In this document: in pieces, positions 1-64,000 of the stretch
How the letters are laid out: each line of letters opens with the position of its first letter
Position numbering within the stretch: position 1 is the stretch's first letter
NCBI GenBank assembly: GCA_964431805.1
Contig: CAYSKV010000001.1
Coordinates: forward strand, 61,698-125,697
Source: an uncultured Gammaproteobacteria bacterium
Lineage (GTDB): Bacteria; Patescibacteriota; Patescibacteriia; Patescibacteriales; GWC2-42-12
DNA length: 64,000 nucleotides
Direction: 5' to 3'
Notes under the pieces: generated by a model
Told to the model about the DNA's origin: nothing
Seen by the model: the letters and a program-made list of their open reading frames with translations, nothing else
Database searches by the model: none
Program-made: the position numbers and the translations under genes

Positions 1-1
1 G

Positions 2-487
2 AATCGAAGCATAAATTATCAAACTATAGAAGGCTCTAACGGGTTATTTTCTAAATTAACTATTAATTACGCTCATAATGGTAAAGTTGATTGGAAAACC
101 AGCGCTTATAAAAGTTATACTAGAGTTTATGTTCCTTTAGGCAGCCAATTAATAAAAATTAGCGGTTATGAAAATAAAAATATAGATGTCGGAGATGAGC
201 TAGGTAAAACTTGGTTTGGCTTTTATTTAGTCGTAGAACCAGGAAAAATCAGTAATATTACGCTTGAATATAAGCTGCCGTCATCAGTTATGTCAAATAA
301 TAATTATAGCCTTTATATCCAGAAGCAGCCGGGCAAAGAATTAGATAATCTTTCGGTTGACTTAAGCTTTAAAAATGGTATAAAATCATATAGTCCAGCG
401 AGCTTGTCTATGAAAAAAATAAACCCAACCAGAATGAAATGGTCAGGGGATTTAGGCATAGATCGGGATTTTGAAATCAAGTTTTGA
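2..487 (+). CDS. DUF4012 domain-containing protein, C-terminal part (5' end outside window)
   Basis: Frame 2 is open from the window edge to TGA 485-487. The tail (..GFYLVVEPGKISNITLEYKLP..YSLYIQKQPG..) parallels the C-terminal region of the 912-aa paralogue at 19318-22056 (..IEIKIKYKLPF..YSLLVQKQPG..). The ATG at 290 in the ORF track is internal. Confidence 0.7.
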   Translation, partial: NRSINYQTIEGSNGLFSKLTINYAHNGKVDWKTSAYKSYTRVYVPLGSQLIKISGYENKNIDVGDELGKTWFGFYLVVEPGKISNITLEYKLPSSVMSNNNYSLYIQKQPGKELDNLSVDLSFKNGIKSYSPASLSMKKINPTRMKWSGDLGIDRDFEIKF

Positions 488-625
488 TTAATTATCAATT
501 TTCAATAACCAATTATCAATAAATGATCAATTATTAAATTTTCAATTGCTTGTCCTGCTTAGGCAGGGAAAATTAATGCATTGAAAATTGTTTGAAAATT
601 GAGAATTGATAATTGAAAATTTCAT
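488..625. repeat. Dyad-symmetric array of about ten WTCAAT / ATTGAW boxes around a short GC hairpin (CCTGC-TTAG-GCAGG, 554-567)
   Basis: Left arm: ATTATCAAT, TTTTCAAT, ATTATCAAT, ATGATCAAT, TTTTCAAT. Right arm carries the reverse complements: ATTGAAAA, TTTGAAAA, ATTGATAA, ATTGAAAA. AATTTTCAATTGC (538-550) pairs with GCATTGAAAATT (577-588). Confidence 0.6.
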
Positions 626-633
626 TATATATT

Positions 634-1641
634 ATGTTTATAAAACGGATCGGTATAGATCTTGGTACAGCTTACACTTTAGTGCATTTGCCAAAAAGGG
701 GCATTATTATTAATGAGCCAAGCGTAGTGGCGATTTCTTTAATTGATAAAAAGATTTTAGCCGTGGGCAATGAAGCTAAAGACATGTTAGGCAGAACGCC
801 TGACACTATTGTCGCGATTAAACCTTTAAAAGACGGCGTCATCGCTGATTATCATACAACTGAAGCTATGCTTAGATATTTCATTAATAAAGCTTTAGGC
901 GGTATTAGATTATTTAGGCCGGAAGTTATGGTGGCCGTTCCGGCGGGAATTACCTCGACCGAACGCAGAGCGGTAATTGACGCGACTATAGCGGCCGGAG
1001 CCAGAGCCGCTTATATTATTAAAGAACCGATTGCCGCGGCGATTGGCGCCGATATTCCGATCGGTTCGGCTTCCGGACATATGATTATTGATATTGGCGG
1101 CGGTACGGCGGAAATGGCGGTAATTTCTTTGGGCGGAGTCGTTACTTCGACCTCGGTTAGAATCGGCGGTAATAAATTCGACGCGGCGATTCAGGAATTT
1201 ATTAGGCGAAAATATAATTTAGCTATCGGCGAAAGAACGGCCGAAGAAATTAAAATTAAAATAGGCAGCGCTCTGTATTTAGAAGATAAATTAACTATGG
1301 AGATAAGGGGCCGCGATATGATTACCGGTTTACCGAGAAATATTACGGTTAATTCGGATGACGTTACCGAAGCGGTGCAAAATGAATTAGAAGCTATTAT
1401 TAATGCGGCGAAAAGAGTGCTCCAGGATACTCCGCCGGAATTAGCCGCGGATATTATGGATAAAGGCATGGTTTTATCCGGCGGAAGTTCGCTACTTAGA
1501 AATATTGATCAATTACTTTCCCGCACAACAGATGTGCCGGCCTACGTTGCCGATGATGCTTTGCTTTGCGTTGCTAAAGGAACCGGCATTGCTTTAGAAA
1601 ATTTGGACTCATATAAGAGAAGTATTTTTGCGACGAAATAA
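634..1641 (+). CDS. mreB: Rod shape-determining protein MreB
   Basis: Actin-fold motifs IGIDLGTAYTLV, DIGGGTAEMAV, VLSGGSSLLRNID over the full length. ATG 634 is preferred over the upstream TTG 613 of the ORF track. Confidence 0.95.
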   Translation: MFIKRIGIDLGTAYTLVHLPKRGIIINEPSVVAISLIDKKILAVGNEAKDMLGRTPDTIVAIKPLKDGVIADYHTTEAMLRYFINKALGGIRLFRPEVMVAVPAGITSTERRAVIDATIAAGARAAYIIKEPIAAAIGADIPIGSASGHMIIDIGGGTAEMAVISLGGVVTSTSVRIGGNKFDAAIQEFIRRKYNLAIGERTAEEIKIKIGSALYLEDKLTMEIRGRDMITGLPRNITVNSDDVTEAVQNELEAIINAAKRVLQDTPPELAADIMDKGMVLSGGSSLLRNIDQLLSRTTDVPAYVADDALLCVAKGTGIALENLDSYKRSIFATK

Positions 1642-1660
1642 AAAATAAAAGCCAATAAAT
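1632..1660. repeat. Left copy of a 29-bp perfect inverted repeat (GACGAAATAAAAAATAAAAGCCAATAAAT)
   Basis: Exact reverse complement of 2109-2137. Overlaps the last codons and stop of mreB. Confidence 0.9.
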
Positions 1661-1662
1661 AT

Positions 1663-2109
1663 ATGGAATTTAAAACTGTTTTTTTTACAGTTCTTTCAGG
1701 TGTATTGGTATATATTATCGGTCAAATCATTAATAAATTTTATATTGAACCTATACAAAGGCAAAAAGAAACTATAGGTAAAATATCAGATGCTTTAATT
1801 TATTATTCTAATTTATATACCTCACCAAAAATCTCAGCAACCCAAGAGTTTGATAGGCCTGAAAAACGAGAAAAAGCACATGAAGATTTCAGAAATTTAG
1901 CTTGCGAGCTAGTGTCCAGAACGCATCAAATACCGCATTATATATATTTATCATATTTAAAAATCGTACCAAAAGAAAAAATTATAATCATATCCAGAGG
2001 AAACTTGATTGGTCTGTCAAATGGTATGTGGCCAAGTTATGAAAGCATGCAACATAATATAAAATTTCAAAAAGAGCTTGAAACAAATTTAGATTTGCTT
2101 ACTGAATAA
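1663..2109 (+). CDS. Hypothetical membrane-anchored protein (148 aa)
   Basis: Intact ORF with one N-terminal hydrophobic helix (VFFTVLSGVLVYIIGQII). No family recognised. Bracketed by the 29-bp inverted repeat. Confidence 0.6.
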   Translation: MEFKTVFFTVLSGVLVYIIGQIINKFYIEPIQRQKETIGKISDALIYYSNLYTSPKISATQEFDRPEKREKAHEDFRNLACELVSRTHQIPHYIYLSYLKIVPKEKIIIISRGNLIGLSNGMWPSYESMQHNIKFQKELETNLDLLTE

Positions 2110-2137
2110 TTTATTGGCTTTTATTTTTTATTTCGTC
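2109..2137. repeat. Right copy of the 29-bp perfect inverted repeat (ATTTATTGGCTTTTATTTTTTATTTCGTC)
   Basis: Exact reverse complement of 1632-1660. Starts at the last base of the ORF's stop codon and abuts the GC hairpin repeat. Confidence 0.9.
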
Positions 2138-2167
2138 ATTCCGGCCTCCGAGCCGGAATCTAGGGGT
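2135..2167. repeat. GC-rich hairpin repeat GTCATTCCGGCCTCCGAGCCGGAATCTAGGGGT (left bracket of the R-M cassette)
   Basis: 8-bp stem ATTCCGGC/GCCGGAAT. Near-identical copy in inverted orientation at 4300-4331. Confidence 0.85.
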
Positions 2168-2254
2168 AAATAGAAAAATAGGTGTTTTTTCGCGGAGTTT
2201 ACCCCACTGAATAGCAGGGGTACAAAAATGATTTAATTAATTTTTAAAATACTT

Positions 2255-2962
2255 ATGCCGTATCTAAAATTTATATCCGACAAAAATTTAATTTCTGCCG
2301 TTGGAAAAGTAGTCAAAATAATAGAAATGACGGAACGTGAGGCGAGTAGTAATCTTCATAAAAATGTTATTGATCCTTTTTCAGCCTTGTTCCATGGCGT
2401 CACTCATTCAATAGCATACAAAGAATGGATAAAACAAGAAAAGGCCAGACAATCACAAAAAACAATGCAAAATGCCATAGGTGATTTTCATCAAGAAATA
2501 TTAGGTGCAATCCCTGGTTGGAAAAATCTCGGAGTTGGTGGAGGGTTGGATGTTGCAAACGATAAAATGAAAATTATTGCAGAAATAAAAAATAAATTTA
2601 ATACAACAAAAGGAAATCATAAGGTTGAAATATATAATGCCATAGAGTCAAAACTTAAATCAGAAAAATTTAATGGTTTTATTGGATATTATGTAGAAAT
2701 AATACCTCAGGCAAAAAGCATATACAACAAACCCTTTACCCCATCGGACAATAAGACCCACAAGAGAAAACCGAGCAAAAAAAATATCAGAGTAATTGAT
2801 GGTATAAGTTTTTATACTCTTGCAACCGGACGAAAATATGCCCTACAGGAACTATTTGAAGCGTTATCTCATATTTTAGTAGATGAATACAAATTTAAAT
2901 TAAGCAAAGAAGAAGCTAAAAAATATTTTGAATTATTTAAATTAGCCTTTTTAACTAAATAA
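2255..2962 (+). CDS. Putative type II restriction endonuclease (PD-(D/E)XK-like)
   Basis: 235-aa ORF directly upstream of a C5-methyltransferase. Candidate catalytic motif GLDV..(10 aa)..AEIKNK. Size and the NVIDPFSA region recall Eco47II-type enzymes from memory only (unverified). Confidence 0.55.
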   Translation: MPYLKFISDKNLISAVGKVVKIIEMTEREASSNLHKNVIDPFSALFHGVTHSIAYKEWIKQEKARQSQKTMQNAIGDFHQEILGAIPGWKNLGVGGGLDVANDKMKIIAEIKNKFNTTKGNHKVEIYNAIESKLKSEKFNGFIGYYVEIIPQAKSIYNKPFTPSDNKTHKRKPSKKNIRVIDGISFYTLATGRKYALQELFEALSHILVDEYKFKLSKEEAKKYFELFKLAFLTK

Positions 2963-2980
2963 CCATTGCCTAGGCAATGG
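2963..2980 (+). terminator. Perfect palindrome CCATTGCC-TA-GGCAATGG followed by TTATTT, between the R and M genes
   Basis: 8-bp GC-containing stem immediately after the stop codon, with a U-rich tail. Confidence 0.5.
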
Positions 2981-2985
2981 TTATT

Positions 2986-2994
2986 TGATATAAT
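2986..2994 (+). promoter_or_regulatory. Extended -10 promoter TGATATAAT for the methyltransferase gene
   Basis: TGnTATAAT match 29 nt upstream of ATG 3023. The same TGnTATAAT form recurs at other gene starts in this window. Confidence 0.5.
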
Positions 2995-2997
2995 TAT

Positions 2998-3016
2998 GAT
3001 AGATTATTAATCTATC
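2998..3016. promoter_or_regulatory. 19-bp perfect palindrome GATAGATTA-T-TAATCTATC (candidate operator)
   Basis: 9+1+9 perfect dyad lying between the -10 box and the start codon of the HTH-methyltransferase. Confidence 0.5.
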
Positions 3017-3022
3017 TTTTTT

Positions 3023-4276
3023 ATGAAAAAAAATCAATTTATAACCGCTGGAGAAGCCGCCCGTCGATTAGGTATTTCAATTGATACTATTAGAAGGTGG
3101 GACAAAAAAGGACTAATTAAATCTTTTAGAGATGAAAAAAACGATCGCATATTTAGTTTAGAAGAAATAAAAAGAATACAAAACAAAACTTACGGAGACA
3201 AAAAAAGTAAGTTTAAAATTTTAAAGAATAATAGAATGTCAAACTACACAGCGATCGAATTATTCGCTGGTGCGGGGGGCACTGCTTTAGGGATGGAAAA
3301 TGCAGGTATTGAGCATGTACTATTGAATGAGTATGACAAATATGCCTGCGAAACACTTCGGATTAATAAACCAAATTGGAATGTTGTCGAAAAAGATATA
3401 AGAGAACTAAAATTTTTTAATGGGCAAGCCGACATTGTTCAAGGAGGTTTTCCCTGCCAAACTTTTTCGCAAGCTGGTCGAAAAATGGGTTTTGAGGATA
3501 TACGAGGTACATTGTTTTTTGAGTTTGCGAGATGTGTTAAAGAAGTTAAGCCTAAAATTGCAATTGGAGAAAATGTCAAAGGATTGCTCAACCATGACAA
3601 TGGTAGAACAATTAAGACGATGGTGTCTGTTTTAGAAGAAATTGGATATCGAGTTAAATATAAAATTTTACGATCACAATATTTGGATGTTCCGCAAAAA
3701 AGAGAACGTCTTATAATTATTGGGGTTAGAAAAGATTTAAATATTCCTATTTCATTTCCAAAAGAAAAAGATTATATTATTCCTCTGCGCGAAGCATTCA
3801 GCAAATGTCCAAAATCTGAAGGCCAAAAATATCCAGAAAAAAAGAAAAAAATATTAGAATTAATTCCTCCTGGCGGATATTGGAGAGATCTTCCGGAAAA
3901 TCTTCAAAAAGAATACATGGGGGCAAGTTATTTCATGGGTGGCGGCAAAACTGGTATGGCAAGAAGATTGTCGTGGGACGAACCGTCTTTAACCTTGACT
4001 TGTAGCCCGGCTCAAAAACAAACTGAACGTTGTCATCCAAATGAAACACGTCCTTTGTCAGTGCGCGAATATGCACGAATTCAAACATTTCCAGATAGTT
4101 GGAAATTTTCAGGATCCGTTTCGCAGCAGTATAAACAAATAGGTAATGCTGTACCGGTAAACCTTGGATATCACATTGGCGACATGATAATTAAAATGCT
4201 TAACGGTGAAATTGAAGAAGAAAAAGATGAGGCGCTTATGTTTATTCAGCAAAAATTATTTGCTTTTGCTACGTAA
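3023..4276 (+). CDS. dcm: DNA (cytosine-5)-methyltransferase with N-terminal MerR/excisionase-type HTH domain
   Basis: C5-MTase motifs: I ELFAGAGG, IV GGFPCQTFS, VI GENVKGL, VIII QKRERLIIIG, X GNAVPV. The first ~70 aa carry ITAGEAARRLGISIDTIRRWDKKGLI, in the same frame with no intervening stop. Confidence 0.9.
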   Translation: MKKNQFITAGEAARRLGISIDTIRRWDKKGLIKSFRDEKNDRIFSLEEIKRIQNKTYGDKKSKFKILKNNRMSNYTAIELFAGAGGTALGMENAGIEHVLLNEYDKYACETLRINKPNWNVVEKDIRELKFFNGQADIVQGGFPCQTFSQAGRKMGFEDIRGTLFFEFARCVKEVKPKIAIGENVKGLLNHDNGRTIKTMVSVLEEIGYRVKYKILRSQYLDVPQKRERLIIIGVRKDLNIPISFPKEKDYIIPLREAFSKCPKSEGQKYPEKKKKILELIPPGGYWRDLPENLQKEYMGASYFMGGGKTGMARRLSWDEPSLTLTCSPAQKQTERCHPNETRPLSVREYARIQTFPDSWKFSGSVSQQYKQIGNAVPVNLGYHIGDMIIKMLNGEIEEEKDEALMFIQQKLFAFAT

Positions 4277-4299
4277 TAAAATTTTGACTTTAAGTATTC

Positions 4300-4331
4300 A
4301 CCCCTAGATTCCGGGTCAAGCCCGGAATGAC
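4300..4331. repeat. GC-rich hairpin repeat ACCCCTAGATTCCGGGTCAAGCCCGGAATGAC (right bracket, inverted)
   Basis: Its reverse complement GTCATTCCGGGCTTGACCCGGAATCTAGGGGT matches 2135-2167 except in the loop. Confidence 0.85.
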
Positions 4332-4356
4332 AAAAAAGATAATAATAATTTAATTT

Positions 4357-5613
4357 ATGCTCATCGGTATTGACGCCTCGCGCGCCAACAGACAATTTAA
4401 AGGCGGAACAGAATGGTATTCTTATTATTTAATAAGAGAACTGGCTAAAATTGATTCTAAAAATCAGTATATTTTATATACGGATAAGCCTTTAACCGGC
4501 GGTTTAGCCGATTTAACCGATGAAAATCATTCGGCTACGCCCGGTAAAATAGATAAACATGGCGAGCAGGAAGTTAAAAGTCCGTTCGGAAATTTTCGCG
4601 TTAAAATTTTAAGATGGCCGTTTATTTATTTTTGGACACAAATTAGATTATCTTATGAAATGTTCGTTCGTCCGGCGGACATTCTTTTTGTTCCGGCTCA
4701 TACTCTACCGGTTATTCATCCAAAAAAATCAATCGTTACGATTCATGATATAGGCTTTGAGCGTTTCGCTAAACTTTATAGCTCGGATAAAATCGGTCCG
4801 GCTTCTAGATCTATTAATTTTTTAATTAAATTATTTACTTTAGGCAAATTGCATCCTGACGTTATTAGCCATCATAGCTGGTCAACGAGATTCGCGCTTA
4901 AGCACGCTAAAATAATTATTTCGGTTTCAGAATTTACTAAAAAAGAAATGGTGGATTTTTATAAAGCTGATGCGGAAAAAATTAAAGTGGTTCATAATGG
5001 TTTTAATAACGAACTTTATCGCCCGATAAATGACAAGGAAAAGATAAAACAAGTTTTAGATAAGTATGATATTAAAACTCCTTATATTTTTTATGTCGGC
5101 CGTTTAGAAAAAAAGAAAAATACCGCTACCTTAGTTAACGCTTACGCGATTATGAGGCAAAAACATAAGGACATAAAACATAAATTAGTTTTAGTCGGTA
5201 AGTCCGGGCTTGGCTTTGATGAAGTTAAATATGTTATTAATGAATTTAATCTTGACGAAGAGGTGATTATAACCGGTTGGGCGCCGGAAGAAGATATGCC
5301 CTATATTCATAACGGCGCTGCTTTATTTGTTTTTCCTTCGCTTTACGAAGGCTTTGGCATACCGTTAGTTGAGGCTATGGCTTCGGGCGTACCAATCGCG
5401 GCTTCAAATATTGCATCCATCCCGGAAGTTGTTAAAGATTCGGCTTTGCTTTTTGACCCAAACGATAAAGAAGATATGGCGGAAAAAATGGCAAAGATAT
5501 TATTAGATAAGCGGCTAGCCGATGAATTAATTAATAAGGGATTTGAGCGGGCAAAAGATTTTAGCTTAACTAAATGCGCTCAGGAAATATTAGCGTTAAT
5601 GGAAAAGATGTGA
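4357..5613 (+). CDS. Glycosyltransferase family 1 (GT4-type)
   Basis: C-terminal E-x7-E region EGFGIPLVEAMASGVPIAASN; typical GT-B length. Confidence 0.85.
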   Translation: MLIGIDASRANRQFKGGTEWYSYYLIRELAKIDSKNQYILYTDKPLTGGLADLTDENHSATPGKIDKHGEQEVKSPFGNFRVKILRWPFIYFWTQIRLSYEMFVRPADILFVPAHTLPVIHPKKSIVTIHDIGFERFAKLYSSDKIGPASRSINFLIKLFTLGKLHPDVISHHSWSTRFALKHAKIIISVSEFTKKEMVDFYKADAEKIKVVHNGFNNELYRPINDKEKIKQVLDKYDIKTPYIFYVGRLEKKKNTATLVNAYAIMRQKHKDIKHKLVLVGKSGLGFDEVKYVINEFNLDEEVIITGWAPEEDMPYIHNGAALFVFPSLYEGFGIPLVEAMASGVPIAASNIASIPEVVKDSALLFDPNDKEDMAEKMAKILLDKRLADELINKGFERAKDFSLTKCAQEILALMEKM

Positions 5614-5615
5614 AT

Positions 5616-5645
5616 TTGAAAAAAACTCATAAGTTGTGTTATAAT
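5616..5645 (+). promoter_or_regulatory. Promoter TTGAAA-18 nt-TATAAT with TG extension
   Basis: TTGAAA 5616-5621, TGTTATAAT 5637-5645, upstream of the S8 protease gene. Confidence 0.55.
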
Positions 5646-5658
5646 AAAGATGTTATTT

Positions 5659-5759
5659 ACCCCGTTAAATAGCATCTTTATTCATAAATGGGGTAAGTTT
5701 TGCATTTGTATTTTTTTGTAAATTATTTATGATAAATTTTTTGTTTAGATTTAACGGGG
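5659..5759 (+). promoter_or_regulatory. Leader hairpin: ACCCCGTTAAAT (5659-5670) pairs with ATTTAACGGGG (5749-5759), enclosing the start codon at 5729
   Basis: 11-bp perfect complementarity. The 5' arm sits 13 nt after the -10 box. The same motif pair occurs at 55245-55345 and 59572-59629. Confidence 0.55.
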
Positions 5760-8056
5760 CGAGAAAGAAAACGACATCTTTTTTTAATATTTTTTTAATT
5801 GGAATAATTACGTTCCTAAGTTTTTTTATTTTTACTAATAGTAAGGCTTTTAGCGATACTAATAATGATTTTGCTTGCCCAGTTAAATCACAATTAGATA
5901 TTGGGGAGCGTAGTGTATTTAACAGGGTCGCCGATGAAATATTAGTAAAATTTAAAAATTCATCAAATCCGATAACTATAAAAATCGCTCAAGCGGGGGA
6001 TTTAAATGAGTTTTTAAATTACTATAATAATTTATCGGAAGTAGATTACGCCGAACCAAATTACATTTACAAAGCTTCTATAATTCCGTCTGATACGCTT
6101 TTTAATAATCAATGGTATTTACAAAAAATTAAAGCTGTTGAAGCATGGGATAATACAAGAGAAAGTTCTAATATTGTTATTGCTATTTTAGATTCAGGCG
6201 TGCAAATAAATCACCCCGATCTCGCTAGTAATATTTGGGTGAATAAAAAAGAGGTCGCTAATAATGGCATTGATGATGATAGAAATGGTTTTATTGATGA
6301 CGTTAATGGTTGGGATTTTGTTAATAATGTGCCTGACCCGGCGCCAAAATTTAAAACTGGATTTACTGAAGATGGAATTTTACATGGCACTATTATCGCC
6401 GGTATTGCGGCGGCTTCTGGCAATAACGCGGCTGGCATCGCTGGTATAACTTGGAAAGCGAAAATTATGCCGCTTAAAGTTTTAGATGATAAAGGCGATG
6501 GCAGCGCTTCAAAGGTTATAAAAGCCATTGATTACGCCATTGCTAATGGCGCCAATATTATTAATTTAAGTTTTGTTGGTTTTGGTTATAGTAAAGGTTT
6601 AGACGACGCGGTTAAACGCGCTTATGACGCTGGTTTAATCGTAGTAGCCGCCGGAGGCAACGAAGTCGGCCAGGGCGATGGTTATTATCTAGATGAAACT
6701 CCAATGTATCCAGCTTGCTTAGACGGCGCTAGTGGCGAAAATAGAGTAATCGGCGTAGCCGCAACCGATACCATGGATCAAAAAGCGACTTTTTCCAGTT
6801 TTGGCATTAAATGCATTGATATTGCCGCGCCAGGAGTTAGCGTTTTTAGCACAGTAGTTTATTCGCCGGATAATTATATAGGCGATCAACCATTTAATAA
6901 ATATTATGATGGTTATTGGTCTGGCACATCCGTCGCCGTGCCTATGGTAAGCGGCGCTTTAGCGTTAATCGAAGGCGCTAATCCAGCTTTAAATCGAGAA
7001 GAAATTTTAAAAGCCTTATTAGATAATGCTGATAATATTAGTCGAGTAAATCCAAATTATTTAGGTAAGCTTGGCAAAGGCAGATTAAATGTGGCTTCGT
7101 CGATTAATTACGCTAAAAGCATATTAAATAGTAAAATTGAAAAATTATTAATCGGTCCGAAAAGTGGCATGGCGAGTTTAGTAAAAATTACTGATCAAGA
7201 CGGAAAAAAGGATAACGAATTTTATGCTTATGGCGCTAGCTTTAAGGGCGGGGTTAATTTTTCTTCCGGAGATATAAATGGCGACGGCCAAGATGAAATT
7301 ATTACTGCGGCTGGTTTAGGCGGCGGACCGCACATTAGAATTTTTGACACTAAAGGAAAATTAGTGAGCCAGTTTTTTGCCTTTAGCAACACTTTCCGCG
7401 GCGGCGTGAATATTGCCAGCGCCGATATAAACAATGACGGTAAAGATGAAATTATCGCGGCTCAAGCTTCGGCAGGCAATTCAGAAATAAAAATTTTTAA
7501 TAATAAAGGGGGATTTTTAGGTTCATTTTACGCCTATGATAAATTTAAAGGCGGTATAAATATAGCTGCCGGCGATATTAATGGCGACGGGGAAGACGAA
7601 ATTATTACAGGTTTATCTGCTGGAAAAATTCCTGAAATAAAAATTTTTAATTCTAGCGGAGCTTTACGCGGTCAATTTTTGGCTTACGTTAAAACTTTTA
7701 CTGGCGGCGTAAGGGTAGCCGTAGCTAATGTTAGAAATTCTTCCGGTAGCCATAAATCAGATATTATTACGGCTCCGGAAAAAGGCGGCGGTCCGCATAT
7801 AAAAGTTTTTGATAGCAAAGGAAATTTATTTTCTCAATTTTTTGCTTTTAGCAGTACTTTTCGCGGTGGAGTTAATTTAGCTAAAGCCGACGTTGATAAT
7901 GACGGTTTTGACGAAATAATAACCGGCGCCGGTTCGGGAGGCGCGCCGCATGTCCGTGTTTTTAAAGCTAGCGGAAAACTTACTGGTTCATTTTACGCTT
8001 ATGAAGATAATTTTAGCGGAGGCGTTAGTGTTGGTAGCATAAAAATTAATAAATAA
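5729..8056 (+). CDS. Secreted subtilisin-like (S8) serine protease with C-terminal FG-GAP/VCBS-type repeats
   Basis: Catalytic contexts AILDSGV (Asp), HGTIIAG (His), GTSVAVPMVSG (Ser). N-terminal hydrophobic anchor. 6-7 repeats of GGVNxxxGDINGDGxDEIIT in the last ~300 aa. Confidence 0.9.
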   Translation: MINFLFRFNGARKKTTSFFNIFLIGIITFLSFFIFTNSKAFSDTNNDFACPVKSQLDIGERSVFNRVADEILVKFKNSSNPITIKIAQAGDLNEFLNYYNNLSEVDYAEPNYIYKASIIPSDTLFNNQWYLQKIKAVEAWDNTRESSNIVIAILDSGVQINHPDLASNIWVNKKEVANNGIDDDRNGFIDDVNGWDFVNNVPDPAPKFKTGFTEDGILHGTIIAGIAAASGNNAAGIAGITWKAKIMPLKVLDDKGDGSASKVIKAIDYAIANGANIINLSFVGFGYSKGLDDAVKRAYDAGLIVVAAGGNEVGQGDGYYLDETPMYPACLDGASGENRVIGVAATDTMDQKATFSSFGIKCIDIAAPGVSVFSTVVYSPDNYIGDQPFNKYYDGYWSGTSVAVPMVSGALALIEGANPALNREEILKALLDNADNISRVNPNYLGKLGKGRLNVASSINYAKSILNSKIEKLLIGPKSGMASLVKITDQDGKKDNEFYAYGASFKGGVNFSSGDINGDGQDEIITAAGLGGGPHIRIFDTKGKLVSQFFAFSNTFRGGVNIASADINNDGKDEIIAAQASAGNSEIKIFNNKGGFLGSFYAYDKFKGGINIAAGDINGDGEDEIITGLSAGKIPEIKIFNSSGALRGQFLAYVKTFTGGVRVAVANVRNSSGSHKSDIITAPEKGGGPHIKVFDSKGNLFSQFFAFSSTFRGGVNLAKADVDNDGFDEIITGAGSGGAPHVRVFKASGKLTGSFYAYEDNFSGGVSVGSIKINK

Positions 8057-8198
8057 CCTTTAAAAACTTTTTTAGAAAAAGTTTTTAATATTTTCAAAAA
8101 ATATAAAGTATCAAATAAAAATTTTATAGCGAGTAAAACTCTACGGCCATAAAATTTTAATTCGATAAATAATAAACTAATAAAATATTTATAATTAT
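8057..8198 (+). repeat. Two-hairpin intergenic module, copy A
   Basis: Hairpin 1: TTAAAAACTTTTT-TAG-AAAAAGTTTTTAA (8060-8088). Hairpin 2: 8109-8167 with loop AGCGAGTAAAACTCTACGGCC. Fills the whole spacer between stop and next start. Confidence 0.9.
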
Positions 8199-9212
8199 AT
8201 GAGCAAAAGAGCAATTTTTGACAAAAAAAATGTTTTAGTAATCGGCGGCGCTGGTTTCGTCGGTTCGCATTTATGCGACCGGCTAATTGAAAATAGCAAA
8301 GTAATTTGCCTTGATAATTTTTCAACCGGCGACGAAAGAAATATTGATCATTTACTTTCTGATCCTAATTTTGAGTTTATAAAACATGATATGGTTGAGC
8401 CGATTAATTTAGAAGCCTTGCCGGAATTGCAAAAATTTAAAATAGAATTTCAGGGTATCCAAGAAATTTATAATTTAGCTTGCCCGACCTCGCCGAAAGA
8501 TTTTGAAAAAAATAAAATCGCAACGGTTTTAGCTTCTTCTTATGCCGTAAAAAATGCTTTGGATTTAGCGGTTCGTTACCAGGCAAAAATTATGCATTTT
8601 TCTTCTTCGGTAGTTTACGGCCCAAGATTAGACGGCCAAACAAAAATTAAGGAAAGCGAAATTGGTAAAGTTGATTTTCTTTCTGAGAGAAGTTGCTACG
8701 ACGAAGGCAAAAGATTTTCCGAAACTATGGTAGAAAATTATCGCCGCGTTTATAATCTTGACGCGAAAGTGGCTCGCTTATTTAGAATTTATGGACCGAG
8801 GCTAAAACTAAACGAAGGCAATTTAATTCCTGATTTTATAAATAGCGCTTTGGAAAATTCTGATTTAACTATTCTTGGCGACGAAAATTTTTCTAGTTCG
8901 CTTTGTTATGTCAGCGATTGTGTTGATGCTTGTTTAAAATTAATGGAAAGTTCAGCAAATGGGCCGTTTAATATTGGATCTGATGTTGATATGAATTTAA
9001 CAAAAATTTGCGAGATGATTATTAAAATTTTAGATTCAAAATCGGCTATAACATATGCGGACAAACATTTATTTATTAGTGAATTATGTTTGCCTGACAT
9101 AACTAGAGCTAAGGAAGAGCTGGGTTGGATGCCGATTGTTACTTTGGAAAATGGTTTGAAAAAGACAATTGATGATTTACGAGCGAGCAAAGGTTTAAAA
9201 ACGGTAGTATAG
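8199..9212 (+). CDS. UDP-glucuronate decarboxylase-like NAD-dependent epimerase/dehydratase
   Basis: Rossmann motif VIGGAGFVGSHLCDRL, LACPTSP, and the catalytic YDEGKR block typical of UXS-type SDR enzymes. Confidence 0.8.
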   Translation: MSKRAIFDKKNVLVIGGAGFVGSHLCDRLIENSKVICLDNFSTGDERNIDHLLSDPNFEFIKHDMVEPINLEALPELQKFKIEFQGIQEIYNLACPTSPKDFEKNKIATVLASSYAVKNALDLAVRYQAKIMHFSSSVVYGPRLDGQTKIKESEIGKVDFLSERSCYDEGKRFSETMVENYRRVYNLDAKVARLFRIYGPRLKLNEGNLIPDFINSALENSDLTILGDENFSSSLCYVSDCVDACLKLMESSANGPFNIGSDVDMNLTKICEMIIKILDSKSAITYADKHLFISELCLPDITRAKEELGWMPIVTLENGLKKTIDDLRASKGLKTVV

Positions 9213-9338
9213 CCTTTAAAAACCTTTTTAAAAAAGGTTTTTAATATTTTCCAAAATATAAGGTATCAAATAAAAATTTTAAAGCGAGCGAAGCTCTACG
9301 GCCATAAATTTTTTTATTTGATTATTATAAGTTAATTT
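9213..9338 (+). repeat. Two-hairpin intergenic module, copy B
   Basis: Hairpin 1: TAAAAACCTTTTT-AAA-AAAAAGGTTTTTA (an extra C:G pair). Hairpin 2: ~9263-9323 with loop AGCGAGCGAAGCTCTACGGCC. Confidence 0.9.
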
Positions 9339-10007
9339 ATGAAAATTTTTTGCGTCATTCCGGCGTTTAATGAAGAAAAAAATATAGCAACGGTTATAGA
9401 CCAGGTAAAACCCCTGGTTGATACGGTTGTAGTGGTGGACGATAGTTCAAGCGATCAAACGGCTAGTTCTTCGGCTAAAACCGGCGTGGTTTTACTTAAG
9501 CATATAATAAATCGCGGGCAGGGCGCAGCTTTAAGAACGGGTACCGAGTATTGTTTAAAAAATGACGCTGATATAGTCGTTCATTTTGACGCCGACGGCC
9601 AATTTTTAAGTAAGGATATAGAAAAAGTTGTCGCGCCAATTAAAAATGGCGAGGCGCAAGTTGTTTTCGGCTCGCGTTTTTTAGATAGCGCTCATAGTTC
9701 GGAAATGCCGATATTTAAGAAATATTTTATTATGCCTTTAGCTAAAGCGGTAAATAAAATATTTTTTAATATTAATTTAACCGATCCACAAAGCGGTTTT
9801 AGAGCGATGTCGAGCGAGGCGGCGCGTAAAATTAATTGGCGACAAGACCGGATGGCGCATTGCTCGGAAATAATGTTTGAAGTTAAAAAAAATAATTTTA
9901 AAGTTAAAGAAATACCTATAAGAGTTATTTACCATAGTTTCGGACAAAGTTTTTCTGGCGGGTTAAAAATTTTAAAAGAATTATTTATTGCCATGCTGGT
10001 TAATTAA
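9339..10007 (+). CDS. Glycosyltransferase family 2 (polyprenol-phosphate sugar transferase-like)
   Basis: VIPAFNEEKNI, VVVDDSSSD, HFDADGQ (DxD) motifs; 222 aa. Confidence 0.85.
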   Translation: MKIFCVIPAFNEEKNIATVIDQVKPLVDTVVVVDDSSSDQTASSSAKTGVVLLKHIINRGQGAALRTGTEYCLKNDADIVVHFDADGQFLSKDIEKVVAPIKNGEAQVVFGSRFLDSAHSSEMPIFKKYFIMPLAKAVNKIFFNINLTDPQSGFRAMSSEAARKINWRQDRMAHCSEIMFEVKKNNFKVKEIPIRVIYHSFGQSFSGGLKILKELFIAMLVN

Positions 10008-10024
10008 AATATTATATTAACAAT

Positions 10025-10351
10025 ATGTTACAACAAACAATCGCTTTAATTATTATCGCTTTTATACTCGCTCGGCTTTTTCGGCAAAAGCAAAAGAATT
10101 ATATTAGCATGAATGAATTTTTATTTTGGCTTATTTTTTGGATTTTAGCCGCATGTCTAATAATTTCTTTAAAATTTATTGATGAATTAGTAGCCGGACT
10201 CGGTTTTAGCGGTTCAGGTATTGAAGTTTTACTATATTTAAGCGTAGCTATATTATTTTATTTTGTTTTTCGTTTAAGGTTAAAATTAGAAAAAATTGAA
10301 AAAGATATTACTAAAGTTGTGCAAAATATAGCTGTAAAAAATGGTAAATAA
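10025..10351 (+). CDS. Small membrane protein, DUF2304-like
   Basis: 108 aa with 3 predicted hydrophobic helices, immediately after a GT2 gene, which is the usual DUF2304 context. Family call is from memory. Confidence 0.55.
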   Translation: MLQQTIALIIIAFILARLFRQKQKNYISMNEFLFWLIFWILAACLIISLKFIDELVAGLGFSGSGIEVLLYLSVAILFYFVFRLRLKLEKIEKDITKVVQNIAVKNGK

Positions 10352-10485
10352 ACCTTTAAAAACTTTTTTAGAAAAAGTTTTCCCCTAAAGGGATAAATAA
10401 TATTTTCAAAAATATAAGGTATTAAGTAAAAATTTCATAGCGAGCAAAGCTCTACGGCTATAAAATTTTTACTTAATTATGATAA
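10352..10485 (+). repeat. Two-hairpin intergenic module, copy C (with extra CCCT-AA-AGGG mini-hairpin)
   Basis: Hairpin 1 as in copy A. Hairpin 2 at ~10419-10478 has an altered but still complementary stem (TTAAGTAAAAATTT / AAATTTTTACTTAA) and loop AGCGAGCAAAGCTCTACGGCT. Confidence 0.9.
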
Positions 10486-10494
10486 TTGATTATT

Positions 10495-11661
10495 ATGAAA
10501 ATTGCTCAAATAGTCTGTACTTTTCCGCCATACCGAGGCGGTATTGGTAATAGCGTTTATAATATTTCGGAAAGCTTGGCTGATTCAGGCCATGATGTAA
10601 CAGTTTTTACTCCAAATTATAATTATAAAATTGAAGAAGAGTTTAATTTACATGAAGGCAAATTTAAAGTTGAGCGCCTAAAGCCATTATTTAAATATGG
10701 CAATGCCGCTTTTATACCCCAGCTTTTATGGAAATTAAAAAACTTTGATATTATTCATTTGCATTACCCATTTTATGGTGCGCTTCAACCAGTGCTATTA
10801 AGAAAATTATTACTGGGGCGTAAAATGAGATTAATTTTGCATTATCATATGGATTCGAGGGCCGCTGGATTTAGGGGTGCTGTTTTTTATTTATATAATA
10901 TTTTAGTTTTACCAATTTTAGTTAGAGCGGCTACGATTATTACTTGCGCTTCGCTTGATTATGTAAAACATTCTGACTTAAGAGAATATTATTTAACTAA
11001 ACCGAAAAAATTTAGGCAAATATCATTTGGAGTAAACCTTGAACAATTTGTTACTTATCATGATGATTTAAATAAAAAACGAGAAAATAAAATTATTTTA
11101 TTTGTTGGCGCTTTAGATAAAGCCCATTATTTTAAAGGTTTAGAAAATTTACTTGAAGCTTTAGCTATAATTATTAAAGACCAGAAATTAAATGCGACTA
11201 TTTTAAAAGTGGTTGGACGGGGAAATTTATTATCTTATTATCAAAATTGCGTACTTAAATTAGGCTTAGGAAAAAATGTTAAATTTTATGAGCATGTTGA
11301 TGATAGCAAATTAGTTGATTTTTATAATTATTCTGATTGTTTAGTTTTACCGTCAATAAATAAAGGCGAAGCTTTTGGCTTAGTTTTACTTGAAGCTATG
11401 GCTTGCTCAAGGCCAGTTATAACTTCAAATTTGCCTGGCGTTAGAAGCGTTTTTAAAAGCGGCAGAGAAGGTTTGTTGGTTAAACCAAACGATATTAATG
11501 ATTTAGCCAATAAAATAAAAACTATTTTAAATGATAAAAAATTAGCCGAAAAAATGGGGTTAGCCGGCAGGGCGCTTGTAGAAAAAAAATATACTTGGTT
11601 TAAAGTTAGTAAAAGATTAGAATTTATTTATCATTATGTTAAATACACTTTTAAGCCATAA
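10495..11661 (+). CDS. Glycosyltransferase family 1
   Basis: GEAFGLVLLEAMACSRPVITSN E-x7-E region. ATG 10495 is preferred to TTG 10486. Confidence 0.85.
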   Translation: MKIAQIVCTFPPYRGGIGNSVYNISESLADSGHDVTVFTPNYNYKIEEEFNLHEGKFKVERLKPLFKYGNAAFIPQLLWKLKNFDIIHLHYPFYGALQPVLLRKLLLGRKMRLILHYHMDSRAAGFRGAVFYLYNILVLPILVRAATIITCASLDYVKHSDLREYYLTKPKKFRQISFGVNLEQFVTYHDDLNKKRENKIILFVGALDKAHYFKGLENLLEALAIIIKDQKLNATILKVVGRGNLLSYYQNCVLKLGLGKNVKFYEHVDDSKLVDFYNYSDCLVLPSINKGEAFGLVLLEAMACSRPVITSNLPGVRSVFKSGREGLLVKPNDINDLANKIKTILNDKKLAEKMGLAGRALVEKKYTWFKVSKRLEFIYHYVKYTFKP

Positions 11662-12819
11662 ATGATTATGAAAATTTGTTTAATAAATAACTTATATAAA
11701 CCATTTAACCGAGGCGGCGCGGAAAAGATAACCGAAACCATAGCGAACGGCTTAATAAAAGCCGGGTATGAAGTTTTTATAATTACTACTAAACCATGTG
11801 GTAAAAAATTGCCGACCACGAATTCTGGGCTAAAAATTTATTTTTTAGATTCTTGTTATTACAATTTAAATAAACTACCTAAATTTTTTAGATTTTTTTG
11901 GCAAATTTGGAACATGTTTAATTTTATAAATTATTTTAAAATAAAAAATATTTTACAAAAAGAAAAATGCCAGGCAGTTATTACTAATAATTTAATGGGC
12001 CTAGGATTTTTAACGTCATTAGCGATTAAAAATTTAAAAATTAGACATTTACATATTACGCATGACATTCAATTAATTCATCCGTCTGGTTTAATGTATT
12101 ACAGCGAGGAGGGGATAATAGAAAGTTTTTTTGCTAAAATTTATTCTGGTTTTTGCCGTCGTCTATTTAATTCGCCATCAGCAGTTATCTTTCCATCAAA
12201 TTGGTTAAAAGATTTATATATAGAAAGAAATTTTTTCGCTAAGTCAAAGATTAATATTTTGCCTAACCCAGTTGAAGATACGCCGGAGCAGGCGAGAGAA
12301 CAATCAGATAGTTTTAAATTTTTATTTTTAGGGCAAATTGAAAAACATAAAGGCATATTTTTATTAATAGACGCTTTTAATAAAATTAAAGATAAATATC
12401 CGGACGTTAAATTAATTATAGTTGGCGATGGTTCTAAAATTAAGCAGGCGCAAGAAAAAGCGGCAAGCAATAATAATATTAATTTTTTAGGCTGGCCGGG
12501 CGATGAAATAGCTAATAAATTGCTATTTTTAGCTAACTGCCTAATTTACCCCTCGTTAGTGTACGAGAACTGTCCTAACGCCATTCAGAGGGCTATAACG
12601 GCTAATTTACCGGTCTTAGCCAGCGATTTAGGAGGTATTCCTGAGTTATTAAATAAAAACGCCGGCATATTATTTAAGCCAGCGAATGTTAATGATTTAG
12701 CTGAAAAAATGGAGTGGATGATTAAAAATAAAAATAATTTACAAATTTCTAACCAAATTAATTTCAAAATTGAAATTTATATAAAAGAATTAGAAAAATT
12801 TATTTCCTCTCATATTTAA
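11662..12819 (+). CDS. Glycosyltransferase family 1
   Basis: GT-B layout with N-terminal GGAEK and C-terminal ENCPNAIQRAITANLPVLASD. Confidence 0.8.
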   Translation: MIMKICLINNLYKPFNRGGAEKITETIANGLIKAGYEVFIITTKPCGKKLPTTNSGLKIYFLDSCYYNLNKLPKFFRFFWQIWNMFNFINYFKIKNILQKEKCQAVITNNLMGLGFLTSLAIKNLKIRHLHITHDIQLIHPSGLMYYSEEGIIESFFAKIYSGFCRRLFNSPSAVIFPSNWLKDLYIERNFFAKSKINILPNPVEDTPEQAREQSDSFKFLFLGQIEKHKGIFLLIDAFNKIKDKYPDVKLIIVGDGSKIKQAQEKAASNNNINFLGWPGDEIANKLLFLANCLIYPSLVYENCPNAIQRAITANLPVLASDLGGIPELLNKNAGILFKPANVNDLAEKMEWMIKNKNNLQISNQINFKIEIYIKELEKFISSHI

Positions 12820-14725
12820 ACATATAAATTTGCCCATTATCAATCGCTTGCCAGCTATCGGCAGAAAATTTAGCTTCATCTAATATTTTAATAAACGCCC
12901 ACCAGTATTTATTTAAAACAAAATAACCAACATCTACGCCAGCCAAATCCATGGCCGCAAACATTGTTTCGCGGCTTGGTTTTTTATATACCATATCTAA
13001 ATAATATTGATAAAGCGGCGAGCTGGTAGGGATTGGGTAATAAAAAATTTGCTCGGCGCCGTAATATTTTTTAAAACCGAATTGGCTTAAAGCCGCGGCG
13101 CTAACTTGCTGATTAGCTAAAACAATATAATCCTTTTTAGCGTCTTTATTAATAAAGTCAACGGTTTTAATATCTGAATTTGAAACTGCGTAACCGCGGG
13201 TATTAAAATAATTGTCATAGCGCGGATAAGTTATGTATAAAGCAGAGGTAATTAATAAAGATAAAAATACAATAGAACTTATAATAATAAAATTATTTTT
13301 CTTAGCTATTTTTTCAAATAAGGCATAAATTAAAATTATAAAAAAAGGCAAAAGGAATAAACAGGCAATTAATAAAATTCTTTGCGGATAATCATCTCTT
13401 TCGTAGTTTATTAAAAAAGAAAATGGCAATTTAATAGTAATTAAATATGAAATAAATAAAGCAGATGCGACCCAGAAATAAAGCCATAAAATTTTACATT
13501 GTTCGCGGTGTTTCCAGGCGATAAAAATTCCACCTAAGGCGAGTAAAGCAATAATAATTTTTAGATTAAAGCCGTATAAATAAACAAAATTTAAGATAAA
13601 ATTTTCTTGCCCCGGGATATTAAATTGCAACAGGCTTATATCTTGCGGTAAATTGCTGCTTGAGTTGGTTGGCGCTATTTGCCTATTTAAAAAATAAAAT
13701 AAAATCGGCAAAACAAAAATAGTAATAATAGTTAAAAGGGGATAAAAATATTTTTTTATTTTAATTTTATCGCTGTGATAAACCGCTAAAAATGCGCTAA
13801 ACAGCAAAGCTGGGATACCTGCGATCGGCTGGGTTATGGCCGCGGCTAATGATAAAAGCAAGATAGTTAAAAAATCGTAGAAATTTTTGCAACATAAGCC
13901 TAATAAAATCGCCAAAATTAAAAAAAGATAAGCTAAATTTTGCGGCGTGGTAACGATTAAAAAGGAGAAACCTAAAGTCAATAAAGCTAAAATTAATATT
14001 AAGTTAAGACTTGCTGAATTAAACCAAGATTTTAAAATGCGCCATAAAGTAAGCGGTAAAAATAAAGCGGCTAAAACTGGTAGTAAAAATTTATCAAGCG
14101 AAACTATTGGTACAGCAGTTATTTTATGAAAAATCACTACCAAGGCGTATTGCCCTAAATAATAAAGCGGCTTAGGATCAACCGCGCCAGTTTTATCAAT
14201 TAAATCTTCCGTGGCTTGATGAATAAATGAATCATAACCGTAGCCGAGTTTATAAACTATTAGCGCGACCGAAAAAGACAAAAAATAATAAAGCATTACG
14301 AGCGGCAAAGCGAATTTTTTGTTAATTATAGAGTTACCGATTAAAATTATAGTTGTTAGGCAGTAAAGAATAAAAAAGTATTTCGGTACGACTTGCCAAG
14401 GAGAAATTATGGCGTTAACGGTTTGGTGGTTAAATAAAACGTAAAAGCAACTAAGTAAAAGTGCAAAACCTAAAACAAAAAGCGCAAAATTTATTAATCT
14501 AAATTTATCATTTTTAGGCTGCTCGGTTTTGGCGTATCTTGAAATTTTGCTTGCTAAAAGACTAAAATATTGTATAATAACAAAAGAAATAACCGCTAAA
14601 ATTAAGCTAATTATTACGCCTAAATTGTTAAGCGAATAGAAACGATAAACCAAGCCGCCCCAGATCGAAATCAGGCAGATTAATATTAAGAGTGAATTAA
14701 CGATATTCAATAGTTTATTATTCAT
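12800..14725 (-). CDS. Polytopic membrane protein of unknown function with C-terminal soluble domain
   Basis: 641-aa ORF with more than 12 hydrophobic segments. Embedded in a glycan locus; its stop overlaps the convergent GT1 gene by 20 nt. Confidence 0.75.
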   Translation of the reverse strand: MNNKLLNIVNSLLILICLISIWGGLVYRFYSLNNLGVIISLILAVISFVIIQYFSLLASKISRYAKTEQPKNDKFRLINFALFVLGFALLLSCFYVLFNHQTVNAIISPWQVVPKYFFILYCLTTIILIGNSIINKKFALPLVMLYYFLSFSVALIVYKLGYGYDSFIHQATEDLIDKTGAVDPKPLYYLGQYALVVIFHKITAVPIVSLDKFLLPVLAALFLPLTLWRILKSWFNSASLNLILILALLTLGFSFLIVTTPQNLAYLFLILAILLGLCCKNFYDFLTILLLSLAAAITQPIAGIPALLFSAFLAVYHSDKIKIKKYFYPLLTIITIFVLPILFYFLNRQIAPTNSSSNLPQDISLLQFNIPGQENFILNFVYLYGFNLKIIIALLALGGIFIAWKHREQCKILWLYFWVASALFISYLITIKLPFSFLINYERDDYPQRILLIACLFLLPFFIILIYALFEKIAKKNNFIIISSIVFLSLLITSALYITYPRYDNYFNTRGYAVSNSDIKTVDFINKDAKKDYIVLANQQVSAAALSQFGFKKYYGAEQIFYYPIPTSSPLYQYYLDMVYKKPSRETMFAAMDLAGVDVGYFVLNKYWWAFIKILDEAKFSADSWQAIDNGQIYMFKYERK

Positions 14726-14749
14726 TATGTTCTTATTTTACCACACTTT

Positions 14750-15292
14750 ATGATAATTTCCATTATCGCTTATGGATTAAGCATGATTTTTTTGTTGTTT
14801 ATTCTTATTTGTAGTTTTAATTTAATTTTTTCAGTTTTATCATTTGCCCCATGGGTGCCGAGCCGTAGCCGTGATTTTAAAAGAATTTTTAAATTAGCTG
14901 ATTTAAAGCCTGGACAAATTTTTTATGATTTAGGCTGTGGCGACGGTAGGGTCGTGATTTATGCGGCTAATAATTATAAAGTAAAAGCTATTGGCCTGGA
15001 AATTTCTTTGCCGTTATATTTAATTTGTAAATTAAGGCGACTTTTTAATACGAAAAGTAATATTGAGTTTAAATTTAAAAATTTATATAAAGAAAATTTA
15101 GCCGAAGCCGACGTAGTTTATTTTTTTGGCATCCCGCATGTTCTTAATGAAAAATTTTGTTTAAAACTTAAGCAAGAGTTAAAATCTGGCGCAAAAATTA
15201 TTTCTTATTCGTTTAAGCTAAATAGCATGGAGCCGAAAATAATAGATAATCCAGGCGGTAAGGGTTTGCCGATATATTTATATGAGATATAA
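14750..15292 (+). CDS. Class I SAM-dependent methyltransferase with N-terminal membrane anchor
   Basis: Motif I YDLGCGDGRVV; post-I acidic residue in GLEIS. Confidence 0.7.
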   Translation: MIISIIAYGLSMIFLLFILICSFNLIFSVLSFAPWVPSRSRDFKRIFKLADLKPGQIFYDLGCGDGRVVIYAANNYKVKAIGLEISLPLYLICKLRRLFNTKSNIEFKFKNLYKENLAEADVVYFFGIPHVLNEKFCLKLKQELKSGAKIISYSFKLNSMEPKIIDNPGGKGLPIYLYEI

Positions 15293-17033
15293 AATTAAAA
15301 ATTGGTTTAAAAAATATTGGCGCATAATTATTATAACTATAGCGGCCGCCTGTTTTTTTATTGGTACGGCTAGTTTTAATTATTTTACGCAATCAACCGA
15401 TTTTGTTAAATGGTTGTCGCCGGACGAATCGGCTAATTATAATTTTACAAAACTTTATACTCAGGAAGGCGAGCTAACGTTTTTTGAAAGATATAATATC
15501 TTAGCTCACGACATAATTCATCCCAGGAGTATTAGAAGTGATTTCGGTTATTTAAAACCGGTAAGTTTTCTCGGTATTATTTTAATCTATGGTAAAATCG
15601 CTAGTTTAACAACTTATAAAATTATACCTTATTTAACTCCGCTTTTCGCCGCTATCGGAATTATTTTTTATTATTTATTAGTTAAAATGATTTTTGGCAA
15701 ACGTAACGCTTTAATTTCAGCTTTAATTTTAAGCGTTTTCCCGCCTTTGGTTTATTATAGCGCTCGTAGCATGTTCCATAACGTATTATTCATTGTTTTA
15801 CTTATAATCAGCCTTTATTTCGCTTGTTTATCGGTTAAAAAGAAAGAAAAAACATCAAATATAAGTAAAGCTAAGGCTGTATTTATAGATATTTTACCGG
15901 ATTTATTCGCCGGCTTAAGCGGCATTTTTTTAGGCTTAACCATCATAACTCGTTCATCAGAATTAATTTGGTTAGCCCCGGTTTTCTTAATTATTTGGTT
16001 GTTTAATATTAAAAAGTTTGGCTTTATTAAGCCGCTAATTTTTATTGCTTGTTTATTTTTTGCTCTTACTCCCGCCATGTATTGGAATAAAATATTATAT
16101 CAATCGTATTGGCGCGGCGGTTATAACGAAATGAACCAGTCTATTATAAATATTGCTGGTGCTAGTTCAAACATTTTAAAAAGCGGGGTGGTAAATTCCG
16201 AAGCGATAAAAAATAGTTTAGTAGAAATAAAAAATAATTTTTTTCATTTTGGTTGGCAACCGTATAAAAGTTTAAAGATGCTTTATTTTTATTTCGTTAA
16301 AATGTTTTATTGGATTTTTTGGCCGGCTCTTTTTGGCTTTTTGCTTTTATTTTCAAAAATAAAAAAGTGGCGCGCTAAGCATTATGTTTATTTAATTGCT
16401 TTATTTACCGCCGCGGCCATTTTAATATCTTATTATGGCAGTTGGGATTTTCATGACAACCCAGATCCTAAAAGCCGCACTATCGGTAATTCTTATACTC
16501 GTTATTGGCTGCCGATTTACCTGGGCGCTATTCCTTTGGCTGTTATTTTTCTAGTTAAACTATCAAATTTATTTAGGAAAAAAATATTAATTTATAGTTT
16601 TCGCGTCTTAATGATTTTATTGGTATTTTTTATTTCCATTAGATTTGTTTTAATCGGCTCCGAAGAGGGTTTAATAAAAACGGCTAAAAAACAACTAACG
16701 GTTCGCGCTGAATATGAACAAGTATTAAAATTAACCGAGAATAACAGCGTTATCGTTACCCAATATCACGATAAGTTTTTATTTCCAGCCAGAAAAGTTA
16801 TTGTTGGCTTATTTGATGATCCTAATATGACGAAAGAATATGCGGTTTTAGCTAAAAAATTACCGGTTTATTACTATAATTTTACTTTCCCGGAAAAAGA
16901 TATTAATTATTTAAATAATAAAAAATTACCTGAGTTTAGTTTAAAGATAGAGGCCGTGGAAAAAGTTACTAAAGATTTTACGCTATATCGCTTATTGCCG
17001 GTAATCGCGACAACAACGCAAGCGATAAAATAG
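15282..17033 (+). CDS. GT-C type (ArnT/PMT-like) membrane glycosyltransferase
   Basis: 583 aa, polytopic. Acidic first-loop motif (SPDESANY) and a C-terminal soluble domain. Family-level call only. Confidence 0.5.
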   Translation: MRYKIKNWFKKYWRIIIITIAAACFFIGTASFNYFTQSTDFVKWLSPDESANYNFTKLYTQEGELTFFERYNILAHDIIHPRSIRSDFGYLKPVSFLGIILIYGKIASLTTYKIIPYLTPLFAAIGIIFYYLLVKMIFGKRNALISALILSVFPPLVYYSARSMFHNVLFIVLLIISLYFACLSVKKKEKTSNISKAKAVFIDILPDLFAGLSGIFLGLTIITRSSELIWLAPVFLIIWLFNIKKFGFIKPLIFIACLFFALTPAMYWNKILYQSYWRGGYNEMNQSIINIAGASSNILKSGVVNSEAIKNSLVEIKNNFFHFGWQPYKSLKMLYFYFVKMFYWIFWPALFGFLLLFSKIKKWRAKHYVYLIALFTAAAILISYYGSWDFHDNPDPKSRTIGNSYTRYWLPIYLGAIPLAVIFLVKLSNLFRKKILIYSFRVLMILLVFFISIRFVLIGSEEGLIKTAKKQLTVRAEYEQVLKLTENNSVIVTQYHDKFLFPARKVIVGLFDDPNMTKEYAVLAKKLPVYYYNFTFPEKDINYLNNKKLPEFSLKIEAVEKVTKDFTLYRLLPVIATTTQAIK

Positions 17034-17050
17034 ATTTTATAAATATTTTT

Positions 17051-18181
17051 ATGGAAAACACAAAAAAAATAAATCGTATTGGCATAGACGCTCGGTTTTA
17101 CGGCCCAATAGGCAAGGGGTTGGGTAGATATACCCAGGAAGTTGTTGATAACATAATAAAGCTTGATCAAAAAAATAAGTACATTATATTTTTGCGTAAA
17201 GAAAATTTTTCTGATTTTAAATGTGATGACGTAAGAATAAAGAAAGTATTGGCTAATATAAAATGGTACGGTTTAAGCGAACAGATAATTTTTCCTTTTT
17301 ACATTCTTCGCGAGCGGTTAGATCTAATGCATTTTCCGCATTTTAATGTACCGATTTTTTGCCCGGTTAAATTTATTGTCACTATTCACGATTTAATTTT
17401 AATAAAATTTCCGACTTTGCGCGCCACTACTTTAGGGCCGGTCGTTTATAAAATAAAAAATTTAGCTTATAAAATTGTGATTTCATTAGCGGTTAAGCGA
17501 GCTATGAAAATTTTAGCGGTTTCAGAATATACAAAAAAGGCTGTTGTCGAACAATTTAAAGTTGATTCTAAGAAGGTCGTTGTAACTTATGAAGGCGTAG
17601 CCGAATTTTTAAAAACCCCTTTTAGTAAAGACAAAGAAAGTAATTTTAATAATAAACCTTATTTATTATATGTCGGCAATGGTTACCCGCATAAAAACTT
17701 AGAAGGTTTAATAAAAGTTTTTTCCGAAATAAATAAAACTAGACCAGAATTAAAATTAGTTTTAGTCGGCAAAGAAGATTATTTTTATAGTCGATTAAAA
17801 CAATACGCTAAAAATTTTTCTAATAACATTATTTTCCCTGGTTATGTTTCTGATGATAAGTTAAAAGAGTTATACGCTAACGCGGCTCTTTATATTTTCC
17901 CATCGTTTTATGAAGGCTTTGGCTTGCCGCCGCTTGAAGCTATGGCGCATGGCTTAACGGTTGTAAGTTCGGATAAAACTTGCTTACCGGAAATACTCGG
18001 TGAAGCTGCTTTATATTTTAACCCTGACGATGAAATGGATATGAAAAATAAAATTGAGCAAGCGTTGGCTAATGAAAAATTGCGTGAGAATTTAATAAAT
18101 AGGGGATATGAGCAGATAAAAAAATATAGTTGGAAAGATTGTGCGGAGAAAACATTAGAGGTTTATAAAAATAGTTTATAA
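17051..18181 (+). CDS. Glycosyltransferase family 1
   Basis: EGFGLPPLEAMAHGLTVVSSD; GT4-like N-terminal region. Confidence 0.85.
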   Translation: MENTKKINRIGIDARFYGPIGKGLGRYTQEVVDNIIKLDQKNKYIIFLRKENFSDFKCDDVRIKKVLANIKWYGLSEQIIFPFYILRERLDLMHFPHFNVPIFCPVKFIVTIHDLILIKFPTLRATTLGPVVYKIKNLAYKIVISLAVKRAMKILAVSEYTKKAVVEQFKVDSKKVVVTYEGVAEFLKTPFSKDKESNFNNKPYLLYVGNGYPHKNLEGLIKVFSEINKTRPELKLVLVGKEDYFYSRLKQYAKNFSNNIIFPGYVSDDKLKELYANAALYIFPSFYEGFGLPPLEAMAHGLTVVSSDKTCLPEILGEAALYFNPDDEMDMKNKIEQALANEKLRENLINRGYEQIKKYSWKDCAEKTLEVYKNSL

Positions 18182-18186
18182 TAATT

Positions 18187-18227
18187 TAAAAAAAGAGAAC
18201 CGAGTCGTATAGACCTCGGTTCTTTTA
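18187..18227. terminator. Bidirectional rho-independent terminator
   Basis: AGAACCGAG (18196-18204) pairs with CTCGGTTCT (18215-18223). An A-run lies upstream and a T-run downstream, between convergent genes. Confidence 0.8.
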
Positions 18228-18260
18228 ATTGTTACCTCCTAATTTTGCCAGCGGGTGATT

Positions 18261-19100
18261 TCACCCTACGGCCGATAATTTTTCGATTCGGAAGACTTTC
18301 TCAACCCCTATTGCCTCCAATTTGAAGGAAGTGGTTTTCTCGCCTTCGTTGAGATGGGGGATGGTCAAGTTTTTATATTTGACGATTTCTCCCTTCTCGA
18401 ACGTAACCCATTCATGCTGGACGACGAGATTTCTTCTGTGAAATCTGGCGATGCCGGTAGCCGTAGCCAGCGCGCCGATACCGTTTGCCTCGTTCCACCA
18501 GATTACCCGACCTTGCTTTGTTACCAAACCTTCAGTCGTAATAGCCGGTTTAGGTTCATAACTTTTCGTCGATGCGAGATAGCTGGGCTTAATCAACCCT
18601 TGCAGGATTTTTCTCAGTGATTCCCAAGCCGGCATAGCAGGAACCACAACCTTATTCCCCTTACGAAATGCATATTCGTCCCATACGGGTTGCGTGGAAA
18701 GATAAAATACTCCTCCACGCTTGGTAATGGCTATCTCCCAGATCCGGAAATGGCCAGTTACTAAAATCTCCAGCAACTTGAAATGATTATCCGGATACTT
18801 CGTGTATGGGCCTTTGGTGCCGCCATCAAACACCGGAATATTGCGGATGTATATTTTGATATTATCTTCTTCTGAGTGGTCACGTTTTAAAGTGACATCC
18901 AGCTGCCCGACTCTTTCCAAACCGTAAAATTTGCCGAAAGAACAAGCGGCCTGGTTAATGGTTAGTGTAACAGCGATTGTGCCCGGCGTTAAAACGCCGA
19001 GATATCCGTTTTCCAGAACTTTGATTTCTCTTCCTTTCTTATCCCTCAAAATAATTTCCACACCTTTACCAATTTCTTCAATAATCCTTGAGTCAATCAT
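18261..19100 (-). CDS. Hypothetical protein, GC-rich foreign-looking gene with possible C-terminal cold-shock-like OB fold
   Basis: 279-aa ORF. Sample lines give 40-57% GC against ~30% background. Strong SD (GGAGGA, 5-nt spacer). The C-terminal GRVIWWNEANGIGAL..ARFHRRNLV..FEKGEIVKY resembles the CSD pattern. Confidence 0.7.
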   Translation of the reverse strand: MIDSRIIEEIGKGVEIILRDKKGREIKVLENGYLGVLTPGTIAVTLTINQAACSFGKFYGLERVGQLDVTLKRDHSEEDNIKIYIRNIPVFDGGTKGPYTKYPDNHFKLLEILVTGHFRIWEIAITKRGGVFYLSTQPVWDEYAFRKGNKVVVPAMPAWESLRKILQGLIKPSYLASTKSYEPKPAITTEGLVTKQGRVIWWNEANGIGALATATGIARFHRRNLVVQHEWVTFEKGEIVKYKNLTIPHLNEGEKTTSFKLEAIGVEKVFRIEKLSAVG

Positions 19101-19242
19101 AGAGTTCCTCCGAAAAATAGTTATCCTGCTTGGGTTGGTTATTTGGTTAACGTTTTATTTACTTTGCAAAAGAACAATTGTAACTTTTTATAATAACATA
19201 TTGTATCAAATATGTCAATAATTGTAAAATAAATAAATATAT

Positions 19243-19272
19243 TTGTCTGAAAATATTTATTTATGTTATAAT
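19243..19272 (+). promoter_or_regulatory. Promoter TTGTCT-18 nt-TATAAT with TG extension (TGTTATAAT)
   Basis: Located about 45 nt upstream of ATG 19318. Confidence 0.45.
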
Positions 19273-19317
19273 AATGTTGATAACTGAACCAAAATTTTTT
19301 TTGTTTTAAGAAATTAA

Positions 19318-22056
19318 ATGTCTTCAAATAAATTCCAAAATTTAAAAGTTAATTCGGACGTAAAATCGTCTCGTTTTGTTATAGATTTAAAGAAAGATTT
19401 AGAGCAAAATAACAACATTAAAGAAGTAAAAAAACGAAGTATAGAAACAAGGGTAGAGGAGAGGCTCGAGAAAATAGCTGAAATTGATTACAAAGGAGCT
19501 TTAAAAAAGGGGAAAGATAAAAGTGGGGCTTATTTTTCTAGTATAAAGAAAACCTTAAAATCAGAAATTTTTTCATTGCCAAAAATCTCTCTCAACGTTA
19601 AAAAAGATCATGAAAAAAAGAGTAAACTTTCCGCATCGCCAGTCGCGCATAGCAATAGTTATTTAATTTTCTTATCAAATCAACTAACGCTTATTGGTTT
19701 AGGAAAATTATTATATATTGTTTTAAAAAAAGTCTTTATTCTATTTTATAAAATTTGTTACGCGGCTGGTTGGGTAATAATGTTTATTTTAAGATTAGTT
19801 TACTTTTTTGTTTTAGCTATAATTAAACCGATTATTAAAATCGTAAAACCTTTATTTTTTAAATCCCAAGTCGCTCTTTCCGGAACTTTACATGCTTTAC
19901 CAACCGGCTACCATTTAACGCAATCCGTTACTTTAGCCGCATCTGCAAAATTATTACATGGATTTAAAACGCGAGCAAAAGAAAAAAGAGAGAATACCGA
20001 ATCATTCAGAACAGAACCGATATATAACACTAAGTTTGCTTTATTAAAGCCAGTTTTAGTCTTCGCCGGCATATTATTAATTATAATTTTACCGGTTAAA
20101 GCGTTTACTTATTATAAAGTTATTGATGATGCTAAGGGTAAAGTTTTAGGCGCTAGCGAAAGCGCTATAGATGATTTAATTTCTGCAGGACAATCGGCGT
20201 TAGGTTTAAATTTTAATCAAGCCGGGCAAGGCTTTGAAAACGCCAGCAATAATTTTTTAAACGCGCAAAATGAACTCGAAAAAATTAATGGTTTAATATT
20301 TTCTATAGCTTCAATTTTACCTGACAAAAATATGCAGCTAGCCGCCGCCAGTAAAAATATTTTGCGCGCCGGCGAAGCGAGCGCTAATGCGGGTAAAAAT
20401 TTAAGCTTAGCCATGGAAAGTATTTTTAGTTATAAAGAAAATAGCACTAATAGTATTTTAGAAAATTTAAGTTTACATGGACATAACGCCATAAATAATT
20501 TAACTGAGTTAGACGAGGCATTAAATCAAATAGATAGCGAAGTCATTCCGGAAGATTACCAAAACCAATTTATTTTATTAAAACAAAAAACCGGCGAACT
20601 TAAACGCGGCTTAGCGGAATTTATTAACTTAACTGATAGCTTGGGCGATTTTTTAGGCGCCAGCATGGATAAGCGTTATTTATTAGTCTTCCAAAATAAT
20701 TCTGAACTGCGCGCTTCGGGCGGCTTTATCGGCAGTTTTGCTTTAATAGATTTTTCTAAAGGCGAGATTAAAAATATAGAAGTGCCGGGCGGCGGCAGTT
20801 ATGATACCGAAGCGGGTTTCTTAAAAAAAATAAAAGCGCCAGAACCTTTAGGATTAGTTAGAGCTGATTGGCATTTCTGGGACGCTAACTGGTGGCCTGA
20901 TTGGCCGACTTCGGCGTCTAAATTGGCTTGGTTTTATGAAAATTCCGACGGCTCAACGGTTGATGGCGTGATTAGCTTTACACCTACAGTAATTGAAAAT
21001 TTATTAAAAATAATTGGCCCGATAGATTTAAAAGATAAATATGGTTTAGTTATTGATGCAGATAATTTTTGGCTAGAAACGCAAAAATTAGCCGAGCAAA
21101 AACCAGACATAACTAAAGAGCCTAAAAAGATAATCGGCGATTTAATGAATAAAATTATTGAGGAGTTGCCTAAACGATTAAATAAAGATAATCTAGTGCC
21201 TTTATTTAAAACGATTGAAAAATCGTTAGCTAGTAAAAACATTTTATTTTATTTTACGGACGAAAGCTTAGAGGCTAAAGTTGATGATTTAGGTTGGAGC
21301 GGTAGAATCAAAAACACAACCGGTGATTATTTAAATGTGATTAATTCTAATATTGCTGGCGGTAAGAGCGATCGAAAAGTTAAACAACAAATTATTCATC
21401 AAGCCGAGGTTCAGCTGGATGGCTCAATTATAGATAATTTAATTATTAGACGCGCTCATGAAGCAGTAAATCGCGAGCTATTTTCTGGCGTTAGAAACGT
21501 TGATTGGTTAAGAATTTATGTGCCGCTCGGATCCGAGTTACTAGAAGTTAGCGGTTTTAAACCGGTAGATAAAATATTTTTTGATAAAGAAATCGCTGGC
21601 CTAACCGACGACCCGGAAGTTTTAGCTAGCGAAGGCCAGGCGCAAACCGACGAATCGAGCGGTACAAAAATTTACAACGAGTTTAATAAAACCGTTTTTG
21701 CTAATTGGTCGCAACTAGACCCAGGAGAAACTATTGAAATTAAAATAAAATATAAATTACCTTTTAAATTAACCGATAAAAAACAACCAGCCAGTCAAGA
21801 ATTTGCAAATCAGTTACTTGAAAAATTTGGTTCAATTTTAAATCCAAGGGAGAAAAATTTATATTCATATTCTTTGCTAGTGCAAAAACAACCAGGCATG
21901 AATTCGTCGACTATAGAGAGCGAGCTAAGATTAGGCGATAACTTTAAATCAATCTGGAAATACCCGAATAATTTAAATTCTAATTTAAATGGCTGGTCAA
22001 TAACCGAAGATTTAAACCAAGACGAAATAATGGCTATAATGGCAGAGGAAAAATAA
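19318..22056 (+). CDS. DUF4012 domain-containing membrane protein
   Basis: FQNNSELRASGGFIGSFALIDFSKGEI core motif. N-terminal hydrophobic segments. Paralogue of the fragment at 2-487. Confidence 0.8.
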   Translation: MSSNKFQNLKVNSDVKSSRFVIDLKKDLEQNNNIKEVKKRSIETRVEERLEKIAEIDYKGALKKGKDKSGAYFSSIKKTLKSEIFSLPKISLNVKKDHEKKSKLSASPVAHSNSYLIFLSNQLTLIGLGKLLYIVLKKVFILFYKICYAAGWVIMFILRLVYFFVLAIIKPIIKIVKPLFFKSQVALSGTLHALPTGYHLTQSVTLAASAKLLHGFKTRAKEKRENTESFRTEPIYNTKFALLKPVLVFAGILLIIILPVKAFTYYKVIDDAKGKVLGASESAIDDLISAGQSALGLNFNQAGQGFENASNNFLNAQNELEKINGLIFSIASILPDKNMQLAAASKNILRAGEASANAGKNLSLAMESIFSYKENSTNSILENLSLHGHNAINNLTELDEALNQIDSEVIPEDYQNQFILLKQKTGELKRGLAEFINLTDSLGDFLGASMDKRYLLVFQNNSELRASGGFIGSFALIDFSKGEIKNIEVPGGGSYDTEAGFLKKIKAPEPLGLVRADWHFWDANWWPDWPTSASKLAWFYENSDGSTVDGVISFTPTVIENLLKIIGPIDLKDKYGLVIDADNFWLETQKLAEQKPDITKEPKKIIGDLMNKIIEELPKRLNKDNLVPLFKTIEKSLASKNILFYFTDESLEAKVDDLGWSGRIKNTTGDYLNVINSNIAGGKSDRKVKQQIIHQAEVQLDGSIIDNLIIRRAHEAVNRELFSGVRNVDWLRIYVPLGSELLEVSGFKPVDKIFFDKEIAGLTDDPEVLASEGQAQTDESSGTKIYNEFNKTVFANWSQLDPGETIEIKIKYKLPFKLTDKKQPASQEFANQLLEKFGSILNPREKNLYSYSLLVQKQPGMNSSTIESELRLGDNFKSIWKYPNNLNSNLNGWSITEDLNQDEIMAIMAEEK

Positions 22057-22203
22057 AGCCTTTGAAAACTTTTTCAAAAAAAGTTTTCAATACTTTCCCC
22101 GCCTAAGCGGGATAAACAAAAAATATAACGTATCAAATTAAAATTTAATGGCCGTAGAGTTCTACTCGCTATTAAATTTTAATTTGATTATAATAAATAT
22201 TAT
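22057..22203 (+). repeat. Two-hairpin intergenic module, copy D (loop of hairpin 2 inverted; extra CCCGC-CTAA-GCGGG mini-hairpin)
   Basis: Hairpin 1: TTGAAAACTTTTT / AAAAAGTTTTCAA. The hairpin 2 (22130-22189) loop ATGGCCGTAGAGTTCTACTCGCTAT is the exact reverse complement of the copy E loop. Confidence 0.9.
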
Positions 22204-24225
22204 ATGAAAAACAACGAAATAAAAATAAAACAAGGTTCATCGAGTTTATCAGAATTTGTGCAACGACCAATTGCTTCTGATGAAGAAGTTGAAGCTTTTG
22301 ATGAATATGCCGAAAACGAAGCGAAAGAAGAGGAAATAAAAGAAAGCCTAACGAAAATTTACCAAGATGATGACGGTAATAGAGTTGATGTTAAAAAGAT
22401 GATAATTAAGCAAAAGCGCGGTTTACTCTTTAACTTATTTACCTTTTTAGTTGTTTTATTTGTTTTCGCCGGCGCAATTTACGGCGCTTATAACTATATT
22501 TATTTAAAAATTATTAACAGCAAATTATCGGCCACACTTGAGTTTGAAGCTAAAAAAGAAGTAGTTGCTGGCGAAGAATTTTATTATAACCTTAACTATA
22601 AAAATGAAGATAAGGTTAGCTTTGGGAAAATTGAAATAAAAGTTCAATACCCGGATAATTTTATATTTTTAAGTAGCGAACCAGCGCCGACAAAAAATAA
22701 TAATATTTGGGAAATAGCTAATCTTGATCCGCATCGCAGCGATGTCATACGCATAAAAGGCAAATTGGCCGGACCGCTAGACTCAACTAATATTATTTTA
22801 GCTGATATGACCTATACGCCGCAAAATTTTTCTAGCGAATTTAAAAAATCAACTAGTTTTGAAACTAAAATAAATGACACTGGGCTTGATTTTTCATTTA
22901 CTAATTCTTCAAGCGCCGTAGTTAACGAAACTAATGAAATTATAGTAAAATTTAAACCTAAAACTGAAAATTATATTGATAATTTCCGTTTAAACATTGA
23001 ATACCAGGAAGAAGTGGAAATAATTAATACTGAATCAACTAGCCAGGCCAGCGCTCAAACAGCTTCAAGTTCACCCGCCGGCCAAGTAAATCCTCCGGTT
23101 GGTTTAATAATAGCTTCAAGTAGCCCAAACACTTGGCTTTTAAGCAACTTTAATAAGGACAGTAATGAATTTAAAATTAAGTTTAAAATTAAAGAAAAAA
23201 AACAGCCGAGCCTTAATATTAAGCTAAAATTTGAATTACCGGAACAAACTTCTAATTCATTAGGCGAGCAGGCAAACTTACCAATAAAATATCATTCTTT
23301 TTTTGAAAAAGATTTTATTTATGACGTGATAAAAGGGGATTTAAATATAAATTTAATAATTAATGGTTCGCCGCTTGACCAGGGCACAGATTTCGGCAAA
23401 ACTTTAAATTACTCTATTAATTATGCTAATAAGGGAGACACCGCCATGAAAGATGTTTTATTAATGGTGATTTTAGAAAGTGATTTTCTTGATTGGCAAA
23501 CTTTAAGCGATCAAAGTAAAGGAACATTAAGCGGCAATACTATTAGTTGGAGCAAGCAAGAGATCCCAGTTTTAGCTGAATTGGCCAGCGGCGCTGAAGG
23601 CGTGATTGATTTCTCAATAAAATTAAAAAACCAATCAGAAATTGATTTAAGCAAAGCCTACCAAGTTAAAAGTTATGTGCAATATAGTATCGGAGGTAAA
23701 AGCGTTTCAGCCGATAGCCAAAGCAATACTATAATTAATAAAATCAACAGCGATTTAAATTTATCGGAACAAGTAAGATATTTTAATGATGATAATATTG
23801 CGGTTGGCTCAGGACCTTTACCGCCTAAAGTTGGGCAAAGCACTAGTTTAAAAGTTTATTGGTCAATTAATAATAATTTACATGAATTAAATGATTTGCA
23901 AGTTAGAGTAACCTTGCCAGCCAATGTAAGATGGGATAATAAAAATAGAACGTCCTATGGATTATTAAATTATGATAGCCAAGCCAATCAAGTTGTTTGG
24001 CAATTAGGCCGTCTGCCGACTACGGTTTATAAAGCTGACGCCGAATTTAATATAAGCGTTAACCCGATTGAATCTGACAGAAATAAAATTATGATAATTT
24101 TACCCGGCACTAATATAACTGCTATAGATACTGAAACCGGCGTGCAAATTAATAAAACCTTAAAAGCTAAAACTACTAAGCTAGAAGATGATAACATGGC
24201 CAGTAGCGACGGCATTATAGAATAA
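22204..24225 (+). CDS. Membrane-anchored surface protein with DUF11/CARDB-like repeat domains
   Basis: One N-terminal TM (LLFNLFTFLVVLFVFAGAIYGAY). Repeat signature LNYSINYANKGDTAMKDVLLMVIL. Family call is tentative. Confidence 0.55.
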   Translation: MKNNEIKIKQGSSSLSEFVQRPIASDEEVEAFDEYAENEAKEEEIKESLTKIYQDDDGNRVDVKKMIIKQKRGLLFNLFTFLVVLFVFAGAIYGAYNYIYLKIINSKLSATLEFEAKKEVVAGEEFYYNLNYKNEDKVSFGKIEIKVQYPDNFIFLSSEPAPTKNNNIWEIANLDPHRSDVIRIKGKLAGPLDSTNIILADMTYTPQNFSSEFKKSTSFETKINDTGLDFSFTNSSSAVVNETNEIIVKFKPKTENYIDNFRLNIEYQEEVEIINTESTSQASAQTASSSPAGQVNPPVGLIIASSSPNTWLLSNFNKDSNEFKIKFKIKEKKQPSLNIKLKFELPEQTSNSLGEQANLPIKYHSFFEKDFIYDVIKGDLNINLIINGSPLDQGTDFGKTLNYSINYANKGDTAMKDVLLMVILESDFLDWQTLSDQSKGTLSGNTISWSKQEIPVLAELASGAEGVIDFSIKLKNQSEIDLSKAYQVKSYVQYSIGGKSVSADSQSNTIINKINSDLNLSEQVRYFNDDNIAVGSGPLPPKVGQSTSLKVYWSINNNLHELNDLQVRVTLPANVRWDNKNRTSYGLLNYDSQANQVVWQLGRLPTTVYKADAEFNISVNPIESDRNKIMIILPGTNITAIDTETGVQINKTLKAKTTKLEDDNMASSDGIIE

Positions 24226-24238
24226 AGATGATTTTAGT

Positions 24239-25372
24239 ATGTTTAAAATAGTAAAAAAATCTAAAATTTCTAAAGCTAGACTCGGCATCATACAAACTCC
24301 ACACGGTAAAATTGAAACACCTATTTTTATGCCAGACGCCACTAGGGGAGTAATAAAGCATTTAAGCATTCAGGATTTAAATAATTTAGGTTTAGAATGT
24401 TTAGTGGCTAATACTTTCCATTTATTTTTACGCCCCGGCACTAAGTTAATTAAAAAAACTAAAGGCTTACATAATTTTATAAATTGGCAAAAACCGATTT
24501 TAACCGACAGCGGCGGCTATCAAGTTTTTTCTTTAATTCATAAAAACGGCTCGCAAGGTTTAATTAATGATAATGGAGCGATTTTTAAATCTCCGCTTGA
24601 TGGCGCTAAATTAAAAATGACGCCAGAACTATCCATCAAAACGCAGTTTGAATTAGGCGTTGATATGATAGTTTGCTTTGATGATTGTCCGCCTAATAAT
24701 TATAGCGATAAAATGATAACTATTGCCGTTGAACGAACGATAAAATGGGCAAAACGATGCAAGCATGAATACGATAAGCAAATTAAATTATTAAAAAATA
24801 AAAAAAACAAACCATTATTATTCGCGGTTATTCAAGGCGGAAATAATTTAAAACTAAGAAAATATTGTGCTGATGAACTTAATAAAATTGGTTTTGATGG
24901 TTTTGGTTTCGGCGCAAGACATATTGATGAATCAGGAAACTTTTTAACCGAAGCTTTAGAATATACCGCCGAACAAATTCCAGAAAATAAATTACGTTTT
25001 GGTTTAGGTATTGGCACGCCAGAAGATATTTTAAAATCCATTAAGCTAGGTTGGGATATGTTTGATTGCGTCATTCCGACAAGAGAAGGCAGGCACGGTA
25101 AACTTTTTTTAAAAAAAGGATTAATAAGTAAAAATAATAATAAGTTTTATAGCACCATAAATATCACCAATGCTAAATTCATTAAAGATTTTTCGCCAAT
25201 TAATAAAAATAGTAAATTAGTTGAATTACGACAATATTCTAAGGCTTACCTCAATTACTTATTTAAAATTAACGAACCGCTGGCTTTAAGATTGGCCAGC
25301 TTGAATAATCTTGAATTTTATCTTAATATTATAAATGAAGTTAAGGGTTTAATAAAACAAAATAAAATTTAA
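24239..25372 (+). CDS. tgt: Queuine tRNA-ribosyltransferase (tRNA-guanine transglycosylase) homologue
   Basis: ARLGIIQTPHGKIETPIFMPDAT, LTDSGGYQVFSL, GIGTPEDIL..GWDMFDCVIPTR. The zinc-ligand positions are substituted (see findings). Confidence 0.85.
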   Translation: MFKIVKKSKISKARLGIIQTPHGKIETPIFMPDATRGVIKHLSIQDLNNLGLECLVANTFHLFLRPGTKLIKKTKGLHNFINWQKPILTDSGGYQVFSLIHKNGSQGLINDNGAIFKSPLDGAKLKMTPELSIKTQFELGVDMIVCFDDCPPNNYSDKMITIAVERTIKWAKRCKHEYDKQIKLLKNKKNKPLLFAVIQGGNNLKLRKYCADELNKIGFDGFGFGARHIDESGNFLTEALEYTAEQIPENKLRFGLGIGTPEDILKSIKLGWDMFDCVIPTREGRHGKLFLKKGLISKNNNKFYSTINITNAKFIKDFSPINKNSKLVELRQYSKAYLNYLFKINEPLALRLASLNNLEFYLNIINEVKGLIKQNKI

Positions 25373-25442
25373 TATAAAATAATTTAATTTACAAATTAAA
25401 CTAATTAAATTAAAAAGAGGATTTAATTAGGCGCAAACATCT

Positions 25443-27857
25443 ATGGAAGAAAAAAAGATTATCCCCAAACATCAAGTGGTAACCACTAAAAGTTTGGACT
25501 TTATTATTGTCGGCACGATTTTTTTAGTATTTTTTCTCTGCCCATTATTTTTTACCGGCATGGTAGCTCAAAATATCGGCTTTGAAAAAATAATGTTATT
25601 TTATTTCCTAGTCTTATTAGGCGCGGTTGCCTGGGTGACTAAGGCCGTTGTCGTTGGCGAACTTAACATTAAAAGAACGCCGCTTGATTGGCCAATCGCC
25701 GGTCTTTTAATTATTTTTATCACTTCCACCGTTTTATCAATTAGCCAAAAAGATAGTTTATTAGGGACTTACGGTAATCAATCAAGAAGTCTAGCCGCTA
25801 TTTTAATCTTCGTGCTCTTTTATTATTTAGTAATAAATAATATTGACCAAAAAAGAATTAAATTATTATTTTGGGGAATAATCGGCTCTACTTCTTTAAT
25901 AACAATTTTTTCCCTTTTACAGCTTTTCGGAAAATTTATTCTACCGATCGCTTCTACTAAGGGCGCTAGTTTTAATCCTCTAGGATCTTTATCTGGCTTA
26001 ACTATGTATTTAGTTATGACTTTGCCGATATTAGTAATTGGTATGGCGCAACTAGCGGAAATTCATCCCGGCTTAACAAATAAAGTCGTTAAGATAGCTA
26101 CAAAAGTATTTTTAGGCGTAATGATTTTATTGTCGTTATTAGTTTTAACACTTCTTAATGGTTTTACGTTTTGGCCGGCGGCTATTGTTGGCATAGTCAT
26201 TGTTCTAATGTTTTTACTTTCAAAAATTATTAAAATTTCCAACTCAAACATTGTAATACCTATTGCCACCTTTTTACTTTTAATCATTCTTCTGGTTTTA
26301 GGAAATTTTAATATAATGAGTTTAAATTTGCCGGTTGAAGTAAGTTTGTCTAGACAAATTTCTTTTAATATTGCTAAAGCCAGTTTAAAAGATAATCCGT
26401 TATTAGGCTCAGGCCCGTCAACTTTTTATTATAGTTTTGATAAATACAAAAGCGCTGACTTTAATGCTTCACCTTTATGGAGCACAAAATTTAATAACGC
26501 TTCAGGTTATTTATTCGAAACAGCGGCCACGGTTGGCAGTTTAGGCGTTCTAGCAATTATAATTATAGCTTTAGTCGCTTTATCAATTTGCTTTTTAACT
26601 TTAATTAAAGTGCAAAAAAATGATACTCAATCAATCCTCTTGTCGTTATTTTCAAGTTTCATCATGGTTATCATTTTTGGTTTATTATTCTCAATTGATA
26701 ATTCGCTAGTTTTAATTTCAACTTTAATTTCGATTTTAGCTGTGTCAATGGCGATCGTTAATTACCCGGAGAAATTTAAAACTTTAAATTTGTCTTTTAG
26801 AGCCTCTCCTAAATATGCCTTAGCGCTAGCCGCTATTTTCTTAAGCTTAAGCGCCGGCGTAGTTATTTTATTTACTATGGGTTTAAAAATGTATTTAGCG
26901 GATTTTTATGTCATGCAATCAGTTAACGCTTCCGATATTAATCAAAAAATAGAAAAAATTAATAAAGCTATTACTTTAGCGCCTTATCAAGATATTTATT
27001 ATATTAATCTAGCTAACTACTATATGGCTTTAGCCAATCAGGAAGCTACCGGCGCTAAAAATCAAACTATAATAGAAAATAGCTTGGCCTCAGCGATTGA
27101 TATGGGTAAAAAAGCTTTAGCTTTATCACCTAATAGCACTAGCAATACTGAATCTATGGCTTTAATTTATGAAAATGCTTCTTTTTATGTTCAAGGAGCG
27201 CTAGAATGGGCGGAAAATTTATATAATAAATCCATAGAATTATCACCAGATAGTCCAATGCCTTATCTTAGAATGGCTTTAATAAATATGGCTCGAGCCA
27301 ATGCGGAAAAGGATAAAACTCAACAAGAATATTATATAAATGAAGCCATTAAAAAATATGATTTAGCTTTAGCTAAAAAATCAGATTTAAGCGCGGCTAA
27401 CTATGGCAAGGGTATAGCTTATGAAAAGTTAAATAATATAGAGGGCGCGATAGAAGAATTAAAAAAAGCGGTTATTTCGACCAATGACAATATTGACTAT
27501 CGATTTGAATTAGGTAGGCTTTATTTTAATCGTGGCGCCGCTAATCCTGGCATAGCTCAAACTGCGCCAGAAAATATAACCGAAGGCAGTGAAGCTAATC
27601 AAGACTTAAGCGTTTCTGGTCAAACCGGCGGCACAATTAAGAAAAATGATGATATAGCGACTGCTGAACAGCTATTTTTAAGTATTCTACAAGCTAATCC
27701 GAATCATGCTAACGCGCTTTATAGTCTAGCTATGATTTATCAGAAAACCGGAGAAACTGATAATGCTAAAGCAGTTGTTAAACAATTATTAACAGTAGTG
27801 GCCTCAGATCAGGCGTCGGTTGATATTGTTAAAAAACAATTTTCTGGATTATATTAA
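25443..27857 (+). CDS. O-antigen ligase/polymerase-like polytopic membrane protein with C-terminal TPR repeats
   Basis: More than 10 hydrophobic helices over ~480 aa, then TPR-like repeats (ANALYSLAMIYQKTGETDNAKAV). Confidence 0.65.
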   Translation: MEEKKIIPKHQVVTTKSLDFIIVGTIFLVFFLCPLFFTGMVAQNIGFEKIMLFYFLVLLGAVAWVTKAVVVGELNIKRTPLDWPIAGLLIIFITSTVLSISQKDSLLGTYGNQSRSLAAILIFVLFYYLVINNIDQKRIKLLFWGIIGSTSLITIFSLLQLFGKFILPIASTKGASFNPLGSLSGLTMYLVMTLPILVIGMAQLAEIHPGLTNKVVKIATKVFLGVMILLSLLVLTLLNGFTFWPAAIVGIVIVLMFLLSKIIKISNSNIVIPIATFLLLIILLVLGNFNIMSLNLPVEVSLSRQISFNIAKASLKDNPLLGSGPSTFYYSFDKYKSADFNASPLWSTKFNNASGYLFETAATVGSLGVLAIIIIALVALSICFLTLIKVQKNDTQSILLSLFSSFIMVIIFGLLFSIDNSLVLISTLISILAVSMAIVNYPEKFKTLNLSFRASPKYALALAAIFLSLSAGVVILFTMGLKMYLADFYVMQSVNASDINQKIEKINKAITLAPYQDIYYINLANYYMALANQEATGAKNQTIIENSLASAIDMGKKALALSPNSTSNTESMALIYENASFYVQGALEWAENLYNKSIELSPDSPMPYLRMALINMARANAEKDKTQQEYYINEAIKKYDLALAKKSDLSAANYGKGIAYEKLNNIEGAIEELKKAVISTNDNIDYRFELGRLYFNRGAANPGIAQTAPENITEGSEANQDLSVSGQTGGTIKKNDDIATAEQLFLSILQANPNHANALYSLAMIYQKTGETDNAKAVVKQLLTVVASDQASVDIVKKQFSGLY

Positions 27858-27878
27858 TTAGATAATAAATTATAAAAA

Positions 27879-27910
27879 AGCTGGACTTCGCGGTTCAGCT
27901 TTTTTGTTTT
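27879..27910 (+). terminator. Rho-independent terminator
   Basis: AGCTGGA..TTCAGCT stem (one G:U pair) followed by TTTTTTGTTTTTTT. Confidence 0.7.
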
Positions 27911-27953
27911 TTTAAATTTGCTTTTTTGTTTTTTTTATACTATAAATTAAATT

Positions 27954-29033
27954 ATGGTTAAAATAAAAACTAAAAAAATTGTCGTAGCTATGTCTGGGGG
28001 CGTTGATTCGTCAGTCGCGGCAAAATTATTAAAAGACCAAGGACATGAAGTCGTCGGTATTTTTTTACATTTTTGGAAAGAACTAGGGGATAATGGCAAT
28101 TTTGAGAATAAATGTTGTTCGGCTGAAGCTTTATTAGACGCTCGTAGGGTAGCGACTAAAATTGGCATACCGCTTTATACTTTAAATTTTGCAAAAATAT
28201 TTAAAAAGCAAATAGTCAATAATTTTTTAGATGAATATAAAAAAGGTAAAACGCCAAATCCTTGCGTTAGATGCAATAAATTAGTTAAACTAGGCTTTTT
28301 AATAAAACAAGCTAAAAAATTAGGTTTTGATTTTGTGGCGAGCGGTCATTATGTTAATTTAAAAGAAAAAAATAAAAAATTTATTATGCGGGCGGCTAAA
28401 GATAAAACTAAAGATCAGTCATATTTTTTATATACTTTTAATCAAAAAGAATTGGCTCATTTATTATTTCCTTTAGGCGGCTACACTAAAAAACAAGTTA
28501 GACAATTAGCAAAAAAATTTAAGTTGCCAGTGGCTGAAAAAAAGGAAAGCCAGGAAATTTGTTTTATCCCTGATAAAAATCACAATGAATTTTTAAAACG
28601 ACATATAAAGCTAACTCCTGGAAAAATAAAAACCATAAATGGAAAAATTGTCGGTTCACATTTTGGTTTACCGCTTTATACAATCGGACAAAGAAAGGGG
28701 ATAGAAATTGGCGGCACCGGCCCTTATTACGCGGCTAAAATGGATTATAAAAAAAATATTTTGTATGTTGTTAACGACGGTAATGATAAAATTTTGTATA
28801 GCAATAAATTAATTGCTAAAAATGTGAATTGGCTTTTAGGTGATGAGCCAAAATTTCCACTAAAATGCCAGTCAGTAATACGTTATCGACATAAACCAGC
28901 AGAATGCGTAATTACCAAAAGTAAAACTAATTATCAGGTTAAATTTAAAGAACCGCAAAGGGCTGTCACGCCCGGGCAAAGCGTGGTATTCTATAAGAAA
29001 GACGAGGTGTTGGGTGGTGGCATTATAATTTAG
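27954..29033 (+). CDS. mnmA: tRNA 2-thiouridine(34) synthase MnmA
   Basis: PP-loop VAMSGGVDSSVAA; catalytic cysteine contexts PNPCVRCN and QEICFI. Confidence 0.92.
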   Translation: MVKIKTKKIVVAMSGGVDSSVAAKLLKDQGHEVVGIFLHFWKELGDNGNFENKCCSAEALLDARRVATKIGIPLYTLNFAKIFKKQIVNNFLDEYKKGKTPNPCVRCNKLVKLGFLIKQAKKLGFDFVASGHYVNLKEKNKKFIMRAAKDKTKDQSYFLYTFNQKELAHLLFPLGGYTKKQVRQLAKKFKLPVAEKKESQEICFIPDKNHNEFLKRHIKLTPGKIKTINGKIVGSHFGLPLYTIGQRKGIEIGGTGPYYAAKMDYKKNILYVVNDGNDKILYSNKLIAKNVNWLLGDEPKFPLKCQSVIRYRHKPAECVITKSKTNYQVKFKEPQRAVTPGQSVVFYKKDEVLGGGIII

Positions 29034-29034
29034 T

Positions 29035-29063
29035 TTGACGAAAACTAAAATTAATAATATATT
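29035..29063 (+). promoter_or_regulatory. Promoter TTGACG-17 nt-TATATT
   Basis: Upstream of the receiver-domain gene. Confidence 0.45.
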
Positions 29064-29126
29064 TATTAGTTCCTTGTAGTGTGATAAAAAATAAAAATAA
29101 ATTATTTTTTCTGGAGGAGGGGTAGA

Positions 29127-29525
29127 ATGAAAAAAATTATTTTAGCTGTTGATGATAACGGAAACGATCAAGAATTGCTAGAGTTGCATTTGGAATATTC
29201 TTTTAGAAAATGCTCATTCTCGAAAAAAAATATGCCGTTGGTTATAATAGCAAAAGACGGTGAGGAGGCGTGGAATATTCTCACCGAAGAAAAAGTTACA
29301 CCGCACGTAATGATAGTTGACTATAAAATGCCAAAAATTGACGGGATTGAACTGATAAAAAAAATCACGAAAGAACTTGTAATTCATCCAATGTTCGTGA
29401 TTCACAGTGACCACGGTTTGGCAGAGGATGAAGCCAAAAAAATAAATTGCAGATTTATACCAAAAGGAGAGAGAAATAAATTTTTTCAACTAACCGAAGA
29501 AATTGGTCTTTTTAGCCCTCTTTAA
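29127..29525 (+). CDS. Stand-alone response regulator receiver domain (CheY-like)
   Basis: Acidic pocket VDDNG, phospho-acceptor D in MIVDYKMP, conserved K in FIPKG. Strong SD GGAGGAGGGG at 29113-29122. No output domain and no kinase nearby. Confidence 0.8.
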   Translation: MKKIILAVDDNGNDQELLELHLEYSFRKCSFSKKNMPLVIIAKDGEEAWNILTEEKVTPHVMIVDYKMPKIDGIELIKKITKELVIHPMFVIHSDHGLAEDEAKKINCRFIPKGERNKFFQLTEEIGLFSPL

Positions 29526-29547
29526 CGGTTAATAACTGTACTATTTT

Positions 29548-29577
29548 AAGCGCTTAAATTATTAAGCGCTTTTTTTA
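29548..29577 (+). terminator. Rho-independent terminator
   Basis: AAGCGCTTAA-ATTA-TTAAGCGCTT (10-bp stem) followed by TTTTTT. Confidence 0.8.
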
Positions 29578-29616
29578 TTTGCCAAAATTAAACATTTTTT
29601 ATATACTAAAAACATT

Positions 29617-31398
29617 ATGACTTCTAACGAACTACGACAAAAATATTTAGATTTTTTTAAAGAGCGTGGGCATGCAATTATCCCGAGCGCTTCTTTAATT
29701 CCTGATAATGACCCAACAGTTTTATTTACTACGGCCGGTATGCACCCCTTAGTACCTTATTTAATGGGCGAAAAGCATCCGTCTGGAGCTCGTTTAACTG
29801 ACGCGCAAAAATGTATTCGTACTAGCGATATTGATGAAGTTGGCGATTCAACGCACCATACTTTTTTTGAAATGCTTGGTAATTGGTCGCTAGGCGATTA
29901 TTTTAAAGAAGAAGCTATAAAGATGAGCTGGGAATTTTTAACTTCGCCTAAGTGGTTAAATCTTGATAAAAATCGTTTGGCGGTTTCGGTTTTTGCCGGA
30001 GATGATGATGCGCCGTTTGATCAAGAAGCTTTTGATATCTGGAAAAAATTAGGTATGCCAGAAGAACGCATTGCAAAATTACCTAAAAAAAATAATTGGT
30101 GGGGGCCGGCCGGAATAACTGGGCCATGCGGACCAGACACAGAAATGTTTTATTGGGTAGGCGATCCTGAAAAAGTGCCAACCAGTTTTAATGATGATAA
30201 TTCGCTTTGGGTAGAAATTTGGAATGATGTTTTTATGCAATACAACAAAACAACGGACGGAACCTACGAGCCATTAAAGCAAAAAAATGTTGACACTGGC
30301 ATGGGGCTAGAAAGAGTTTTAACTGTTATAAACGGTTTTGATGATAATTATAAAACTGAATTATTTAAAAATTTAATTTTCAGAATAGAAAATTTATCAG
30401 GCAAAAATTATGACGATTCGCCGGAAATAAAAAAGGCTATGCGCATTATTGCCGACCATCTAAAAGCCGCGACTTTTATTATGGGTGACGATAAGGGAAT
30501 TGGACCGTCTAACACTGATCGAGGCTACATTGTCCGCCGTTTAATTAGACGCGCCATAAGATATGGTCGCCAATTAGGCATCGCTGAATCGCCATGGACT
30601 AAAGAAATCGCTAAAATTGTTGCCCATGATTACGCGAATGTTTATCCAGAATTACAAAAAAATATAAATAGAATAATTGATCAATTTAAAGAAGAAGAAA
30701 TAAAATTTGGAAAAACATTAGAGCAAGGTTTAAAAGAATTTGAAAAATTAAGTGGCCAAAAACAAATCACGGGCAAACAAGCTTTTGATTTATATCAAAC
30801 CTATGGTTTTCCACTTGAAATTACAGAAGAATTGGCTTCAGAAAAAAAACAGGCTGTTGATAAGTTTGAATTTAAAAATGAGTTAAAAAAACACCAAAAC
30901 CTTTCCCGCACGGCTTCAGCCGGAATGTTTAAGGGCGGATTAGCCGACGCGAGCGAAGCTACGATTAAATATCATACAACCGCCCATTTATTACTCGCGG
31001 CTTTAAGAAAAGTTTTGGGCGATCATGTTATTCAAAAGGGAAGTAATATTACAGCCGAACGCTTACGCTTTGATTTCGCGCATCAAGAAAAAATGACTGA
31101 TGAGGAAAAGCAAAAAGTTGAAGATATGGTAAACCAGGCAATAAAAGATAAATTAAATGTCAGATGCGAAGAAATGACTCTTGATGAAGCTAGAGAGAAA
31201 GGTGCTCATGGAATTTTTGACGCTAAATATGGAGAAAAAGTAAGTATTTATACAATCGGCGATGAAAAATTATATTTCAGTAAAGAAATTTGTGGTGGTC
31301 CACATGTTAAAAATACTGCAGAGTTAGGACAATTTAAAATACAAAAGGAAGAAAGCTCAAGCTCAGGAGTAAGAAGAGTTAAGGCGATTTTACAATAA
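29617..31398 (+). CDS. alaS: Alanine--tRNA ligase, short form lacking the C-Ala domain
   Basis: FTTAGMHPLVPY, HHTFFEMLGNWS, editing-domain HTTAHLL and CGGPH. Only 593 aa. Confidence 0.9.
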   Translation: MTSNELRQKYLDFFKERGHAIIPSASLIPDNDPTVLFTTAGMHPLVPYLMGEKHPSGARLTDAQKCIRTSDIDEVGDSTHHTFFEMLGNWSLGDYFKEEAIKMSWEFLTSPKWLNLDKNRLAVSVFAGDDDAPFDQEAFDIWKKLGMPEERIAKLPKKNNWWGPAGITGPCGPDTEMFYWVGDPEKVPTSFNDDNSLWVEIWNDVFMQYNKTTDGTYEPLKQKNVDTGMGLERVLTVINGFDDNYKTELFKNLIFRIENLSGKNYDDSPEIKKAMRIIADHLKAATFIMGDDKGIGPSNTDRGYIVRRLIRRAIRYGRQLGIAESPWTKEIAKIVAHDYANVYPELQKNINRIIDQFKEEEIKFGKTLEQGLKEFEKLSGQKQITGKQAFDLYQTYGFPLEITEELASEKKQAVDKFEFKNELKKHQNLSRTASAGMFKGGLADASEATIKYHTTAHLLLAALRKVLGDHVIQKGSNITAERLRFDFAHQEKMTDEEKQKVEDMVNQAIKDKLNVRCEEMTLDEAREKGAHGIFDAKYGEKVSIYTIGDEKLYFSKEICGGPHVKNTAELGQFKIQKEESSSSGVRRVKAILQ

Positions 31399-31464
31399 AA
31401 TTTAGCTAATATTAAATTAAATATTGAAAAAAATCACTAAATTTAATTTTAAGATAGATAACTC

Positions 31465-31493
31465 TTGACAGCTACATAAATAAACTATATAAT
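31465..31493 (+). promoter_or_regulatory. Consensus sigma-70-type promoter TTGACA-17 nt-TATAAT
   Basis: TTGACA 31465-31470 and TATAAT 31488-31493, upstream of the infA / ribosomal protein cluster. Confidence 0.7.
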
Positions 31494-31588
31494 TATTTTA
31501 CAGTAAATAAACAGTAAATAAAGTTTTGGCATCTCGCCTAGGGCGAGTAATTTTTTGCCAAAGCTATTTTTGTTTTAAAACGTATTTA

Positions 31589-31828
31589 ATGCAAGAACAA
31601 AGCAACAAAACAATTAGTTCCAAAGATTTTATTGAAATGCAGGGCGAGGTAGTAGAATTAATGCCGGCCGCCAGTTTTAAAGTTATGCTGGAAAACGGCC
31701 ATGAGATTTTAACGCATCTTTCCGGTAAAATGAGAATGAATAAAATTAGACTTTTGCCAGGAGATAAAGTTAAAGTTCAAATCAGCCCTTACGATTTAAC
31801 TAAAGGCAGAATAACTTACAGGCTCTAA
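31589..31828 (+). CDS. infA: Translation initiation factor IF-1
   Basis: S1-like OB sequence [67 protein letters not shown] 31589 is preferred to the TTG-extended ORF start 31526. Confidence 0.9.
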
Positions 31829-31955
31829 AAAGCTTTAAAGACTTTTTCAAAAAAAGTTTTTAATATTTTCAAAAATATAACGTATCAATTTAAAATTTAA
31901 TAGCGAGTAGAACTCTACGGCCATTAAATTTTAAATTGATACAATAAAGATAATT
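31829..31955 (+). repeat. Two-hairpin intergenic module, copy E
   Basis: Hairpin 1: TTAAAGACTTTTT / AAAAAGTTTTTAA. Hairpin 2 (31882-31942) has a perfect 20-bp stem GTATCAATTTAAAATTTAAT and loop AGCGAGTAGAACTCTACGGCC. Confidence 0.9.
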
Positions 31956-32069
31956 ATGAAAGTAAGAAGCAGCGTAAAAAAAATTTGTAAAGATTGTAAA
32001 ATAATTAGACGCAACGGTCGAGTATGCGTTATTTGTAAAACCCCAAAACATAAACAGAGACAAGGTTAA
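31956..32069 (+). CDS. rpmJ: 50S ribosomal protein L36
   Basis: Hand translation gives [37 protein letters not shown] (37 aa). It is below the ORF-track length cut-off and sits in the canonical infA-rpmJ-rpsM position. Confidence 0.92.
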
Positions 32070-32087
32070 TTTTAATAATTTCATTTT

Positions 32088-32480
32088 ATGTCTATAAGAA
32101 TTGCAGGCGTAACTATACCAAACGAAAAAAGAGTTGAAATCGCTTTAACTTATATTTATGGCATTGGTAATTCAAAATCCAAAGCCATTTTAAAATTGGC
32201 AAAAATTGACCCTAATATTAGAGTTAAGGATTTAGATGATGAGCAGGCAAATAAATTAAGAAGTTTAATTGAAAAATATAATAAAGTTGAAGGTGATTTA
32301 AAACGGGACGTTTTTGCTAATATAAAAAGATTAAAAGAAATAAATAGTTATCGCGGTTCTAGACATGCTAAAGGTTTACCATGCAGAGGCCAACGCACTA
32401 AAACTAATAATCGCACAGTTCGCGGCAATGTTAGAAAAACCGCTACTTCCGGCAAAAAACCAGCCGCGCAAAAAACTTAA
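32088..32480 (+). CDS. rpsM: 30S ribosomal protein S13
   Basis: [45 protein letters not shown]. Confidence 0.95.
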
Positions 32481-32507
32481 AATTAAAGTAAAAGAACGAT
32501 ATTATAT

Positions 32508-33065
32508 ATGACAGAAGAAAAAAAACAACAAGATAACGAAATAAAAGAGGAAGAAAAAATACAATCCATAACTGAAATGGATGAGCCGATTGTTAACACC
32601 GGCAATCCTTTAAATATGGCCGAGGAATTACCAGAAGAAATTAGAAAAAAATTAGAAAAAAGCAAAGAAGATAGAAAAACTAACAAGAAAAAAGGGCGAA
32701 AAAAGAAAGTTGATAAAAAGGTCCCGGTAGGCGTTGCTCACGTTAAAGCGACTTATAATAATACAATCGTTGCTTTATCAGATCTAAGCGGCAATATTAT
32801 ATCATGGGCTTCAGCTGGTATGGCTGGTTTCAAGGGGCCAAAAAAATCAACTCCTTATGCCGCTCAGATAATTACTAGAATCGCCGTGGAAAAAGCTAAA
32901 GAATTTGGCTTAAATGAAGTAAGCGTTATGGTAAAAGGCGTGGGTACTGGCCGCGAGTCAGCGATCAGGGCTTTAAATGCTAACGGTTTAATTATTACTT
33001 CAATTAAAGATATTACACCTATACCTCATAATGGTTGTAGGCCTAAAAAACCAAGAAGAGTATAA
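32508..33065 (+). CDS. rpsK: 30S ribosomal protein S11 with charged N-terminal extension
   Basis: Core [37 protein letters not shown]. About 55 extra N-terminal residues if ATG 32508 is used; internal Met codons are possible alternative starts. Confidence 0.9.
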
Positions 33066-33076
33066 AATAAATAAAT

Positions 33077-33706
33077 ATGGCAAAATACATAGGAGCAAAA
33101 TGCAAATTGTGCCGCAGAGAAGGTGATAAATTAATGTTAAAAGGGGAAAGATGCAGTACGGCTAAATGCGCGATAGTTAAAAGAAACTATCCGCCTGGTC
33201 TTCATGGTCCAAAAGGACGAGCCAGACAAAGCGGCTACAACATGCAATTAAGGGAAAAGCAAAAAGCTAAGAGAATTTATAATTTAATGGAAAAGCAATT
33301 TGCTTTAAGTTTTTCCAAAGCGATTAAGCAAAAAGGCGAAGCTGGAGAAAATTTAATGAAAATATTGGAAACCAGACTAGATAATGTTATTTATCGTTTA
33401 GGTTTTGCCACTTCAAGAGCAGAGGCTAGAGTTTTAACTAATCATGGTCATTTTACGGTTAATGATGTTAAAGTAAATATTCCTTCATTCAACGTAAAAA
33501 CTGGCGATATTATAAAAATTAAGAAAGCGAGCCGCACTAGCAAAAAGTTTGCTAATTTGCCGGAAAAACTTAAAAAAGTAGAAATTCCTGGCTGGCTTAA
33601 CCTTGATGTTAAAGATTTAAGCGCTAAAGTTTTAGGTCAACCGACTAAAGAAAATTTTGAATCAAAAATTAACAGCCAAATGATTGTTGAATTCTATTCT
33701 AAATAA
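33077..33706 (+). CDS. rpsD: 30S ribosomal protein S4
   Basis: MAKYIGAKCKLCRREG..; S4 RNA-binding domain LDNVIYRLGFATSRAEARVLTNHGHFTVN. Confidence 0.95.
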   Translation: MAKYIGAKCKLCRREGDKLMLKGERCSTAKCAIVKRNYPPGLHGPKGRARQSGYNMQLREKQKAKRIYNLMEKQFALSFSKAIKQKGEAGENLMKILETRLDNVIYRLGFATSRAEARVLTNHGHFTVNDVKVNIPSFNVKTGDIIKIKKASRTSKKFANLPEKLKKVEIPGWLNLDVKDLSAKVLGQPTKENFESKINSQMIVEFYSK

Positions 33707-33727
33707 TAATATTTTAAAATAAACAAT

Positions 33728-34537
33728 ATGGAAAAAATAGCCTTGCCTCAAAAAATAGAATTTGTTAAAGGTTCGGGAGCGAACAATAAACAAATTATTA
33801 TTGAGCCATGTTATCCAGGTTATGGCGCGACTATCGGCAACGCTTTAAGGAGGGTATTGTTATCTTCTTTGCCCGGAGCCGCTGTTGTTGGCGTAAAAAT
33901 TAAAGACGCTAACCACGAGTTTATGACTTTGCCACATGTTAAGGAAGATATTTTAGAACTTGTTTTAAATTTAAAAAAATTGCGCTTAAAAGTTTTTAGC
34001 GATGAAATCGTAAGAATTGAACTTGATGCTAGGGGAGAAAAAGAAGTTAAAGCTTCTGATATAAAGAAAAATAGTTTAGTTGAAATAGCTAATCCTGATT
34101 TAGTCTTAGGCCATATTACCGATATGGCCGGTAGCCTAAGTATGGAAATTTTCGTTTCTCAAGGTTCAGGCTATGTAACTGTTGAAAGTAGAGAAGGCGC
34201 TAAAAATGAAATCGGCTACATTGAAATGGATTCAATTTTTTCTCCGATTTTAGCGGTTGGCGTAAATATTGAAAATGTTCGTATCGGAAAAATGACAAAC
34301 TGGGATAAATTAGTTTTAGATTTAACCACTGACGGCACCATAACTCCCGAAGAAGCTTTTTATAAATCAGTTGATATTTTGATAGGCCAATTTAATGCTT
34401 TAGTTAAAAAAACTGACAAAAAAGAAGTGGTGGAAGAAAAAGAAGAAAAAACCGAAGTTGAAGAGGTTGAGGAAGAGACAGAAGAAGCTGAAGAAGACAA
34501 AAAATCTAAAAAAAGAGGTAGACCAAAGAAAAATTAA
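33728..34537 (+). CDS. rpoA: DNA-directed RNA polymerase alpha subunit, N-terminal domain only, with acidic tail and AT-hook
   Basis: The alpha-NTD sequence (GYGATIGNALRRVLLSSLPGAAV..) ends near aa 226. The last 43 aa are KKTDKKEVVEEKEEKTEVEEVEEETEEAEEDKKSKKRGRPKKN. Confidence 0.9.
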   Translation: MEKIALPQKIEFVKGSGANNKQIIIEPCYPGYGATIGNALRRVLLSSLPGAAVVGVKIKDANHEFMTLPHVKEDILELVLNLKKLRLKVFSDEIVRIELDARGEKEVKASDIKKNSLVEIANPDLVLGHITDMAGSLSMEIFVSQGSGYVTVESREGAKNEIGYIEMDSIFSPILAVGVNIENVRIGKMTNWDKLVLDLTTDGTITPEEAFYKSVDILIGQFNALVKKTDKKEVVEEKEEKTEVEEVEEETEEAEEDKKSKKRGRPKKN

Positions 34538-34550
34538 TTAGATTCAATAT

Positions 34551-34901
34551 ATGAGACATAGAGTAAAAGGAAAAAAATTAGATAGAAAAAAAGCGCCGAG
34601 AGAAGCCATGTTAAAAAATCTAGCTTCAAGTATTATTATTTATGAAAAAGTTAAAACTACCGAAGCTAAAGCCAAGGCGGTAAAACCGCTGCTTGAAAAA
34701 GTTATTACTACGGCGATAAAGGGTGATTTAGCCAGCCGACGCGAATTAATAAAAATTCTACCCCAAAAAATGGCAATAAAAAAGGTTATGGAAATTTTAG
34801 CTGTTAGATATAAGGCAAGGCATGGCGGTTATTCAAGAATTGTAAAATTAGGCAAAAGAATTGGCGATAACGCGAGTGTGGTACAAATTGAATTAGTCTA
34901 A
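34551..34901 (+). CDS. rplQ: 50S ribosomal protein L17
   Basis: MRHRVKGKKLDRKKAPREAMLKNLASSII..GGYSRIVKLG. Confidence 0.93.
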   Translation: MRHRVKGKKLDRKKAPREAMLKNLASSIIIYEKVKTTEAKAKAVKPLLEKVITTAIKGDLASRRELIKILPQKMAIKKVMEILAVRYKARHGGYSRIVKLGKRIGDNASVVQIELV

Positions 34902-34927
34902 AGTCCTTAAAAACTTTTAAAAATACT

Positions 34928-35275
34928 ATGATAAAAATAGAAAGAAAACTTCATAAAATTGACGCCAAAGATAAATCTATTGGTAGATTAGCTACGCAAA
35001 TAGCTTTAATTTTACGAGGCAAAAATAAAGCTGAGTATTTACCTCATTTAGATATGGGCGATATGGTTCAAGTAGTAAATATAGATAAAATTAAATTCAC
35101 CGGTAAAAAAATTGAACAAAAAAAGTATTATAAATATTCTGGTTACCCGGGCGGTTTAAAAACTAAAAAAATAATTGATTTAAAACCGGCTGATGTTTTA
35201 AAAAGAGCGGTTAGAGATATGCTACCGCCAACTAAACATAGAGTAAACATGCTAAAAAGATTAATCATAAATTAA
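34928..35275 (+). CDS. rplM: 50S ribosomal protein L13 (short)
   Basis: DAKDKSIGRLATQIALILRGKNK..YSGYPGGLK..MLP; sits in the rplM-rpsI pair. Confidence 0.88.
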   Translation: MIKIERKLHKIDAKDKSIGRLATQIALILRGKNKAEYLPHLDMGDMVQVVNIDKIKFTGKKIEQKKYYKYSGYPGGLKTKKIIDLKPADVLKRAVRDMLPPTKHRVNMLKRLIIN

Positions 35276-35276
35276 T

Positions 35277-35696
35277 ATGACAGCAACAGAAGCTACAAAA
35301 TTTAAAGGAAAATTTACTAACACAATCGGCCGAAGAAAAACTTCAACCGCTCGAGTTAGGCTTTATAAAAACGGCGAGGGTTTAATTATTGTTAATGGGA
35401 TGGAAGCTAATAAATATTTTTCAGAAGAAGACTTATTTTCGATCATTAACCAACCGTTAAAATTAGCTGGCTTAACTAAAGATTTTAATATATCAATTAA
35501 TATCGCTGGCGGCGGTAAAAAAGGCCAAGCCGAAGCTGTACGACATGGTATTGCTCGCGCTTTGCTTGAATTTAACCCTGAATTAAGGGCCTCGTTTAAA
35601 GTAAAAGGCTGGATTATGAGAGACGCCAGAAAAAAAGAGAGAAAGAAACCGGGCCTGAAGAAAGCTCGCCGAGCGCCGCAATGGGCAAAGAGATAA
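35277..35696 (+). CDS. rpsI: 30S ribosomal protein S9
   Basis: GRRKTSTARVRL..GGGKKGQAEAVRHGIARAL..DARKKERKKPGLKKARRAPQWAKR. Confidence 0.95.
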   Translation: MTATEATKFKGKFTNTIGRRKTSTARVRLYKNGEGLIIVNGMEANKYFSEEDLFSIINQPLKLAGLTKDFNISINIAGGGKKGQAEAVRHGIARALLEFNPELRASFKVKGWIMRDARKKERKKPGLKKARRAPQWAKR

Positions 35697-35721
35697 AATT
35701 ATTATAGATATCACATTAATA

Positions 35722-35753
35722 AAACTCCGAAAATCATCGGAGTTTTATTTTTT
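35722..35753 (+). terminator. Rho-independent terminator of the ribosomal protein cluster
   Basis: AAACTCCGA-AAATCA-TCGGAGTTT followed by TATTTTTT. Confidence 0.8.
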
Positions 35754-35851
35754 ATTAAAAATAAGCTATAATATACACATAATTTACCCGCACACTTACG
35801 ATAATTATTGATTTTATTGTGCGGAAGATTTATTAATAAGTGCGCCGGTTT

Positions 35852-37297
35852 ATGACTGAAAAAATTACTAACATTGCTAAAAATACTTCTTATTTTACTT
35901 TAGCTTTGGTGCTACAAAAAATAATATCTTTTACTTATTTTGTTTTAATCGCTCGCGCTATCGGCCCGGCTGATTTAGGCAAATACTATTTTGCGATTTC
36001 TTTTACTTCTATCTTCGGAATTTTTATTGATATCGGCCAATCTAATGTTTTAACTAGGGAAGTGGCTAAACATCCGGATGACACCGGGAAACTCCTTAGC
36101 TCAGTTTTTTTAATTAAACTGCCCTTAGCCTTAGTTTCAATTTTGGCAGTTTTTGGCATTATTCATTTTTCTTCTTATCCCGAAATAACTCGCCAATTGG
36201 TTTATCTCTCAATGTTTTGCATGGCGTTAGACTCTTTTACTTTAACTTTTTTTGCAGTCAGCCGAGGTTTTCATAATTTAAAATATGAAAGCATTTCTTC
36301 CATTATTTTTCAATCAATCGTTTTTATTGTAGTTTTAGCTGTTTTAAAATTTGACTTAGGGTTAGTTTGGTTAATGATGTCTTTAGTTTTAGCAAGCCTG
36401 TACAATTTTGTCTTTTCATTTTACATTTTAAAAAAGAAATGGGGGCTTAAAATTAATTGGCGACCAGACAAGATATTAATAAAAAATATATTGCTACTAT
36501 CTTTGCCTTTCGCCGTTTATGCGATTTTCCAAAGAGTTTATATGTACCTTGATTCGGTTTTATTGTCATTTTTGGCCGGCGATCATCAAGTCGGCGTTTA
36601 TCAAATCCCTTTTAAAATTATTTTTGCTTTGCAATTTTTACCCTTAGCTTTTGTAGCTTCGCTTTTCCCAGCCTTAAGTTCTTATTGGCATAATAACCGC
36701 GAGCAGCTTTCTATAACTTTTGAACGCGCCATGAATTATTTAATTATTATTTCATTGCCGGTTTCGGTCGGCGGTATAATTTTAGCTGATAAAATAATTA
36801 TCATTTTTAAAAGCGGTTTTTCTGACGCGATTTTACCTTTGCAAATAACTATGGCGGCGGCTATTTTTATGTTTTTAAATTTTCCGGTCGGCTCTTTATT
36901 GAATGCCTGTGATCGTCAAAATAGAAATACTATAAATATGGGCTTGACTCTAGTCGCGAGCGTTATCCTAAACTTAATTTTAATACCCCGCTATCAGGCG
37001 GTCGGCGCCAGTCTAACCGCGCTATTAACTAATTTATTTATGTTTATTTTAGGTATGATAGTAGTGCCGCAAATTTCTAAATATGACTATAAAAAAATAA
37101 TAATCATGTTATTTAAATCTTTCTTGGCGGTAGTGGTTATGGGTTTAGTTGGTTATTATTTAAAAAATCAAATAAATCTTATTTTAACAATTTTATTAGC
37201 CGGCATTAGTTATTTTATCGCTTTATATATTTTTAAAGGTTTTAATAAATCTGATATTTTAAGTATTTATCAATCTTTTAGTAAAAACAAGGCATGA
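35852..37297 (+). CDS. Polysaccharide flippase (Wzx/MOP superfamily)
   Basis: ~480 aa with 12-14 hydrophobic helices, at the head of a glycosyltransferase locus. ATG 35852 is preferred to GTG 35840. Confidence 0.7.
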   Translation: MTEKITNIAKNTSYFTLALVLQKIISFTYFVLIARAIGPADLGKYYFAISFTSIFGIFIDIGQSNVLTREVAKHPDDTGKLLSSVFLIKLPLALVSILAVFGIIHFSSYPEITRQLVYLSMFCMALDSFTLTFFAVSRGFHNLKYESISSIIFQSIVFIVVLAVLKFDLGLVWLMMSLVLASLYNFVFSFYILKKKWGLKINWRPDKILIKNILLLSLPFAVYAIFQRVYMYLDSVLLSFLAGDHQVGVYQIPFKIIFALQFLPLAFVASLFPALSSYWHNNREQLSITFERAMNYLIIISLPVSVGGIILADKIIIIFKSGFSDAILPLQITMAAAIFMFLNFPVGSLLNACDRQNRNTINMGLTLVASVILNLILIPRYQAVGASLTALLTNLFMFILGMIVVPQISKYDYKKIIIMLFKSFLAVVVMGLVGYYLKNQINLILTILLAGISYFIALYIFKGFNKSDILSIYQSFSKNKA

Positions 37298-38358
37298 AAA
37301 CTCTACTTTTTACATTAGAATATCCGCCTTTCCATGGCGGCGTTGCTAATTACTACGGTAATTTAGTTAAATATTGGCCTAAGCCTAATGAAATTTTTGT
37401 GCTTAATAATAGCGACGGTCGTTTAGTTAATGAAAAGTTCCCGTTACTTAAATGGTCGCCGGCATGTTTTTCTTTGCGCAAAAAAATAAGACAAGAAAAA
37501 ATTGACCATGTTTTAATCGGTCAAATTTTACCTTTAGGGACGGCTGCATTAATTTACTCAAAATTTTATAAAATAAAATATTCTATTTTTCTTCATGGCA
37601 TGGATTTATCTTGCGCCGTTAAAAGCCCAAGAAAAAAATGGCTAACCGGAAAAATTCTAAAAAACGCTAACAAAATAATTTGCGTTAATAGTTATGTGGC
37701 CGATTTAGCTAGACAAATTTTTCCCGATATAAAATATAAAATTATCGTAGTTAACCCAGGCATAAATACCGACGCCAAAGATAACGCGCAACAAACTATA
37801 CAACTAAAAGAAAAATATCATTTAGAAAATAAAATGGTTTTATTATCCGTCGGCAGATTAGTTAAACGCAAAGGTTTTGATATGGTGGTTGATTGTTTGC
37901 CAAAAATATTAGAAAAAATTCCTAATTTAATTTATGTGATGATTGGCGATGGGCCTGAATTAAAAAATTATCAATCAAAAAATAATGTTTTAATTATTAA
38001 TAATGCATCCGACCAAGAAAGAGATTCATGGTATAATTTATGTGACATTTTCATTATGCCATCAAGAAATATCAACGGAGATTTTGAAGGCTTTGGCATT
38101 GTTTATTTAGAGGCTAACTTAGCCGGTAAACCGGTAATCGCTGGTAAAAGCGGAGGAATTAGCGATGCTGTAATAGATGGTTTAAATGGTTTATTAGTTG
38201 ATCCTTTAAGTTCTGACCAAATTGTCTCAGCTATTATTAAGCTAGCCCAAGACCAAGCTTTAAGGCAAAAATTGGGCGGGCAAGGCAAAGCGCGCGCAAT
38301 CGATGATTTTAATTGGCCTAAGCAAACTAACAAAATATATAATTTTCTTATTTTATGA
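37294..38358 (+). CDS. Glycosyltransferase family 1
   Basis: EGFGIVYLEANLAGKPVIAGKSGG; 4-nt overlap with its neighbours. Confidence 0.85.
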   Translation: MKTLLFTLEYPPFHGGVANYYGNLVKYWPKPNEIFVLNNSDGRLVNEKFPLLKWSPACFSLRKKIRQEKIDHVLIGQILPLGTAALIYSKFYKIKYSIFLHGMDLSCAVKSPRKKWLTGKILKNANKIICVNSYVADLARQIFPDIKYKIIVVNPGINTDAKDNAQQTIQLKEKYHLENKMVLLSVGRLVKRKGFDMVVDCLPKILEKIPNLIYVMIGDGPELKNYQSKNNVLIINNASDQERDSWYNLCDIFIMPSRNINGDFEGFGIVYLEANLAGKPVIAGKSGGISDAVIDGLNGLLVDPLSSDQIVSAIIKLAQDQALRQKLGGQGKARAIDDFNWPKQTNKIYNFLIL

Positions 38359-39047
38359 TAAGCATTATCATACCTACCTACAATCAAGCCGAACATTTAG
38401 CTAATTGTTTAGCTAGTATTAAAAAACAAACCCACGATAATTATGAAATTATTATAATTAACGACGGCTCAACAGATAATATTATAAAAATAATTGAAAA
38501 ATTTAAAAAGATTTTCGGCTTAAAATTATCTTATTTTGAGCAAGAAAACAGGGGAGCTAATGCGGCCAGAAATAGGGGCGCTAAACTAGCTAAAGGAGAG
38601 TACATAATTTTTTGCGATGCTGATGTTGTTATGGAATCGACTATGCTTGAGTTAATGTTAAAAACTTTAAAAGATAATCCGAACGCTAGTTTTTGCTATT
38701 CATCATTTTTTTGGGGTCATAAAAAATTTAAACTCTGGCCTTATGATACATCACGACTTAAACAAATGCCATGCATTAACATTAACTCTTTAATAAAAAA
38801 GGGGCATTTCCCCGGCTTTGATGAAACTTTAAAAAAATTTCAAGAGTGGGATCTTTGGCTTACCATGCTTAGAGAAAATCATACTGGCGTTTGGGTTGAC
38901 AAAACATTATATAGAGTTGCCGTCGGCGGCACGCAGACTATGAGCAACTGGCTGCCATCTTTCGCTTATAGATTATTTCCCTTTTTGCCAGCAGTAAAAA
39001 AATATAATCAAGCCATGGGCATAATTAAAAAAAAGCATAACTTATAA
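38355..39047 (+). CDS. Glycosyltransferase family 2
   Basis: SIIIPTYNQAEHL, IIINDGSTD, FCDADV motifs. Confidence 0.85.
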   Translation: MISIIIPTYNQAEHLANCLASIKKQTHDNYEIIIINDGSTDNIIKIIEKFKKIFGLKLSYFEQENRGANAARNRGAKLAKGEYIIFCDADVVMESTMLELMLKTLKDNPNASFCYSSFFWGHKKFKLWPYDTSRLKQMPCININSLIKKGHFPGFDETLKKFQEWDLWLTMLRENHTGVWVDKTLYRVAVGGTQTMSNWLPSFAYRLFPFLPAVKKYNQAMGIIKKKHNL

Positions 39048-39050
39048 ATC

Positions 39051-40550
39051 ATGCTTAACCAATTAATAAATAATAAAATTATTAGAAATACATTTTTATT
39101 TATAATTTTAGCCGAAGCGCTATCGTTTTTAGGTTACTATTATCAAATAATTAATTCTATCGCATTTTTTGCTATAGCAATTTTAGTTCTAGTTTTATCA
39201 TTATACCGCTTGGAATATGGCCTGTTTGTTCTTTTAACCGAACTTTTAATCGGCTCTTTTGGTTATTTACTTTATTTTGAAACCGGCGGTTTAAAAATTT
39301 CTATTCGCATCGCGCTTTGGCTAATTATTATGTCGGTTTGGTTAGCTAAAGAAACTATTAAATTTATAAAAACTAAAAAGATAGAATTAGATTTTTTCCG
39401 TTCGTCTTATTTATTTTATTTTTTAGCTTTATTTATTTTTATCGTTTTTGGCATGATAAACGGATTTTTAAAAAATAACTCCCTAAATAACATCTTCTTT
39501 GATTCTAACAACTGGCTTTATTTTTCGCTGATTTTTCCAGTTTTCTCTGTTTTAAAAAACGACGATAATATAAAAACCGTTAAACAAATATTTTTAGTAT
39601 CTATAAGTTGGCTTAGCATAAAAACGATTATTTTAGCCTATATTTTTTCACATAGCTTTAATTTCTTTATTTTAGATCTTTATCTCTGGGTGCGCCGTAG
39701 CGGAGTAGGGGAAATAACTCAAGTTATCCCGGGGTTTAGCCGAATATTTATGCAATCTCATATTTTTATTTTAATGGGATTTTTTATTTTACTGTTTTAT
39801 TTATTAAAAAATTTAAAAGAAAAGCCAGCTACTTTAAATAAGGAAAATTTTGCCTTAATTGGATTTAGCACTTTACTTTTGTCAACTATTATAATTAGTT
39901 TTTCCAGAAGTTTTTGGCTAGGGCTGGTGACTGGAGCAATATTTATCTTACTGATAGTTATTACAAAATTAAAAATCGGTTTTAAAAAATTTATTGTTTT
40001 TAATTCGATAATCGCGCTGACTATTATTTTAAGTTTGATTTTAACTCTATTAATTATAAAATTTCCTTACCCAAAACCGGCAGGTAATTTTGACGCCGCT
40101 AATTTACTAAGTGAAAGAGCCACTCAAATTACTAATGAAGCTGGCGCTTCTTCAAGGTGGCAACTACTGCCTGAGCTATGGCAAAAAATTAAACTTGGGC
40201 CGATTTTAGGACGAGGCTTCGGCGCTACCGTAACTTACAAAAGTAATGACCCCAGAGTTTTAGCGACGAATTATGGAGGCGAATATACGACTTATGCCTT
40301 TGAATGGGGTTGGTTTGATATTTGGCTAAAACTTGGAATTTTAGGTTTATTAGGATATCTAATTTTACTTACTAAAATTATTTTTGATAGTTTAAAAATT
40401 AATTCTTATCTTTCTTTATCGCTCGCCACAGGTTTAATTTTAATATTGTCAGTTAACATGTTTAGTCCATATGCCAATCATCCTTTAGGCATAGGCTATT
40501 TAATAATCGCGGCAGTAATGATGGAAAATTTAAAAACACCCTTGCGCTAA
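39051..40550 (+). CDS. O-antigen ligase/polymerase (Wzy)-like membrane protein
   Basis: 499 aa with more than 10 hydrophobic helices and a periplasmic-type loop (NEAGASSRWQLLPELWQKI..GRGFG). Confidence 0.6.
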   Translation: MLNQLINNKIIRNTFLFIILAEALSFLGYYYQIINSIAFFAIAILVLVLSLYRLEYGLFVLLTELLIGSFGYLLYFETGGLKISIRIALWLIIMSVWLAKETIKFIKTKKIELDFFRSSYLFYFLALFIFIVFGMINGFLKNNSLNNIFFDSNNWLYFSLIFPVFSVLKNDDNIKTVKQIFLVSISWLSIKTIILAYIFSHSFNFFILDLYLWVRRSGVGEITQVIPGFSRIFMQSHIFILMGFFILLFYLLKNLKEKPATLNKENFALIGFSTLLLSTIIISFSRSFWLGLVTGAIFILLIVITKLKIGFKKFIVFNSIIALTIILSLILTLLIIKFPYPKPAGNFDAANLLSERATQITNEAGASSRWQLLPELWQKIKLGPILGRGFGATVTYKSNDPRVLATNYGGEYTTYAFEWGWFDIWLKLGILGLLGYLILLTKIIFDSLKINSYLSLSLATGLILILSVNMFSPYANHPLGIGYLIIAAVMMENLKTPLR

Positions 40551-40634
40551 TTTTAAATATCCTGTATATTATAGATTATGTAAATTTAATAAATCTTCGC
40601 GACTTTTTAAAAACGCGACGATAAATAAAAAATT

Positions 40635-41093
40635 ATGCCTGATCAAATTATCTCCCAAGAAGGCTATGATAAATTAAAAAAAGAACTTGACGATAGAATT
40701 AATATCAAAAGATTAGAAATTGCCAGCCGCATTGAAACGGCCAAAGAACTCGGCGATTTAAGCGAAAACGCCGAATATGCCGAAGCTAAAGATGAACAAG
40801 CTTTTAACGACGGGAGAATAGGCGAGCTAACGGCTTTATTAAAAAATGTTACAGTAGTACAAAATAATGGCGATAAGCATAAAATCGGCATGGGTTCAAA
40901 AGTAACCGCTGTGGCCGAAGGCAAAACCAAAGAATTCACAATTGTAAGTTTTAATGAAGCTAACCCGACCGAAGGTAAAATCTCTAATGAATCGCCTCTA
41001 GGCGTAGCTTTTATCGGAAAAAAGAAAGGCGAAAAAATAACGGTTACTACCCCTCGCGGTAACATAATTTACGAGATTTTAAGCGTTAAATAA
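40635..41093 (+). CDS. greA: Transcription elongation factor GreA
   Basis: ELGDLSENAEYAEAKDEQ acidic tip and a C-terminal FKBP-like domain; 152 aa. Confidence 0.92.
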   Translation: MPDQIISQEGYDKLKKELDDRINIKRLEIASRIETAKELGDLSENAEYAEAKDEQAFNDGRIGELTALLKNVTVVQNNGDKHKIGMGSKVTAVAEGKTKEFTIVSFNEANPTEGKISNESPLGVAFIGKKKGEKITVTTPRGNIIYEILSVK

Positions 41094-41109
41094 AAATATA
41101 GTGCTCTAA

Positions 41110-41139
41110 AATAAGCTTTAAAATAAGCTTATTTTTTTA
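41110..41139 (+). terminator. Rho-independent terminator
   Basis: AATAAGCTT-TAAAAT-AAGCTTATT followed by TTTTTT. Confidence 0.7.
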
Positions 41140-41173
41140 TTCCCATATTTAACTTCTAAGTATGGGATAAATT

Positions 41174-41202
41174 TTGACTTTTAGCTTAAATTGGGGTAAA
41201 AT
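41174..41202 (+). promoter_or_regulatory. Promoter TTGACT-17 nt-TAAAAT
   Basis: Upstream of lysS. Confidence 0.5.
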
Positions 41203-41237
41203 ATTATCATTAATCAAAAAATAAATTAAAGCATAAT

Positions 41238-42701
41238 ATGACTGAAAAAATAAATGAACGTGAAGATCGACTTAAAAAATTAGCGGAATTAAAAAAAATA
41301 AATATTAATCCTTATCCGGCAAAAACAGAAAAAAGCGATTCTATAAATAAAACGCTAACTGACTTTGAAAAATTACAGAAAAATAATACTGAATTAAAAA
41401 TAGCTGGCAGGTTAAGAAGTTTAAGAGCCCATGGCAACCTAACTTTTTCTAACCTAGAAGATGGCAGCGGTAAAATTCAACTAGCGTTTTCTAAAAAGGA
41501 GATTGGCGCCGATAGTTATAAACTTTTTTCTAAATATATTGATATCGGGGATTTTATCCAAATTTCCGGTACAGTTTTTTTAACCCACAACGGCGAAAAA
41601 AGTATTATGGTTAAAAATTGGAAAATACTAACTAAAGCCATTAGGCCTTTGCCGGAAAAATGGCACGGCTTAGCCGACGAAGAAGAATCGTTAAGAAAAC
41701 GCTATTTAGATATTTTATTTAATGACGAAGTAAGGGAAACGTTTATAAAACGCGCTAAATTTTGGCAAGCCACGCGCGATTTTTTAATTAAACATAATTT
41801 TTTAGAAGTTGAAACGCCGGTCTTAGAAAATACTACCGGCGGAGCTGACGCTAAACCTTTTACAACTCATCATAACGCGCTTAACCTAGATGTTTATTTA
41901 AGAATTTCTATGGGTGAACTATGGCAAAAAAGATTAATGGTCGCTGGCTTCGAAAAAACTTTTGAAATCGGTCGACAATTTAGAAACGAAGGTATGGACG
42001 CTGAGCATTTACAAGATTACACACAAATGGAATTTTATTGGGCTTACGCCGATTATGAGGCTGGCATGAAATTAGTAGAAGAATTATTTAAATATATTGC
42101 AGAAAAAACCTTCGGCACGCTTAAATTTAAAATTAAGAAATTTGAAGTTGATTTAAGCAAAAAATGGGAACGTTATGATTATCGAGAGACTGTAAAAAAA
42201 TATACGAATATTGATATTTTAGATACTGATATAAAAAAAATTGAAGCAAAACTTAAAGAGTTAAAAGTGGAATATGATAAAAAGGGCTTTAATAAAACTC
42301 GCGCTATAGATAATTTATGGAAATATTGCCGAAAGCAAATTTGCGGTCCAGGCTTTTTAGTCGGCGTACCGGTTGAGGTTTCTCCGCTAGCTAAAAGAGA
42401 TGAAGCGCATCCTGAATTAAGCCAAAGATTTCAAGTAATTATCGCCGGTTCGGAATTAGGTAATGGTTATAGCGAATTAAACGATCCGCTTGATCAAGCT
42501 GAAAGATTTAAAGAACAGGTTAAATTAAGAGAAGCCGGCGATGAAGAAGCGCAAATGTTTGATCAAGAATTCGTTGAAGCTTTAGAATATGGCATGCCGC
42601 CGACCTGTGGCTTTGGTTTTAGCGAACGCGTATTTTCTTATTTAATGGATAAACCAGCGCGCGAATGCCAAATTTTCCCATTAATGAAACCAAAAAATTA
42701 A
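41238..42701 (+). CDS. lysS: Lysine--tRNA ligase (class II)
   Basis: OB anticodon-binding domain followed by class II motifs (FRNEGMD.., GFGFSERV). Confidence 0.93.
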   Translation: MTEKINEREDRLKKLAELKKININPYPAKTEKSDSINKTLTDFEKLQKNNTELKIAGRLRSLRAHGNLTFSNLEDGSGKIQLAFSKKEIGADSYKLFSKYIDIGDFIQISGTVFLTHNGEKSIMVKNWKILTKAIRPLPEKWHGLADEEESLRKRYLDILFNDEVRETFIKRAKFWQATRDFLIKHNFLEVETPVLENTTGGADAKPFTTHHNALNLDVYLRISMGELWQKRLMVAGFEKTFEIGRQFRNEGMDAEHLQDYTQMEFYWAYADYEAGMKLVEELFKYIAEKTFGTLKFKIKKFEVDLSKKWERYDYRETVKKYTNIDILDTDIKKIEAKLKELKVEYDKKGFNKTRAIDNLWKYCRKQICGPGFLVGVPVEVSPLAKRDEAHPELSQRFQVIIAGSELGNGYSELNDPLDQAERFKEQVKLREAGDEEAQMFDQEFVEALEYGMPPTCGFGFSERVFSYLMDKPARECQIFPLMKPKN

Positions 42702-42716
42702 TAACATAAAAAATTT

Positions 42717-43076
42717 ATGGACTTAGAAAGATTAGAGCCAGACTATACCCTGGAACCAATAGATCAAAAAACACCTGCACAAAAAAAATTAGACAAAATC
42801 AAAGGGTTAATGCCGTCCGGCGATATTGCCTATGATGTAAACAATTTTTTTGAAATAACGAACAGGAAAGATTTATATAGAAAAATTCACGCCGACAAAA
42901 ACCCTCGCACAGTTTTAGATACACTGAATATGATTAAGAAAGCTTGCCAAGAAATAATTAAAGATCCAGAAAATTTAACTTTTGTCAGCGAGGAAAAAAA
43001 ACAAGCGGAAATTGAAGCCATTGAAAGATTGATAGATTTTTATTCAAAAGAGTCTCCAGAAGAACAGAAAAAATAA
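42717..43076 (+). CDS. Hypothetical protein with degenerate J-domain-like segment
   Basis: DLYRKIHADKNP resembles the J-domain YRKLA..HPDKNP block but has HAD in place of HPD. Confidence 0.5.
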   Translation: MDLERLEPDYTLEPIDQKTPAQKKLDKIKGLMPSGDIAYDVNNFFEITNRKDLYRKIHADKNPRTVLDTLNMIKKACQEIIKDPENLTFVSEEKKQAEIEAIERLIDFYSKESPEEQKK

Positions 43077-43088
43077 CAATATAAAAAT

Positions 43089-43481
43089 ATGAAAACCGTC
43101 ATGGCTTTTGGAACTTTTGATATTTTACATCCCGGACATATTAATTTTTTAAAACAAGCAAATAAATACGGTAGCCTGATTGCAGTTATAGCGCGCGATA
43201 AGACGGCTAGAGAGGTTAAGGGTAAATTACCCAAATATAGAGAGAAAGAGCGCCTAAAAGCCATTTTAAGCCTAAATTTAACCAACAAAACGATATTAGG
43301 GAGCTTAAAAGACAAATATGCAGCTATAAAGAAATATAAACCAGACGTAATTGCTTTAGGTTATGACCAAACGCATTTTACTGAACAACTAGGAATTAAA
43401 CTAAAGGAATTAAATTTAAAAACAAAAATCGTTAGATTAAAACCCTACAAACCGGAAATTTACAAATCTTCTAAATTATGA
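43089..43481 (+). CDS. Cytidylyltransferase-family nucleotidyltransferase (RibL/TagD-like)
   Basis: MAFGTFDILHPGHINFLKQA (the (T/H)xGH motif); 130 aa. Confidence 0.7.
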   Translation: MKTVMAFGTFDILHPGHINFLKQANKYGSLIAVIARDKTAREVKGKLPKYREKERLKAILSLNLTNKTILGSLKDKYAAIKKYKPDVIALGYDQTHFTEQLGIKLKELNLKTKIVRLKPYKPEIYKSSKL

Positions 43482-43897
43482 AAATAACTATTTGCGGCAG
43501 TATTTCCAACGCGAAAAAAATTTACGAAATTATTAATGATCTTAAAAATAGGGGACATGAATTTTTTTCCCATGAATTAATGAAGCAATACGCCGAAGGC
43601 GACGAAAAAGTTATAGATAAAGTAAAAGCGGAGCATGCCAAACTTAAAATAGAAAACGATACTTTTAAATGGTATTATAATGCCATAAAAAATTCCGATG
43701 CCATATTAGTTTGCAATTTTGAAAAAAATAACATACCTGGCTATATCGGCGGCTCGGCTTTAATGGAAATAGGCTATGCTCATGTTTTAGATAAAAAAAT
43801 ATTTTTTCTTTACCCAGTCCCAGAAATTTCTTATAAAGAAGAATTAATTGCGGCTCAGCCGATTATTTTAAACGGTGATTTAAATAAAATAATTTAA
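43478..43897 (+). CDS. Nucleoside 2-deoxyribosyltransferase-like protein
   Basis: ICGSIS N-terminus and GGSALMEIGYAHVLDKKIFFL resemble the family pattern. Tentative. Confidence 0.45.
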   Translation: MKITICGSISNAKKIYEIINDLKNRGHEFFSHELMKQYAEGDEKVIDKVKAEHAKLKIENDTFKWYYNAIKNSDAILVCNFEKNNIPGYIGGSALMEIGYAHVLDKKIFFLYPVPEISYKEELIAAQPIILNGDLNKII

Positions 43898-43910
43898 ATA
43901 CAAAATAAAT

Positions 43911-45188
43911 ATGTTAGACATTAAATTTATCCGTGAGAACAAAGAACTTATTAAGCAAAACAGCAAAAATCGATTATCAGGGATTGATGCTGATAATTTT
44001 TTTGAGTTGGATGAAAAACGAAGAAAATTAGAAGCTGAAATTGATGAACTGCGGGCTAAACGCAATCGCGTTTCAAAAACAAAACCCGGACCAGAAGAAA
44101 TCGCGGAAATGAAAAAATTAGGAGAAAGTTTAAAAAGTTTAGAAGAAAAACATAATTCTGTTTATGTTAAATTTGACGAGATACTTCATCAAATTCCTAA
44201 TTTAACTCATCCCGATGTGGTGGTGTGTGATGATGAGGATAATAATCCAGTTTTAGAAACTTTTGGCAAAAAAACAAAATTTAATTTTACTCCGCTTGAT
44301 CATGCTGAGTTAGCTGAAAAATTAGACTTAATTGATTTTGATAGAGCTACTAAAATTAGCGGCGCTAAATTTTATTATTTAAAAAATGAGGCTGTTTTAT
44401 TAGAATTGGCTTTAATCCAATACGCGCTAGACACTGCCATGAAACATGGCTATACGCCATTTACTACGCCCGACTTAGCTAAACAAGAGGTTTTATCAGG
44501 CTTAGGCTTTAACCCCAGAGGAGAATCTACCCAAATTTATAATATAGAAAATACTGATTTAAGTTTAATCGGTACAGCCGAAATTACTATGGGTGGCTAT
44601 CATATGAATGAAACTTTAGAGGAGAGTGAATTGCCTAAAAAATATGTGGCTGTATCGCATTGTTTCCGCACTGAAGCCGGTAGTTATTCAAAATTTTCTA
44701 AAGGCATTTTTCGCGTGCACCAATTTACTAAAATAGAAATGTTCCAATATGTTTTACCTGAACAAAGCGAAACCGCTCATCAAGAACTTCTAAAAATTGA
44801 AAAGGAAATATTTAAAGGTTTAGAAATTCCTTTTAGGGTAATTGACCATTGCACGGCTGATTTAGGCGCGCCATCTTATCGAACGTTTGATCTTGAAGCT
44901 TGGCTACCCGGTAAACCGAATAAGCAAGGTGAAATGGGGGATTGGGCGGAAATTACCTCAACGTCAAACTGTACTGATTATCAAGCCAGGGGACTTAGCA
45001 TTAAATACAAAGATAAAAATGGCGAAAAAAATTATGTCCATACTTTAAACGGTACAGCCATCGCCATTAGCCGCGCCATAATCGCCATTATGGAAAATTT
45101 TCAACAAGCCGACGGCTCAATTAAAATTCCAAAAGTTTTACGAAAGTATTTGCCGGGGAAATTAAAAATAATTAAAAAGAAAAAATAA
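43911..45188 (+). CDS. serS: Serine--tRNA ligase
   Basis: N-terminal coiled coil; class II core (FRTEAGS.., TLNGTAIAISRAIIAIMEN). Confidence 0.93.
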   Translation: MLDIKFIRENKELIKQNSKNRLSGIDADNFFELDEKRRKLEAEIDELRAKRNRVSKTKPGPEEIAEMKKLGESLKSLEEKHNSVYVKFDEILHQIPNLTHPDVVVCDDEDNNPVLETFGKKTKFNFTPLDHAELAEKLDLIDFDRATKISGAKFYYLKNEAVLLELALIQYALDTAMKHGYTPFTTPDLAKQEVLSGLGFNPRGESTQIYNIENTDLSLIGTAEITMGGYHMNETLEESELPKKYVAVSHCFRTEAGSYSKFSKGIFRVHQFTKIEMFQYVLPEQSETAHQELLKIEKEIFKGLEIPFRVIDHCTADLGAPSYRTFDLEAWLPGKPNKQGEMGDWAEITSTSNCTDYQARGLSIKYKDKNGEKNYVHTLNGTAIAISRAIIAIMENFQQADGSIKIPKVLRKYLPGKLKIIKKKK

Positions 45189-45192
45189 TATC

Positions 45193-45906
45193 ATGTTAAA
45201 ACCGCAACTTGTTATTTTGCCTGGTTGGGATGGCACTAAAAAAACTTGGGAAAATTTTATAAATTTAGCGCAAAAAGATTTTGAAGTATATTGCCTTGAA
45301 TTACCATGTTTCGGCGACGAGCCTTGCCCGAATGAAATTTGGGGCGTAGAAAATTACGCTGAGTTTGTTAAACAAAAAATAAAAGAATTAAATTTAAATA
45401 AACCTATACTTTTAGGCCATTCGTTTGGCGGACAAGTTGCCGTTTATTTAGCCGCGACTTCGCCAGAATTAATAAGCCAACTAATTTTAAGTGGCGCTGC
45501 GGCCATTAGACCAAAATTAAGTTTAAAAAGATTTATTTTTGGTTCATTAGCTAAAATTGGAAAAATATTTTTTAGCTTACCATTAATTAAAAATTTAGGC
45601 GCGCCGGCAAGAAAATTATTATATAAATTAGCTGATTCACCTGACTTTGGACAAATTTCTGGTATAAAAAGAGAAATATGCAAAAAAGTTGTCCGCCAAG
45701 ACTTAACGAAAAATCTAAAAAAAATTAAAACCCCGACTTTAGTTGTCTGGGGCAATTTAGATAGTTATGTGCCGCTTTCGTCAGGTAAAAAAATAGCTGC
45801 TCTAATCCCAGGTTCTCGCCTAGAGATTGTCTCTGGCGGTAAGCATGGTTTACATTTACAAATTCCGGAAAAATTATACGATATCGTGAAAAATTTTATT
45901 GATTAA
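45193..45906 (+). CDS. Alpha/beta hydrolase
   Basis: Nucleophile elbow GHSFGG; C-terminal GGKHGLH. Confidence 0.75.
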   Translation: MLKPQLVILPGWDGTKKTWENFINLAQKDFEVYCLELPCFGDEPCPNEIWGVENYAEFVKQKIKELNLNKPILLGHSFGGQVAVYLAATSPELISQLILSGAAAIRPKLSLKRFIFGSLAKIGKIFFSLPLIKNLGAPARKLLYKLADSPDFGQISGIKREICKKVVRQDLTKNLKKIKTPTLVVWGNLDSYVPLSSGKKIAALIPGSRLEIVSGGKHGLHLQIPEKLYDIVKNFID

Positions 45907-45907
45907 A

Positions 45908-47485
45908 ATGCCTATCTTATATCTTAACATTACAATTGCTATTCTCTGGTTTTTAAGCGCTTTGGCCGACTTCGGCCAATTTTGCTATGTTTGGCAATTT
46001 AAAGAATATCGTTTTGACCGGCTCGGCGATTATATTTCAACTTTAAGCGGAAAAAAATTTTTTCATGGCTGGCGCGTTTTTAAACGACCGTCAGTTTATC
46101 TTATTTTATTTTTAATACTGCCAATTAATTTTAAATCATTAAATTACGCCATAATCACGATTTTATTTATTGATTTAATTTATAACTTTTGGGCGATTGC
46201 TAGGCATAATTTACTGCGTCCTAAATTAACAGCTAAATCAGCAATATTAATTATTTTGGCATTACTAATTGAGGGCATATTATTTTTTAGTTTTTTTAAC
46301 TCTCATATAATTTTTATAATTTTAGCTTTGCGCTGGTTTACTTTTTCCGCCTTAGCCATATTAGCTAAACTTCCAACCGCCTTAGCCAAAATAATTTATT
46401 TAAAAATTGCTAAAAATAAACTTTTAAAATTTAATAAACTAATTATTATCGGCGTAACCGGCAGTTATGGTAAAACCACAGTAAAAAATTTCTTAGCGCA
46501 AATGTTAGGCGAAAAATATAAAGTTATCATGACGCCAGCTAACATTAATACTGAAATCGGCATAGCTAAATTTATTATTAAAAATAATTTTTTAGATTAC
46601 GATATATTTGTAGTTGAAATGGGCACATATAAAATAGGAGAAATCGCCACTATCTGCAAAATGGTTAAGCCTAAAATCGGTATTTTAACCGTAATTAACG
46701 AACAACATTTATCATTACTAAAAACCATAAAAAATACACAAACCGCTAAGTATGAACTTTTACGCAGCCTGCCGACCGACGGTTTAGCTATAACTAATTC
46801 TGATAATGAATACTGCCGAGAATTTTTAAATGAACTTAAATGCAAAGTCGAAACCTTCGGCTTAAAAAATGAATATAATCCAGATTGTTTAATTAAAAAT
46901 GTTTCAGCCGATGAAAAGGGAATAAATTTTATTGCGGAAATTAAAAATAACACTGAATTAAAAATTTCTGCGCCGATTTTAGGCGGGCATAACGCTTTAA
47001 ATATTGCGCCAATAATACTAACGAGCTTATTTTTAAATTTAAACGCTGATGAAATTATTAAACGTTCAAGCCAATTACAGCTGCCGCCTAAAGTACTGCA
47101 AACTTATAATTATGGTAAAAGTTTAATTTTAGATGATAGTTATAACGCTAACCCCGACGGTTTTTTAGCCGCCTTAAATGTTTTAGCTAACTATAAAGAA
47201 CGCAAAAAAATAGTAGTAACACGCGGCATGCTAGAGCTCGGATCAGTTAGTAAAAATTTGCATGAAACAATAGGCAGAGAAATTGGAAGAATCGCCGATG
47301 AATTAATAATTATTTCCGAAGATTCAGCCGTTGATTTAAAAAACGGCGCCGGCAATATAAAAACAACGATTGAAACTAACTCAGATAAATTACTGGAAAT
47401 TTTTAAAAATTTAAAAAACCAAGATTGCGTTATTTTAATAGAAAATCGTCTTTCGGGAAAAATTTATCAAGAAATAAAACATTAG
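45908..47485 (+). CDS. murF: MurF-like Mur ligase with N-terminal polytopic membrane domain
   Basis: P-loop GVTGSYGKTT and the DDSYNANPDG signature. The first ~175 aa are hydrophobic helices in place of the usual N-terminal domain. Confidence 0.75.
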   Translation: MPILYLNITIAILWFLSALADFGQFCYVWQFKEYRFDRLGDYISTLSGKKFFHGWRVFKRPSVYLILFLILPINFKSLNYAIITILFIDLIYNFWAIARHNLLRPKLTAKSAILIILALLIEGILFFSFFNSHIIFIILALRWFTFSALAILAKLPTALAKIIYLKIAKNKLLKFNKLIIIGVTGSYGKTTVKNFLAQMLGEKYKVIMTPANINTEIGIAKFIIKNNFLDYDIFVVEMGTYKIGEIATICKMVKPKIGILTVINEQHLSLLKTIKNTQTAKYELLRSLPTDGLAITNSDNEYCREFLNELKCKVETFGLKNEYNPDCLIKNVSADEKGINFIAEIKNNTELKISAPILGGHNALNIAPIILTSLFLNLNADEIIKRSSQLQLPPKVLQTYNYGKSLILDDSYNANPDGFLAALNVLANYKERKKIVVTRGMLELGSVSKNLHETIGREIGRIADELIIISEDSAVDLKNGAGNIKTTIETNSDKLLEIFKNLKNQDCVILIENRLSGKIYQEIKH

Positions 47486-47494
47486 AAGTATACC

Positions 47495-47602
47495 TGTCAT
47501 TGCGAGGAGCGTCAGCGACGAAGCAATCTAACGGACAACAATTTTTTATCCAAACTTGCCATTAGTGAGATTGCTTCGCTCCCGCTGTTCGCTCGCAATG
47601 AC
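47495..47602. repeat. Inverted pair of GC-rich hairpin repeats
   Basis: 47495-47528 is GTCATTGCGAGGAGCGTCAGCGACGAAGCAATCT. The reverse complement of 47567-47602 is GTCATTGCGAGCGAACAGCGGGAGCGAAGCAATCT. A 38-nt spacer separates them. Confidence 0.85.
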
Positions 47603-47612
47603 AAATATAATT

Positions 47613-48878
47613 ATGTCAATATTCAAAAAAACAATTTTTACCGGCTTTGCGCCTAACTTAACCGGCCGCGATACAGGGCTAGCGTTAAGTTATTTATTAT
47701 TGCCTTGGCGTTGGTTAAAAATTTCTTCAGGTGAGTATACTGTAATGGCCGAAAAAAAATTACGAGAATATTTTAATATAAAACATGCTTATGTTTTTGA
47801 TAGCGGTCGCTCGGCTCTTTATTATGCTTTAAAAGCTTTAGGAGCAGGGGAAGGCGATGAAGTTTTAGTGCAAGCCTATACTTGCGTGGTAGTAGTTAAT
47901 GCTATTAAATTTACTGGAGCTAAACCGATTTTTATTGACATCAATAATACTTTTAATATTGACCAGGCCGGTTTAGAAAAACTAATCACGCCTAAAACAA
48001 AAATTTTAATTATCCAACACACTTTCGGGCTACCAGCAAATTTAGATCTTCTTTTAGTCATCGCCGCCAAGCATAATATAAAAATCATTGAAGATTGCGC
48101 TCACTCATTAGGTATAAAATATAATAACCAACTAGTTGGCACCTTCGGTCATATCGGCATGCTAAGCTTTGGTTCGGATAAAATTATTTCTTGCGCACGC
48201 GGCGGAGCATTAATTACGAACGATAATGAGATAGGGGATAAAATTAAACAACTATCTTCAGAATTACCTAAACCAAAATTAGAAAAAACACTACAACATT
48301 TAATGCATTATCCAATTTTTTACATTTCTAAACCGATTTATCACTTATTTATTGGTAAATTTATATTAATATTAGCTAAAAAACTCAATATTTTTAATAA
48401 AATAATCTATAAAAAAGAAAAAACAGGGGATAAAGTAAGCTTTTATCCAGCTAAATTAGCCAATAGTTTAGCGAATATTTTATGCAATCAGATAAACGAA
48501 ATAGATATAATCGTTAAACATCAACAAAAAATTTCTGAAATATACAACCAAAAAATAAATAATTCTAAAATAAATTTACCTTGGCGCGAAGCTGAACTTA
48601 ATGGTGGAGCTTGTCTAAGATACCCACTGCTAACTAAAAATCCAAAAAAACTTTTAGCCTACGCTAAAAAACAGGGGGTAATTTTAGGTGATTGGTATAG
48701 TTGCGTAATCGCACCGTGCGATAGTGATATAAATAAAACCGGTTATCATGACGGCGATTGCCCGAACGCTGAACGCTTAGCCACCGAGTCAGTTAATTTA
48801 CCAACTGATAGGCATATTACGAAAAAACAAGCTGACAAAATTATAAAAATTATTAATTCATATGTCGATAGAAATTAA
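47613..48878 (+). CDS. DegT/DnrJ/EryC1/StrS-family PLP-dependent aminotransferase
   Basis: IEDCAHSLG, and SFGSDKIISCARGG carrying the PLP lysine. ATG 47613 is preferred because the 19 upstream codons of the ORF track read through the hairpin repeat. Confidence 0.8.
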   Translation: MSIFKKTIFTGFAPNLTGRDTGLALSYLLLPWRWLKISSGEYTVMAEKKLREYFNIKHAYVFDSGRSALYYALKALGAGEGDEVLVQAYTCVVVVNAIKFTGAKPIFIDINNTFNIDQAGLEKLITPKTKILIIQHTFGLPANLDLLLVIAAKHNIKIIEDCAHSLGIKYNNQLVGTFGHIGMLSFGSDKIISCARGGALITNDNEIGDKIKQLSSELPKPKLEKTLQHLMHYPIFYISKPIYHLFIGKFILILAKKLNIFNKIIYKKEKTGDKVSFYPAKLANSLANILCNQINEIDIIVKHQQKISEIYNQKINNSKINLPWREAELNGGACLRYPLLTKNPKKLLAYAKKQGVILGDWYSCVIAPCDSDINKTGYHDGDCPNAERLATESVNLPTDRHITKKQADKIIKIINSYVDRN

Positions 48879-49887
48879 AACAATTGAATCCATAATTGAG
48901 TGGCGCGAAGCCGAAGTTTTATTTAAACCACATACATTTTTACAATCGTGGGAATGGGGCGCATCACAAGAAGCTTTAGGCCAAAAAATTTTTCGCCTAG
49001 GAATATTTAAAGACGATAAAATAATCGGTTTAGCTTTTTTCTATTTTATAAAAGCTAGGCGCGGTTCATTTCTTTTTTGTCCGCATGGTCCGATTATTGA
49101 CTGGAATAAAGCTAACGAAATAATGCCGGCGTTATTAGATTATTTAATTAAGCTTGGTAAAGGAATAAAAACTGATTTTATTAGAATTAGTCCTTTAACC
49201 GAAAATTCAACCGCTAATCAAAAAATTGTTAAAAATTTAGGCTTTAAACCGGCTCCAGTTCATATGATGCACCCGGAATTATCATGGATGATTGATTTAA
49301 CGCCAGGAGAAGATACTATTTTAAGCAACATGGAAAAACGCACGCGTTATTCAATCCGCAAAGCCGAAAAAGATGGCGTTGAAGTAATTTCTTCTACTGA
49401 CCAAAACGATCTTGATAAATTTTATGAAATTTATAAACAAACCGCTGACCGCCAAGGTTTCGTGCCTTATACTAAAGAATATTTAAAAAAAGAGCTGCAA
49501 TCATTTTTACAAAATAACAAAATAAAAATTTACTTCGCTTATTATCAAAAAGAATTAATAGCTACCGCCATGATTGTTTATGCTAATAATTCAGCCTTTT
49601 ATCATCACGGCGCTTCTATCAGAAAATATTCTAATATTACGGCTTCAGAGTTATTGCAATGGACCGCCATTAAAGAAGCAAAACAAAACGGCCTGTCTTA
49701 TTATAATTTTTGGGGAATTGTTAACGAAAAAGAAAAAAAGCATCCATGGGCTGGATTAAGTAAATTTAAGAAAGGTTTTGGCGGATTCGAAGAAGAATAT
49801 CTGCATGCCCAAGACTATGTTTTATCAACAAAATATTGGTTAAATTATTTAATTGAAAAAATAAGAAAAATAAAACGCGGATATTAA
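48862..49887 (+). CDS. FemAB-family peptidoglycan bridge-forming aminoacyltransferase
   Basis: FLQSWEWG N-terminal motif; two GNAT-like halves; 341 aa. Confidence 0.8.
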   Translation: MSIEIKTIESIIEWREAEVLFKPHTFLQSWEWGASQEALGQKIFRLGIFKDDKIIGLAFFYFIKARRGSFLFCPHGPIIDWNKANEIMPALLDYLIKLGKGIKTDFIRISPLTENSTANQKIVKNLGFKPAPVHMMHPELSWMIDLTPGEDTILSNMEKRTRYSIRKAEKDGVEVISSTDQNDLDKFYEIYKQTADRQGFVPYTKEYLKKELQSFLQNNKIKIYFAYYQKELIATAMIVYANNSAFYHHGASIRKYSNITASELLQWTAIKEAKQNGLSYYNFWGIVNEKEKKHPWAGLSKFKKGFGGFEEEYLHAQDYVLSTKYWLNYLIEKIRKIKRGY

Positions 49888-49889
49888 AT

Positions 49890-50774
49890 ATGATGATGTT
49901 TAATAATAGAAACAACTTTAATAAAATAACCAGAGTCGGTAGAAACCGCAAGAAATTTATCTATACAAAAAAAACCTATGCTAATCCGTTTTTCCGCCAT
50001 AAAAATACACGAAAGGTTGAAACCGGACTGCTTTCTAATAAAATTAAACTTTCTATTTTCGCCGCCATTGTAACGATTGCGATTTTAGTTTGGCTTTTAT
50101 TTTTTTCTACGCTTTTCAAAATAAATAATATTCTAGTTTCTGGCGTAAATGATAATATGGCTAAAGATGTTGAAAACATAGCCCGCGACCTAGCGGAGAA
50201 TAGAATAGTCGGAAAAAATAATTTGCTACTTTATAATAAAGATGACTTAAATAAGACTTTAAATGAAAAATATTATCTAAGCAATCTAACTATTAAAAGA
50301 AAATTTTTGCATACTTTGGCTATAAATTTAAGCGAAAAACAGCAATCAGCGGTTTGGCGCGAAGATGATCTATACTATTATATAGACGGGGAGGGGAATA
50401 TTATAAATCAAGTTGACGCCCTAAACATAAATGGCAACGACTACCCAATAATAGAAAATTTAACTGATATAAAAATAGTTGAACGAAAAGCTAATATAAA
50501 TAAAGAGGTGATAGATTATATTTTAAATTTATTTAATGAATTTAAGGAAAAAAAACATAATTTTGAAATCGAAAAATTTATTGTTGATAAAGACGCCAAC
50601 ACGGTAAAAATGGCGGTTATATCAGGACCAAAAATTTATTTTAACATTAAAACGTCAGTGGCTGAGCAAGCAGCTAAACTTGACTTAATAATAAAGGACA
50701 AGCTAAAAAACGACTTTACTGGCGTAAAAGAATATATTGATCTAAGATACGCTAATAATGTTTATATGAAATAA
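49890..50774 (+). CDS. FtsQ/DivIB-like cell division protein (single TM + POTRA-like region)
   Basis: Basic N-terminus, one TM (LSIFAAIVTIAILVWLLFFSTLF), then INNILVSGVN. Gene context is murF/femAB. Confidence 0.5.
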   Translation: MMMFNNRNNFNKITRVGRNRKKFIYTKKTYANPFFRHKNTRKVETGLLSNKIKLSIFAAIVTIAILVWLLFFSTLFKINNILVSGVNDNMAKDVENIARDLAENRIVGKNNLLLYNKDDLNKTLNEKYYLSNLTIKRKFLHTLAINLSEKQQSAVWREDDLYYYIDGEGNIINQVDALNINGNDYPIIENLTDIKIVERKANINKEVIDYILNLFNEFKEKKHNFEIEKFIVDKDANTVKMAVISGPKIYFNIKTSVAEQAAKLDLIIKDKLKNDFTGVKEYIDLRYANNVYMK

Positions 50775-50842
50775 TTTGTCTATTAATATTTTGCGACACA
50801 TAGACTTATACAACATCCATAATTATAAAAAAGGCGTTTATG

Positions 50843-50851
50843 TGCTATAAT
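50843..50851 (+). promoter_or_regulatory. Extended -10 promoter TGCTATAAT
   Basis: TGnTATAAT match about 150 nt upstream of the small ORF at 51005. Confidence 0.4.
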
Positions 50852-50933
50852 GTAAAATAGAGTTAAGAGAGGTAGTAAATATCTAAAATTTTTAGACTAG
50901 CAACAAGAAAATAAATTTATTTTGAATAAACCC

Positions 50934-50990
50934 ACTAAAATTTAAATCAAAAAAGGTATATACATACCAATGAACGGTTTAAATTTTAGT
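50934..50990 (+). promoter_or_regulatory. Nested leader structure upstream of the 49-aa ORF
   Basis: 13-bp perfect stem ACTAAAATTTAAA / TTTAAATTTTAGT enclosing GGTAT-ATAC-ATACC. It ends 14 nt before ATG 51005. Confidence 0.5.
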
Positions 50991-51004
50991 CCGTAAATAA
51001 CCTT

Positions 51005-51154
51005 ATGCAAGGAATTTTTAAAACATTGTTTGTTTTGGGAGTAATAGTATTTTGTATAGTAGTTATTGCTTTATTTTTGCTTTTATTAAAACTTATACTA
51101 TTATTTAATCCAGAAATAAACATCTTCGGCATGTTAATCCAACCAATGCAATAA
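51005..51154 (+). CDS. Small hydrophobic peptide (49 aa), type-I-toxin-like
   Basis: Hand translation: MQGIFKTLFVLGVIVFCIVVIALFLLLLKLILLFNPEINIFGMLIQPMQ. Followed by a terminator. Below the ORF-track cut-off. Confidence 0.45.
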   Translation: MQGIFKTLFVLGVIVFCIVVIALFLLLLKLILLFNPEINIFGMLIQPMQ

Positions 51155-51178
51155 AGTTTTACTTCAAAATACTACCCA

Positions 51179-51217
51179 AGCGTCGCATAAGTTATATTGT
51201 GCGACGCTATTATATTT
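51179..51217 (+). terminator. Rho-independent terminator (plus strand)
   Basis: AGCGTCGCA (51179-51187) pairs with TGCGACGCT (51200-51208), followed by an A/T-rich tail. Confidence 0.65.
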
Positions 51218-51242
51218 AAAAAGTATAGTGTTAGCTATACTT
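51217..51242 (-). terminator. Rho-independent terminator (minus strand) of the SprT-like/NERD operon
   Basis: Minus strand reads AGTATAG-CTAACA-CTATACT followed by TTTTT. It lies back-to-back with the plus-strand terminator. Confidence 0.6.
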
Positions 51243-51270
51243 CTCTATCAACTTATAACGTTACTAAACT

Positions 51271-51378
51271 TTATTTCTCATTTAATATATCTAAAGCTTT
51301 CTTATAAAATGGTTTAGATATTTTTTGCGCCTTAGATGATGAGATTCTGTTAAAATAATATTTTAATCTTTTTATCAT
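51271..51378 (-). CDS. Possible 35-aa basic mini-protein
   Basis: Hand translation: MIKRLKYYFNRISSSKAQKISKPFYKKALDILNEK. GAGGGGAG lies 10 nt upstream of the ATG. It starts 20 nt after the NERD stop. Confidence 0.3.
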   Translation of the reverse strand: MIKRLKYYFNRISSSKAQKISKPFYKKALDILNEK

Positions 51379-51398
51379 TTCTTTGCTTCTCCCCTCTT

Positions 51399-52022
51399 TT
51401 ACCTTCTTAACTCCCTTGCGCCTTGATTATGTAATTCGCGCATATCTTTATCTAAAATATTTGCATTAGTTAATATTCCATAAATTTCATCTCTCTCGGT
51501 ATCGGAAAAAATGACATTACTAAAACTTTCGATTTTGTTTACGACTTCGAATGTATGTCCAACCGAATCGGTTCCAGATATTTTTAATTTATCAGCATCC
51601 GGAAAAGCTACTAATGAAAAAATGCGCACATTAGAATATTTTAATTTTAATAGTTCTTCAACTGCTTTTATGTGGGCATAATTTTGTCGTAAGGGGTTAT
51701 AAAATCTTTCTTTGTGATGATATATAACCTGCGTCCAATATTCTTGATTAGCATCTCCAAAAATCCACCCTTGATATGACTTGGTTTCAATACAAAAAAT
51801 ACCATAATTTGAAACAACAATGTGATCAATCTGAGTTGTGTTAAGCCTACCATTGGACGGCAATAAAAGATCGTTCAAAACTTTATAATGAGCTACATCA
51901 AGTTGGAGTAATTTTTTAGCAACAAATTTTTCTCCTCTTTGCCCTATCAAATACGGCGACTTCTCAATAACGGAAATTACTAGAGCTACTACAATAATTA
52001 AGAAAATAATAAAATAAATCAT
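51399..52022 (-). CDS. NERD (nuclease-related domain) protein with N-terminal membrane anchor
   Basis: GQRGEKFVAKKL..TQIDHIVVSNYGIFCIETKSYQGWIFG..WTQ..NPLRQNYAH matches the NERD pattern. N-terminal helix IYFIIFLIIVVALVISVI. Confidence 0.75.
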   Translation of the reverse strand: MIYFIIFLIIVVALVISVIEKSPYLIGQRGEKFVAKKLLQLDVAHYKVLNDLLLPSNGRLNTTQIDHIVVSNYGIFCIETKSYQGWIFGDANQEYWTQVIYHHKERFYNPLRQNYAHIKAVEELLKLKYSNVRIFSLVAFPDADKLKISGTDSVGHTFEVVNKIESFSNVIFSDTERDEIYGILTNANILDKDMRELHNQGARELRR

Positions 52023-52033
52023 AAAATTTTATG

Positions 52034-52420
52034 TTATTCAAAATACTCCCCCAATATTTTATCTTTTTTAAATTTATTTATATTTCTCGTTACCTGTTTA
52101 TAAAAAATCGGGTAATGAATTCTTGTTATAATTCTACCCTTAAACCGCGAACGATAAGGCATCTTCTGATGATGCGCGGCTTCATGAGCTAAAGTTCTTA
52201 AAATAGAAGAAATTTTTTTAGGCTTTCTAAATTTTGGAGTAAAAATATCAATCGTAATAAGTCCGGTCTTTAAATTTGTCCTACCAATTATAAAACCGCG
52301 CCTGGTATTAACCTGATCGTCTTTTCGTCGCATCGGCCTAAATTTTAACCTACTAAAGTCAAGTAAATTTAAAGCGTGGTTGCAAAGATCTTGCACTTTT
52401 TGTTCAAAAAAAATTTCCAT
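52034..52420 (-). CDS. SprT-like / HExxH zinc-metallopeptidase-like protein
   Basis: 128 aa. LRTLAHEAAHH carries HExxH, preceded by RRGFIIGRTNLKTGLITIDI as in SprT-like domains. Confidence 0.45.
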   Translation of the reverse strand: MEIFFEQKVQDLCNHALNLLDFSRLKFRPMRRKDDQVNTRRGFIIGRTNLKTGLITIDIFTPKFRKPKKISSILRTLAHEAAHHQKMPYRSRFKGRIITRIHYPIFYKQVTRNINKFKKDKILGEYFE

Positions 52421-52426
52421 TATTTT

Positions 52427-52456
52427 ATTTTACCATTTATTTTTCAATATCGTCAA
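52427..52456 (-). promoter_or_regulatory. Promoter TTGACG-18 nt-TAAAAT placed for a leaderless or near-leaderless transcript
   Basis: On the minus strand the -35 box is at 52451-52456 and the -10 box at 52427-52432. The ATG at 52420 begins 6 nt after the -10 box. Confidence 0.45.
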
Positions 52457-52489
52457 AATAAAAAACCCGAGGTAAATTGTACCTCGGGG
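52457..52489 (-). terminator. Rho-independent terminator after glnA
   Basis: Minus strand reads CCCGAGGTA-CAATT-TACCTCGGG followed by TTTTTTATTTT. Confidence 0.85.
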
Positions 52490-52506
52490 CTATTATAAAT
52501 TTCTCA

Positions 52507-53901
52507 TTAAAAATAATTTTTAATATCTTCTGCCGTAATTTCTCTGCAGAATCTTCTCCATTCTTCGTCGCCGAGCTTCAGTAAAGCATTAATAATAAAG
52601 TTTCCCAAACTTGACCTGAGCATCTTGCTGCCCTTCATAAGCAATAAAGCTTCAAGTAAATTACCGGGCAAGCTTAGCACACCTTCATGATCTTTATAAA
52701 GATTGCGCTTACGACGGCAAGATTTTAGGCGCAGTTTTTCTTTAATGCCCGCTAACCCAGCAGCCAGCATAGCGGCGAACGCTAAATAAGGATTGCAGGT
52801 CGGATCAGGCGCTCGATACTCAACCCTTATCTTATTTGTTCCTTCCGAATGGCCCCTGGCTAAAGCAGTCCTATTAAGCCAATCGAAATACACATAAGTA
52901 GGCGCTTCTGCATCCGGCACAAGCCGCTTATAAGATATGGGTAAACGATTGGTTATAGCAGTAATATCCCTGGCATATTTTAACAGCCCGGCAATATAGC
53001 TCTCGCCCAACATCGACAGACAGTTCTTCCTTCTTTTGTCAAAGAAAATGTTCTTTGTTTCTTCGATTAACTCACCTTTTACTACCCGGCTGATAACTGC
53101 AGCGAGATTCTGATGCACATGCATACCGCTGCCATTTACATCTGCTTTAAATTTAGGTATAAAAGAAACTCGAAAACCATACTTTTTGGCAATGGCTTCG
53201 ACAACATACTTTATAGTCATCACACCATCAGCAATAGCCATAATATCCCCATGGCCAAAACCAATCTCATGCTGAAAGTCGGTCACTTCAGTATGGTATT
53301 TTTCTTTCTTCAAACCCATTACGCCCAGAAATTCAAGCATTTCCTTTAAAGCTTTATCTTCTCTTTCTTTAGGAGAAATGAAATAATGATTATTCTTTAT
53401 TAGTGGGTCAAGATAAATTTTTAAATAATCATATTCTTCAGGCACAAGCAAAAATTCAACTTCCGGCGCAAAATGAGCTTTTATTTTCTTGACGGTGGCT
53501 TTAGGATAGCGCCGCTGAACTTCTTTTTTCAGCGTTTTATTCATCTTTTTTGTCAGGCTTCTTAATACACCCCTAGGACATGCCTCAAAAGGTTCTAGAG
53601 GTGCTCCTTGTTTCTTCGGGGGGTAATAAATGTCGCATATTACCCTAGCAGTATCGGGAAGCCAAGGGATAGGGCAAAATGTAGAAAGATCTGGTACCAA
53701 AACCATATCGCTTTCGGTCGGCGGTATGATCTTACCAAAAACTGATGATCCATCGACGCTGGTTGTTCCTGTACCCAACAATTGTTCCGCCGTTACTGTA
53801 ACTTCCCTAATATTACCCTGGATATCCGTAAATTGACATTTAATAAATCTAATTTGCGGATATTTTATTAAAATCTCTGCCAAATTAATTTTTTGTGCCA
53901 T
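52507..53901 (-). CDS. glnA: Glutamine synthetase family protein (type I-like)
   Basis: NGSGMHVHQNL, SYKRLVPDAEAP, RAPDPTCNPYLAFAAML. Sample lines give ~40-52% GC. Strong SD AAGGAGGAAAAGGGGGATT before the ATG. Confidence 0.8.
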   Translation of the reverse strand: MAQKINLAEILIKYPQIRFIKCQFTDIQGNIREVTVTAEQLLGTGTTSVDGSSVFGKIIPPTESDMVLVPDLSTFCPIPWLPDTARVICDIYYPPKKQGAPLEPFEACPRGVLRSLTKKMNKTLKKEVQRRYPKATVKKIKAHFAPEVEFLLVPEEYDYLKIYLDPLIKNNHYFISPKEREDKALKEMLEFLGVMGLKKEKYHTEVTDFQHEIGFGHGDIMAIADGVMTIKYVVEAIAKKYGFRVSFIPKFKADVNGSGMHVHQNLAAVISRVVKGELIEETKNIFFDKRRKNCLSMLGESYIAGLLKYARDITAITNRLPISYKRLVPDAEAPTYVYFDWLNRTALARGHSEGTNKIRVEYRAPDPTCNPYLAFAAMLAAGLAGIKEKLRLKSCRRKRNLYKDHEGVLSLPGNLLEALLLMKGSKMLRSSLGNFIINALLKLGDEEWRRFCREITAEDIKNYF

Positions 53902-54022
53902 AATCCCCCTTTTCCTCCTTATCCGGAATCTAATATTTTTATTAATATTTATTGTTTTAAAAGATCACTCATCCTCCAAAGCACGACCCTTAATCTTACT
54001 ATATATTTTAAAAAAGTAAAGC

Positions 54023-55270
54023 TTACGGCAAATACTCTAATGGATTAACCGGAATGCCGTTTAAACGAACTTCAAAGTGCAAATGAGGCCCGGTTGTGAG
54101 AGAACCAGCTCCGTTTGTGCCCGGCATACCACCTGAAAGGCCGATAGTTTGCCCTTGGACGACATATTCGTCTGGTTGTACATATATTTTAGATACATGG
54201 CCGTAAACCGTGGCCAAACCGTCGCCGTGGACTATCATAATATAGCTATAACCTTTACCAGCATTTTTAGCTATAGCGACATAGCCCGAAGCCGCGGCTC
54301 TTAAAGTACTGCCTTGAGCCGCTCTAATATCAATGGCCGGATGTTCAAAAATATAACGATAAGGATAGTCGGGATCATGAAAAGTCGCCATGACCATATT
54401 TTTTGTTACCGGCCAAATAAAACCAGCGTCATTAAATTCTAACTTTTCTCCAGAAAGTTTTGATAATTTAGCTCTCATGGCCCTCTCTAAGCTTACAATA
54501 TTAGACTCGGCTTGCTGTTGTTCTTGTTTAGCTAATTTTAATAATCTTTGATACTCTCTTTCCGAAGATCTCGTCTGATCTAAAAGATATGATTTATTTT
54601 CCTGCTCTGAAGCTAAACCAACTTTTTTATTTTCAAGATCTACTTTTAGCCCGGATAACTCCCTTTTCTTTTCAGTTAAACTTTTTTGCTGATCTTCTAA
54701 ATCTTTTTTATATTGTTTTATAGTTTCAAGGCTAGAAGCTATTTCTTTATTTATATCTTCTAAATATTTAACTTGGCTGACAAAATCATTTAGGGTGCCA
54801 TTAATCAGTAATATTTCTAAAGTAGATTTATTGTCTTGCTCTTGCATTAATCTAAGGACTGAGGAAATATGCTCTTTTTGTTTTAAAATTTGCTCATCCT
54901 TAGTTTTTATTTCAAGATTGACTTTATCTATTTCTAAATTAGTTCGATCAATTTCAATTTGCGCGCTTTCAATATCTAAAGCGGCTTTAGCTAAACGATT
55001 TTCCAAAATAGCTAATTGATTATTTAAACTGGCTTTTTCACTCTGCTTTTGCTTAATCAAACCCTCATAAACAGCTTGCTGTTCTTGTATCTTCTTTATT
55101 CTGTCTTGCTGAGCTTGAATATCTTGATTTATCTGCTTAATCTCATCATTATTATCAATCACAACCTGCCCATAAGAAAAATTAGACGCATTTAAAAATA
55201 GGCCTAAAAATAATATAGGTATGATTAACTTAATAATTTTCTTTACCCCATTAAATTTTATATTTTCCAT
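54023..55270 (-). CDS. M23-family peptidoglycan endopeptidase with N-terminal coiled coil
   Basis: C-terminal HGDGLATVYGH..GPHLHFEVRLNGIPVNP. A long Q/E/K-rich coiled coil and a signal anchor. Alternative start at 55294. Confidence 0.88.
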   Translation of the reverse strand: MENIKFNGVKKIIKLIIPILFLGLFLNASNFSYGQVVIDNNDEIKQINQDIQAQQDRIKKIQEQQAVYEGLIKQKQSEKASLNNQLAILENRLAKAALDIESAQIEIDRTNLEIDKVNLEIKTKDEQILKQKEHISSVLRLMQEQDNKSTLEILLINGTLNDFVSQVKYLEDINKEIASSLETIKQYKKDLEDQQKSLTEKKRELSGLKVDLENKKVGLASEQENKSYLLDQTRSSEREYQRLLKLAKQEQQQAESNIVSLERAMRAKLSKLSGEKLEFNDAGFIWPVTKNMVMATFHDPDYPYRYIFEHPAIDIRAAQGSTLRAAASGYVAIAKNAGKGYSYIMIVHGDGLATVYGHVSKIYVQPDEYVVQGQTIGLSGGMPGTNGAGSLTTGPHLHFEVRLNGIPVNPLEYLP

Positions 55271-55364
55271 AATTTTAAACCCGCTAAATAACATATGTGG
55301 ACTATTACTATTTTAACTAATTAAATTAGTAATTATTTAACGGGGTGAATAATATTATTATAAC
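55245..55364 (-). promoter_or_regulatory. TGTTATAAT promoter plus leader hairpin ACCCCGTTAAAT / ATTTAATGGGGT enclosing the M23 start codon
   Basis: On the minus strand the -10 box is at 55356-55364, the 5' arm at 55334-55345, and the 3' arm at 55245-55256 inside codons KFNGV. One G:U pair; 77-nt loop. Confidence 0.5.
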
Positions 55365-55379
55365 ATTTTTTATACAATT

Positions 55380-55406
55380 TAAAAAGCGGTGTAAAAAACC
55401 CGCTTT
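55380..55406 (-). terminator. Rho-independent terminator after gltX
   Basis: AAAGCGG (55382-55388) pairs with CCGCTTT (55399-55405), with T/A runs on both sides. Confidence 0.65.
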
Positions 55407-55427
55407 TAAAAACTACTGTATAATAAA

Positions 55428-56921
55428 CTATAACTTTTTTATGGCCTGATTAATTCTTTTTAAGCTTTCTGGCTTGCCTAAAACTTCGGCGACTTCAAAC
55501 GGCCCGGGGCTAGCCTGAAGCCCGGTTAAAGCTACGCGCGTCGGCCAAAGATAATCACCTACTTTTAATTCTTTTTCTTTTAAATAATCTATAATATCTT
55601 TTTCAATATTTTCTTTAAGCCAATCGCTATCCGAAATTTTTTCTAATAAATCATAAACAACTTGTAAATTTTCTTTAACCTGTTTTTCGTCTAACTTTTT
55701 CCAAATTAACAATTTTTTTTCATAATCCAATTCGTCCACAAAGAAAAATTTGGTTGACTCCCCTATTTCTGATAATTTTTTTAATCTTTCCTGTTCTAGT
55801 CCTATAGCTTTTTCTATAAAATCAATGGATTGTTTTTTATTATTTTTTGCTAACTTTAAATTTTCGCCCATAAACGGCAAACATAATTTAGCTAATTTTT
55901 CTATCGATATTTGCCTAATATAATAACCGTTAAAATAATCTAATTTTTCTATGTCGAAAATCGCTGGGCTAATCCCCATGTCTTTATAATCAAAATATTC
56001 AACCATTTGTTCAAGGCTTAATATTTCATCTTTTTTATCTTTCGGAGCTTTAGCTGAAGCCGACGGATGCCAACCTTGCAAAACGCAAAAATTTAATAAA
56101 GCTTCTGGTAAGTAACCTTTGGCGCGATAATCTTCAACTGCCACATCGCCCTGACGCTTGCTTAATTTACCACCTTCTTTGTTTAGAGTAAGCGGTAAAT
56201 GAATAAATTTAGGCGCTTCCCAACCAAAAGCCTGATATAATAAAATATTTTTAGGAAAACTAGACAACCATTCATCGCCGCGTAAAACATGGCTTATTTT
56301 CATTAAATGATCATCAACTACGTTAGCGAACTGATAAGTCGGCATGCCGTCTGATTTTATTAAAACTTGATCTTCTAAATCGGCTACTGCGAATTTAATA
56401 TCACCGCGTAGTTCATCGTGAACTATAACTTCACCATCTAGCGGCATTTTTTGCCTAATAACAAATTTTTCTCCAGCCTTAATTCTCTTTTCAACTTCTT
56501 CTCTACTGAGCTCACGACAAGCGCGATCGTAGCGCGGAGGTCTCTTTTCGGCCTGTTGCGCTTCTCTCATCTTAGTTAATCTTTCCGGGGTGCAAAAACA
56601 ATGATAAGCTTCGCCTTTTTTTAGAAGAATTTCCGTATATTCTTTATAAATTTCAATTCTTTCTGATTGAGTATATGGCCCGAATTCTCCGCCAATATGG
56701 GGCCCTTCGTCAAATTTTATGCCTATCCAATCTAAAATATTTATTAAACCCTCAACCGCGCCTTCCACTTCTCTTTTTTGATCAGTATCTTCAATTCTTA
56801 AAATTAATTTTCCACACAAAGTTTTAGCTATTAAATAATCAAACAAAACAGTTCTTAAACTACCGATATGCAAAAAACCGGTTGGTGATGGCGCAAAACG
56901 TAAACGAATATTTGTTGACAT
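55428..56921 (-). CDS. gltX: Glutamate--tRNA ligase
   Basis: RFAPSPTGFLHIGSLRT (HIGH motif), KLSKR (KMSKS motif); 497 aa. Confidence 0.93.
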   Translation of the reverse strand: MSTNIRLRFAPSPTGFLHIGSLRTVLFDYLIAKTLCGKLILRIEDTDQKREVEGAVEGLINILDWIGIKFDEGPHIGGEFGPYTQSERIEIYKEYTEILLKKGEAYHCFCTPERLTKMREAQQAEKRPPRYDRACRELSREEVEKRIKAGEKFVIRQKMPLDGEVIVHDELRGDIKFAVADLEDQVLIKSDGMPTYQFANVVDDHLMKISHVLRGDEWLSSFPKNILLYQAFGWEAPKFIHLPLTLNKEGGKLSKRQGDVAVEDYRAKGYLPEALLNFCVLQGWHPSASAKAPKDKKDEILSLEQMVEYFDYKDMGISPAIFDIEKLDYFNGYYIRQISIEKLAKLCLPFMGENLKLAKNNKKQSIDFIEKAIGLEQERLKKLSEIGESTKFFFVDELDYEKKLLIWKKLDEKQVKENLQVVYDLLEKISDSDWLKENIEKDIIDYLKEKELKVGDYLWPTRVALTGLQASPGPFEVAEVLGKPESLKRINQAIKKL

Positions 56922-56927
56922 ATGTAT

Positions 56928-57698
56928 TTATCTTATCATTTCCGCAAAAATGCTTTTAATTTTTTGATCATGCGACCAGCCAATTACTCTTTTTAAAAGC
57001 ACTTCGCGACCATTACGGTAATTTTTATTAAGTTCTTTACCGACCCTAATAATAGACTTTTCTAAATTTTTATCTTTTATCTTAGCTTGATTATATAAGT
57101 TTGACAGAAAATAGCAACGGTTAGCGCTAATAAGCGGCCTACCTTTAGAATTAATTTTATAGCCTACCCAAGCTTTAATACTTTTCTGATTTTTCGTTAA
57201 AGATAATAAAGTGCGTCTCATGCCGTCAAAAACTCTAAAATTATCGCCTACTTTATAAACTAAAATCGGAAAATTGTCCCTTTCTTTGTGCGCGCCAAAA
57301 CCGGTTTTAATAAAATCCTCTCGCATGGCTTTATTAATTTTCCAAGCCTTAGCGAAAGCTAACGGATTACGGTTAAATTTTTTTATAATATACTTATCAA
57401 TTACCGGCGACATACCGGTTAAGTAAATTTTTTCTAATGGGATATTTTTTAGTTTCCATTGATATTTATCATCAGACAAAACAGCAAAAACCTGCTTTAA
57501 TTTCCAACCTTCGGAAATCGCGGCCAGTAAATTCCAAAACGACGTCTCCCCTTCCCTTATATTTAAATTATCAATTGACTTATCAATTTTTTTATAAAAT
57601 TTTTCATCTTTAATATCGGAAAAAATTTTTCTAAATTCATTCTTTAAGTATTGCTTAGCGATTATTAAAGAATTTTTTGAAGGGGTATATTTTAACAT
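56928..57698 (-). CDS. Hypothetical protein with weak ParB/Srx-like motif
   Basis: FPILVYKVGDNFRVFDGMRRTLLSL resembles the ParB N-terminal P-x-V..DGxHR block, but with DGMRR. Confidence 0.4.
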   Translation of the reverse strand: MLKYTPSKNSLIIAKQYLKNEFRKIFSDIKDEKFYKKIDKSIDNLNIREGETSFWNLLAAISEGWKLKQVFAVLSDDKYQWKLKNIPLEKIYLTGMSPVIDKYIIKKFNRNPLAFAKAWKINKAMREDFIKTGFGAHKERDNFPILVYKVGDNFRVFDGMRRTLLSLTKNQKSIKAWVGYKINSKGRPLISANRCYFLSNLYNQAKIKDKNLEKSIIRVGKELNKNYRNGREVLLKRVIGWSHDQKIKSIFAEMIR

Positions 57699-57726
57699 AT
57701 GATTAAAATTTATTTTTAAATTTTAA

Positions 57727-57984
57727 CTACTTTATGAATAGCCCACAATAACATCTACCGTCTTTTTTAATTTCTTCTTTATGATAAGCGCAAGGGCAAA
57801 CTTTTTTTAAATCTTCTTCTTCGTCTCCGCTTAACCTTCTGCAAGGGCAATATTTTTTGCCATTTTTCTTTTCGTTAGCTAATAATCCATTTATTACTCT
57901 TTCGACGGTCTTTCTATCCGGGTTTAGCTGAAAACCATTTTGTTTAGCATATTCTGAATAATTTTTTATCATTTCTTCCATCAT
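57727..57984 (-). CDS. Ferredoxin:thioredoxin reductase catalytic subunit-like protein
   Basis: CPC-x16-CPC-x(n)-CYC pattern: KYCPCRRLSGDEEEDLKKVCPCAYHKEEIKKDGRCYCGLF. Confidence 0.7.
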   Translation of the reverse strand: MMEEMIKNYSEYAKQNGFQLNPDRKTVERVINGLLANEKKNGKKYCPCRRLSGDEEEDLKKVCPCAYHKEEIKKDGRCYCGLFIK

Positions 57985-57985
57985 A

Positions 57986-58306
57986 TTAATTCAAATTTTT
58001 TTCTAGCCATTCCTTAATGCTAGCTTCGGGCATAAAACCAGTAAAATTACTTACCGGTTTGCCATCTTTAAATAAAACTACCATCGGAATGCGATCAACT
58101 TGAAACTTTCCGGCGTTTATTTGATTATCATCAACGTTAGCTTTTAATAGAACAATTTTTTCTTTAAATTCTTTTTCTAATTTTTCTAAAATCGGAGCGA
58201 GCATTAAACAGGGCTCGCACCAAGTCGCATAAAAATCAACTAAAGCCATTTTATCCGTTATTTGAATTTCTTTTTCAAAATTTTCATCAGTTAAAATAAT
58301 AGGCAT
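57986..58306 (-). CDS. trxA: Thioredoxin (active site WCEPC)
   Basis: FYATWCEPCLMLAPIL; 106 aa thioredoxin-fold length. Stop is 1 nt from the FTR-like start. Confidence 0.88.
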   Translation of the reverse strand: MPIILTDENFEKEIQITDKMALVDFYATWCEPCLMLAPILEKLEKEFKEKIVLLKANVDDNQINAGKFQVDRIPMVVLFKDGKPVSNFTGFMPEASIKEWLEKNLN

Positions 58307-58308
58307 AT

Positions 58309-59550
58309 TTATTTTTTAATTATTTCGTTAAATTTTTCTATAAATATTTTAGTCGCCGGCCGGCGGACAGGATGCACTGATTCAACTAATTTTTCCGCAT
58401 TAACCCAACGCCAAGCGCTATGTTCGTAAGAATTAATTTTAATATCATTGTCAGAACCTAAAAATTCAGCAATAAATAAACCCTGTTTTTGCCCTTTATA
58501 ACCCAAGGCCTTTTTAGATAAAACACCAAATTTTGATAATTTATCGCCAAATTCATAAATATGCAATTTGGAGAAAATTGCAATCGGTTTAAATTTATTA
58601 TTATTCAATTCTTCACTTAATTCGCGCTGCCCGGCTTTCATTAAATCCTCTCCATCCGTACCGCCTTGAGGCAATTGCCAGTGGCCAGGTTGATGAGACC
58701 TTTCAACAATTAGTATTTTATATTCGCCGGTTGCCTGATCTTTTTTATAAAGCAAGCAAACTACGTTAGGGCGATAACAGAATGGCAAAATAAATCGCCA
58801 AACTAAAAATTTATAAGGAAAAACGATAACCGCATGATAAATTCTTTTCCAACGGTTTAATCGATCAGCTTTATTCTTGCCTTTATGAAAAATTAAACGC
58901 CACAACCATTCTAGGCCGATCACTCTAAATATTTTTGGCGCTCGATTAATTCGACCGGTTAAAAAATCAAAGGATCCGCCAATACCCATACCGATTTTTA
59001 CTGACGGCATTTTAGCTAAATTATGAAAAATAAATTTTTCTTGATAAGGCGCGCCTAAGGTGCAAAAAATTATTTCTGGCTGAAATTCTTTAATCTTTAA
59101 TAATTTTTCTTCTAATAAAGATACTTGCCTTTCAATATCAATTGTTAAAATTTGCAAATTAGGATATTTATCATTTAAGGCTTTATTTATATCTTTAGCG
59201 CTTGATAATCCGCTTTGCCAATTTAAAATAGCTATTCGCCTATTTCCGGATTCAGCTATTTTTAGAACATCTTTTATAAAATCAGCGCCGGTGATTCTCG
59301 AAAAATTTACGCCCATTAGCCAAGCCGATATTTTTAAACCCACGCCGTCAGGTAAAGACAAATCAGCTTTATTTAATAAACAAAAAAATTCTTCGTCTGG
59401 CTTAATAGCTGCTAAAATAATTTCCGGGTTAGGCGTAACTACAAAATGCTGTTTGCCATCAACTAAAAAATCCTGGATTTTATCCAGAGTTTGTTTTTTA
59501 GTAAAAGTATCAACATTAATTCCTAATATATTTATTTTTTTGTTTGTCAT
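58309..59550 (-). CDS. WecG/TagA/CpsF (GT26) glycosyltransferase fused to a C-terminal Nudix hydrolase domain
   Basis: N-terminal ILGINVDTFT..VVTPNPEIIL..LPDGVGL..GAPYQEKF. C-terminal Nudix box GGTDGEDLMKAGQRELSEEL. Confidence 0.8.
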   Translation of the reverse strand: MTNKKINILGINVDTFTKKQTLDKIQDFLVDGKQHFVVTPNPEIILAAIKPDEEFFCLLNKADLSLPDGVGLKISAWLMGVNFSRITGADFIKDVLKIAESGNRRIAILNWQSGLSSAKDINKALNDKYPNLQILTIDIERQVSLLEEKLLKIKEFQPEIIFCTLGAPYQEKFIFHNLAKMPSVKIGMGIGGSFDFLTGRINRAPKIFRVIGLEWLWRLIFHKGKNKADRLNRWKRIYHAVIVFPYKFLVWRFILPFCYRPNVVCLLYKKDQATGEYKILIVERSHQPGHWQLPQGGTDGEDLMKAGQRELSEELNNNKFKPIAIFSKLHIYEFGDKLSKFGVLSKKALGYKGQKQGLFIAEFLGSDNDIKINSYEHSAWRWVNAEKLVESVHPVRRPATKIFIEKFNEIIKK

Positions 59551-59571
59551 TCTGAATTGGCGTTTATATAA

Positions 59572-59629
59572 ACCCCGTTAAATAGTGTTTAGCGCTAATT
59601 TTGTTAAAAACAAAATTATTTAACAGGGG
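59572..59629 (-). promoter_or_regulatory. Leader hairpin ACCCCGTTAAATA / TATTTAACAGGGG with inner 9-bp hairpin, upstream of the GT26-Nudix gene
   Basis: Arms at 59572-59584 and 59617-59629. Inner hairpin AATTTTGTT-AAA-AACAAAATT at 59597-59617. Putative -10 TATTAT (minus strand) at 59638-59643. Confidence 0.5.
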
Positions 59630-59648
59630 CAAACATGATAATATCTTT

Positions 59649-60509
59649 TTATTCGGTGGAAGTACTCTCGCCCGCCCCATCCCCCGCTGTAGCCTCTTGA
59701 TTGGTTGTGTCTGGCAATTCAATTATATCAACACTGGTTGGTTCGGTGATGGTTGGAGTTTCTGGGGTGGCTGGAGTTTCTGGTTCGGTGATGGTTGGTT
59801 CTGGTTCGGTTTGGGTTGTAGGATTAGGGGTTTCGGTTGTCTCGGTTGAAGTTGAGGTTTCGAATATCTCTGGATGGGTAGCTACATAATCATTATAGAT
59901 TTGGGTTAAATTGTCTACCCCGTTAGTTGTTGATGGATTAGTTGTGGTTTCCGGTAGGTTAAAATTATCTGGTGTGGGAAGTTCTTTTTTTACTACTGGT
60001 TCATAGCCGGGAAAAACCGTGGAAGCTAAGTCTAGAGTTAAACCGACTAAACCGCTGTATTCAGTAACTTCAACTCTGGTGGTTTGACCTTGGGCTTGAG
60101 CTAATTTTTGTTCTTCGGTTAGTTCTCTGATTCTAGCTTCATGATGTTTGACTAGAAATTTAGCCATATATTCGCCAATGTCTTGTTTGATCCTTTTACT
60201 GACTTTCTGGGTGTTTTGGTTTAATTGATATTGCCAGGCATTATCAATGATTACAATATCTAGATAGCTATAGGTGACATAATAGTATTTTTCGTCTTGT
60301 TCAATAGTTTCAATTTTAAAATCCATGTTGAAGGTAGCTAAATCAACTGAGAGTAGCAGTGTATTATCTATACCCTCTATACTAGTTTGTTTCTGGCCGA
60401 TATTTTCCGGACCGGCGGCTAATGCTCCCCCGCCCACGACAAGAATAACCGCCAAAATAATTACAGCCGCATTATTATATTTTACAAAATTAATTATTTT
60501 TTGAAACAT
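59649..60509 (-). CDS. Membrane-anchored hypothetical protein with Thr/Pro/Glu-rich C-terminal tail
   Basis: N-terminal TM (AAVIILAVILVVGGGALAA). The tail TETPNPTTQTEPEPTITEPETPATPETPTITEP is encoded by short tandem DNA repeats at ~59740-59830. Confidence 0.75.
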   Translation of the reverse strand: MFQKIINFVKYNNAAVIILAVILVVGGGALAAGPENIGQKQTSIEGIDNTLLLSVDLATFNMDFKIETIEQDEKYYYVTYSYLDIVIIDNAWQYQLNQNTQKVSKRIKQDIGEYMAKFLVKHHEARIRELTEEQKLAQAQGQTTRVEVTEYSGLVGLTLDLASTVFPGYEPVVKKELPTPDNFNLPETTTNPSTTNGVDNLTQIYNDYVATHPEIFETSTSTETTETPNPTTQTEPEPTITEPETPATPETPTITEPTSVDIIELPDTTNQEATAGDGAGESTSTE

Positions 60510-60515
60510 AGGTTT

Positions 60516-60548
60516 AGTTCAAAGTTAAAAGTATAAAGTTATAAAGTT
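60516..60548. repeat. Left arm of an imperfect ~33-bp inverted repeat flanking the four-helix-bundle gene
   Basis: AGTTCAAAGTTAAAAGTATAAAGTTATAAAGTT compared with the reverse complement of 60884-60920, AGTTGAAAGTTAAAAAGTTCATAAAGTTGAAAGTTAT. Built from AAAGTT units. Confidence 0.6.
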
Positions 60549-60883
60549 TTTATTAACCCAGAAATCAATCTTGAAATTTCTACCGTTAAATTATAATCTA
60601 TTTTAAAATTGTCTTCCGAAATATATTTTAATTTAACTGCTAAATATAATATTGATCTTACTTCCCCGCACGAACCTTTAGCGATATAAAGAAAATTTAC
60701 AAATTCTTTATTAGTTCTTCTTTCAAACCCTTCAGCAATATTATTCATTATAGAAACAGTAGCTCTTTGAATTTGATCTCTAAAACCAAAATCTCTGCAA
60801 TCTTTAAATTCTTTATAAATATTTATTGTTAATTCTCCTGCCTTCTTCCAAGCTATTATATCTTCAAATTTTTCTATTTTCAT
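60539..60883 (-). CDS. Four-helix-bundle protein of the 23S rRNA-IVS / Avd family
   Basis: 114 aa. FEDIIAWKKAGELTINIY..FRDQIQRATVSIMNNIAEGFER..FLYIAKGSCGEVRS is the family signature as I remember it. Confidence 0.8.
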   Translation of the reverse strand: MKIEKFEDIIAWKKAGELTINIYKEFKDCRDFGFRDQIQRATVSIMNNIAEGFERRTNKEFVNFLYIAKGSCGEVRSILYLAVKLKYISEDNFKIDYNLTVEISRLISGLIKTL

Positions 60884-60920
60884 ATAACTTTCAACTTTAT
60901 GAACTTTTTAACTTTCAACT
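60884..60920. repeat. Right arm of the inverted repeat flanking the four-helix-bundle gene
   Basis: See 60516-60548. Confidence 0.6.
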
Positions 60921-60925
60921 ATTTA

Positions 60926-63900
60926 TTATTTCGCGCACCTAAAACCAATATTAGTTGATTGTTCGCTTGGCGAATGAGATAAATCAAGACCGTAAATTCC
61001 GGTCGAGCCGCGAACAAAAGCTTTTAAACCCGATGTTGAGCCAACATAAATTTTTCCTATATTATTATCTACGTCAGTTAAATAATAATCCGGCGCTATA
61101 TCTAAACCTTTATAATCGGATACATCGCTATATTCAAACCAATTATCTGCTAGCGGCGTTACCGGCAACCCAGCCACGGTTACATTTTTATTAGTCCACT
61201 CACCTACCTCACCCACTAAATTGTTAATTAAGTTATCATTGTTTAATTTGTAAGATATGGAAGTGGTGGCGAGTTGCATGCCAGCAATATTGGTATCGCT
61301 ATCATTGTCAGGATTTTGCAAAATATTTTCAGCGATAGTTAACCATTCATTTTCACCAATTAAGTGATAACCCGTGCCTAGAGTTTGGCAAGCGATTTGA
61401 GCTTCGCCCTGAGAGATATTAGTTTTGATTTGGTCTAATTCATCTTTCATTAAATCTGCTTGGACGCAGAAACCAGGCAAGGTGCCATATTTAGCTGAGC
61501 CAGGCACCCAGACAAAACCGTCTTCGCAATAACCCTCGAAAGCTCCGGCCACAACTTTGCCTTCAACGCCTAAATCAGCCATGGTTTCATCAACCGCTGA
61601 GTCTAGGGCGTTAGAGCAATAACCGCCGGCGCAGAGCATAATACGACCGTCAACTAACATTGAGCCTGCGACTTTAACTTCACCGCTTTGAGCTATATTC
61701 ATAATAGAGACGCCGTTAGCTTGAAAATCTGCGATATCGCCTGAACCTGATTGATTAACTATGAATGCGGTTTTAGTTGAGGAAGCGGTTATTTCGGTTA
61801 GTTCAACAATCTTAACTTCTGGCTCTTGGCCTGGTTCTGAGACTGAATCTTTACCGATTATGATGCTGCCGTTTTCATCAAACGACATTATATTCTCACC
61901 ATTCTGGTTTTGTAAAAATAGAGCTTGTGGAGTAATACCGCTGGCGGCTTCGGTAAAGCGGAAATTGTTGGCAAAAATTAAATCACCGACGTAGGAGTTA
62001 GTGGCGTGCAGAGTGCCTAAAACATCTAAATTACTGGCGATGGTTGAAGTACCGGTTCCGCCGACTTCGAGGAGGCCTGAGATATAGGCTGAATTATATT
62101 TATCGCCAGCGAGTAGATAGACCGGGGTGCTTGAACCAACCGTCAGAAGAGCTTGAGGAGAAGTTGTGCCGATGCCGACGTTGCCGCCTGCTTGAAAGGT
62201 GGTAACAACATCAGTAATATCAACATTATTATTATCATCCGCATTATCATTAAGAATATACATATCGCCTCGACCCCGAGTATTATCAGTTCGTTTAAAT
62301 GCAATTCCAGCCTTTGAATAATTAGCGCCTCCTCCCGTACCAAGATAACCCAACATTAAACCAGTCCATTGATTTTGCGTAATGTCTCCACCAATATGAG
62401 CCGCAAAAGAGTTGCCTGAAGTTGCCACAGTCAATTTATTTAATGGGGTCGTAATTCCGATGCCGACGTTAGTATTTTTTACTGTCAAAGTATCAGTAAA
62501 AGTGTTAGTCCCGGTTGGCGTAGCCAATGTTATTCTGGCTGATTGATAATTATTACTATCAAAAGTAGAATAGATGCGACCGCTATTATAAATTGTTCCT
62601 GGCCCGTTTGAAAGTTCACCCATAAAAACTATATCTTCTTGGGTAGATGCAGATCCTGATTTTTGCAAAGTTAAAAGGTTTTGCGCATTTGCCGTTCCAA
62701 TGCCTACATTACCATTTGCCAACACAGTCATTAAAGTTGAAGTTGATGTACCAGCCGTTGTTGAAGCTATAGTGAATAGAGGCGTGTTAACTGCTGTTGA
62801 TACAGAATTAGAAATAGATAACATAGAATAAGGCGAAGTCGTACCAACGCCCAATCTACCAGCTATAGCTGTATTAGGAATTGCCGAGTCATCAATAGTC
62901 AAAGCTGTACCCATTGTAGTTCTTAAATTTATTCCGGTCCAACCAAATAAATTTAAACCCGTCCCATTAGGACTGCTATTATTTATTTCTGCAAATGTCC
63001 CCATATCTATTTTATTGGCTGTAATAGTGCTTATAGATAATCCGCCTGTCATATGAACAGTGCCATCCCAAGTCATATACATAGATGCATTATTGCCAAA
63101 TGAATTGTCAAATCTAAAAATATCTTGACCGGCATTACCTGTTGGCGTGGTAACATAAAATTTAGCCGTAGGATTGGCAGCTCCAATTCCCACATTCCCA
63201 TTATTCGTTACCATTAAATATGTTGATGTCGCCACGCCGGCGGTTGAAGAAGCAATTATAAATAATGGAGTAGACCCGCCCAAAGTATTTTCTATTGATA
63301 ATTTTGCGTAAGGAGAAGAGGTGCCAATACCGACGTTGCCGTTAGTTAAAATAGAAATTCTTTCATTACCAGCGCCAGAAGCAGAGTCAAAGATGGATAA
63401 TCTTCCGTCATCAGAATTTTTGATAGACCAGGTTGAAGTGCCGATGTTTAGCGTACCGAACCAACCTTCGTTCCAACGATAAGTAGAAGTGCCGATGTTA
63501 TAGGTTAAATTAGCGCTTGGTAGAATATCTCCAGAAACTAATAATCCAGAACTAGTAATTGTTCCGGTAGCGGTTAGATTACCGGCAATATAGGCATCGC
63601 CGATTACAGATAGTTTAGTAAATGGTGAAGTTGTGCCGATGCCGACGTTGCCGCCTGCTTGAAAGGTGGTAACAACATCAGTAATATCAACATTATTATT
63701 ATCATCCGCATTATCATTAAGAATATACATATCGCCTCGACCCCGAGTATTATCAGTTCGTTTAAATGCAATTCCAGCCTTTGAATAATTAGCGCCTCCT
63801 CCCGTACCAAGATAACCCAACATTAAACCAGTCCATTGATTTTGCGTAATGTCTCCACCAATATGAGCCGCAAAAGAGTTGCCTGAAGTTGCCACAGTCA

Positions 63901-64000
63901 ATTTATTTAATGGGGTCGTAATTCCGATGCCGACGTTAGTATTTTTTACTGTCAAAGTATCAGTAAAAGTGTTAGTCCCGGTTGGCGTAGCCAATGTTAT
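60926..64000 (-). CDS. Giant repeat-rich surface protein (tail-fibre-like GNVGIGTxSP repeats) with C-terminal C-type-lectin/FGE-sulfatase-like domain; 5' end outside window
   Basis: The frame is open to the window edge, so the TTG start in the ORF track is an artefact. Recurrent NVGIGTTSPxxKLxV units. The C-terminal ~200 aa carry FVWVPG, GYHLIGENEW, VGEWTN and GFRCAK followed by the stop. Confidence 0.85.
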   Translation of the reverse strand: MTLATPTGTNTFTDTLTVKNTNVGIGITTPLNKLTVATSGNSFAAHIGGDITQNQWTGLMLGYLGTGGGANYSKAGIAFKRTDNTRGRGDMYILNDNADDNNNVDITDVVTTFQAGGNVGIGTTSPFTKLSVIGDAYIAGNLTATGTITSSGLLVSGDILPSANLTYNIGTSTYRWNEGWFGTLNIGTSTWSIKNSDDGRLSIFDSASGAGNERISILTNGNVGIGTSSPYAKLSIENTLGGSTPLFIIASSTAGVATSTYLMVTNNGNVGIGAANPTAKFYVTTPTGNAGQDIFRFDNSFGNNASMYMTWDGTVHMTGGLSISTITANKIDMGTFAEINNSSPNGTGLNLFGWTGINLRTTMGTALTIDDSAIPNTAIAGRLGVGTTSPYSMLSISNSVSTAVNTPLFTIASTTAGTSTSTLMTVLANGNVGIGTANAQNLLTLQKSGSASTQEDIVFMGELSNGPGTIYNSGRIYSTFDSNNYQSARITLATPTGTNTFTDTLTVKNTNVGIGITTPLNKLTVATSGNSFAAHIGGDITQNQWTGLMLGYLGTGGGANYSKAGIAFKRTDNTRGRGDMYILNDNADDNNNVDITDVVTTFQAGGNVGIGTTSPQALLTVGSSTPVYLLAGDKYNSAYISGLLEVGGTGTSTIASNLDVLGTLHATNSYVGDLIFANNFRFTEAASGITPQALFLQNQNGENIMSFDENGSIIIGKDSVSEPGQEPEVKIVELTEITASSTKTAFIVNQSGSGDIADFQANGVSIMNIAQSGEVKVAGSMLVDGRIMLCAGGYCSNALDSAVDETMADLGVEGKVVAGAFEGYCEDGFVWVPGSAKYGTLPGFCVQADLMKDELDQIKTNISQGEAQIACQTLGTGYHLIGENEWLTIAENILQNPDNDSDTNIAGMQLATTSISYKLNNDNLINNLVGEVGEWTNKNVTVAGLPVTPLADNWFEYSDVSDYKGLDIAPDYYLTDVDNNIGKIYVGSTSGLKAFVRGSTGIYGLDLSHSPSEQSTNIGFRCAK
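62160..62533. repeat. Perfect direct repeat, copy 1 (inside the giant gene)
   Basis: Identical base for base, as far as I compared, to 63627-64000. The offset of 1467 bp (489 codons) is in frame. Confidence 0.9.
63627..64000. repeat. Perfect direct repeat, copy 2 (truncated by the window edge)
   Basis: See 62160-62533. Identity continues to the last base of the window. Confidence 0.9.

Follow-up and report, generated by a model that had tools for sequence, protein, structure and literature searches.

[quoted passage not shown] Two monomers of such an enzyme bind to an operator that lies within its own promoter (PMC3978073, PMC2760811, PMC12707154). M.SsoII and M.Ecl18kI repress through steric exclusion, probably with two monomers on the operator (PMC3978073, PMC2760811), and M.EcoRII, M.MspI, M.ScrFIA, and M1.LlaJI repress their own gene with no shown effect on that of the endonuclease (PMC3978073). 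The locus described here spans 2.05 kb (positions 2225-4276 of the window, the 64-kb stretch of DNA that was analyzed) and is a compact type II R-M module in which an endonuclease gene of the Eco47II family (R) is followed by a C5-methyltransferase gene with a fused HTH (M). An earlier sequence-only reading of this DNA had drawn the analogy with regulatory methyltransferases of the SsoII type, and the comparison is an apt one (PMC3978073, PMC2760811, PMC12707154). Two palindromes lie at the junction of R and M. The reading that we favor, and consider rather probable, is that the HTH-methylase represses itself through the upstream one (palindrome 1) and that the other (palindrome 2) is a hairpin for read-through transcripts. 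The roles of the two would then probably be the reverse of those in the sequence-only reading, which had taken palindrome 2 as the operator and the upstream palindrome as the terminator of R.

The R gene (2255-2962, plus strand) encodes a restriction endonuclease of 235 aa that matches RE_Eco47II (PF09553) over profile positions 1-197 of 202 (E 1.7e-49, Pfam search), and it adjoins the C5-methyltransferase gene (PF00145) with a gap of 60 bp between the R stop and the M start downstream. DNA similarity with relatives begins at 2224/2225, and the 30 nt before R (2225-2254, plus strand) thus form the 5' edge of the shared module. This edge contains an extended -10-like box (TGATTTAAT, 2229-2237) without a -35 box and is a candidate weak promoter for R. 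No site resembling palindrome 1 was seen upstream of R, which is why direct control of the R promoter by the HTH was dropped from consideration. Within the shared module (2225-4276), R and M stand alone with no C-protein gene, in agreement with the sequence-only reading, and the arrangement that marks a C-protein system, a separate C gene with C-boxes upstream, was not found; a 148-aa ORF upstream, outside the module, has no family match in Pfam. Eco47II cuts GGNCC, the site associated with its homologues (PMC10305163), and GGNCC is the putative specificity of the pair. No GGNCC site lies within 2200-4300. Avoidance of GGNCC was dropped as evidence of specificity, as the 46 sites observed in the window against 49.3 expected are uninformative at 64 kb.

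The M gene (3023-4276, plus strand) is a single ORF of 417 aa consisting of a minimal MerR-type winged HTH (aa 1-58, 3023-3196), a basic linker (aa 59-75, 3197-3247), and a C5 cytosine methyltransferase domain with the stop codon after it (aa 76-417, 3248-4276). The profile searches of both proteins that the sequence-only reading had proposed gave, in addition to the Eco47II match of R, MerR (PF00376) on aa 8-44 of M (E 3.9e-11, 43 bits against a Pfam cut-off of 28.2) and DNA_methylase (PF00145) on aa 76-391 (E 2.1e-85; TIGR00675, E 2.6e-79), so that its description of M as a C5-methyltransferase with an in-frame N-terminal MerR-type HTH is borne out by two Pfam families in one ORF. The full-length AlphaFold model is poor (pLDDT 60), and we used its N-terminal part along with a separate N-terminal model (pLDDT about 80). 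The HTH comprises a strand (residues 6-8), a helix (9-16), the recognition helix (20-29), two wing strands (34-36 and 42-45), and a last helix (46-58), after which the predicted model has a disordered linker without secondary structure (pLDDT 53-66) and then the methyltransferase domain. The coiled-coil dimerization helix and C-terminal effector region of classical MerR proteins are absent, the last helix ending at residue 58. PDB profiles matched the domain to MerR (4ua1, E 1e-7), CarA-N (2jml), RacA, BldC, and GlnR, and gave only one, very weak match of the Xre type (E 0.5), while a Foldseek search with the N-terminal model placed BldC (6amk) first, followed by SoxR, NmlR, and RacA, with CueR-type domains also matching. 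These results show a real MerR-type winged HTH that is in frame with the methyltransferase.

The HTH is a fused domain and not a separate gene in 119 of the 120 best homologues, as the sequence-only reading would have it. Two apparent cases of split HTH and methylase genes were rejected. In L118 the R gene is fragmented as well and the contig has 1.4x coverage, for which reason the split is read as assembly frameshifts, and in L100 a frameshift lies in the linker, an error or a pseudogene; neither is good evidence for stand-alone regulators. A search of a representative library returned mostly proteins with tandem copies of the HTH, and it says little on how frequent the fusion is. More than 100 distinct proteins at 67-100% identity were found among the matches listed, and most of the family comes from Patescibacteria (CPR). 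In plasmid relatives from cultured bacteria (Psychrobacter pA15P1, Bacteroides, and Vibrio) the HTH is of other subtypes and palindrome 1 is absent. Neither a relative of the methylase nor the hairpin motif was found on viral contigs. One copy, L003, is surrounded by an integron-like array, which suggests travel as gene cassettes.

Palindrome 1 (2957-2986) is a perfect palindrome of 30 bp (AAATAACCATTGCCT followed by AGGCAATGGTTATTT) and the candidate operator of the fused HTH. Where the sequence-only reading had placed a hairpin of R at 2963-2980 there is indeed a palindrome, but its real extent is the full 30 bp. Within it lie the -35 box of the M promoter and the TAA stop codon of R (2960-2962); its core (2961-2982; AACCATTGCCT followed by AGGCAATGGTT) is a 22-bp dyad, with a center that is exactly TGCCTAGGCA. 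With an expectation of only 0.13 palindromes per 64-kb window that have arms of 12 nt or longer, palindrome 1 is far beyond chance, and elsewhere in the window there are no further copies of the motif of either palindrome. The sequence of the core, AACCnTTGCAT/ATGCAAnGGTT, is kept ahead of 61 out of 62 HTH-fused relatives, where the 62 are the assessable loci with an HTH of the DT[IV]RRW type, spanning 28-58% GC and 43-96% HTH identity, and L048 is the sole exception. It persists next to R, at 100 nt from R, with R downstream and convergent, and in loci without R, and the HTH-less relatives L027, L030, L032, and L034 lack it. The upstream palindrome travels with the HTH, even without a preceding R. 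Half-site information is about 17 bits, with the left half-site tighter than the right at positions 6 and 8, and the comparative data yield a precise candidate operator, AACCnTTGCAT(0-2)ATGCAAnGGTT, in which the center of the dyad varies by 0-2 bp.

The 10-bp center is also found in a different setting. The closest non-methylase HTHs that we found are those of the HTH-TOBE proteins (about 125 aa, from high-GC bacteria), with 43-59% identity over about 50 residues, and TGCMTAKGCA units lie just upstream of the genes in 32 of 50 HTH-TOBE loci, at a density of 10.7 per kb vs. 0.11 per kb elsewhere. Part of this enrichment may be coding, because in many loci the second unit coincides with the codons ATG CCT AGG CAG (MPRQ), and the strict shared skeleton is present in only 7 of the 50 HTH-TOBE loci and 11 of 26 methylase loci.

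Palindrome 1 could instead be a structural part of the R-M junction that combines a 3' hairpin of R with a -35 box, in which case the HTH would tether the enzyme non-specifically or bind elsewhere. Its predicted RNA fold (-18 kcal/mol in the window, with a median of -10.8 kcal/mol in relatives) and its beginning at the R stop codon in the closest relatives are consistent with such an element. We regard this as improbable given that the palindrome is retained with R absent, distant, or convergent and is missing where the HTH is missing, that the same 10-bp core precedes the unrelated HTH-TOBE genes, that no T-run (U-run in RNA) follows it, and that pairing between its halves at variable positions (9.0 of 11 observed vs. 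8.98 expected from independent half-sites) points to no selection for complementarity. Hence the fused HTH most likely has its operator in palindrome 1, which may have a second role as the 3' hairpin of R because it would still fold as RNA.

The -35 hexamer of the M promoter (TTGCCT, 2966-2971, plus strand) lies inside the left half of palindrome 1, so that the conserved dyad of 22-23 bp overlaps the -35 box of M's own promoter, and the promoter scan identified the extended -10 box (TGATATAAT, 2986-2994, plus strand) where the sequence-only reading had placed it. With 10 of 12 matches, a 17-nt spacer, and a TG extension (TTGCCT-17-TGnTATAAT), this is the best promoter match in 1500-4600. Among 58 loci, 43 have a TATAAT-like hexamer 5-6 nt after palindrome 1 and most of these (about 30 of the 58) have the TG extension, and the spacer of relatives is 17-18 nt. 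The lengths of the leaders in relatives are bimodal, either 5-9 nt or 28-31 nt, and since about 20 leaderless relatives have their start codon 5-9 nt past the same -10 box, transcription of M is predicted to start at 3001 (+/- 2 nt, plus strand), 7 nt past the -10 box and inside the left arm of palindrome 2. The family of the domain and the reach of its site into the -35/-10 spacer also bring to mind activation in the MerR style, in which the HTH would distort the DNA of the spacer and thereby activate the M promoter. We see a very slim chance of this, as the spacer is the optimal 17-18 bp and not 19-20 bp, the -35 box is covered by a dyad whose center is near -30, an extended -10 box is already present in the promoter, and the coiled-coil and effector domains that the MerR switch needs are absent.

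Palindrome 2 (2998-3016, plus strand) is, as the sequence-only reading stated, a perfect 19-bp palindrome (9+1+9; GATAGATTA-T-TAATCTATC), and in close relatives it is longer (ATGATAGA..TCTATCAT, equivalent to 2996-3018). A run of six T residues (3017-3022, plus strand) separates it from the ATG and could be a terminator tail and/or a leader that is AU-rich and has no Shine-Dalgarno sequence; nearly all AT-rich relatives have a T-run after the stem. Shuffles give 4.9 +/- 2.1 perfect palindromes with arms of 9 nt or more, and the window has 13; a stem as long as that of palindrome 2 turns up in 15% of shuffled versions of the 36-nt leader. On these counts palindrome 2 is not very improbable alone, and its reality rests on conservation in relatives. 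The 9-bp stem is AU-rich and weak with a U6 run after it, and the GC-rich stem variants in L042 and L045 are without a U-run. A terminator scan of 1500-4600 found no site. Other terminator-like palindromes in the 64-kb window are likewise AU-rich.

In favor of palindrome 2 as an operator, it is perfect, it spans the predicted start, relatives of 80% identity or more keep its arms and change them symmetrically, and methyltransferases of the MspI type bind over their own start site (PMC2760811). Binding of the fused HTH here, with the upstream palindrome a terminator of R only, is nevertheless very improbable in our estimate, since it is only in those relatives at least 80% identical that the sequence is kept. 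At 72-77% identity the recognition helix (S-x-DTIRRW) is unchanged and yet the stems are unrelated (TATGGAT, TAGTGGT, TTGTGAT, and AGTGATAT), and a leader is missing altogether from relatives at 64-70% identity, the leaderless relatives numbering about 20. At least nine unrelated stem sequences occupy this position across relatives (among them those of L121-L124, L126, L127, L042, and L045), the loop is 3-10 nt, the spacing of the arms varies from 5 to 7 nt when the stem is taken as ATGATAGA..TCTATCAT, and the mismatches are mostly G.U on the sense strand, whereas it is the upstream palindrome that is conserved in sequence even without a preceding R gene. The sequence-only reading had itself named loss of the palindrome in homologues as what would count against its operator, and in distant relatives the sequence is indeed not conserved. 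Unrelated stems at the same spot, or no leader, in distant relatives mean that palindrome 2 behaves as a hairpin, and a perfect palindrome across a transcription start need not be an operator. RNAalifold on a MAFFT alignment of the leaders gave no consensus structure, the divergent stems being AU-rich and poorly aligned. A covariance model recovered the close relatives and, weakly, L124, L127, L123, and L121; its alignment was contaminated by minus-strand matches and was not used for pair counts, and the stems were listed directly.

The predicted RNA fold of palindrome 2 is -6.6 kcal/mol when transcribed from upstream and -0.8 kcal/mol from the predicted start, and the hairpin thus probably forms only on read-through RNA from R. 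Were the start at or upstream of 2996, the hairpin might act on the M transcript, as a 5' stabilizer or translational element, or on DNA. Its place 6 nt before the ATG, the U-rich leader that follows without a Shine-Dalgarno sequence, and the purine-rich, Shine-Dalgarno-like bases in the right arm of L042 and L045 would suit this role, which we judge unlikely because the left arm begins 0-4 nt past the -10 hexamer, overlapping it in L121, L123, and L012, and because the leaderless relatives put the start 6-9 nt past the -10 box.

In the mechanism that we favor, the fused HTH would bind the 22-bp dyad that covers the M promoter's -35 box and spacer, so that the methyltransferase, once accumulated, would exclude RNA polymerase and repress its own gene, a negative autoregulation comparable to that of M.EcoRII, M.MspI, and M.ScrFIA. 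Two HTH monomers probably assemble on the DNA, because the domain is without a dimerization helix and the center of the site varies by 0-2 bp. Transcripts from the M promoter (about 3001) would lack the left arm of palindrome 2, and only RNA from upstream, which carries both arms, would fold the stem plus U6. The most likely task of the hairpin is to end or silence read-through from R immediately ahead of the start codon of M, which would keep M under its own autoregulated promoter.

A more far-reaching proposal, which we put forward as conceivable though unlikely, is that the module is a self-contained, context-proof cassette with three nested functions within 60 bp. The bound dyad, which overlaps the last codon of R as well as the -35 box of M, could also block polymerases that are finishing R, and R output would then be inversely coupled to the level of M, a wiring opposite to that of SsoII. 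The M promoter may fire from within a hairpin by which foreign or read-through transcripts, and no others, are stopped or silenced, with the leaderless relatives perhaps gaining the same insulation by another route, and the same HTH clade may read the TGCCTAGGCA core in unrelated regulators. If the modules travel as promoter-independent gene cassettes, insulation of this kind would make sense.

The locus represents a large, uncharacterized family in which a minimal MerR-type domain appears to do the same job as the phage-repressor-type HTH of the described systems, adding a case of convergent evolution of R-M autoregulation. Its leaderless and hairpin-leadered relatives form a natural series of promoter architectures, the family offers a route into gene regulation of organisms that resist culture, and the small DNA-binding module with its defined candidate site could serve as a part.

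Among known systems, the Eco47II- and Sau96I-type GGNCC systems likewise pair an Eco47II-family endonuclease with a C5-methyltransferase, and partners without an HTH exist, such as DCM4 of M. hominis (337 aa; PMC10305163) and the four HTH-less loci above. The C-protein systems PvuII, AhdI, and Esp1396I also have an HTH regulator within the R-M module that sets the timing or level of expression, as is predicted here, but in the present case the HTH is from another family and is fused to M, with no C gene or C-box. With BldC, RacA, and Xis-type domains the HTH shares a truncated fold of HTH, wing, and one further helix with no coiled-coil or effector domain (PMC5859096), and the Foldseek match spans all of BldC (TM 0.72 normalized to the target). 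Those are stand-alone proteins, however, and BldC binds direct repeats as head-to-tail multimers, whereas the candidate site here is an inverted repeat. Classical MerR operators are centered in an over-long spacer of 19-20 bp, in contrast to the 17 nt found here. Some HTH-TOBE proteins share the S-x-DT[IL]RRW helix exactly and have TGCCTAGGCA-type units upstream of their genes, but their C-terminal partner is a TOBE domain and not a methyltransferase, and their sites are two tandem 10-bp units with an 11-bp period and without AACC/GGTT flanks.

The closest parallel is with M.SsoII and M.Ecl18kI, in which an N-terminal DNA-binding region of about 70 aa is likewise joined through a flexible linker to a C5-methyltransferase domain (PMC3978073, PMC2760811), and whose palindromic operator lies in their own promoter and is distinct from the methylation site, as would be true of the candidate dyad here if the HTH binds it. 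They differ in that their HTH is of the Xre or phage 434 repressor type and not a MerR-type winged HTH, their operator is 15 bp and the candidate dyad 22-23 bp, and their R and M genes are divergent, with R activated through promoter competition, while here R and M are in tandem and no operator was seen near the R promoter. The behavior of M.EcoRII, M.MspI, M.ScrFIA, and M1.LlaJI is that predicted here, although the HTH class and gene order differ; the literature searched reports no MerR-type HTH for any of the four, and our search found no published case of a MerR-type HTH fused to a C5-methyltransferase. Self-control of the SsoII/EcoRII type is known, and what is new here is the MerR-type domain together with the tandem arrangement of R then M.

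The methyltransferase gene (M, 3023-4276, forward strand, 417 amino acids) encodes a MerR-type helix-turn-helix (HTH) domain in frame with a C5-methyltransferase domain, just as the sequence-only reading had proposed; residues 8-44 match PF00376 (E = 3.9e-11), with MerR_1 and HTH_17 also matching in Pfam, and residues 76-391 match PF00145 (E = 2.1e-85) and TIGR00675 (E = 2.6e-79). Upstream lies the gene for an Eco47II-family endonuclease (R, 2255-2962, forward strand; PF09553, E = 1.7e-49). Because DNA similarity to the closest relatives stops at 2224/2225 and at 4269/4276, the R-M unit is a 2.05-kb module of two genes within unrelated flanks, which agrees with the earlier view that there is no C-protein gene. 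The N-terminal HTH is present in 119 of the best 120 database homologues of M (67-100% identity), which are mostly from Patescibacteria.

The assignment of the HTH to the MerR type holds in profile and structure comparisons as well. The N-terminal profile matches solved DNA-binding domains of the MerR family, namely MerR (4ua1, E = 1e-7), CarA-N, RacA, BldC, GlnR/TnrA, SoxR and CueR, and in the AlphaFold model (residues 1-72, pLDDT 80) a strand (6-8) precedes two helices (9-16 and 20-29), a wing of two strands and a further helix (46-58), with disorder beyond. Since Foldseek ranks BldC first, with the whole of BldC covered, ahead of SoxR, NmlR, RacA, GlnR and CarH, the domain is a minimal MerR-like winged HTH devoid of coiled-coil and effector parts, as is BldC itself (PMC5859096). 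This type of HTH has 2943 cluster representatives (E ≤ 0.001) in a representative-library search and often occurs in two or more tandem N-terminal copies (e.g., locus L084, 1512-2990; library proteins P0121-P0270), in proteins of very diverse lengths, up to more than 4000 residues. On two contigs the HTH and methylase are separate ORFs (L100, 89-330; L118, 2786-4041); the split in L118 probably stems from assembly frameshifts (1.4x coverage, with R fragmented too), and the linker frameshift in L100 could be a sequencing error or mark a pseudogene. A Peribacteria relative (L023, 4001-4030) has an in-frame TGA nine codons into the methylase frame with similarity continuing past it, which could point to a pseudogene or to a nonstandard genetic code.

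The promoter of M lies in the 60-bp gap between the two genes, where a -35 box (TTGCCT, 2966-2971, forward strand), a 17-nt spacer and an extended -10 box (TGATATAAT, 2986-2994, forward strand) make up the top match of the region in a promoter scan. For comparison, we collected 37 genomic loci, 80 metagenomic loci from an HTH profile search and 12 contigs with chosen homologues. The hairpin previously placed at 2963-2980 and ascribed to the end of R does exist, but its extent was given too small: it is a perfect 30-bp palindrome (2957-2986) that takes in the stop codon of R as well as the -35 box, and it is remarkable by itself, since the expectation for perfect palindromes with arms of 12 nt or longer is only 0.13 per window. 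Its core, AACCnTTGCAT(0-2)ATGCAAnGGTT, is found in 61 of the 62 assessable loci with a DT[IV]RRW recognition helix, which span 28-58% GC and 43-96% HTH identity, and a TATAAT-like box invariably follows 5-6 nt after its end. Were it a 3′ element of R, it should follow that gene, yet its position is unchanged where an Eco47II-like R is directly upstream, 100 nt off or downstream and convergent (L066, L096), and also where R is undetectable (L020, L022, L050, L054, L059, L069, L090, L104), and hence it belongs to the M promoter. Methylase relatives devoid of the HTH (L027, L030, L032, L034) do not have it. The information content of the half-site, taken from 40 distinct site sequences, is about 17 bits, and between 1 and 4 mismatches occur in most sites; where positions vary, the halves match at 9.0 of 11 compared with 8.98 expected from independent draws, and no U-run follows the palindrome. 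Conservation with the HTH and the M promoter, the strong half-site, the lack of excess complementarity and the missing U-run together read as the signature of a protein-binding site rather than of a selected hairpin. Positions 6 and 8 are more constrained in the left half, which fits a second function of that half as the -35 box. Methylase relatives of ~55% identity with an ETLRRW helix (L024, 1400-1470; L025, 1410-1480; L031, about 3950-3990) have other repeats, either two copies of GTAACCATnACTAAGGTT or AACCAT-N17-ATGGTT, that have only the AACC/GGTT ends in common with the 30-bp palindrome and may reflect a shifted specificity.

Independent support comes from the nearest HTH sequences outside methylases, which are in ~125-residue proteins of high-GC bacteria that combine an HTH of this kind with a TOBE domain. 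Within ~90 nt upstream of the gene, 32 of 50 loci of this group have one or two TGCMTAKGCA units, 11 bp apart, a density of 10.7 per kb versus 0.11 per kb in the remainder of these loci, with the caveat that the second unit frequently falls on the MPRQ codons (ATG CCT AGG CAG); the center of the 30-bp palindrome is exactly TGCCTAGGCA. The strict skeleton CC-N3-GCA-N1-3-TGC-N3-GG is present in only 7 of the 50 HTH-TOBE loci and in 11 of 26 methylase loci, and is almost absent elsewhere. Among the HTH-TOBE loci (L051-L117), tandem TGCCTAGGCA units with an 11-bp period lie over the gene start, the second often encoding the conserved MPRQ N-terminus; here an operator may constrain the first codons, or the reverse.

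The perfect 19-bp palindrome (2998-3016, forward strand) lies between the -10 box and the ATG, where it had been located before, and is followed by T6, but the proposal that it is the operator of the HTH is not sustained. About five palindromes with arms of 9 nt or longer are expected per window (13 are seen) and hence comparative support is needed. Only relatives with 80% identity or more retain its sequence, ATGATAGA-N5-7-TCTATCAT, and even among them arm spacing varies and mismatches are mostly G.U on the sense strand. Relatives at 72-77% identity with an unchanged recognition helix have different stems at this spot (ATAATAGTA/TACTATTAT in L121, TATGGAT/ATCCATA in L122, TAGTGGT/ATCACTA in L124, TTGTGAT/ATCACAA in L126 and AGTGATAT/ATATCACT in L127), as do the more distant, GC-richer L042 (CCGTTCCC/GGGACGG) and L045 (TCCTTA/TAAGGA). 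Such replacement of the stems would not be expected for the site of a conserved HTH but would be for a hairpin, which argues for a hairpin. Leader length among the relatives is bimodal, with the start codon 5-9 nt past the -10 box in ~20 loci, which are thus leaderless, and leaders of 28-31 nt with a hairpin in the others. Since the leaderless relatives place the transcription start 6-9 nt after the -10 box, M transcription is predicted to start at about 3001, and because the left arm begins 0-4 nt past the -10 hexamer in the relatives, sometimes overlapping it, transcripts from the M promoter would lack that arm. The predicted folds are -0.8 kcal/mol for this transcript versus -6.6 kcal/mol for RNA from R, in which the stem sits just before U6 and AUG. 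We tentatively suggest that the hairpin might end or silence read-through from R and leave M-promoter transcripts unaffected, the leaderless relatives being insulated too because an internal AUG with no Shine-Dalgarno sequence is poorly used. A terminator scan found none at this weak stem, and the GC-rich variants (L042, L045) have no U-run. In one relative (L017, 890-1120), a ~230-nt insertion with GC-rich hairpins, flanked by duplicated AATTATG, lies between the -10 box and the hairpin and looks like a small mobile element separating the promoter from the M gene.

We propose that upon entry into a methyltransferase-free cell the strong M promoter would be unoccupied and M would build up, while R would have at most a weak promoter, an extended -10 box alone (TGATTTAAT, 2229-2237) in the module's 30 nt before the gene. 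Once M has accumulated, its HTH would bind the dyad, which covers the -35 box and spacer, shutting off the M promoter. Binding probably involves two monomers that come together on the DNA, given that there is no dimerization helix and that the site center varies by 0-2 bp, and such assembly has been reported for M.SsoII (PMC3978073). Activation of the M promoter in the classical MerR manner is unlikely, as the spacer is already optimal (17-18 bp), the dyad has its center near -30 and M lacks the switch domains.

Inverted copies of a ~52-nt element (2121-2172 and 4295-4345, 81-91% complementary) bracket the R-M module, each containing a hairpin (CATTCCGG-N6-8-CCGGAAT) that occurs just twice in the 64 kb and never in shuffles, and a perfect 29-nt inverted pair (1632-1660, overlapping the end of mreB, and 2109-2137) brackets the neighboring 148-residue ORF of unknown family (1663-2109). 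A related contig (L003, JBAZMQ010000010.1, 140-5385) has five consecutive units, including R-M, each between 23-30-nt inverted pairs (GTTGTCG at 693, for instance, has its reverse complement, CGACAAC, at 1606-1612), in which the right arm always ends in AAC and is followed by a 40-150-nt palindromic spacer and the next left arm, opening with GTT. This array matches the scheme of integron gene cassettes with their attC sites, apart from complementarity of unusual length. AT-rich perfect palindromes of the form AAAAAC(C)TTTTT-n-AAAAAG(G)TTTTT recur in the window (8060-8088, 9216-9244, 10359-10381, 22062-22090), the first two immediately past ORF ends, and are probably the organism's intrinsic terminators.

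The main value of the analysis is a sharply defined, testable putative operator and the corrected roles of the two palindromes. The HTH-methylase architecture is visible in public annotations, and fusion of a MerR-type HTH with a C5-methyltransferase was not described in the limited collection of literature searched. Regulatory methyltransferases are an established category that includes SsoII, Ecl18kI, EcoRII, MspI, ScrFIA and LlaJI (PMC12707154, PMC3978073, PMC2760811), and the working mode proposed here is the same as theirs. In contrast to these enzymes, however, the present locus has a different HTH family, the regulatory domain of M.SsoII having been modeled on the phage 434 repressor (PMC3978073) rather than being a MerR-like winged HTH as in M, together with a different operator length and gene order and a hairpin nested in the promoter.

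Follow-up and report, generated by a model that had tools for sequence, protein, structure and literature searches.

The S8 Peptidase Leader

The window, by which we mean the whole 64,000-nucleotide stretch of DNA that was analysed, carries an S8 peptidase gene with an extended -10 box, TGTTATAAT, at 5637-5645 and, 13 nt downstream of it, the 12-mer ACCCCGTTAAAT at 5659-5670. Two complementary 11-nt arms, CCCCGTTAAAT and ATTTAACGGGG, are separated by exactly 78 nt with ATG 5729 between them (Table 1). Because the gene starts at this ATG, the 3' arm is read as codons 7-11 (R-F-N-G-A); a start upstream of the 5' arm is impossible, since that arm reads CCC CGT TAA in frame. The first-pass annotation had described just this arrangement, a motif 13 nt past the -10 box whose complement lies 78 nt downstream within codons 7-11 so that the pair encloses the start codon, and it is borne out in full. 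The sequence GGGGT, which had been put forward as a competing partner of the 5' arm, is located at 5690-5694 inside the interior. The predicted transcription start lies about 8 nt before the arms, both here and at the M23 peptidase gene described below, and both arm pairs lie downstream of good extended -10 promoters. The genome hardly uses Shine-Dalgarno sequences, as only 5 of the 58 genes have an SD-like sequence.

Table 1. Positions of the S8 leader features and of the further copies found in the window
Feature	Position	Strand	Remarks
Host promoter of the S8 gene	5616..5645	+	TTGAAA-18 nt-TATAAT with TG extension; 11/12 consensus matches plus TG; outside the element
38-nt quasi-palindrome centred on the 5' arm	5644..5681	+	Left half is host ATAAAGATGtTAT; the cargo opens with its inverted repeat, ATAgCATCTTTAT
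4-nt 5' flank ("tag") TTTA	5656..5659	+	Matches the family consensus YTYR preceding CCCC
5' arm (terminal inverted repeat) of the 100-bp element	5660..5670	+	CCCCGTTAAAT; identical in L035 and L066
78-nt interior ("cargo")	5671..5748	+	Present role: 5' UTR and codons 1-6; unrelated to the interior of the M23 copy
Degenerate inner 3'-arm-like sequence	5684-5697	+	ATAAATGGGG followed by TAAG; within the S8 interior
Current S8 start codon ATG	5729..5731	+	Within the element; position conserved in L035 and L066
3' arm	5749..5759	+	ATTTAACGGGG; translated (R)FNG(A)
Short copy in the S8 coding sequence	5873..5926	+	54-nt in-frame insertion: tag CTTG and 50-nt hairpin CCCAGTTAAAT...ATTTAACAGGG; encodes ...CPVKSQLDIGERSVFNR...
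100-bp element at the M23 peptidase gene	55246..55345	-	Arms 55345-55335 and 55256-55246; one G.U pair; contains the working ATG 55270
Host extended -10 box of the M23 gene	55357..55365	-	TGTTATAAT; same box 6 nt before the ATG in element-free L161
57-nt copy before the GT26(WecG)-Nudix gene	59573..59629	-	CCCCTGTTAAAT-32 nt-ATTTAACGGGG; in a 98-nt spacer, gene ATG 59550

Other Copies in the Window

The same arms occur at other places in the window. At the M23 peptidase gene the 3' arm reads ATTTAATGGGG, which gives one G.U pair; the arm pair and the G:C to G:U change reported for this gene both stand, while the loop, which had been given as 77 nt, is in fact 78 nt. The orthologue in L129 keeps the M23 arms and has no upstream ATG equivalent to 55294, and the start of the M23 gene is redefined as ATG 55270 rather than 55294. 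The arm pair upstream of the GT26-Nudix gene is likewise present, on the minus strand and in a shorter form; when it is read with the 11-nt arm CCCTGTTAAAT, this copy has a 34-nt loop and one U.G pair. A fourth, degenerate copy, overlooked by the first-pass annotation, lies in the S8 coding sequence at 5878-5927. The corresponding 54-nt insertion, 5873-5926, is missing from both L035 and L066, where the alignment shows the empty site GATTTT^GTCGC. Its CTTG belongs to the inserted DNA, no target duplication accompanies the clean insertion, and a short copy in L041 matches its cargo at about 75% identity (blastn-short).

The claim that the motif recurs beyond chance is well founded. A search of the window with at most one mismatch gave 11 matches against 2.5 expected, a number reached in 0 of 100 shuffles, and the paired-arm pattern gave three strand-matches at two loci against 0.00 expected. 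There are three strand-matches from two loci because the perfectly palindromic S8 pair matches both strands.

Filled and Empty Orthologous Sites

The S8 leader of L160 is empty: it reads TGTGTTATAAT-AAGGATGCTAT-ATG AGA AAA, and the protein starts M-RKKT directly after the same promoter, the TGTGTTATAAT box being common to the S8 gene of the window and this element-free gene. The left half of the S8 quasi-palindrome is found in this empty site as ATAAGGATGCTAT. The M23 leader is empty in L161/L162, and 118 of 120 M23 orthologues start MKKIIKL without the element or the FNG extension; the genome of L161 does carry a copy in the S8 leader. The first-pass annotation had tied its leader hairpin to conservation of the two arms as a pair in orthologous leaders. 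This holds for the S8 pair in L035 and L066 and for the M23 pair in L129, and it fails for L160, for L161/L162 and for those 118 M23 orthologues. Where the arms are kept, that is, in three genomes at S8 and in at least two at M23, they are conserved while the nearby codons vary. Similarly, the LeuRS of L105 has a 33-aa insertion that is not present in its 11 closest homologues. Presence/absence polymorphism is thus observed at orthologous sites in the S8 leader, the M23 leader, the S8 coding sequence and LeuRS, and the empty sites tell us that the element is inserted DNA. In a sister lineage the M23 site is occupied by another member of the family, which shares the inserted left flank but has the arms CCCTGTTAGAA/TTCTAACAGGG; this indicates turnover.

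Identical inverted repeats on either side of a start codon, in genes whose products are secreted or lie at the surface, also bring to mind an inverton, in which the arms would be inverted recombination sites and flipping of the 78-bp segment would switch surface enzymes on and off. Each arm with its flank forms a quasi-palindrome around CCCCGT that includes a GTTAAAT box similar to XerD/IntI binding motifs, and the flipped S8 segment would put an in-frame ATG beside the 3' arm. We nevertheless consider an inverton extremely unlikely. The segment has a single orientation everywhere it was seen (S8 in three genomes; M23 in the window, L001-L003 and L129), no recombinase is encoded within the window, and 78 bp is very short for inversion; moreover, flipping the copies in LeuRS would be lethal, and the short copies, with loops of 7-20 nt, could not invert.

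A Family Spread over Many Phyla

The exact arm pair with a gap of 55-85 nt was found at at least 119 GTDB-species loci, and its G.U variant at 37 further metagenome loci. Overall, the pair flanks unrelated interiors of about 75 nt at more than 150 loci in many phyla and groups, mostly uncultivated (Patescibacteria, Desulfobacterota, Zixibacteria, WOR-3, Cloacimonadota, Omnitrophota, Bacteroidales and others), and the loci differ widely in GC content, between 27% and 56%. Single genomes carry multiple copies with near-identical interiors at unrelated loci; MAG021 has those at L005, L029, L089 and L105, while JAUXIU01, CAVTQE01 and JBHIER01 have five, six and four copies, respectively. The terminal inverted repeats are 11 bp, or about 15 bp in some families (TTCA...TGAA). 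The interiors measure about 75 nt in the long forms and 7-35 nt in the short ones, and the whole unit is 50-107 nt, most often about 95-100 nt. Some copies are nested or in tandem. Direct repeats of 4 bp are found at the flanks of 20 of 118 copies against about 4 expected (in some families TTTA, TAAA or CCCG), and many copies show neither a direct nor an inverted flank relation.

The pairing of the arms, which the first-pass annotation had proposed, is supported by covariation. There are 33 Watson-Crick-compensated double changes in the arms, compared with a mean of 10.3 and a maximum of 23 in 2000 shuffles, and the covarying positions are 4, 7 and 9. The flanks follow the unpaired consensus R-Y-T-Y-R before CCCC and Y-R-A-R-Y after GGGG; they are conserved yet statistically independent at the -1/+1 bases, which places them outside the helix.

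The elements are mostly intergenic, and the genes beside them are varied: NDK, LeuRS, histidine kinases, response regulators, EF-G, ABC ATPases, T4SS genes and tRNAs. All-against-all clustering of the flanking ORFs gave generic families only, with no common neighbouring gene, and S23-IVS and PDDEXK_3 genes were not enriched near the elements. Copies within ORFs always keep a stop-free frame (PVK/PLN...FNG/LTG), as in a LeuRS linker, a GT2-like protein and the S8 pro-region. A phage origin was rejected after a search of 2.9 M viral contigs gave no hit.

This breadth bears directly on the idea of the first-pass annotation that the hairpin is a dedicated cis-regulatory leader or riboswitch for a regulon of envelope enzymes. 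It is true that the S8, M23 and GT26-Nudix genes each have a copy at the 5' end and that the motif, which the first-pass annotation did not recognise as a known riboswitch or leader, has no family in Rfam: a search at the gathering threshold with the window and 18 loci returned only tRNAs and one group I intron. The same arms, however, occur at tRNAs and beside LeuRS, NDK, response regulator, T4SS and other housekeeping genes of all kinds, within ORFs and in multi-copy repeats; the element is missing from most orthologous leaders; and the closing stem encloses no conserved core, since S8, M23 and more than 100 other copies have interiors without any relationship to one another. Besides, about one third of the window genes are envelope-related, so that three copies beside such genes are not significant. 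A dedicated envelope leader has therefore become very unlikely.

Copies Associated with tRNA Genes

In some loci the arms enclose a whole tRNA gene that itself lies within the anticodon loop of a second tRNA gene. For two Val(TAC) paralogues both arrangements are found, one in L023 and the reverse in L132. Since an element may break the anticodon loop of a tRNA whose cloverleaf is otherwise good, an intervening sequence acting at the RNA level has to be weighed, in which the hairpin would be an "intron" cut out of tRNAs and mRNAs by an endonuclease and a ligase. The geometry speaks against it. The anticodon stem is 8 nt and 5 nt away from the arms, a spacing unfit for the bulge-helix-bulge motif with its 3-nt bulges and 4-bp helix, and removal of the element rebuilds no 7-nt anticodon loop: the Val cases keep 2 extra nt and the Thr cases are short of 3 nt of the stem, and none of the 81 deletion variants made for each locus restored a sensible loop in ARAGORN. 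Splicing would not need a copy within an ORF to keep the frame and avoid stops, yet all such copies do so, and no split genes were found. An RNA intron is thus highly improbable, even more so than the envelope leader.

Folding and a Possible Role in mRNA

When the window copies are folded as RNA, the arms are paired in the minimum-free-energy structures, with modest z-scores of -1.9, -1.9 and -3.1, the last for the GT26-Nudix copy (-18.4 kcal/mol). The wobble pairs of the M23 and GT26 copies of the window are G.U on the mRNA strand, an observation that fits an RNA role and counts against a mobile repeat. Among copies in general the strand ratio of G.U pairs was 13:5 at first and about 14:10 in the larger metagenome set, with no clear bias; a ratio of about 14:10 neither supports nor excludes selection at the RNA level.

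It is possible, though in our judgement rather unlikely, that what matters at the S8 and M23 genes is an exapted RNA element, the stem now acting in these mRNAs as a protective clamp at the 5' terminus, as an RNase III site or as a structure that encloses the start codon and so tunes initiation. The arms start close to the predicted transcription start and enclose ATG 5729 and ATG 55270, they outlast the variation of the nearby codons, Shine-Dalgarno-like sequences are scarce, and the Correia elements of Neisseria act in a similar way. In addition, the S8 and M23 arms are intact despite their unrelated interiors. Simple decay of selfish copies would explain this less well than selection acting on the arms where they stand or exchange of the interior, a point that counts against the mobile repeat discussed below. 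The z-scores of only -1.9 argue the other way, as do the strand of the G.U pairs, which across loci does not track the direction of transcription, and the orthologous genes, whose mRNAs, leaderless or with a short leader, do without the element.

On the explanation that we favour, a mobile DNA, the stem would necessarily form as RNA too, enclosing the region where translation of the S8 and M23 mRNAs starts; altered translation or stability, as with the Correia elements, may then be a by-product of the stem and not the cause of the recurrence of the motif.

A Probable Mobile Hairpin Repeat

We think it probable that 5660-5759 is one complete, 100-bp member of a family of small mobile DNAs that encode nothing and form hairpins, palindromic in the manner of REP, MITE and RPE sequences. 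In the lineage of the window, one copy was inserted downstream of the extended -10 box and ahead of codon 2 in an S8 gene whose mRNA had been leaderless or nearly so. The insertion removed the old ATG, so that the start now lies inside the element and the 3' arm is read as F-N-G. A like event took place independently at the M23 gene, and at both genes the element now supplies the 5' UTR, the ATG and the first codons (...FNG). One short copy entered the S8 coding sequence in frame, and another lies in the GT26-Nudix spacer.

The hairpin would be recognised and moved by an enzyme encoded in the genome and acting in trans, and the identity of the stem across phyla would reflect the specificity of that enzyme. 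There are no transposase, recombinase or RAYT-like genes in the window and none that recur in about 1 Mb of flanks, so the enzyme is one that we purely infer. Our best guess for the mobilisation is a single-stranded-DNA chemistry (Y1/HUH, REP-RAYT or IS200/IS605-like), because the 4-nt tag is one-sided, there is no regular target duplication and the loops of other hairpins are preferred. REP or MITE families do not usually keep an exact 11-bp stem from phylum to phylum, and this observation counts against the mobile repeat, as do the missing enzyme gene and the irregular target-site duplications.

A wider proposal, to which we give somewhat less than an even chance, is that of a cross-phylum superfamily of "tagged hairpin" mobile cassettes, moved by a conserved trans-acting enzyme that would read one 11-bp stem. 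The cargo would be an arbitrary stretch of about 75 nt, which may include a complete tRNA gene; the tRNA-bearing copies would enter a paralogous tRNA gene at its anticodon loop, and insertions would turn leaderless genes into leadered ones and donate start codons. If this superfamily exists, the nesting of tRNAs amounts to a self-complementing invasion of an essential gene.

The family appears to be undescribed. The literature returned only unrelated primers for the arm strings, and no matching description of tRNA introns, palindromic elements or nested tRNAs in Patescibacteria. If so, few non-coding mobile elements are like it in having an identical recognition stem across distant phyla, which points to a widespread, putative mobilisation enzyme. 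It is worth pointing out what follows for annotation. A recurrent 12-mer that was a tempting false lead as a riboswitch-like leader of envelope enzymes is removed, and the true S8 start is redefined as ATG 5729, inside an insertion. In metagenome-assembled genomes such elements will mislead both gene callers, through wrong starts and extra peptide segments, and tRNA finders, through nested or disrupted tRNAs. The filled and empty sites of close relatives are natural experiments on the tolerance of tiny genomes to insertions that hit essential genes, tRNAs or leaderless promoters.

Comparison with Known Systems

REPs and REPINs are short palindromic repeats mobilised by RAYT (Y1) transposases and "tagged" by GTAG or CGTC (Di Nocera et al. 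2013, PMC3733652; Bertels & Rainey 2011, PMC3116915). The present elements resemble them in many ways: they are short, multi-copy, non-autonomous hairpin repeats, located for the most part in spacers within an operon or immediately beside ORFs, and occasionally within genes; the palindromic unit has pairing arms, as seen in the 33 compensated changes against 10.3 expected; an unpaired 4-nt motif is found at one end only; and singlet, tandem and nested forms occur. They differ in the tag, which is YTYR (CTTG, CCTG, TTCA, TTTA) and not GTAG or CGTC, and in their larger units of 50-107 nt. Here the stem is conserved across phyla while the tag varies, which is the opposite of REPs. Neither the window nor the recurrent neighbours of the elements include a RAYT gene. 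With MITEs the family shares terminal inverted repeats and presence/absence polymorphism at orthologous sites; unlike a MITE, it has no parent insertion sequence, that is, no arm pair enclosing a transposase gene, in the roughly 1 Mb of DNA examined.

Integron attC sites come close in another respect. The arms contain the canonical, pairing RYYYAAC (ATTTAAC) and GTTRRRY (GTTAAAT) boxes, the structure is more conserved than the sequence of the variable interior, and the total length of 87-107 bp is within the attC range. That the elements are themselves attC-type sites, or cassettes bounded by them, is nonetheless a reading to which we give almost no credence: attC hairpins have R'' (RYYYAAC) at the 5' end and R' (GTTRRRY) at the 3' end, an order that is reversed here on both strands, the 5' arm having GTTAAAT and the 3' arm ATTTAAC; L boxes and extrahelical bases are lacking; and the copies are single and dispersed rather than in arrays beside an integrase.

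The Rickettsia palindromic elements (RPE), said to have been described by Ogata et al. in 2000, are reportedly about 100 bp long and found in frame in protein genes and in RNA genes, where they are apparently tolerated as an extra peptide. The likeness lies in the palindromes of about 100 bp and in the stop-free, in-frame insertions at variable loops of conserved proteins. The sequences are unrelated, however, and RPEs are known from one genus, whereas the present family is found in many phyla and carries whole tRNA genes.

Finally, the Correia elements (CREE/NEMIS) of Neisseria share with the present family a MITE-like form, a similar length (about 100-150 bp) and terminal inverted repeats beside gene starts. 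Their repeats are 26 bp long, they have a TA target duplication and IHF sites, and they are known from one genus only, features that are all unseen in the family described here. Correia elements lie near gene starts and are co-transcribed, and their hairpins in 5' UTRs change mRNA processing and expression; they are the best model for any effect that the window copies might have as RNA.

The arm pair and its recurrence in the window

What the first-pass annotation read as a leader hairpin of envelope-enzyme transcripts is, as comparison with orthologous genes shows, a dispersed palindromic element that has been inserted there, whose inverted arms (CCCCGTTAAAT and ATTTAACGGGG) enclose a variable interior. 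The observation behind that reading is confirmed: for the S8 protease copy, the arm positions, the 78-nt gap between the arms, the ATG at 5729, which puts the 3′ arm in codons 7-11 (RFNGA), and the GGGGT are all present as described. The recurrence is likewise above chance, since the 11-mer with at most one mismatch occurs 11 times versus 2.5 expected, none of 100 shuffles reached 11, and the paired-arm pattern never turned up in shuffled sequence. The M23 peptidase copy has the G:U change attributed to it, with a gap of 78 nt instead of the 77-nt loop, and the copy upstream of the GT26-Nudix gene was found in a short form. RNA folding brings the arms together with a modest gain over shuffles (z = -1.9, -1.9 and -3.1). 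A strong promoter-like site (TTGAAA-18-TATAAT plus TG) has its predicted start about 8 nt upstream of the S8 copy.

Features of the window (window numbering) and nested tRNA loci (numbering of each fetched locus)
Feature	Position	Strand	Remark
Box TGTTATAAT	5637-5645	+	upstream of S8
5′ arm ACCCCGTTAAAT	5659-5670	+	S8 copy
GGGGT	5690-5694	+
3′ arm ATTTAACGGGG	5749-5759	+	S8 copy; perfect complement
Fourth copy	5878-5927		degenerate; within S8 coding sequence
M23 copy	55345-55246	-	arm gap 78 nt; one G.U pair
Short copy	59629-59573	-	ahead of GT26(WecG)-Nudix gene
Second hairpin family	10421-10477, 22132-22188, 31882-31942, 60585-60637		upstream of genes
Restriction-modification pair	2255-4276		Eco47II-type endonuclease (PF09553), then C5 cytosine methylase
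23S-rRNA-IVS-protein family gene	60539-60883		next after 1022-aa ORF
1022-aa ORF	60926-63994	-	no Pfam match; long internal direct repeat
Nested tRNA, L023	2583-2689		Val(TAC)
Nested tRNA, L132	3776-3871		Val(TAC)
Nested tRNA, L076	4531-4634		Val(TAC)
Nested tRNA, L052	206-310		Val(TAC)
Nested tRNA, L062	914-1016		Thr
Nested tRNA, L012	867-970		Thr
Nested tRNA, L109	5502-5669		Thr

Insertion into the S8 and M23 genes

The 100-bp S8 leader element is common to the window and to two close relatives of its organism (loci L035 and L066), with the arms and the position of the ATG kept in the alignment. A more distant S8 orthologue (protein P0121, 68% identity) starts M-RKKTASFFNIF, and its DNA reads CTGTGTTATAAT-AAGGATGCTAT-ATG AGA AAA AAA ACA GCA TCT TTT TTT; it has the same promoter and, directly after it, the same codons 2 onward, which places the window element downstream of the -10 box and ahead of codon 2. 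The original ATG has been lost from the window gene, and because the 5′ arm reads CCC CGT TAA in the S8 frame, translation can now only begin at the ATG internal to the element. The 5′ UTR, the start codon and the first ten codons of S8 are today provided by the inserted copy, and those of M23 likewise by its own copy. Further into S8, the short copy was aligned at 5873-5926 as a clean in-frame insertion of 54 nt or 18 codons (a 50-nt hairpin preceded by CTTG) that is missing from both relatives, with the empty site GATTTT^GTCGC. A short copy of an unrelated MAG (L041) shares about 75% identity with its interior, and the two peptides are almost alike (PVKSQLDIGERSVFN vs PVKSQSEIGTRSVFN).

It was also seen that the interior of the S8 leader element opens with ~13 nt (ATAgCATCTTTAT) that repeat, in inverted form, the host sequence immediately 5′ of the 5′ arm (ATAAAGATGtTAT; window 5644-5681). 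This host sequence also occurs in the empty S8 site of locus L160, and a third copy (ACATCTTT) stands at 5774-5781. The inverted repeat may point to copying by fold-back when the element was inserted, or to selection in favour of a 5′ hairpin.

For M23, 118 of 120 orthologues (66-94% identity) begin MKKIIKL..., and the start MENIKFNG-VKKIIKL is found only in the window and two others. The loci L161 and L162 have no element and read TGTTATAAT-GACACT-ATG AAG AGA, a leaderless-type layout; L161 comes from CAZHZE01, the genome of L066, which does have the S8-leader copy. In locus L129 the element is present, the upstream ATG (55294) is absent and ATG 55270 is conserved, so that the latter is the working start in the window, and the longest-ORF start at 55294 is probably wrong. 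Two further loci (L163 and L164, 94% identical protein, ~560-660) are filled at this very site, behind an unchanged inserted left flank (ATTATTCA), by another member of the family (CCCTGTTAGAA...TTCTAACAGGG), which differs from window 55246-55365 by three compensated pair changes and another, shorter interior. This comparison shows turnover of the element, or its replacement or conversion in place, at a fixed site.

The first-pass reading therefore holds in part: the hairpin is real and is part of the leader, yet the motif is not one dedicated to leaders, as the distant S8 orthologue has the same promoter without it and nearly all M23 orthologues begin without the element-derived extension. 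That it is the leader of an envelope-enzyme regulon is now highly improbable.

Spread, architecture and covariation

An exact search for CCCCGTTAAAT-N55-85-ATTTAAYGGGG, with one genome per species, returned at least 119 loci. The MAG labels of those listed include Patescibacteria, Thermodesulfobacteriota/Deltaproteobacteria, Bacteroidales, Zixibacteria, WOR-3, Cloacimonadota, Omnitrophota and others, their GC content runs from 27% to 56%, and total element length peaks at 94-101 nt in a search that permitted 77-107. A metagenome scan added 37 loci of the G.U variant. The arm pair had no match in the viral contigs scanned, no Rfam family covers the elements, and the arm strings retrieved only unrelated primers from the open-access literature. 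The taxon labels of the matches need caution, since some NCBI labels are clearly unreliable and the organism names of several MAG records (TPA_asm "binchicken" entries, among them L066, L054 and L161) clash with content: the 33%-GC contig of L066, labelled "uncultured Gammaproteobacteria", is 90% identical to the Patescibacteria-like window.

Interiors are unrelated from one element family to another, and the same interior recurs at unrelated loci of one genome: MAG021 (L005, L029, L089, L105), JAUXIU01 (5 copies), CAVTQE01 (6 copies of a ~330-nt composite repeat) and JBHIER01 (4 copies). Copies are commonly short (loops of 7-35 nt), arranged in tandem or nested. The elements are mostly intergenic, frequently between co-directional genes or right ahead of a start codon, and the neighbouring genes have no shared theme (NDK, MraY-type GT4, histidine kinases, EF-G, HlyD, T4SS pilin). 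The arms covary, CCCCGTTAGAT pairing with ATCTAACGGGG, CCCTGTTAAAT with ATTTAACAGGG, CCCTGTGAAAT with ATTTCACAGGG and CCCCGTGTAAT with ATTACACGGGG. Among 99 variant hairpins picked irrespective of pairing there were 33 Watson-Crick-compensated double changes, a count somewhat inflated by kinship among copies, versus a shuffle mean of 10.3 and maximum of 23 (2000 shuffles). Positions 4, 7 and 9 covary clearly; CCC/GGG and TTAAAT are almost invariant. The conserved outer flanks, R-Y-T-Y-R/CCCC and GGGG/Y-R-A-R-Y, are statistically independent of each other and thus lie outside the helix.

Some related repeats deserve mention. In Thermodesulfobacteriota, a highly structured, multi-copy repeat of ~330 nt (loci L008, L016, L024, L026, L045, L057, L086, L094, L110, L114 and L135) has the arm pair at its centre, optional small palindromic inserts and an outer pairing CGTAAAAAGTC / GACTTTTTACG; it has no Rfam entry. 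Bacteroidota MAGs (L013, L038, L060, L100, L108, L112) have arrays of identical 38-nt hairpins (CCCCGTTAAAT-16 nt-ATTTAACGGGG) with GGAACAA-type low-complexity spacers of 14-24 nt, adjoined by long tandem repeats (GAACGAAGGGACTTAAGA-like). The window holds a second, unrelated intergenic hairpin family with AT-rich arms of 19-23 nt (e.g., ATCAAATTAAAATTTAATGGC / GCTATTAAATTTTAATTTGAT) and a gap of always exactly 15 nt. Elsewhere in the window, the C5 cytosine methylase has an N-terminal MerR-type HTH, and the repeat of the 1022-aa ORF has identical stretches of at least 60 nt, 1467 nt apart (e.g., 62438 and 63905).

Copies within genes

Elements within long ORFs are in a stop-free frame every time, the 5′ arm being read as PVK or PLN (the third frame has TAA) and the 3′ arm as FNG or LTG, and no gene split by an element was found. 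In the LeuRS of locus L105, 33 residues (HPVK...FNGV) are placed within the linker ahead of the anticodon-binding domain; they are missing in 11 of the 11 closest homologues.

At least seven of the fetched loci have, between the arms, a complete and normal tRNA gene with a short leader and trailer, and this unit itself interrupts another tRNA-like gene in its anticodon loop. The Val(TAC) cases read stem-TTTA TTCA/element/CA(A/G)G(T/C)-stem, and the Thr cases ...TTTG CCTG/element/TAAA-T-AGG. One of the former, L076, belongs to the MAG that also contains L035. In different genomes, the tRNA that is outermost in L132 has its orthologue innermost in L023, and vice versa, so each Val paralogue can serve as host or cargo. 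The outer genes may be disrupted targets and the inner ones functional replacements, which is the most puzzling observation of this work. RNA splicing of the nested elements was considered and rejected, as a normal anticodon loop is not restored by excision and the junctions do not have bulge-helix-bulge geometry. The outer tRNA of L012 has further hairpin insertions in its D- and T-arms. At four independent junctions (TTTG/CTTG, TTTG/CCTG, ATCG/CTCG, TTTA/TTCA), the 4-nt tag by the 5′ arm resembles the preceding 4 nt of the target, which hints at a microhomology- or guide-type step during insertion.

DNA or RNA hairpin

Pairing, a one-sided tag, loops of other palindromes as targets, dispersal in multiple copies and insertion polymorphism are together classic for hairpin-recognising single-strand-DNA elements, and a mobile palindromic element is, with good confidence, the best explanation. 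No transposase or recombinase is present in the 64-kb window, and none recurs among the genes flanking the copies; the element would be mobilised in trans via its DNA hairpin.

As RNA, the 11-12-bp stem would close a 78-nt loop with the start codon inside. On the mRNA strand, both wobble pairs of the window read G.U, and a first count at other loci favoured the sense strand 13:5; a larger, purpose-built metagenome sample gave about 14:10 with duplicates removed, which is no clear evidence for transcript-level selection of pairing. We regard a real, selected RNA effect of the hairpin as possible but doubtful. Shine-Dalgarno sequences were found for only 5 of 58 window genes. In the S8 and M23 orthologues that lack the element, TGTTATAAT is no more than 6-11 nt upstream of the ATG (L160 20-45; L161 ~575-603), and, judging from sequence, their mRNAs would be leaderless or near-leaderless. 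Both long window insertions fall exactly in the promoter-to-start interval. Given the scarcity of Shine-Dalgarno sequences and the earlier leaderless state of these two genes, they probably alter the mode of initiation; by analogy with Correia elements, they may perhaps also alter mRNA stability.

Comparison with known systems

The element works similarly to REP/REPIN sequences, MITEs (Correia) and the Rickettsia RPE, yet in sequence it does not have what defines any of them: REP carries a GTAG or CGTC tag, Correia a 26-bp TIR and a TA duplication, and RPE a genus-restricted sequence. The boxes of attC, RYYYAAC and GTTRRRY, do occur in it, but in reversed order. Judged against the open-access literature and Rfam, what seems new is the combination of a cross-phylum invariant stem, a preferred length of ~95-100 nt, a cargo that can be arbitrary and extends to tRNA genes, and leaderless starts as insertion sites.

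Follow-up and report, generated by a model that had tools for sequence, protein, structure and literature searches.

A dispersed two-hairpin repeat in the short intergenic spacers of Parcubacteria

CPR/Patescibacteria have streamlined genomes of ~1 Mb that are generally thought to be poor in repeats and mobile DNA, and we know of almost nothing on promoters, RNA processing or Shine-Dalgarno-less translation initiation in these bacteria. A preliminary description of one 64-kb stretch of such DNA (hereafter, the window), made from the sequence alone, reported five intergenic spacers (copies A to E) that are filled by the same two-hairpin module, and proposed as candidate roles a terminator plus structured 5' leader or processing site, or a small palindromic mobile element. 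What is this module, how did it come to lie in these spacers, and does it act as DNA or as RNA?

Copies of the module in the window and their structure

A covariance model (CM) search of the window with filters off returned exactly five copies, at the places given in the preliminary description (Table 1). All other CM matches of at least 26 bits were minus-strand echoes of these palindromic copies, and the top score away from them was 22.0 bits (positions 2943–3035). Pattern searches of the window agreed: the core pattern (AGCGAG-N5-CTCTACGGC) matched 5 times vs 0.36 expected, and the hairpin 1 pattern matched at the five copy loci only, with 0 expected. Pfam likewise agreed with the flanking genes as first named. 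With a genome GC content of ~33% and AT-rich spacers, chance resemblance of low-complexity sequence might have been suspected; this explanation is already refuted by the pattern counts, by CM scores of 78–110 bits vs at most 22 bits for unrelated sequence, and by more than 150 further copies found outside the window.

Table 1 Positions of the module copies and their parts in the window
Feature	Position	Strand	Parts and remarks	Evidence
Copy A, conserved element	8057–8167	+	hairpin 1 8060–8088; spacer 8089–8107; hairpin 2 8109–8167; core AGCGAGTAAAACTCTACGGCC 8128–8148	sequence; CM 107.8 bits
Copy A, AT-rich tail	8168–8198	+	followed by ATG 8199	
Copy B	9213–9322	+	hairpin 1 9216–9244; core 9283–9303; tail up to ATG 9339	CM 97.9 bits
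Copy C	10353–10477	+	hairpin 1 5' arm from 10356; core 10439–10459; hairpin 2 ~10420–10477	CM 91.0 bits
Copy C, GC mini-hairpin + ATAAAT insert (CCCCTAAAGGGATAAAT)	10382–10398	+	directly 3' of hairpin 1	alignments
Copy C, tail	10478–10494	+	followed by ATG 10495	
Copy D	22059–22188	+	hairpin 1 22062–22090; hairpin 2 22132–22188; tail up to ATG 22204	CM 77.8 bits
Copy D, GC mini-hairpin + ATAAAC insert (CCCCGCCTAAGCGGGATAAAC)	22097–22117	+	mid-spacer	alignments
Copy D, inverted 21-nt core	22150–22170	-	+ strand reads GGCCGTAGAGTTCTACTCGCT	core pattern on minus strand only
Copy E (infA/rpmJ spacer)	31833–31942	+	hairpin 1 31835–31863 (one G.U pair); spacer 31864–31881; hairpin 2 31882–31942; core 31902–31922; tail up to ATG 31956	CM 110.2 bits
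Probable deletion remnant of a sixth copy (rplQ/rplM spacer), AGTCCTTAAAAACTTTTAAAAATACT	34902–34927 (26 nt)	+		alignment with relatives

The conserved unit, ~110 nt long, starts at CCTTT and stops at the base of hairpin 2. Its hairpin 1 has a stem of 13 bp, nearly all A-U, and is separated from hairpin 2 by an invariant AT-rich spacer (AATAYTTTCAAAAAATATAA). Hairpin 2 has a 17–20-bp stem made of A-T pairs only, followed by AGCG, a 4-bp apical stem (the mini-stem) with a triloop, and then CYACKGCC; AGCG and CUACGGCC form the conserved flanks of the mini-stem. Folding of copy E yielded −35.4 kcal/mol vs −12.2 ± 2.9 for shuffled sequences (z = −8.0), and the minus strand reaches a nearly identical value (−35.0 kcal/mol). 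In the copy E fold, hairpin 2 is a ~25-bp helix with a 4-nt bulge, a length compatible with an RNase III substrate (at least ~22 bp).

The paired stem changes noted between copies in the preliminary description proved to be genuine. In an alignment that was fitted to the CM and whose copies are related by descent, 96.0% of cells were paired (vs 86.7% in shuffles; slid controls, 43–57%), and 30 of 44 pairs had changes on both sides (vs 11 ± 1.6 in shuffles). Covariation was strong in the stems of both hairpins and in the apical mini-stem. Among 113 distinct hairpin 2 sequences there were 75 distinct left arms, with 97% Watson-Crick pairing. In a metagenome set unbiased for the core, the mini-stem took the forms GAGC/GCTC, GAGT/ACTC, GGGC/GCCC, GGAC/GTCC, GAAC/GTTC, GGGT/ACCC and GGAT/ATCC among the matches listed, while AGCG and CTACGGCC were almost fixed in those same matches. 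The centre of hairpin 2 is thus conserved while its outer stem holds the most variable positions, and extra GC hairpins are confined to loops or junctions. Mismatched pairs in the hairpin 2 stems numbered 6 G.T vs 15 A.C on the sense strand, a difference that is not significant and does not favor the sense strand; because G.T does not exceed A.C, this is unlike the usual pattern of a long-lived sense-RNA helix. A third, "spacer" hairpin (ATATTTT/AAAATAT) was considered and rejected as weak (89% paired, 21 mismatches at one pair and only 2 covarying pairs).

Some details of the module differ from the preliminary description. It had the module run to the next start codon, and the conserved element in fact stops at the base of hairpin 2, with an AT-rich tail of 13–32 nt lying outside it before the ATG across the window copies; for copy C, the start codon reached is ATG 10495 and not TTG 10486. 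What was first read as an "added C:G pair" in hairpin 1 of copy B is a C-G pair in place of U-A; this copy also has an imperfect right arm in hairpin 2. In copy C the final base of the core is T, which turns an A.C position into A-U. The extra GC mini-hairpins of copies C and D are present, on the plus strand, but at different positions in the two copies. The copy C type of junction, directly after hairpin 1, also carries a GC mini-hairpin in L064, L067, L077, L084, L100 and L102, and mid-spacer GC inserts lie at the same point as in copy D in L064, L067, L071, L076, L088, L094 and L108. Copy D further has a G-type hairpin 1 (TTGAAAAC/GTTTTCAA) and a core that is reverse-complemented relative to the other four copies, inside its own palindromic stem, with hairpin 1 and the spacer still on the plus strand; CM positions 54–110 score 57.7 bits on the minus strand. 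The sole further example of an inverted core that we found is L120. Both this inversion and the wide spread of the family in other genomes had been overlooked in the preliminary description.

Rfam 15 gave 0 matches across the whole window at the gathering threshold, in keeping with the earlier statement that no known RNA family could be recognized, and a permissive Rfam search with copy E returned generic miRNA-precursor hairpins only (10–25 bits vs gathering scores of 53–230). A literature search on repeats, hairpins, RNA motifs, MITEs, REP and Shine-Dalgarno sequences in CPR/Patescibacteria/Parcubacteria found nothing relevant.

Spread among genomes and variation at orthologous sites

Beyond the window, the core motif was found at 48 loci in 15 species-level Patescibacteria/Parcubacteria MAGs, and a metagenome scan with hairpin 1 and the spacer as its anchor yielded at least 120 loci. 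The copies do not group by genome: mean identity was 0.905 within vs 0.893 between genomes, and the nearest neighbor lay in a different genome for 43 of 54 copies. In two species, non-orthologous copies were 93–100% identical, compared with 84.6% for syntenic coding DNA (EF-Tu and ribosomal-protein operon flanks). Judged by sequence, the module appears to be an undescribed repeat that is specific to a Parcubacteria (Patescibacteria/CPR) clade. An origin in phages or plasmids was also considered and rejected. In phage and plasmid collections, blastn found short AT-rich chance matches only; in IMG/VR, the hairpin 1/spacer pattern hit two contigs, both rejected by the CM, and the 61 matches to a loose core pattern were read as chance or coding sequence (e.g., a recurrent GGAGGGKS-encoding stretch). 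AT-rich phage contigs (L001, L006, L028 and L056) reached just 23 bits, with different folds.

Comparison of syntenic relatives, with 72–91% nucleotide identity across the regions concerned, revealed that occupancy differs at sites A, C, infA/rpmJ, rpsM/rpsK and rplQ/rplM. Site A is filled in the window and empty (31 nt) in the syntenic relative L077, and the tail of copy A matches this ancestral 31-nt spacer in length and position. The two genes that flank copy C are only 2 nt apart in L077. Among seven genomes, the infA/rpmJ spacer is empty in L145, L094 and L210, filled on the plus strand in L068 and the window, and filled by an inverted copy in L139 and L071. The rplQ/rplM spacer holds a full module in L094 and L101, a module with hairpin 1 deleted in L081, one without hairpin 2 in L145, and a footprint in the window, where the 5' arm of hairpin 1 is fused to the A-run of the spacer (Table 1). 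In L172, the ortholog of copy D belongs to another subfamily by sequence, and its core is not inverted. Other sites are occupied across species: three genomes carry a copy before rpsG, and two carry one before the GT2 gene (copy B and L077:6540–6672).

Orthologous sites thus display the presence/absence and orientation polymorphism by which dispersed mobile repeats are recognized, and among the roles first proposed, that of a small palindromic mobile element has the most direct evidence, because orthologous spacers of relatives lack the module, contain it in either orientation or retain only a part of it. On these alignments, the module appears to undergo gain, inversion, partial deletion and replacement over the time in which species diverge. 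The filling of entire spacers, which the preliminary description had presented as a design feature, is not one: empty sites measure only 2–31 nt, and ancestral spacers this short are filled by any insertion. Since many orthologous sites are empty or decayed, any function must be dispensable at individual sites.

No target-site duplication (TSD) was visible between filled and empty sites at A and C (window vs L077) or at infA/rpmJ (seven genomes), and the TA that borders hairpin 2 on either side belongs to the palindrome itself, which makes it ambiguous as a duplication. No complementarity exists between the 5' end (CCTTTAAAAAC) and the 3' end (...AACTTGAT), and inverted repeats are internal only, one pair per hairpin. 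Furthermore, the outer stem is the most variable, the opposite of terminal inverted repeats (TIRs) bound by a transposase. In these respects the module differs from classical MITEs, Correia and RUP included. Finally, tblastn with approximate RAYT and IS200 TnpA queries found no Y1 transposase below E = 0.03 in ~1.2 Mb of module-bearing contigs, which come from incomplete genomes.

Gene context and competing explanations

A same-strand ATG lies just downstream in 77 of 94 modules (~82%) and a same-strand stop codon a few nucleotides upstream in 63 of 94; sense orientation overall amounts to about 82–90%, and ~8% of copies lie inverted inside operons. Directly upstream of CCTTT there is a stop codon plus 0–4 variable nt. 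At the other end, the distance from the end of the core to the ATG was 25–36 nt in 79 of 102 cases, and that from the end of hairpin 2 to the ATG roughly 6–15 nt. Ribosomal-protein genes lie downstream in at least 17 of 58 cases by the Pfam families listed, and in ~20 of 58 (~1/3) when L33, L10 and S18 are added from reading the translations, an enrichment of 5–6-fold. Genes for SSB, NDK, ATP synthase, enolase and pilins also recur, and EF-Tu occurs as well. Further copies lie in the 23S-5S spacer, 3' of 5S rRNA and 3' of a tRNA, and up to six copies are found in 8 kb of one S10/spc operon (L089).

The terminator proposed in the preliminary description is not supported for hairpin 1 in canonical intrinsic form. 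Taking as canonical a stem with at least three G-C pairs and a U-tract immediately after it, hairpin 1 has only one or two G-C pairs, and a terminator scan of positions 7500–11000 made no call at it. The same genomes have ordinary GC-rich terminators, some immediately upstream of the module. In at least 12 cases the T-tract of a canonical terminator comes first, the module directly after it and next the gene that opens an operon (rpsL, rplJ, secE or rpsF), an arrangement that calls for a promoter. A promoter scan and reading of the consensus revealed no convincing conserved sigma-70 −35/−10 pair in the module (hexamers 16–18 nt apart, or TGnTATAAT), and none of the plus-strand promoter calls is common to copies A to C. 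The last base of a TATAAN in the module is variable, and no fixed distance from the ATG stands out for TANNNT or −10-like hexamers. A leaderless promoter with an extended −10 (TGATAnAAT) at the hairpin 2 boundary was rejected as well, given no TANNNT peak 5–8 nt from the ATG. The suggestion of a structured 5' leader or processing site, however, is compatible with the sense orientation and hairpin 2-ATG spacing seen in these sequences.

The explanation that we consider probable, if far from certain, is that the five spacers hold a non-autonomous, dispersed, mobile and co-transcribed hairpin repeat, for which we prefer function as an intercistronic RNA cassette; its co-transcription, RNA-level roles and promoter activity are what we infer from its placement and fold. 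Such a module would land in very short stop-to-start spacers, mostly in sense, and would thus be carried on mRNAs and rRNA precursors. Selection or the copying machinery would preserve the formation of hairpins by a single strand together with the unpaired bases that flank the apical stem, which would imply that a protein recognizes the folded element. Hairpin 1 would cap the upstream cistron. Hairpin 2, as a ~25-bp helix with a conserved bulge that ends ~10 nt before start codons lacking a Shine-Dalgarno sequence, may serve as a processing, stability or protein-binding site, like the RNase III sites between genes of phage T7 or those in Correia elements. Where only the module lies between a canonical terminator and the gene that opens an operon, it may also act as a promoter. 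We put forward only tentatively, as a possible but not a probable extension, that the module is a portable RNA-level expression signal of SD-poor Parcubacteria, i.e., a protein-recognized hairpin cassette, possibly with its own unconventional promoter, that cuts or insulates operon transcripts, provides the ribosome with an unstructured A/U leader and has spread in rRNA spacers and ribosomal-protein operons by a form of copying that needs neither TIRs nor TSDs.

We regard as doubtful, but as the strongest rival, the idea that the module is a selfish DNA-only element with no RNA function, whose hairpins are recognized in single-stranded DNA by a transposase or recombinase in the style of REP/REPIN-RAYT or of IS200/IS605-derived PATE. 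Gain, loss, inversion and subfamily replacement at orthologous sites fit this idea, as do the lack of TIRs and TSDs, the nearly complete Watson-Crick pairing of stems without an excess of sense-strand wobble pairs, the equal folding of both strands, the conserved unpaired bases beside a small hairpin (including GTAG on the minus strand) and the flipping of the core within its arms (copy D and L120). On this view, orientation would be biased by the replication strand, as genes and GC skew are co-oriented within the window, or by selection against inverted copies, in which hairpin 2 and a U-tract (UUAUAUUUUUUG) would terminate transcription. A selfish element would not, however, be expected to lie at so narrow a range of distances from start codons or to be enriched before ribosomal-protein genes. 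Moreover, the two hairpins lack the sequence similarity seen between the left and right ends of PATE, the 4-bp mini-stem is far shorter than a REP hairpin, and no target tetranucleotide is conserved at the 5' junction. The tblastn search for a Y1 transposase also counts against it, although with approximate queries this is a weak test.

Rather unlikely, in our judgment, is a portable host expression cassette that combines the end of the upstream cistron, a promoter and a 5' leader, was recruited to highly expressed genes, is kept by purifying selection and is dispersed by duplication or gene conversion. Such a cassette would account for the sense orientation and fixed hairpin 2-ATG distance, for enrichment before ribosomal-protein, ATP synthase, SSB, NDK, EF-Tu and pilin genes, for conservation above that of flanking coding DNA and for the sites common to several species; in the terminator-module-first gene arrangements, there is no other room for a promoter. 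Yet the module has neither a conserved −35/−10 pair nor a −10 at a fixed distance from the ATG, the TATAAN varies in its last base, and GC-hairpin inserts occur where the promoter spacer would be. Copies also lie where promoters are not needed (the 23S-5S spacer), crowd into a single S10/spc operon, separate genes that are 2 nt apart in a relative, and are inverted or decayed at the same sites. The strong structure, covariation and lack of a match to any known family would also suit an independently transcribed small RNA gene in each copy. We consider this highly improbable, as the copies abut stop and start codons with no room for a promoter or terminator of their own, lie inside ribosomal-protein operons and rRNA spacers, and are in several cases inverted or truncated.

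The module may be a very successful parasite that spreads by a hairpin-dependent route, or it may be a shared expression signal. Under both readings it gives a testable way into gene expression or genome dynamics in a radiation of uncultured bacteria. The module is a candidate family for Rfam or repeat libraries and a lineage marker, potentially for typing like REP- or ERIC-PCR. It may also help to explain assembly problems in MAGs, although the enrichment of copies at contig ends seen here was not significant (11 of 49 vs 7.8 expected).

Comparison with known elements

The module behaves like ERIC, Correia or BOX elements and is a member of none of these families. Several other candidates were rejected. 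IS200/IS605-derived PATE do not fit, since hairpins 1 and 2 are unrelated and no fixed tetra- or pentanucleotide lies 5' of CCTTT; nor does an integron attC site, which would have conserved outer R''/R' boxes around a variable centre and lie 3' of promoterless cassette ORFs, since the centre of the module is conserved, its outer stem is variable and its neighbors are core genes (ribosomal proteins, infA and rRNA). Motifs for a K-turn, a boxA/boxB nut-like site, a sigma-54 or ECF promoter, an IHF site and a likeness to 5S rRNA (GGCCGUAG) are not conserved across copies. REP/BIME and REPIN-RAYT systems share with the module their extragenic palindromes, mosaic optional modules, covarying stems and conserved unpaired bases beside a hairpin. 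REP sequences, however, are GC-rich, 20–40 nt long and associated with a RAYT gene, whereas the module has a 4-bp stem within a 19-bp A-T stem; the GTAG that marks the 5' foot of REP does occur on its minus strand by the mini-stem, but next to a stem of only 4 bp.

ERIC elements are dispersed in transcribed intergenic DNA, are more conserved than flanking genes, vary in occupancy and have no known transposase. The module resembles these ~127-bp imperfect palindromes of Enterobacteria (also called IRU) in its dispersal, conserved structure, between-species conservation above that of its flanks and variable occupancy. There is no sequence resemblance, and whereas an ERIC element is a single long palindrome that contains GC and occurs in either orientation, the module consists of two hairpins with an invariant spacer, mostly in sense and ~10 nt before a start codon. 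Putative mobile promoters are alike in that the same upstream sequence precedes many unrelated, often highly expressed genes, but the module has no recognizable sigma-70 promoter. BOX elements of Streptococcus pneumoniae (boxA-boxB-boxC) are modular and intergenic, fold stably and affect the expression of neighboring genes. The module shares their modular build with optional sub-modules, intergenic location and stable folds; the sequences and module types are unrelated, and BOX has no fixed relation to start codons.

Correia/NEMIS elements of Neisseria are likewise ~100–150 bp long, near gene starts and co-transcribed, as would be the case for the module. Their hairpins are RNase III substrates in mRNA, and the elements can supply promoters or terminators. 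They differ in having 26-bp TIRs, a TA target duplication and an IHF site, whereas the module has no TIRs and no duplication was seen. The RNase III hairpins of T7 are not mobile repeats, and the analogy to them is functional only: like hairpin 2, they are intercistronic and form a long helix with an asymmetric internal loop shortly before the next cistron, and their sites leave the upstream RNA with a 3' hairpin.

The module in the window and its relatives

Each module begins with CCTTT and hairpin 1 (H1), which has a 13-bp A-U stem and a 3-nt loop, continues through the spacer AATAYTTTCAAAAA(A)TATAAN, and ends in hairpin 2 (H2), an A-T stem of 17-20 bp around the 21-nt core AGCGAG-N5-CTCTACGGCC. 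All five stretches singled out in the preliminary description show this two-hairpin anatomy, and the repeat is real: the core pattern matches five times in the window against 0.36 expected, and the H1 pattern matches at the five module loci only (0 expected). A search of both strands with a covariance model of the module (R1), filters off, recovered exactly five copies at 78-110 bits; the remaining matches of at least 26 bits are minus-strand echoes of the module palindromes, and the best match elsewhere reaches 22.0 bits. Copy E folds at -35.4 kcal/mol, compared with -12.2 ± 2.9 for shuffles. Pfam agrees with the neighbouring genes first named at all five copies. Some details required correction: copy C extends to the ATG at 10495, H1 of copy B carries a pair substitution rather than an added C:G pair, and the GC mini-hairpins of copies C and D are present but at different places. 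In copy D, the core is reverse-complemented within its own stem while H1 and spacer keep the plus orientation.

Features of the window and of related loci (L-numbers, loci from other genomes or metagenomes)
Feature	Coordinates	Context
Copy A	8057-8167 (+)	S8 peptidase / epimerase
Copy B	9213-9322 (+)	epimerase / GT2
Copy C	10353-10477 (+)	DUF2304 / GT1
Copy D	22059-22188 (+)	DUF4012 / DUF11 surface protein
Copy E	31833-31942 (+)	IF-1 / L36
Module footprint	34902-34927	rplQ|rplM
infA promoter and leader	31466-31588	ATG at 31589
Block absent at syntenic L077	1643-4356	between mreB and GT1 gene
Small ORF	1663-2109	no assigned product
Eco47II-like restriction endonuclease	2255-2962	in block
C5 DNA methylase with MerR HTH domain	3023-4276	in block
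Inverted repeats	2121-2172 / 4295-4345	flanking the block
Perfect 29-nt inverted repeat	1632-1660 / 2109-2137	around small ORF
ACCCCGTTAAATAG	5659-5672; 5915-5928(-); 55333-55346(-); 59572-59585; 62436-62449(-); 63903-63916(-)	intergenic in at least 3 copies
Non-coding stretch, 624 nt	about 50775-51398	genes converging on both sides
Tandem modules	L097: 1137-1366 and 2666-2778	head to tail
Module at 5S rRNA 3' end	L078:1160-1275; L096:3414-3528	DnaA-box-like sequence follows
tuf leader	L067:4592-4640; L100 minus, downstream of 3614; L065 minus, near 5111	module immediately upstream

The window holds other features of note. The block next to mreB resembles a mobile restriction-modification island. 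Another short repeat, ACCCCGTTAAATAG, has six matches against 0.66 expected, and its intergenic copies appear to pair with nearby GGGG-containing partners. In the 624-nt non-coding stretch, gene strand and GC-skew sign both flip at the cumulative skew maximum, which probably marks the region of the replication terminus.

Beyond the window, one genome per species was scanned for the exact pattern with the core kept fixed (a core-biased set); the 48 loci recovered come from 15 MAGs labelled as Patescibacteria or Parcubacteria, mostly several per genome. A metagenome scan anchored on the H1 3' arm and spacer to escape this bias yielded at least 120 loci, and R1 found ~62 copies in the 421 kb of window and genome loci. 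As first supposed, no Rfam family matches the module; searches of phage, plasmid and IMG/VR sequences gave no credible match, and we found no description of it in the literature on CPR, Patescibacteria or Parcubacteria. Several module-bearing MAG records are titled 'uncultured Gammaproteobacteria' (L062, L065, L068, L072, L073, L075, L079, L081, L083, L089, L095-L097, L104 and L109). This label is probably wrong, because the ribosomal-protein operons of those checked (L068 and L081) are 78-84% identical to the Parcubacteria-like window. One MAG locus, L097, carries tandem modules of a divergent subtype (GTTCTTAATATTTC; core CTCTTCGGCC).

Covariation and conserved bases

In a 67-row alignment made to R1, 96.0% of cells pair, versus 86.7% in shuffles and 43-57% with partners slid. 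The compensatory stem changes proposed from the five copies are borne out, as 30 of the 44 pairs vary on both sides (11 ± 1.6 in shuffles): 7/13 in H1, 18/21 in the H2 stem and 3/4 in the mini-stem, a 4-bp apical stem inside the core. A third hairpin in the spacer was rejected for poor pairing support in this alignment. Independently of the model alignment, H2 arms anchored ungapped on the core gave 113 distinct sequences with 75 different left arms, Watson-Crick at 1866 of 1921 positions.

Among the matches listed for the core-unbiased set, the mini-stem appears as GAGC/GCTC, GAGT/ACTC, GGGC/GCCC, GGAC/GTCC, GAAC/GTTC, GGGT/ACCC or GGAT/ATCC and is sometimes swapped for a longer GC hairpin; AGCG and C(Y)AC(K)GCC beside it are nearly invariant among the matches listed. 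Additional GC hairpins, frequently with ATAAA after them, are confined to the H1 loop, the H1/spacer junction, mid-spacer and the H2 apex; among the copies aligned, none falls inside a stem. Because the arms covary while the flanking bases stay nearly fixed, what is preserved is base pairing within a single strand plus the unpaired bases around the apical stem, a signature of a folded nucleic acid that is putatively recognised by a protein. The minus strand folds equally well (-35.0 kcal/mol), and G.T pairs on the sense strand of H2 stems (6) are no commoner than A.C pairs (15), so the pairing is compatible with either strand, as RNA or as DNA.

Turnover at orthologous sites

By aligning the window to all loci with blastn, we compared module sites with syntenic relatives at 67-91% identity. 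The spacers of copies A and C are filled in the window and measure 31 nt and 2 nt (TAA-AC-ATG) in L077, while that of copy B is filled in both. The infA|rpmJ spacer is empty in L145, L094 and L210, holds a plus-oriented module in the window and L068, and holds a wholly inverted one in L139 and L071. At rplQ|rplM, the module is full in L094 and L101, H1-deleted in L081, H2-less in L145, and reduced to footprints of 7-26 nt in L071 and the window; L210 has a full module upstream of rplM. H2-less or H1-only versions also stand in for full modules upstream of rplV, rplC and the epimerase gene. Orthologous sites are thus empty, filled, inverted or partly deleted among relatives, which supports the mobile element considered in the preliminary description.

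Copies from one genome do not group together: identity averages 0.905 within genomes and 0.893 between them, the nearest neighbour comes from another genome for 43 of 54 copies, and non-orthologous copies in two species are 93-100% identical where their syntenic coding DNA is 84.6% identical. The core flip in copy D is recent, because its ortholog in L172, of a different subfamily, is not inverted; among the matches listed, ~150 copies examined, only L120 has another. These results demonstrate that the module is a dispersed, structured repeat with turnover in a Parcubacteria clade.

Gene context, possible function and known elements

Modules are inserted between a stop codon and the next start codon, and most of them lie in sense orientation. 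Among the matches listed from the unbiased metagenome set, a same-strand ATG lies directly past H2 in 77/94 modules, a same-strand stop lies at most a few nucleotides from CCTTT in 63/94, and 6/94 face a convergent gene. The ATG falls 25-36 nt from the core end (i.e., 6-15 nt from the stem base) in 79 of the 102 cases listed. The first impression that modules fill entire spacers is largely explained by very short ancestral spacers rather than by design. Highly expressed functions are strongly enriched downstream: among the matches listed, Pfam families identify ribosomal proteins in at least 17/58 genes (~20/58 with L33, L10 and S18 added from reading translations), and SSB, NDK, ATP synthase, enolase, NusG and pilins recur. 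Further modules occur in the 23S-5S spacer (L066, L085 and L091), 3' of 5S rRNA, 3' of a tRNA and 5' of a tuf leader. In L078 and L096, DnaA-box-like TGTGGATAA / TGTGTATAA follow the 5S rRNA and module, which suggests that the rRNA operon ends beside the replication origin. The conserved, structured tuf leader (GACGGCTGGGAGCCCGNCC...) is present in three genomes at ~115 nt upstream of tuf, with TATAAT a constant 10 nt before it.

Module promoter activity is possible. At least 12 times, the module directly follows the T-tract of a canonical terminator and is itself followed by rpsL, rplJ, secE or rpsF, so these operons must either have a promoter in the module or rely on read-through. We located no conserved -35/-10 pair across module copies and no TANNNT peak at a constant spacing to the ATG; the last base of TATAAN varies, and insertions occur where a promoter would have its spacer. 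Elsewhere, the window's genome has ordinary GC-rich terminators, and its promoters are of the TTGACA/TGnTATAAT type. The infA gene has a textbook TTGACA-17-TATAAT promoter and a leader hairpin, TTTTGGCA-TCTCGCCTAGGGCGAG-...-TGCCAAA, ahead of its ATG. Starts in the window are poor in Shine-Dalgarno (SD) motifs (GGAG/GAGG/AGGA-like at only ~5/59), and their usual context is A/T-rich, ending ...AAT ATG or ...ATT ATG.

We infer that modules are co-transcribed with their neighbours, because they sit in the rRNA spacer and within the S10, spc and alpha operons, and also that the hairpins matter in the transcript. Orientation, ATG spacing and gene-class enrichment lead us to favour an intercistronic RNA cassette, in which H1 would cap the 3' end of the upstream cistron and H2, a helix of ~25 bp that has a conserved bulge and lies ~10 nt ahead of SD-less AUGs, would act as a processing, stability or binding site. 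The main rival is a purely DNA-level transposition system that recognises the hairpins; the orientation bias would then stem from the replication strand, or from selection against the inverted form, where a U-tract comes after H2. The most variable stem positions are the outer ones, the opposite of transposase-bound ends, and a crude tblastn for Y1 transposases gave no match in module-bearing loci.

In behaviour, the module's nearest counterparts are the ERIC, Correia/NEMIS, BOX and REP/BIME elements. MITEs are defined by terminal inverted repeats and target duplications; we found no such repeats across the module and no duplication at the filled and empty sites compared (copies A and C and infA|rpmJ). 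REPs are defined by a GC-rich palindrome, which the module lacks, and by a RAYT, for which a crude tblastn gave no match in module-bearing loci; the module also fails the tests defining attC. PATEs have similar end hairpins and a fixed target, which the module lacks. Because it behaves like the former elements, fails the tests for MITE, REP, PATE and attC, and has no Rfam family, we assign the module to the dispersed intergenic palindromic repeats, outside the named families. Judging by the libraries searched, it is the first such repeat to be described for the CPR.
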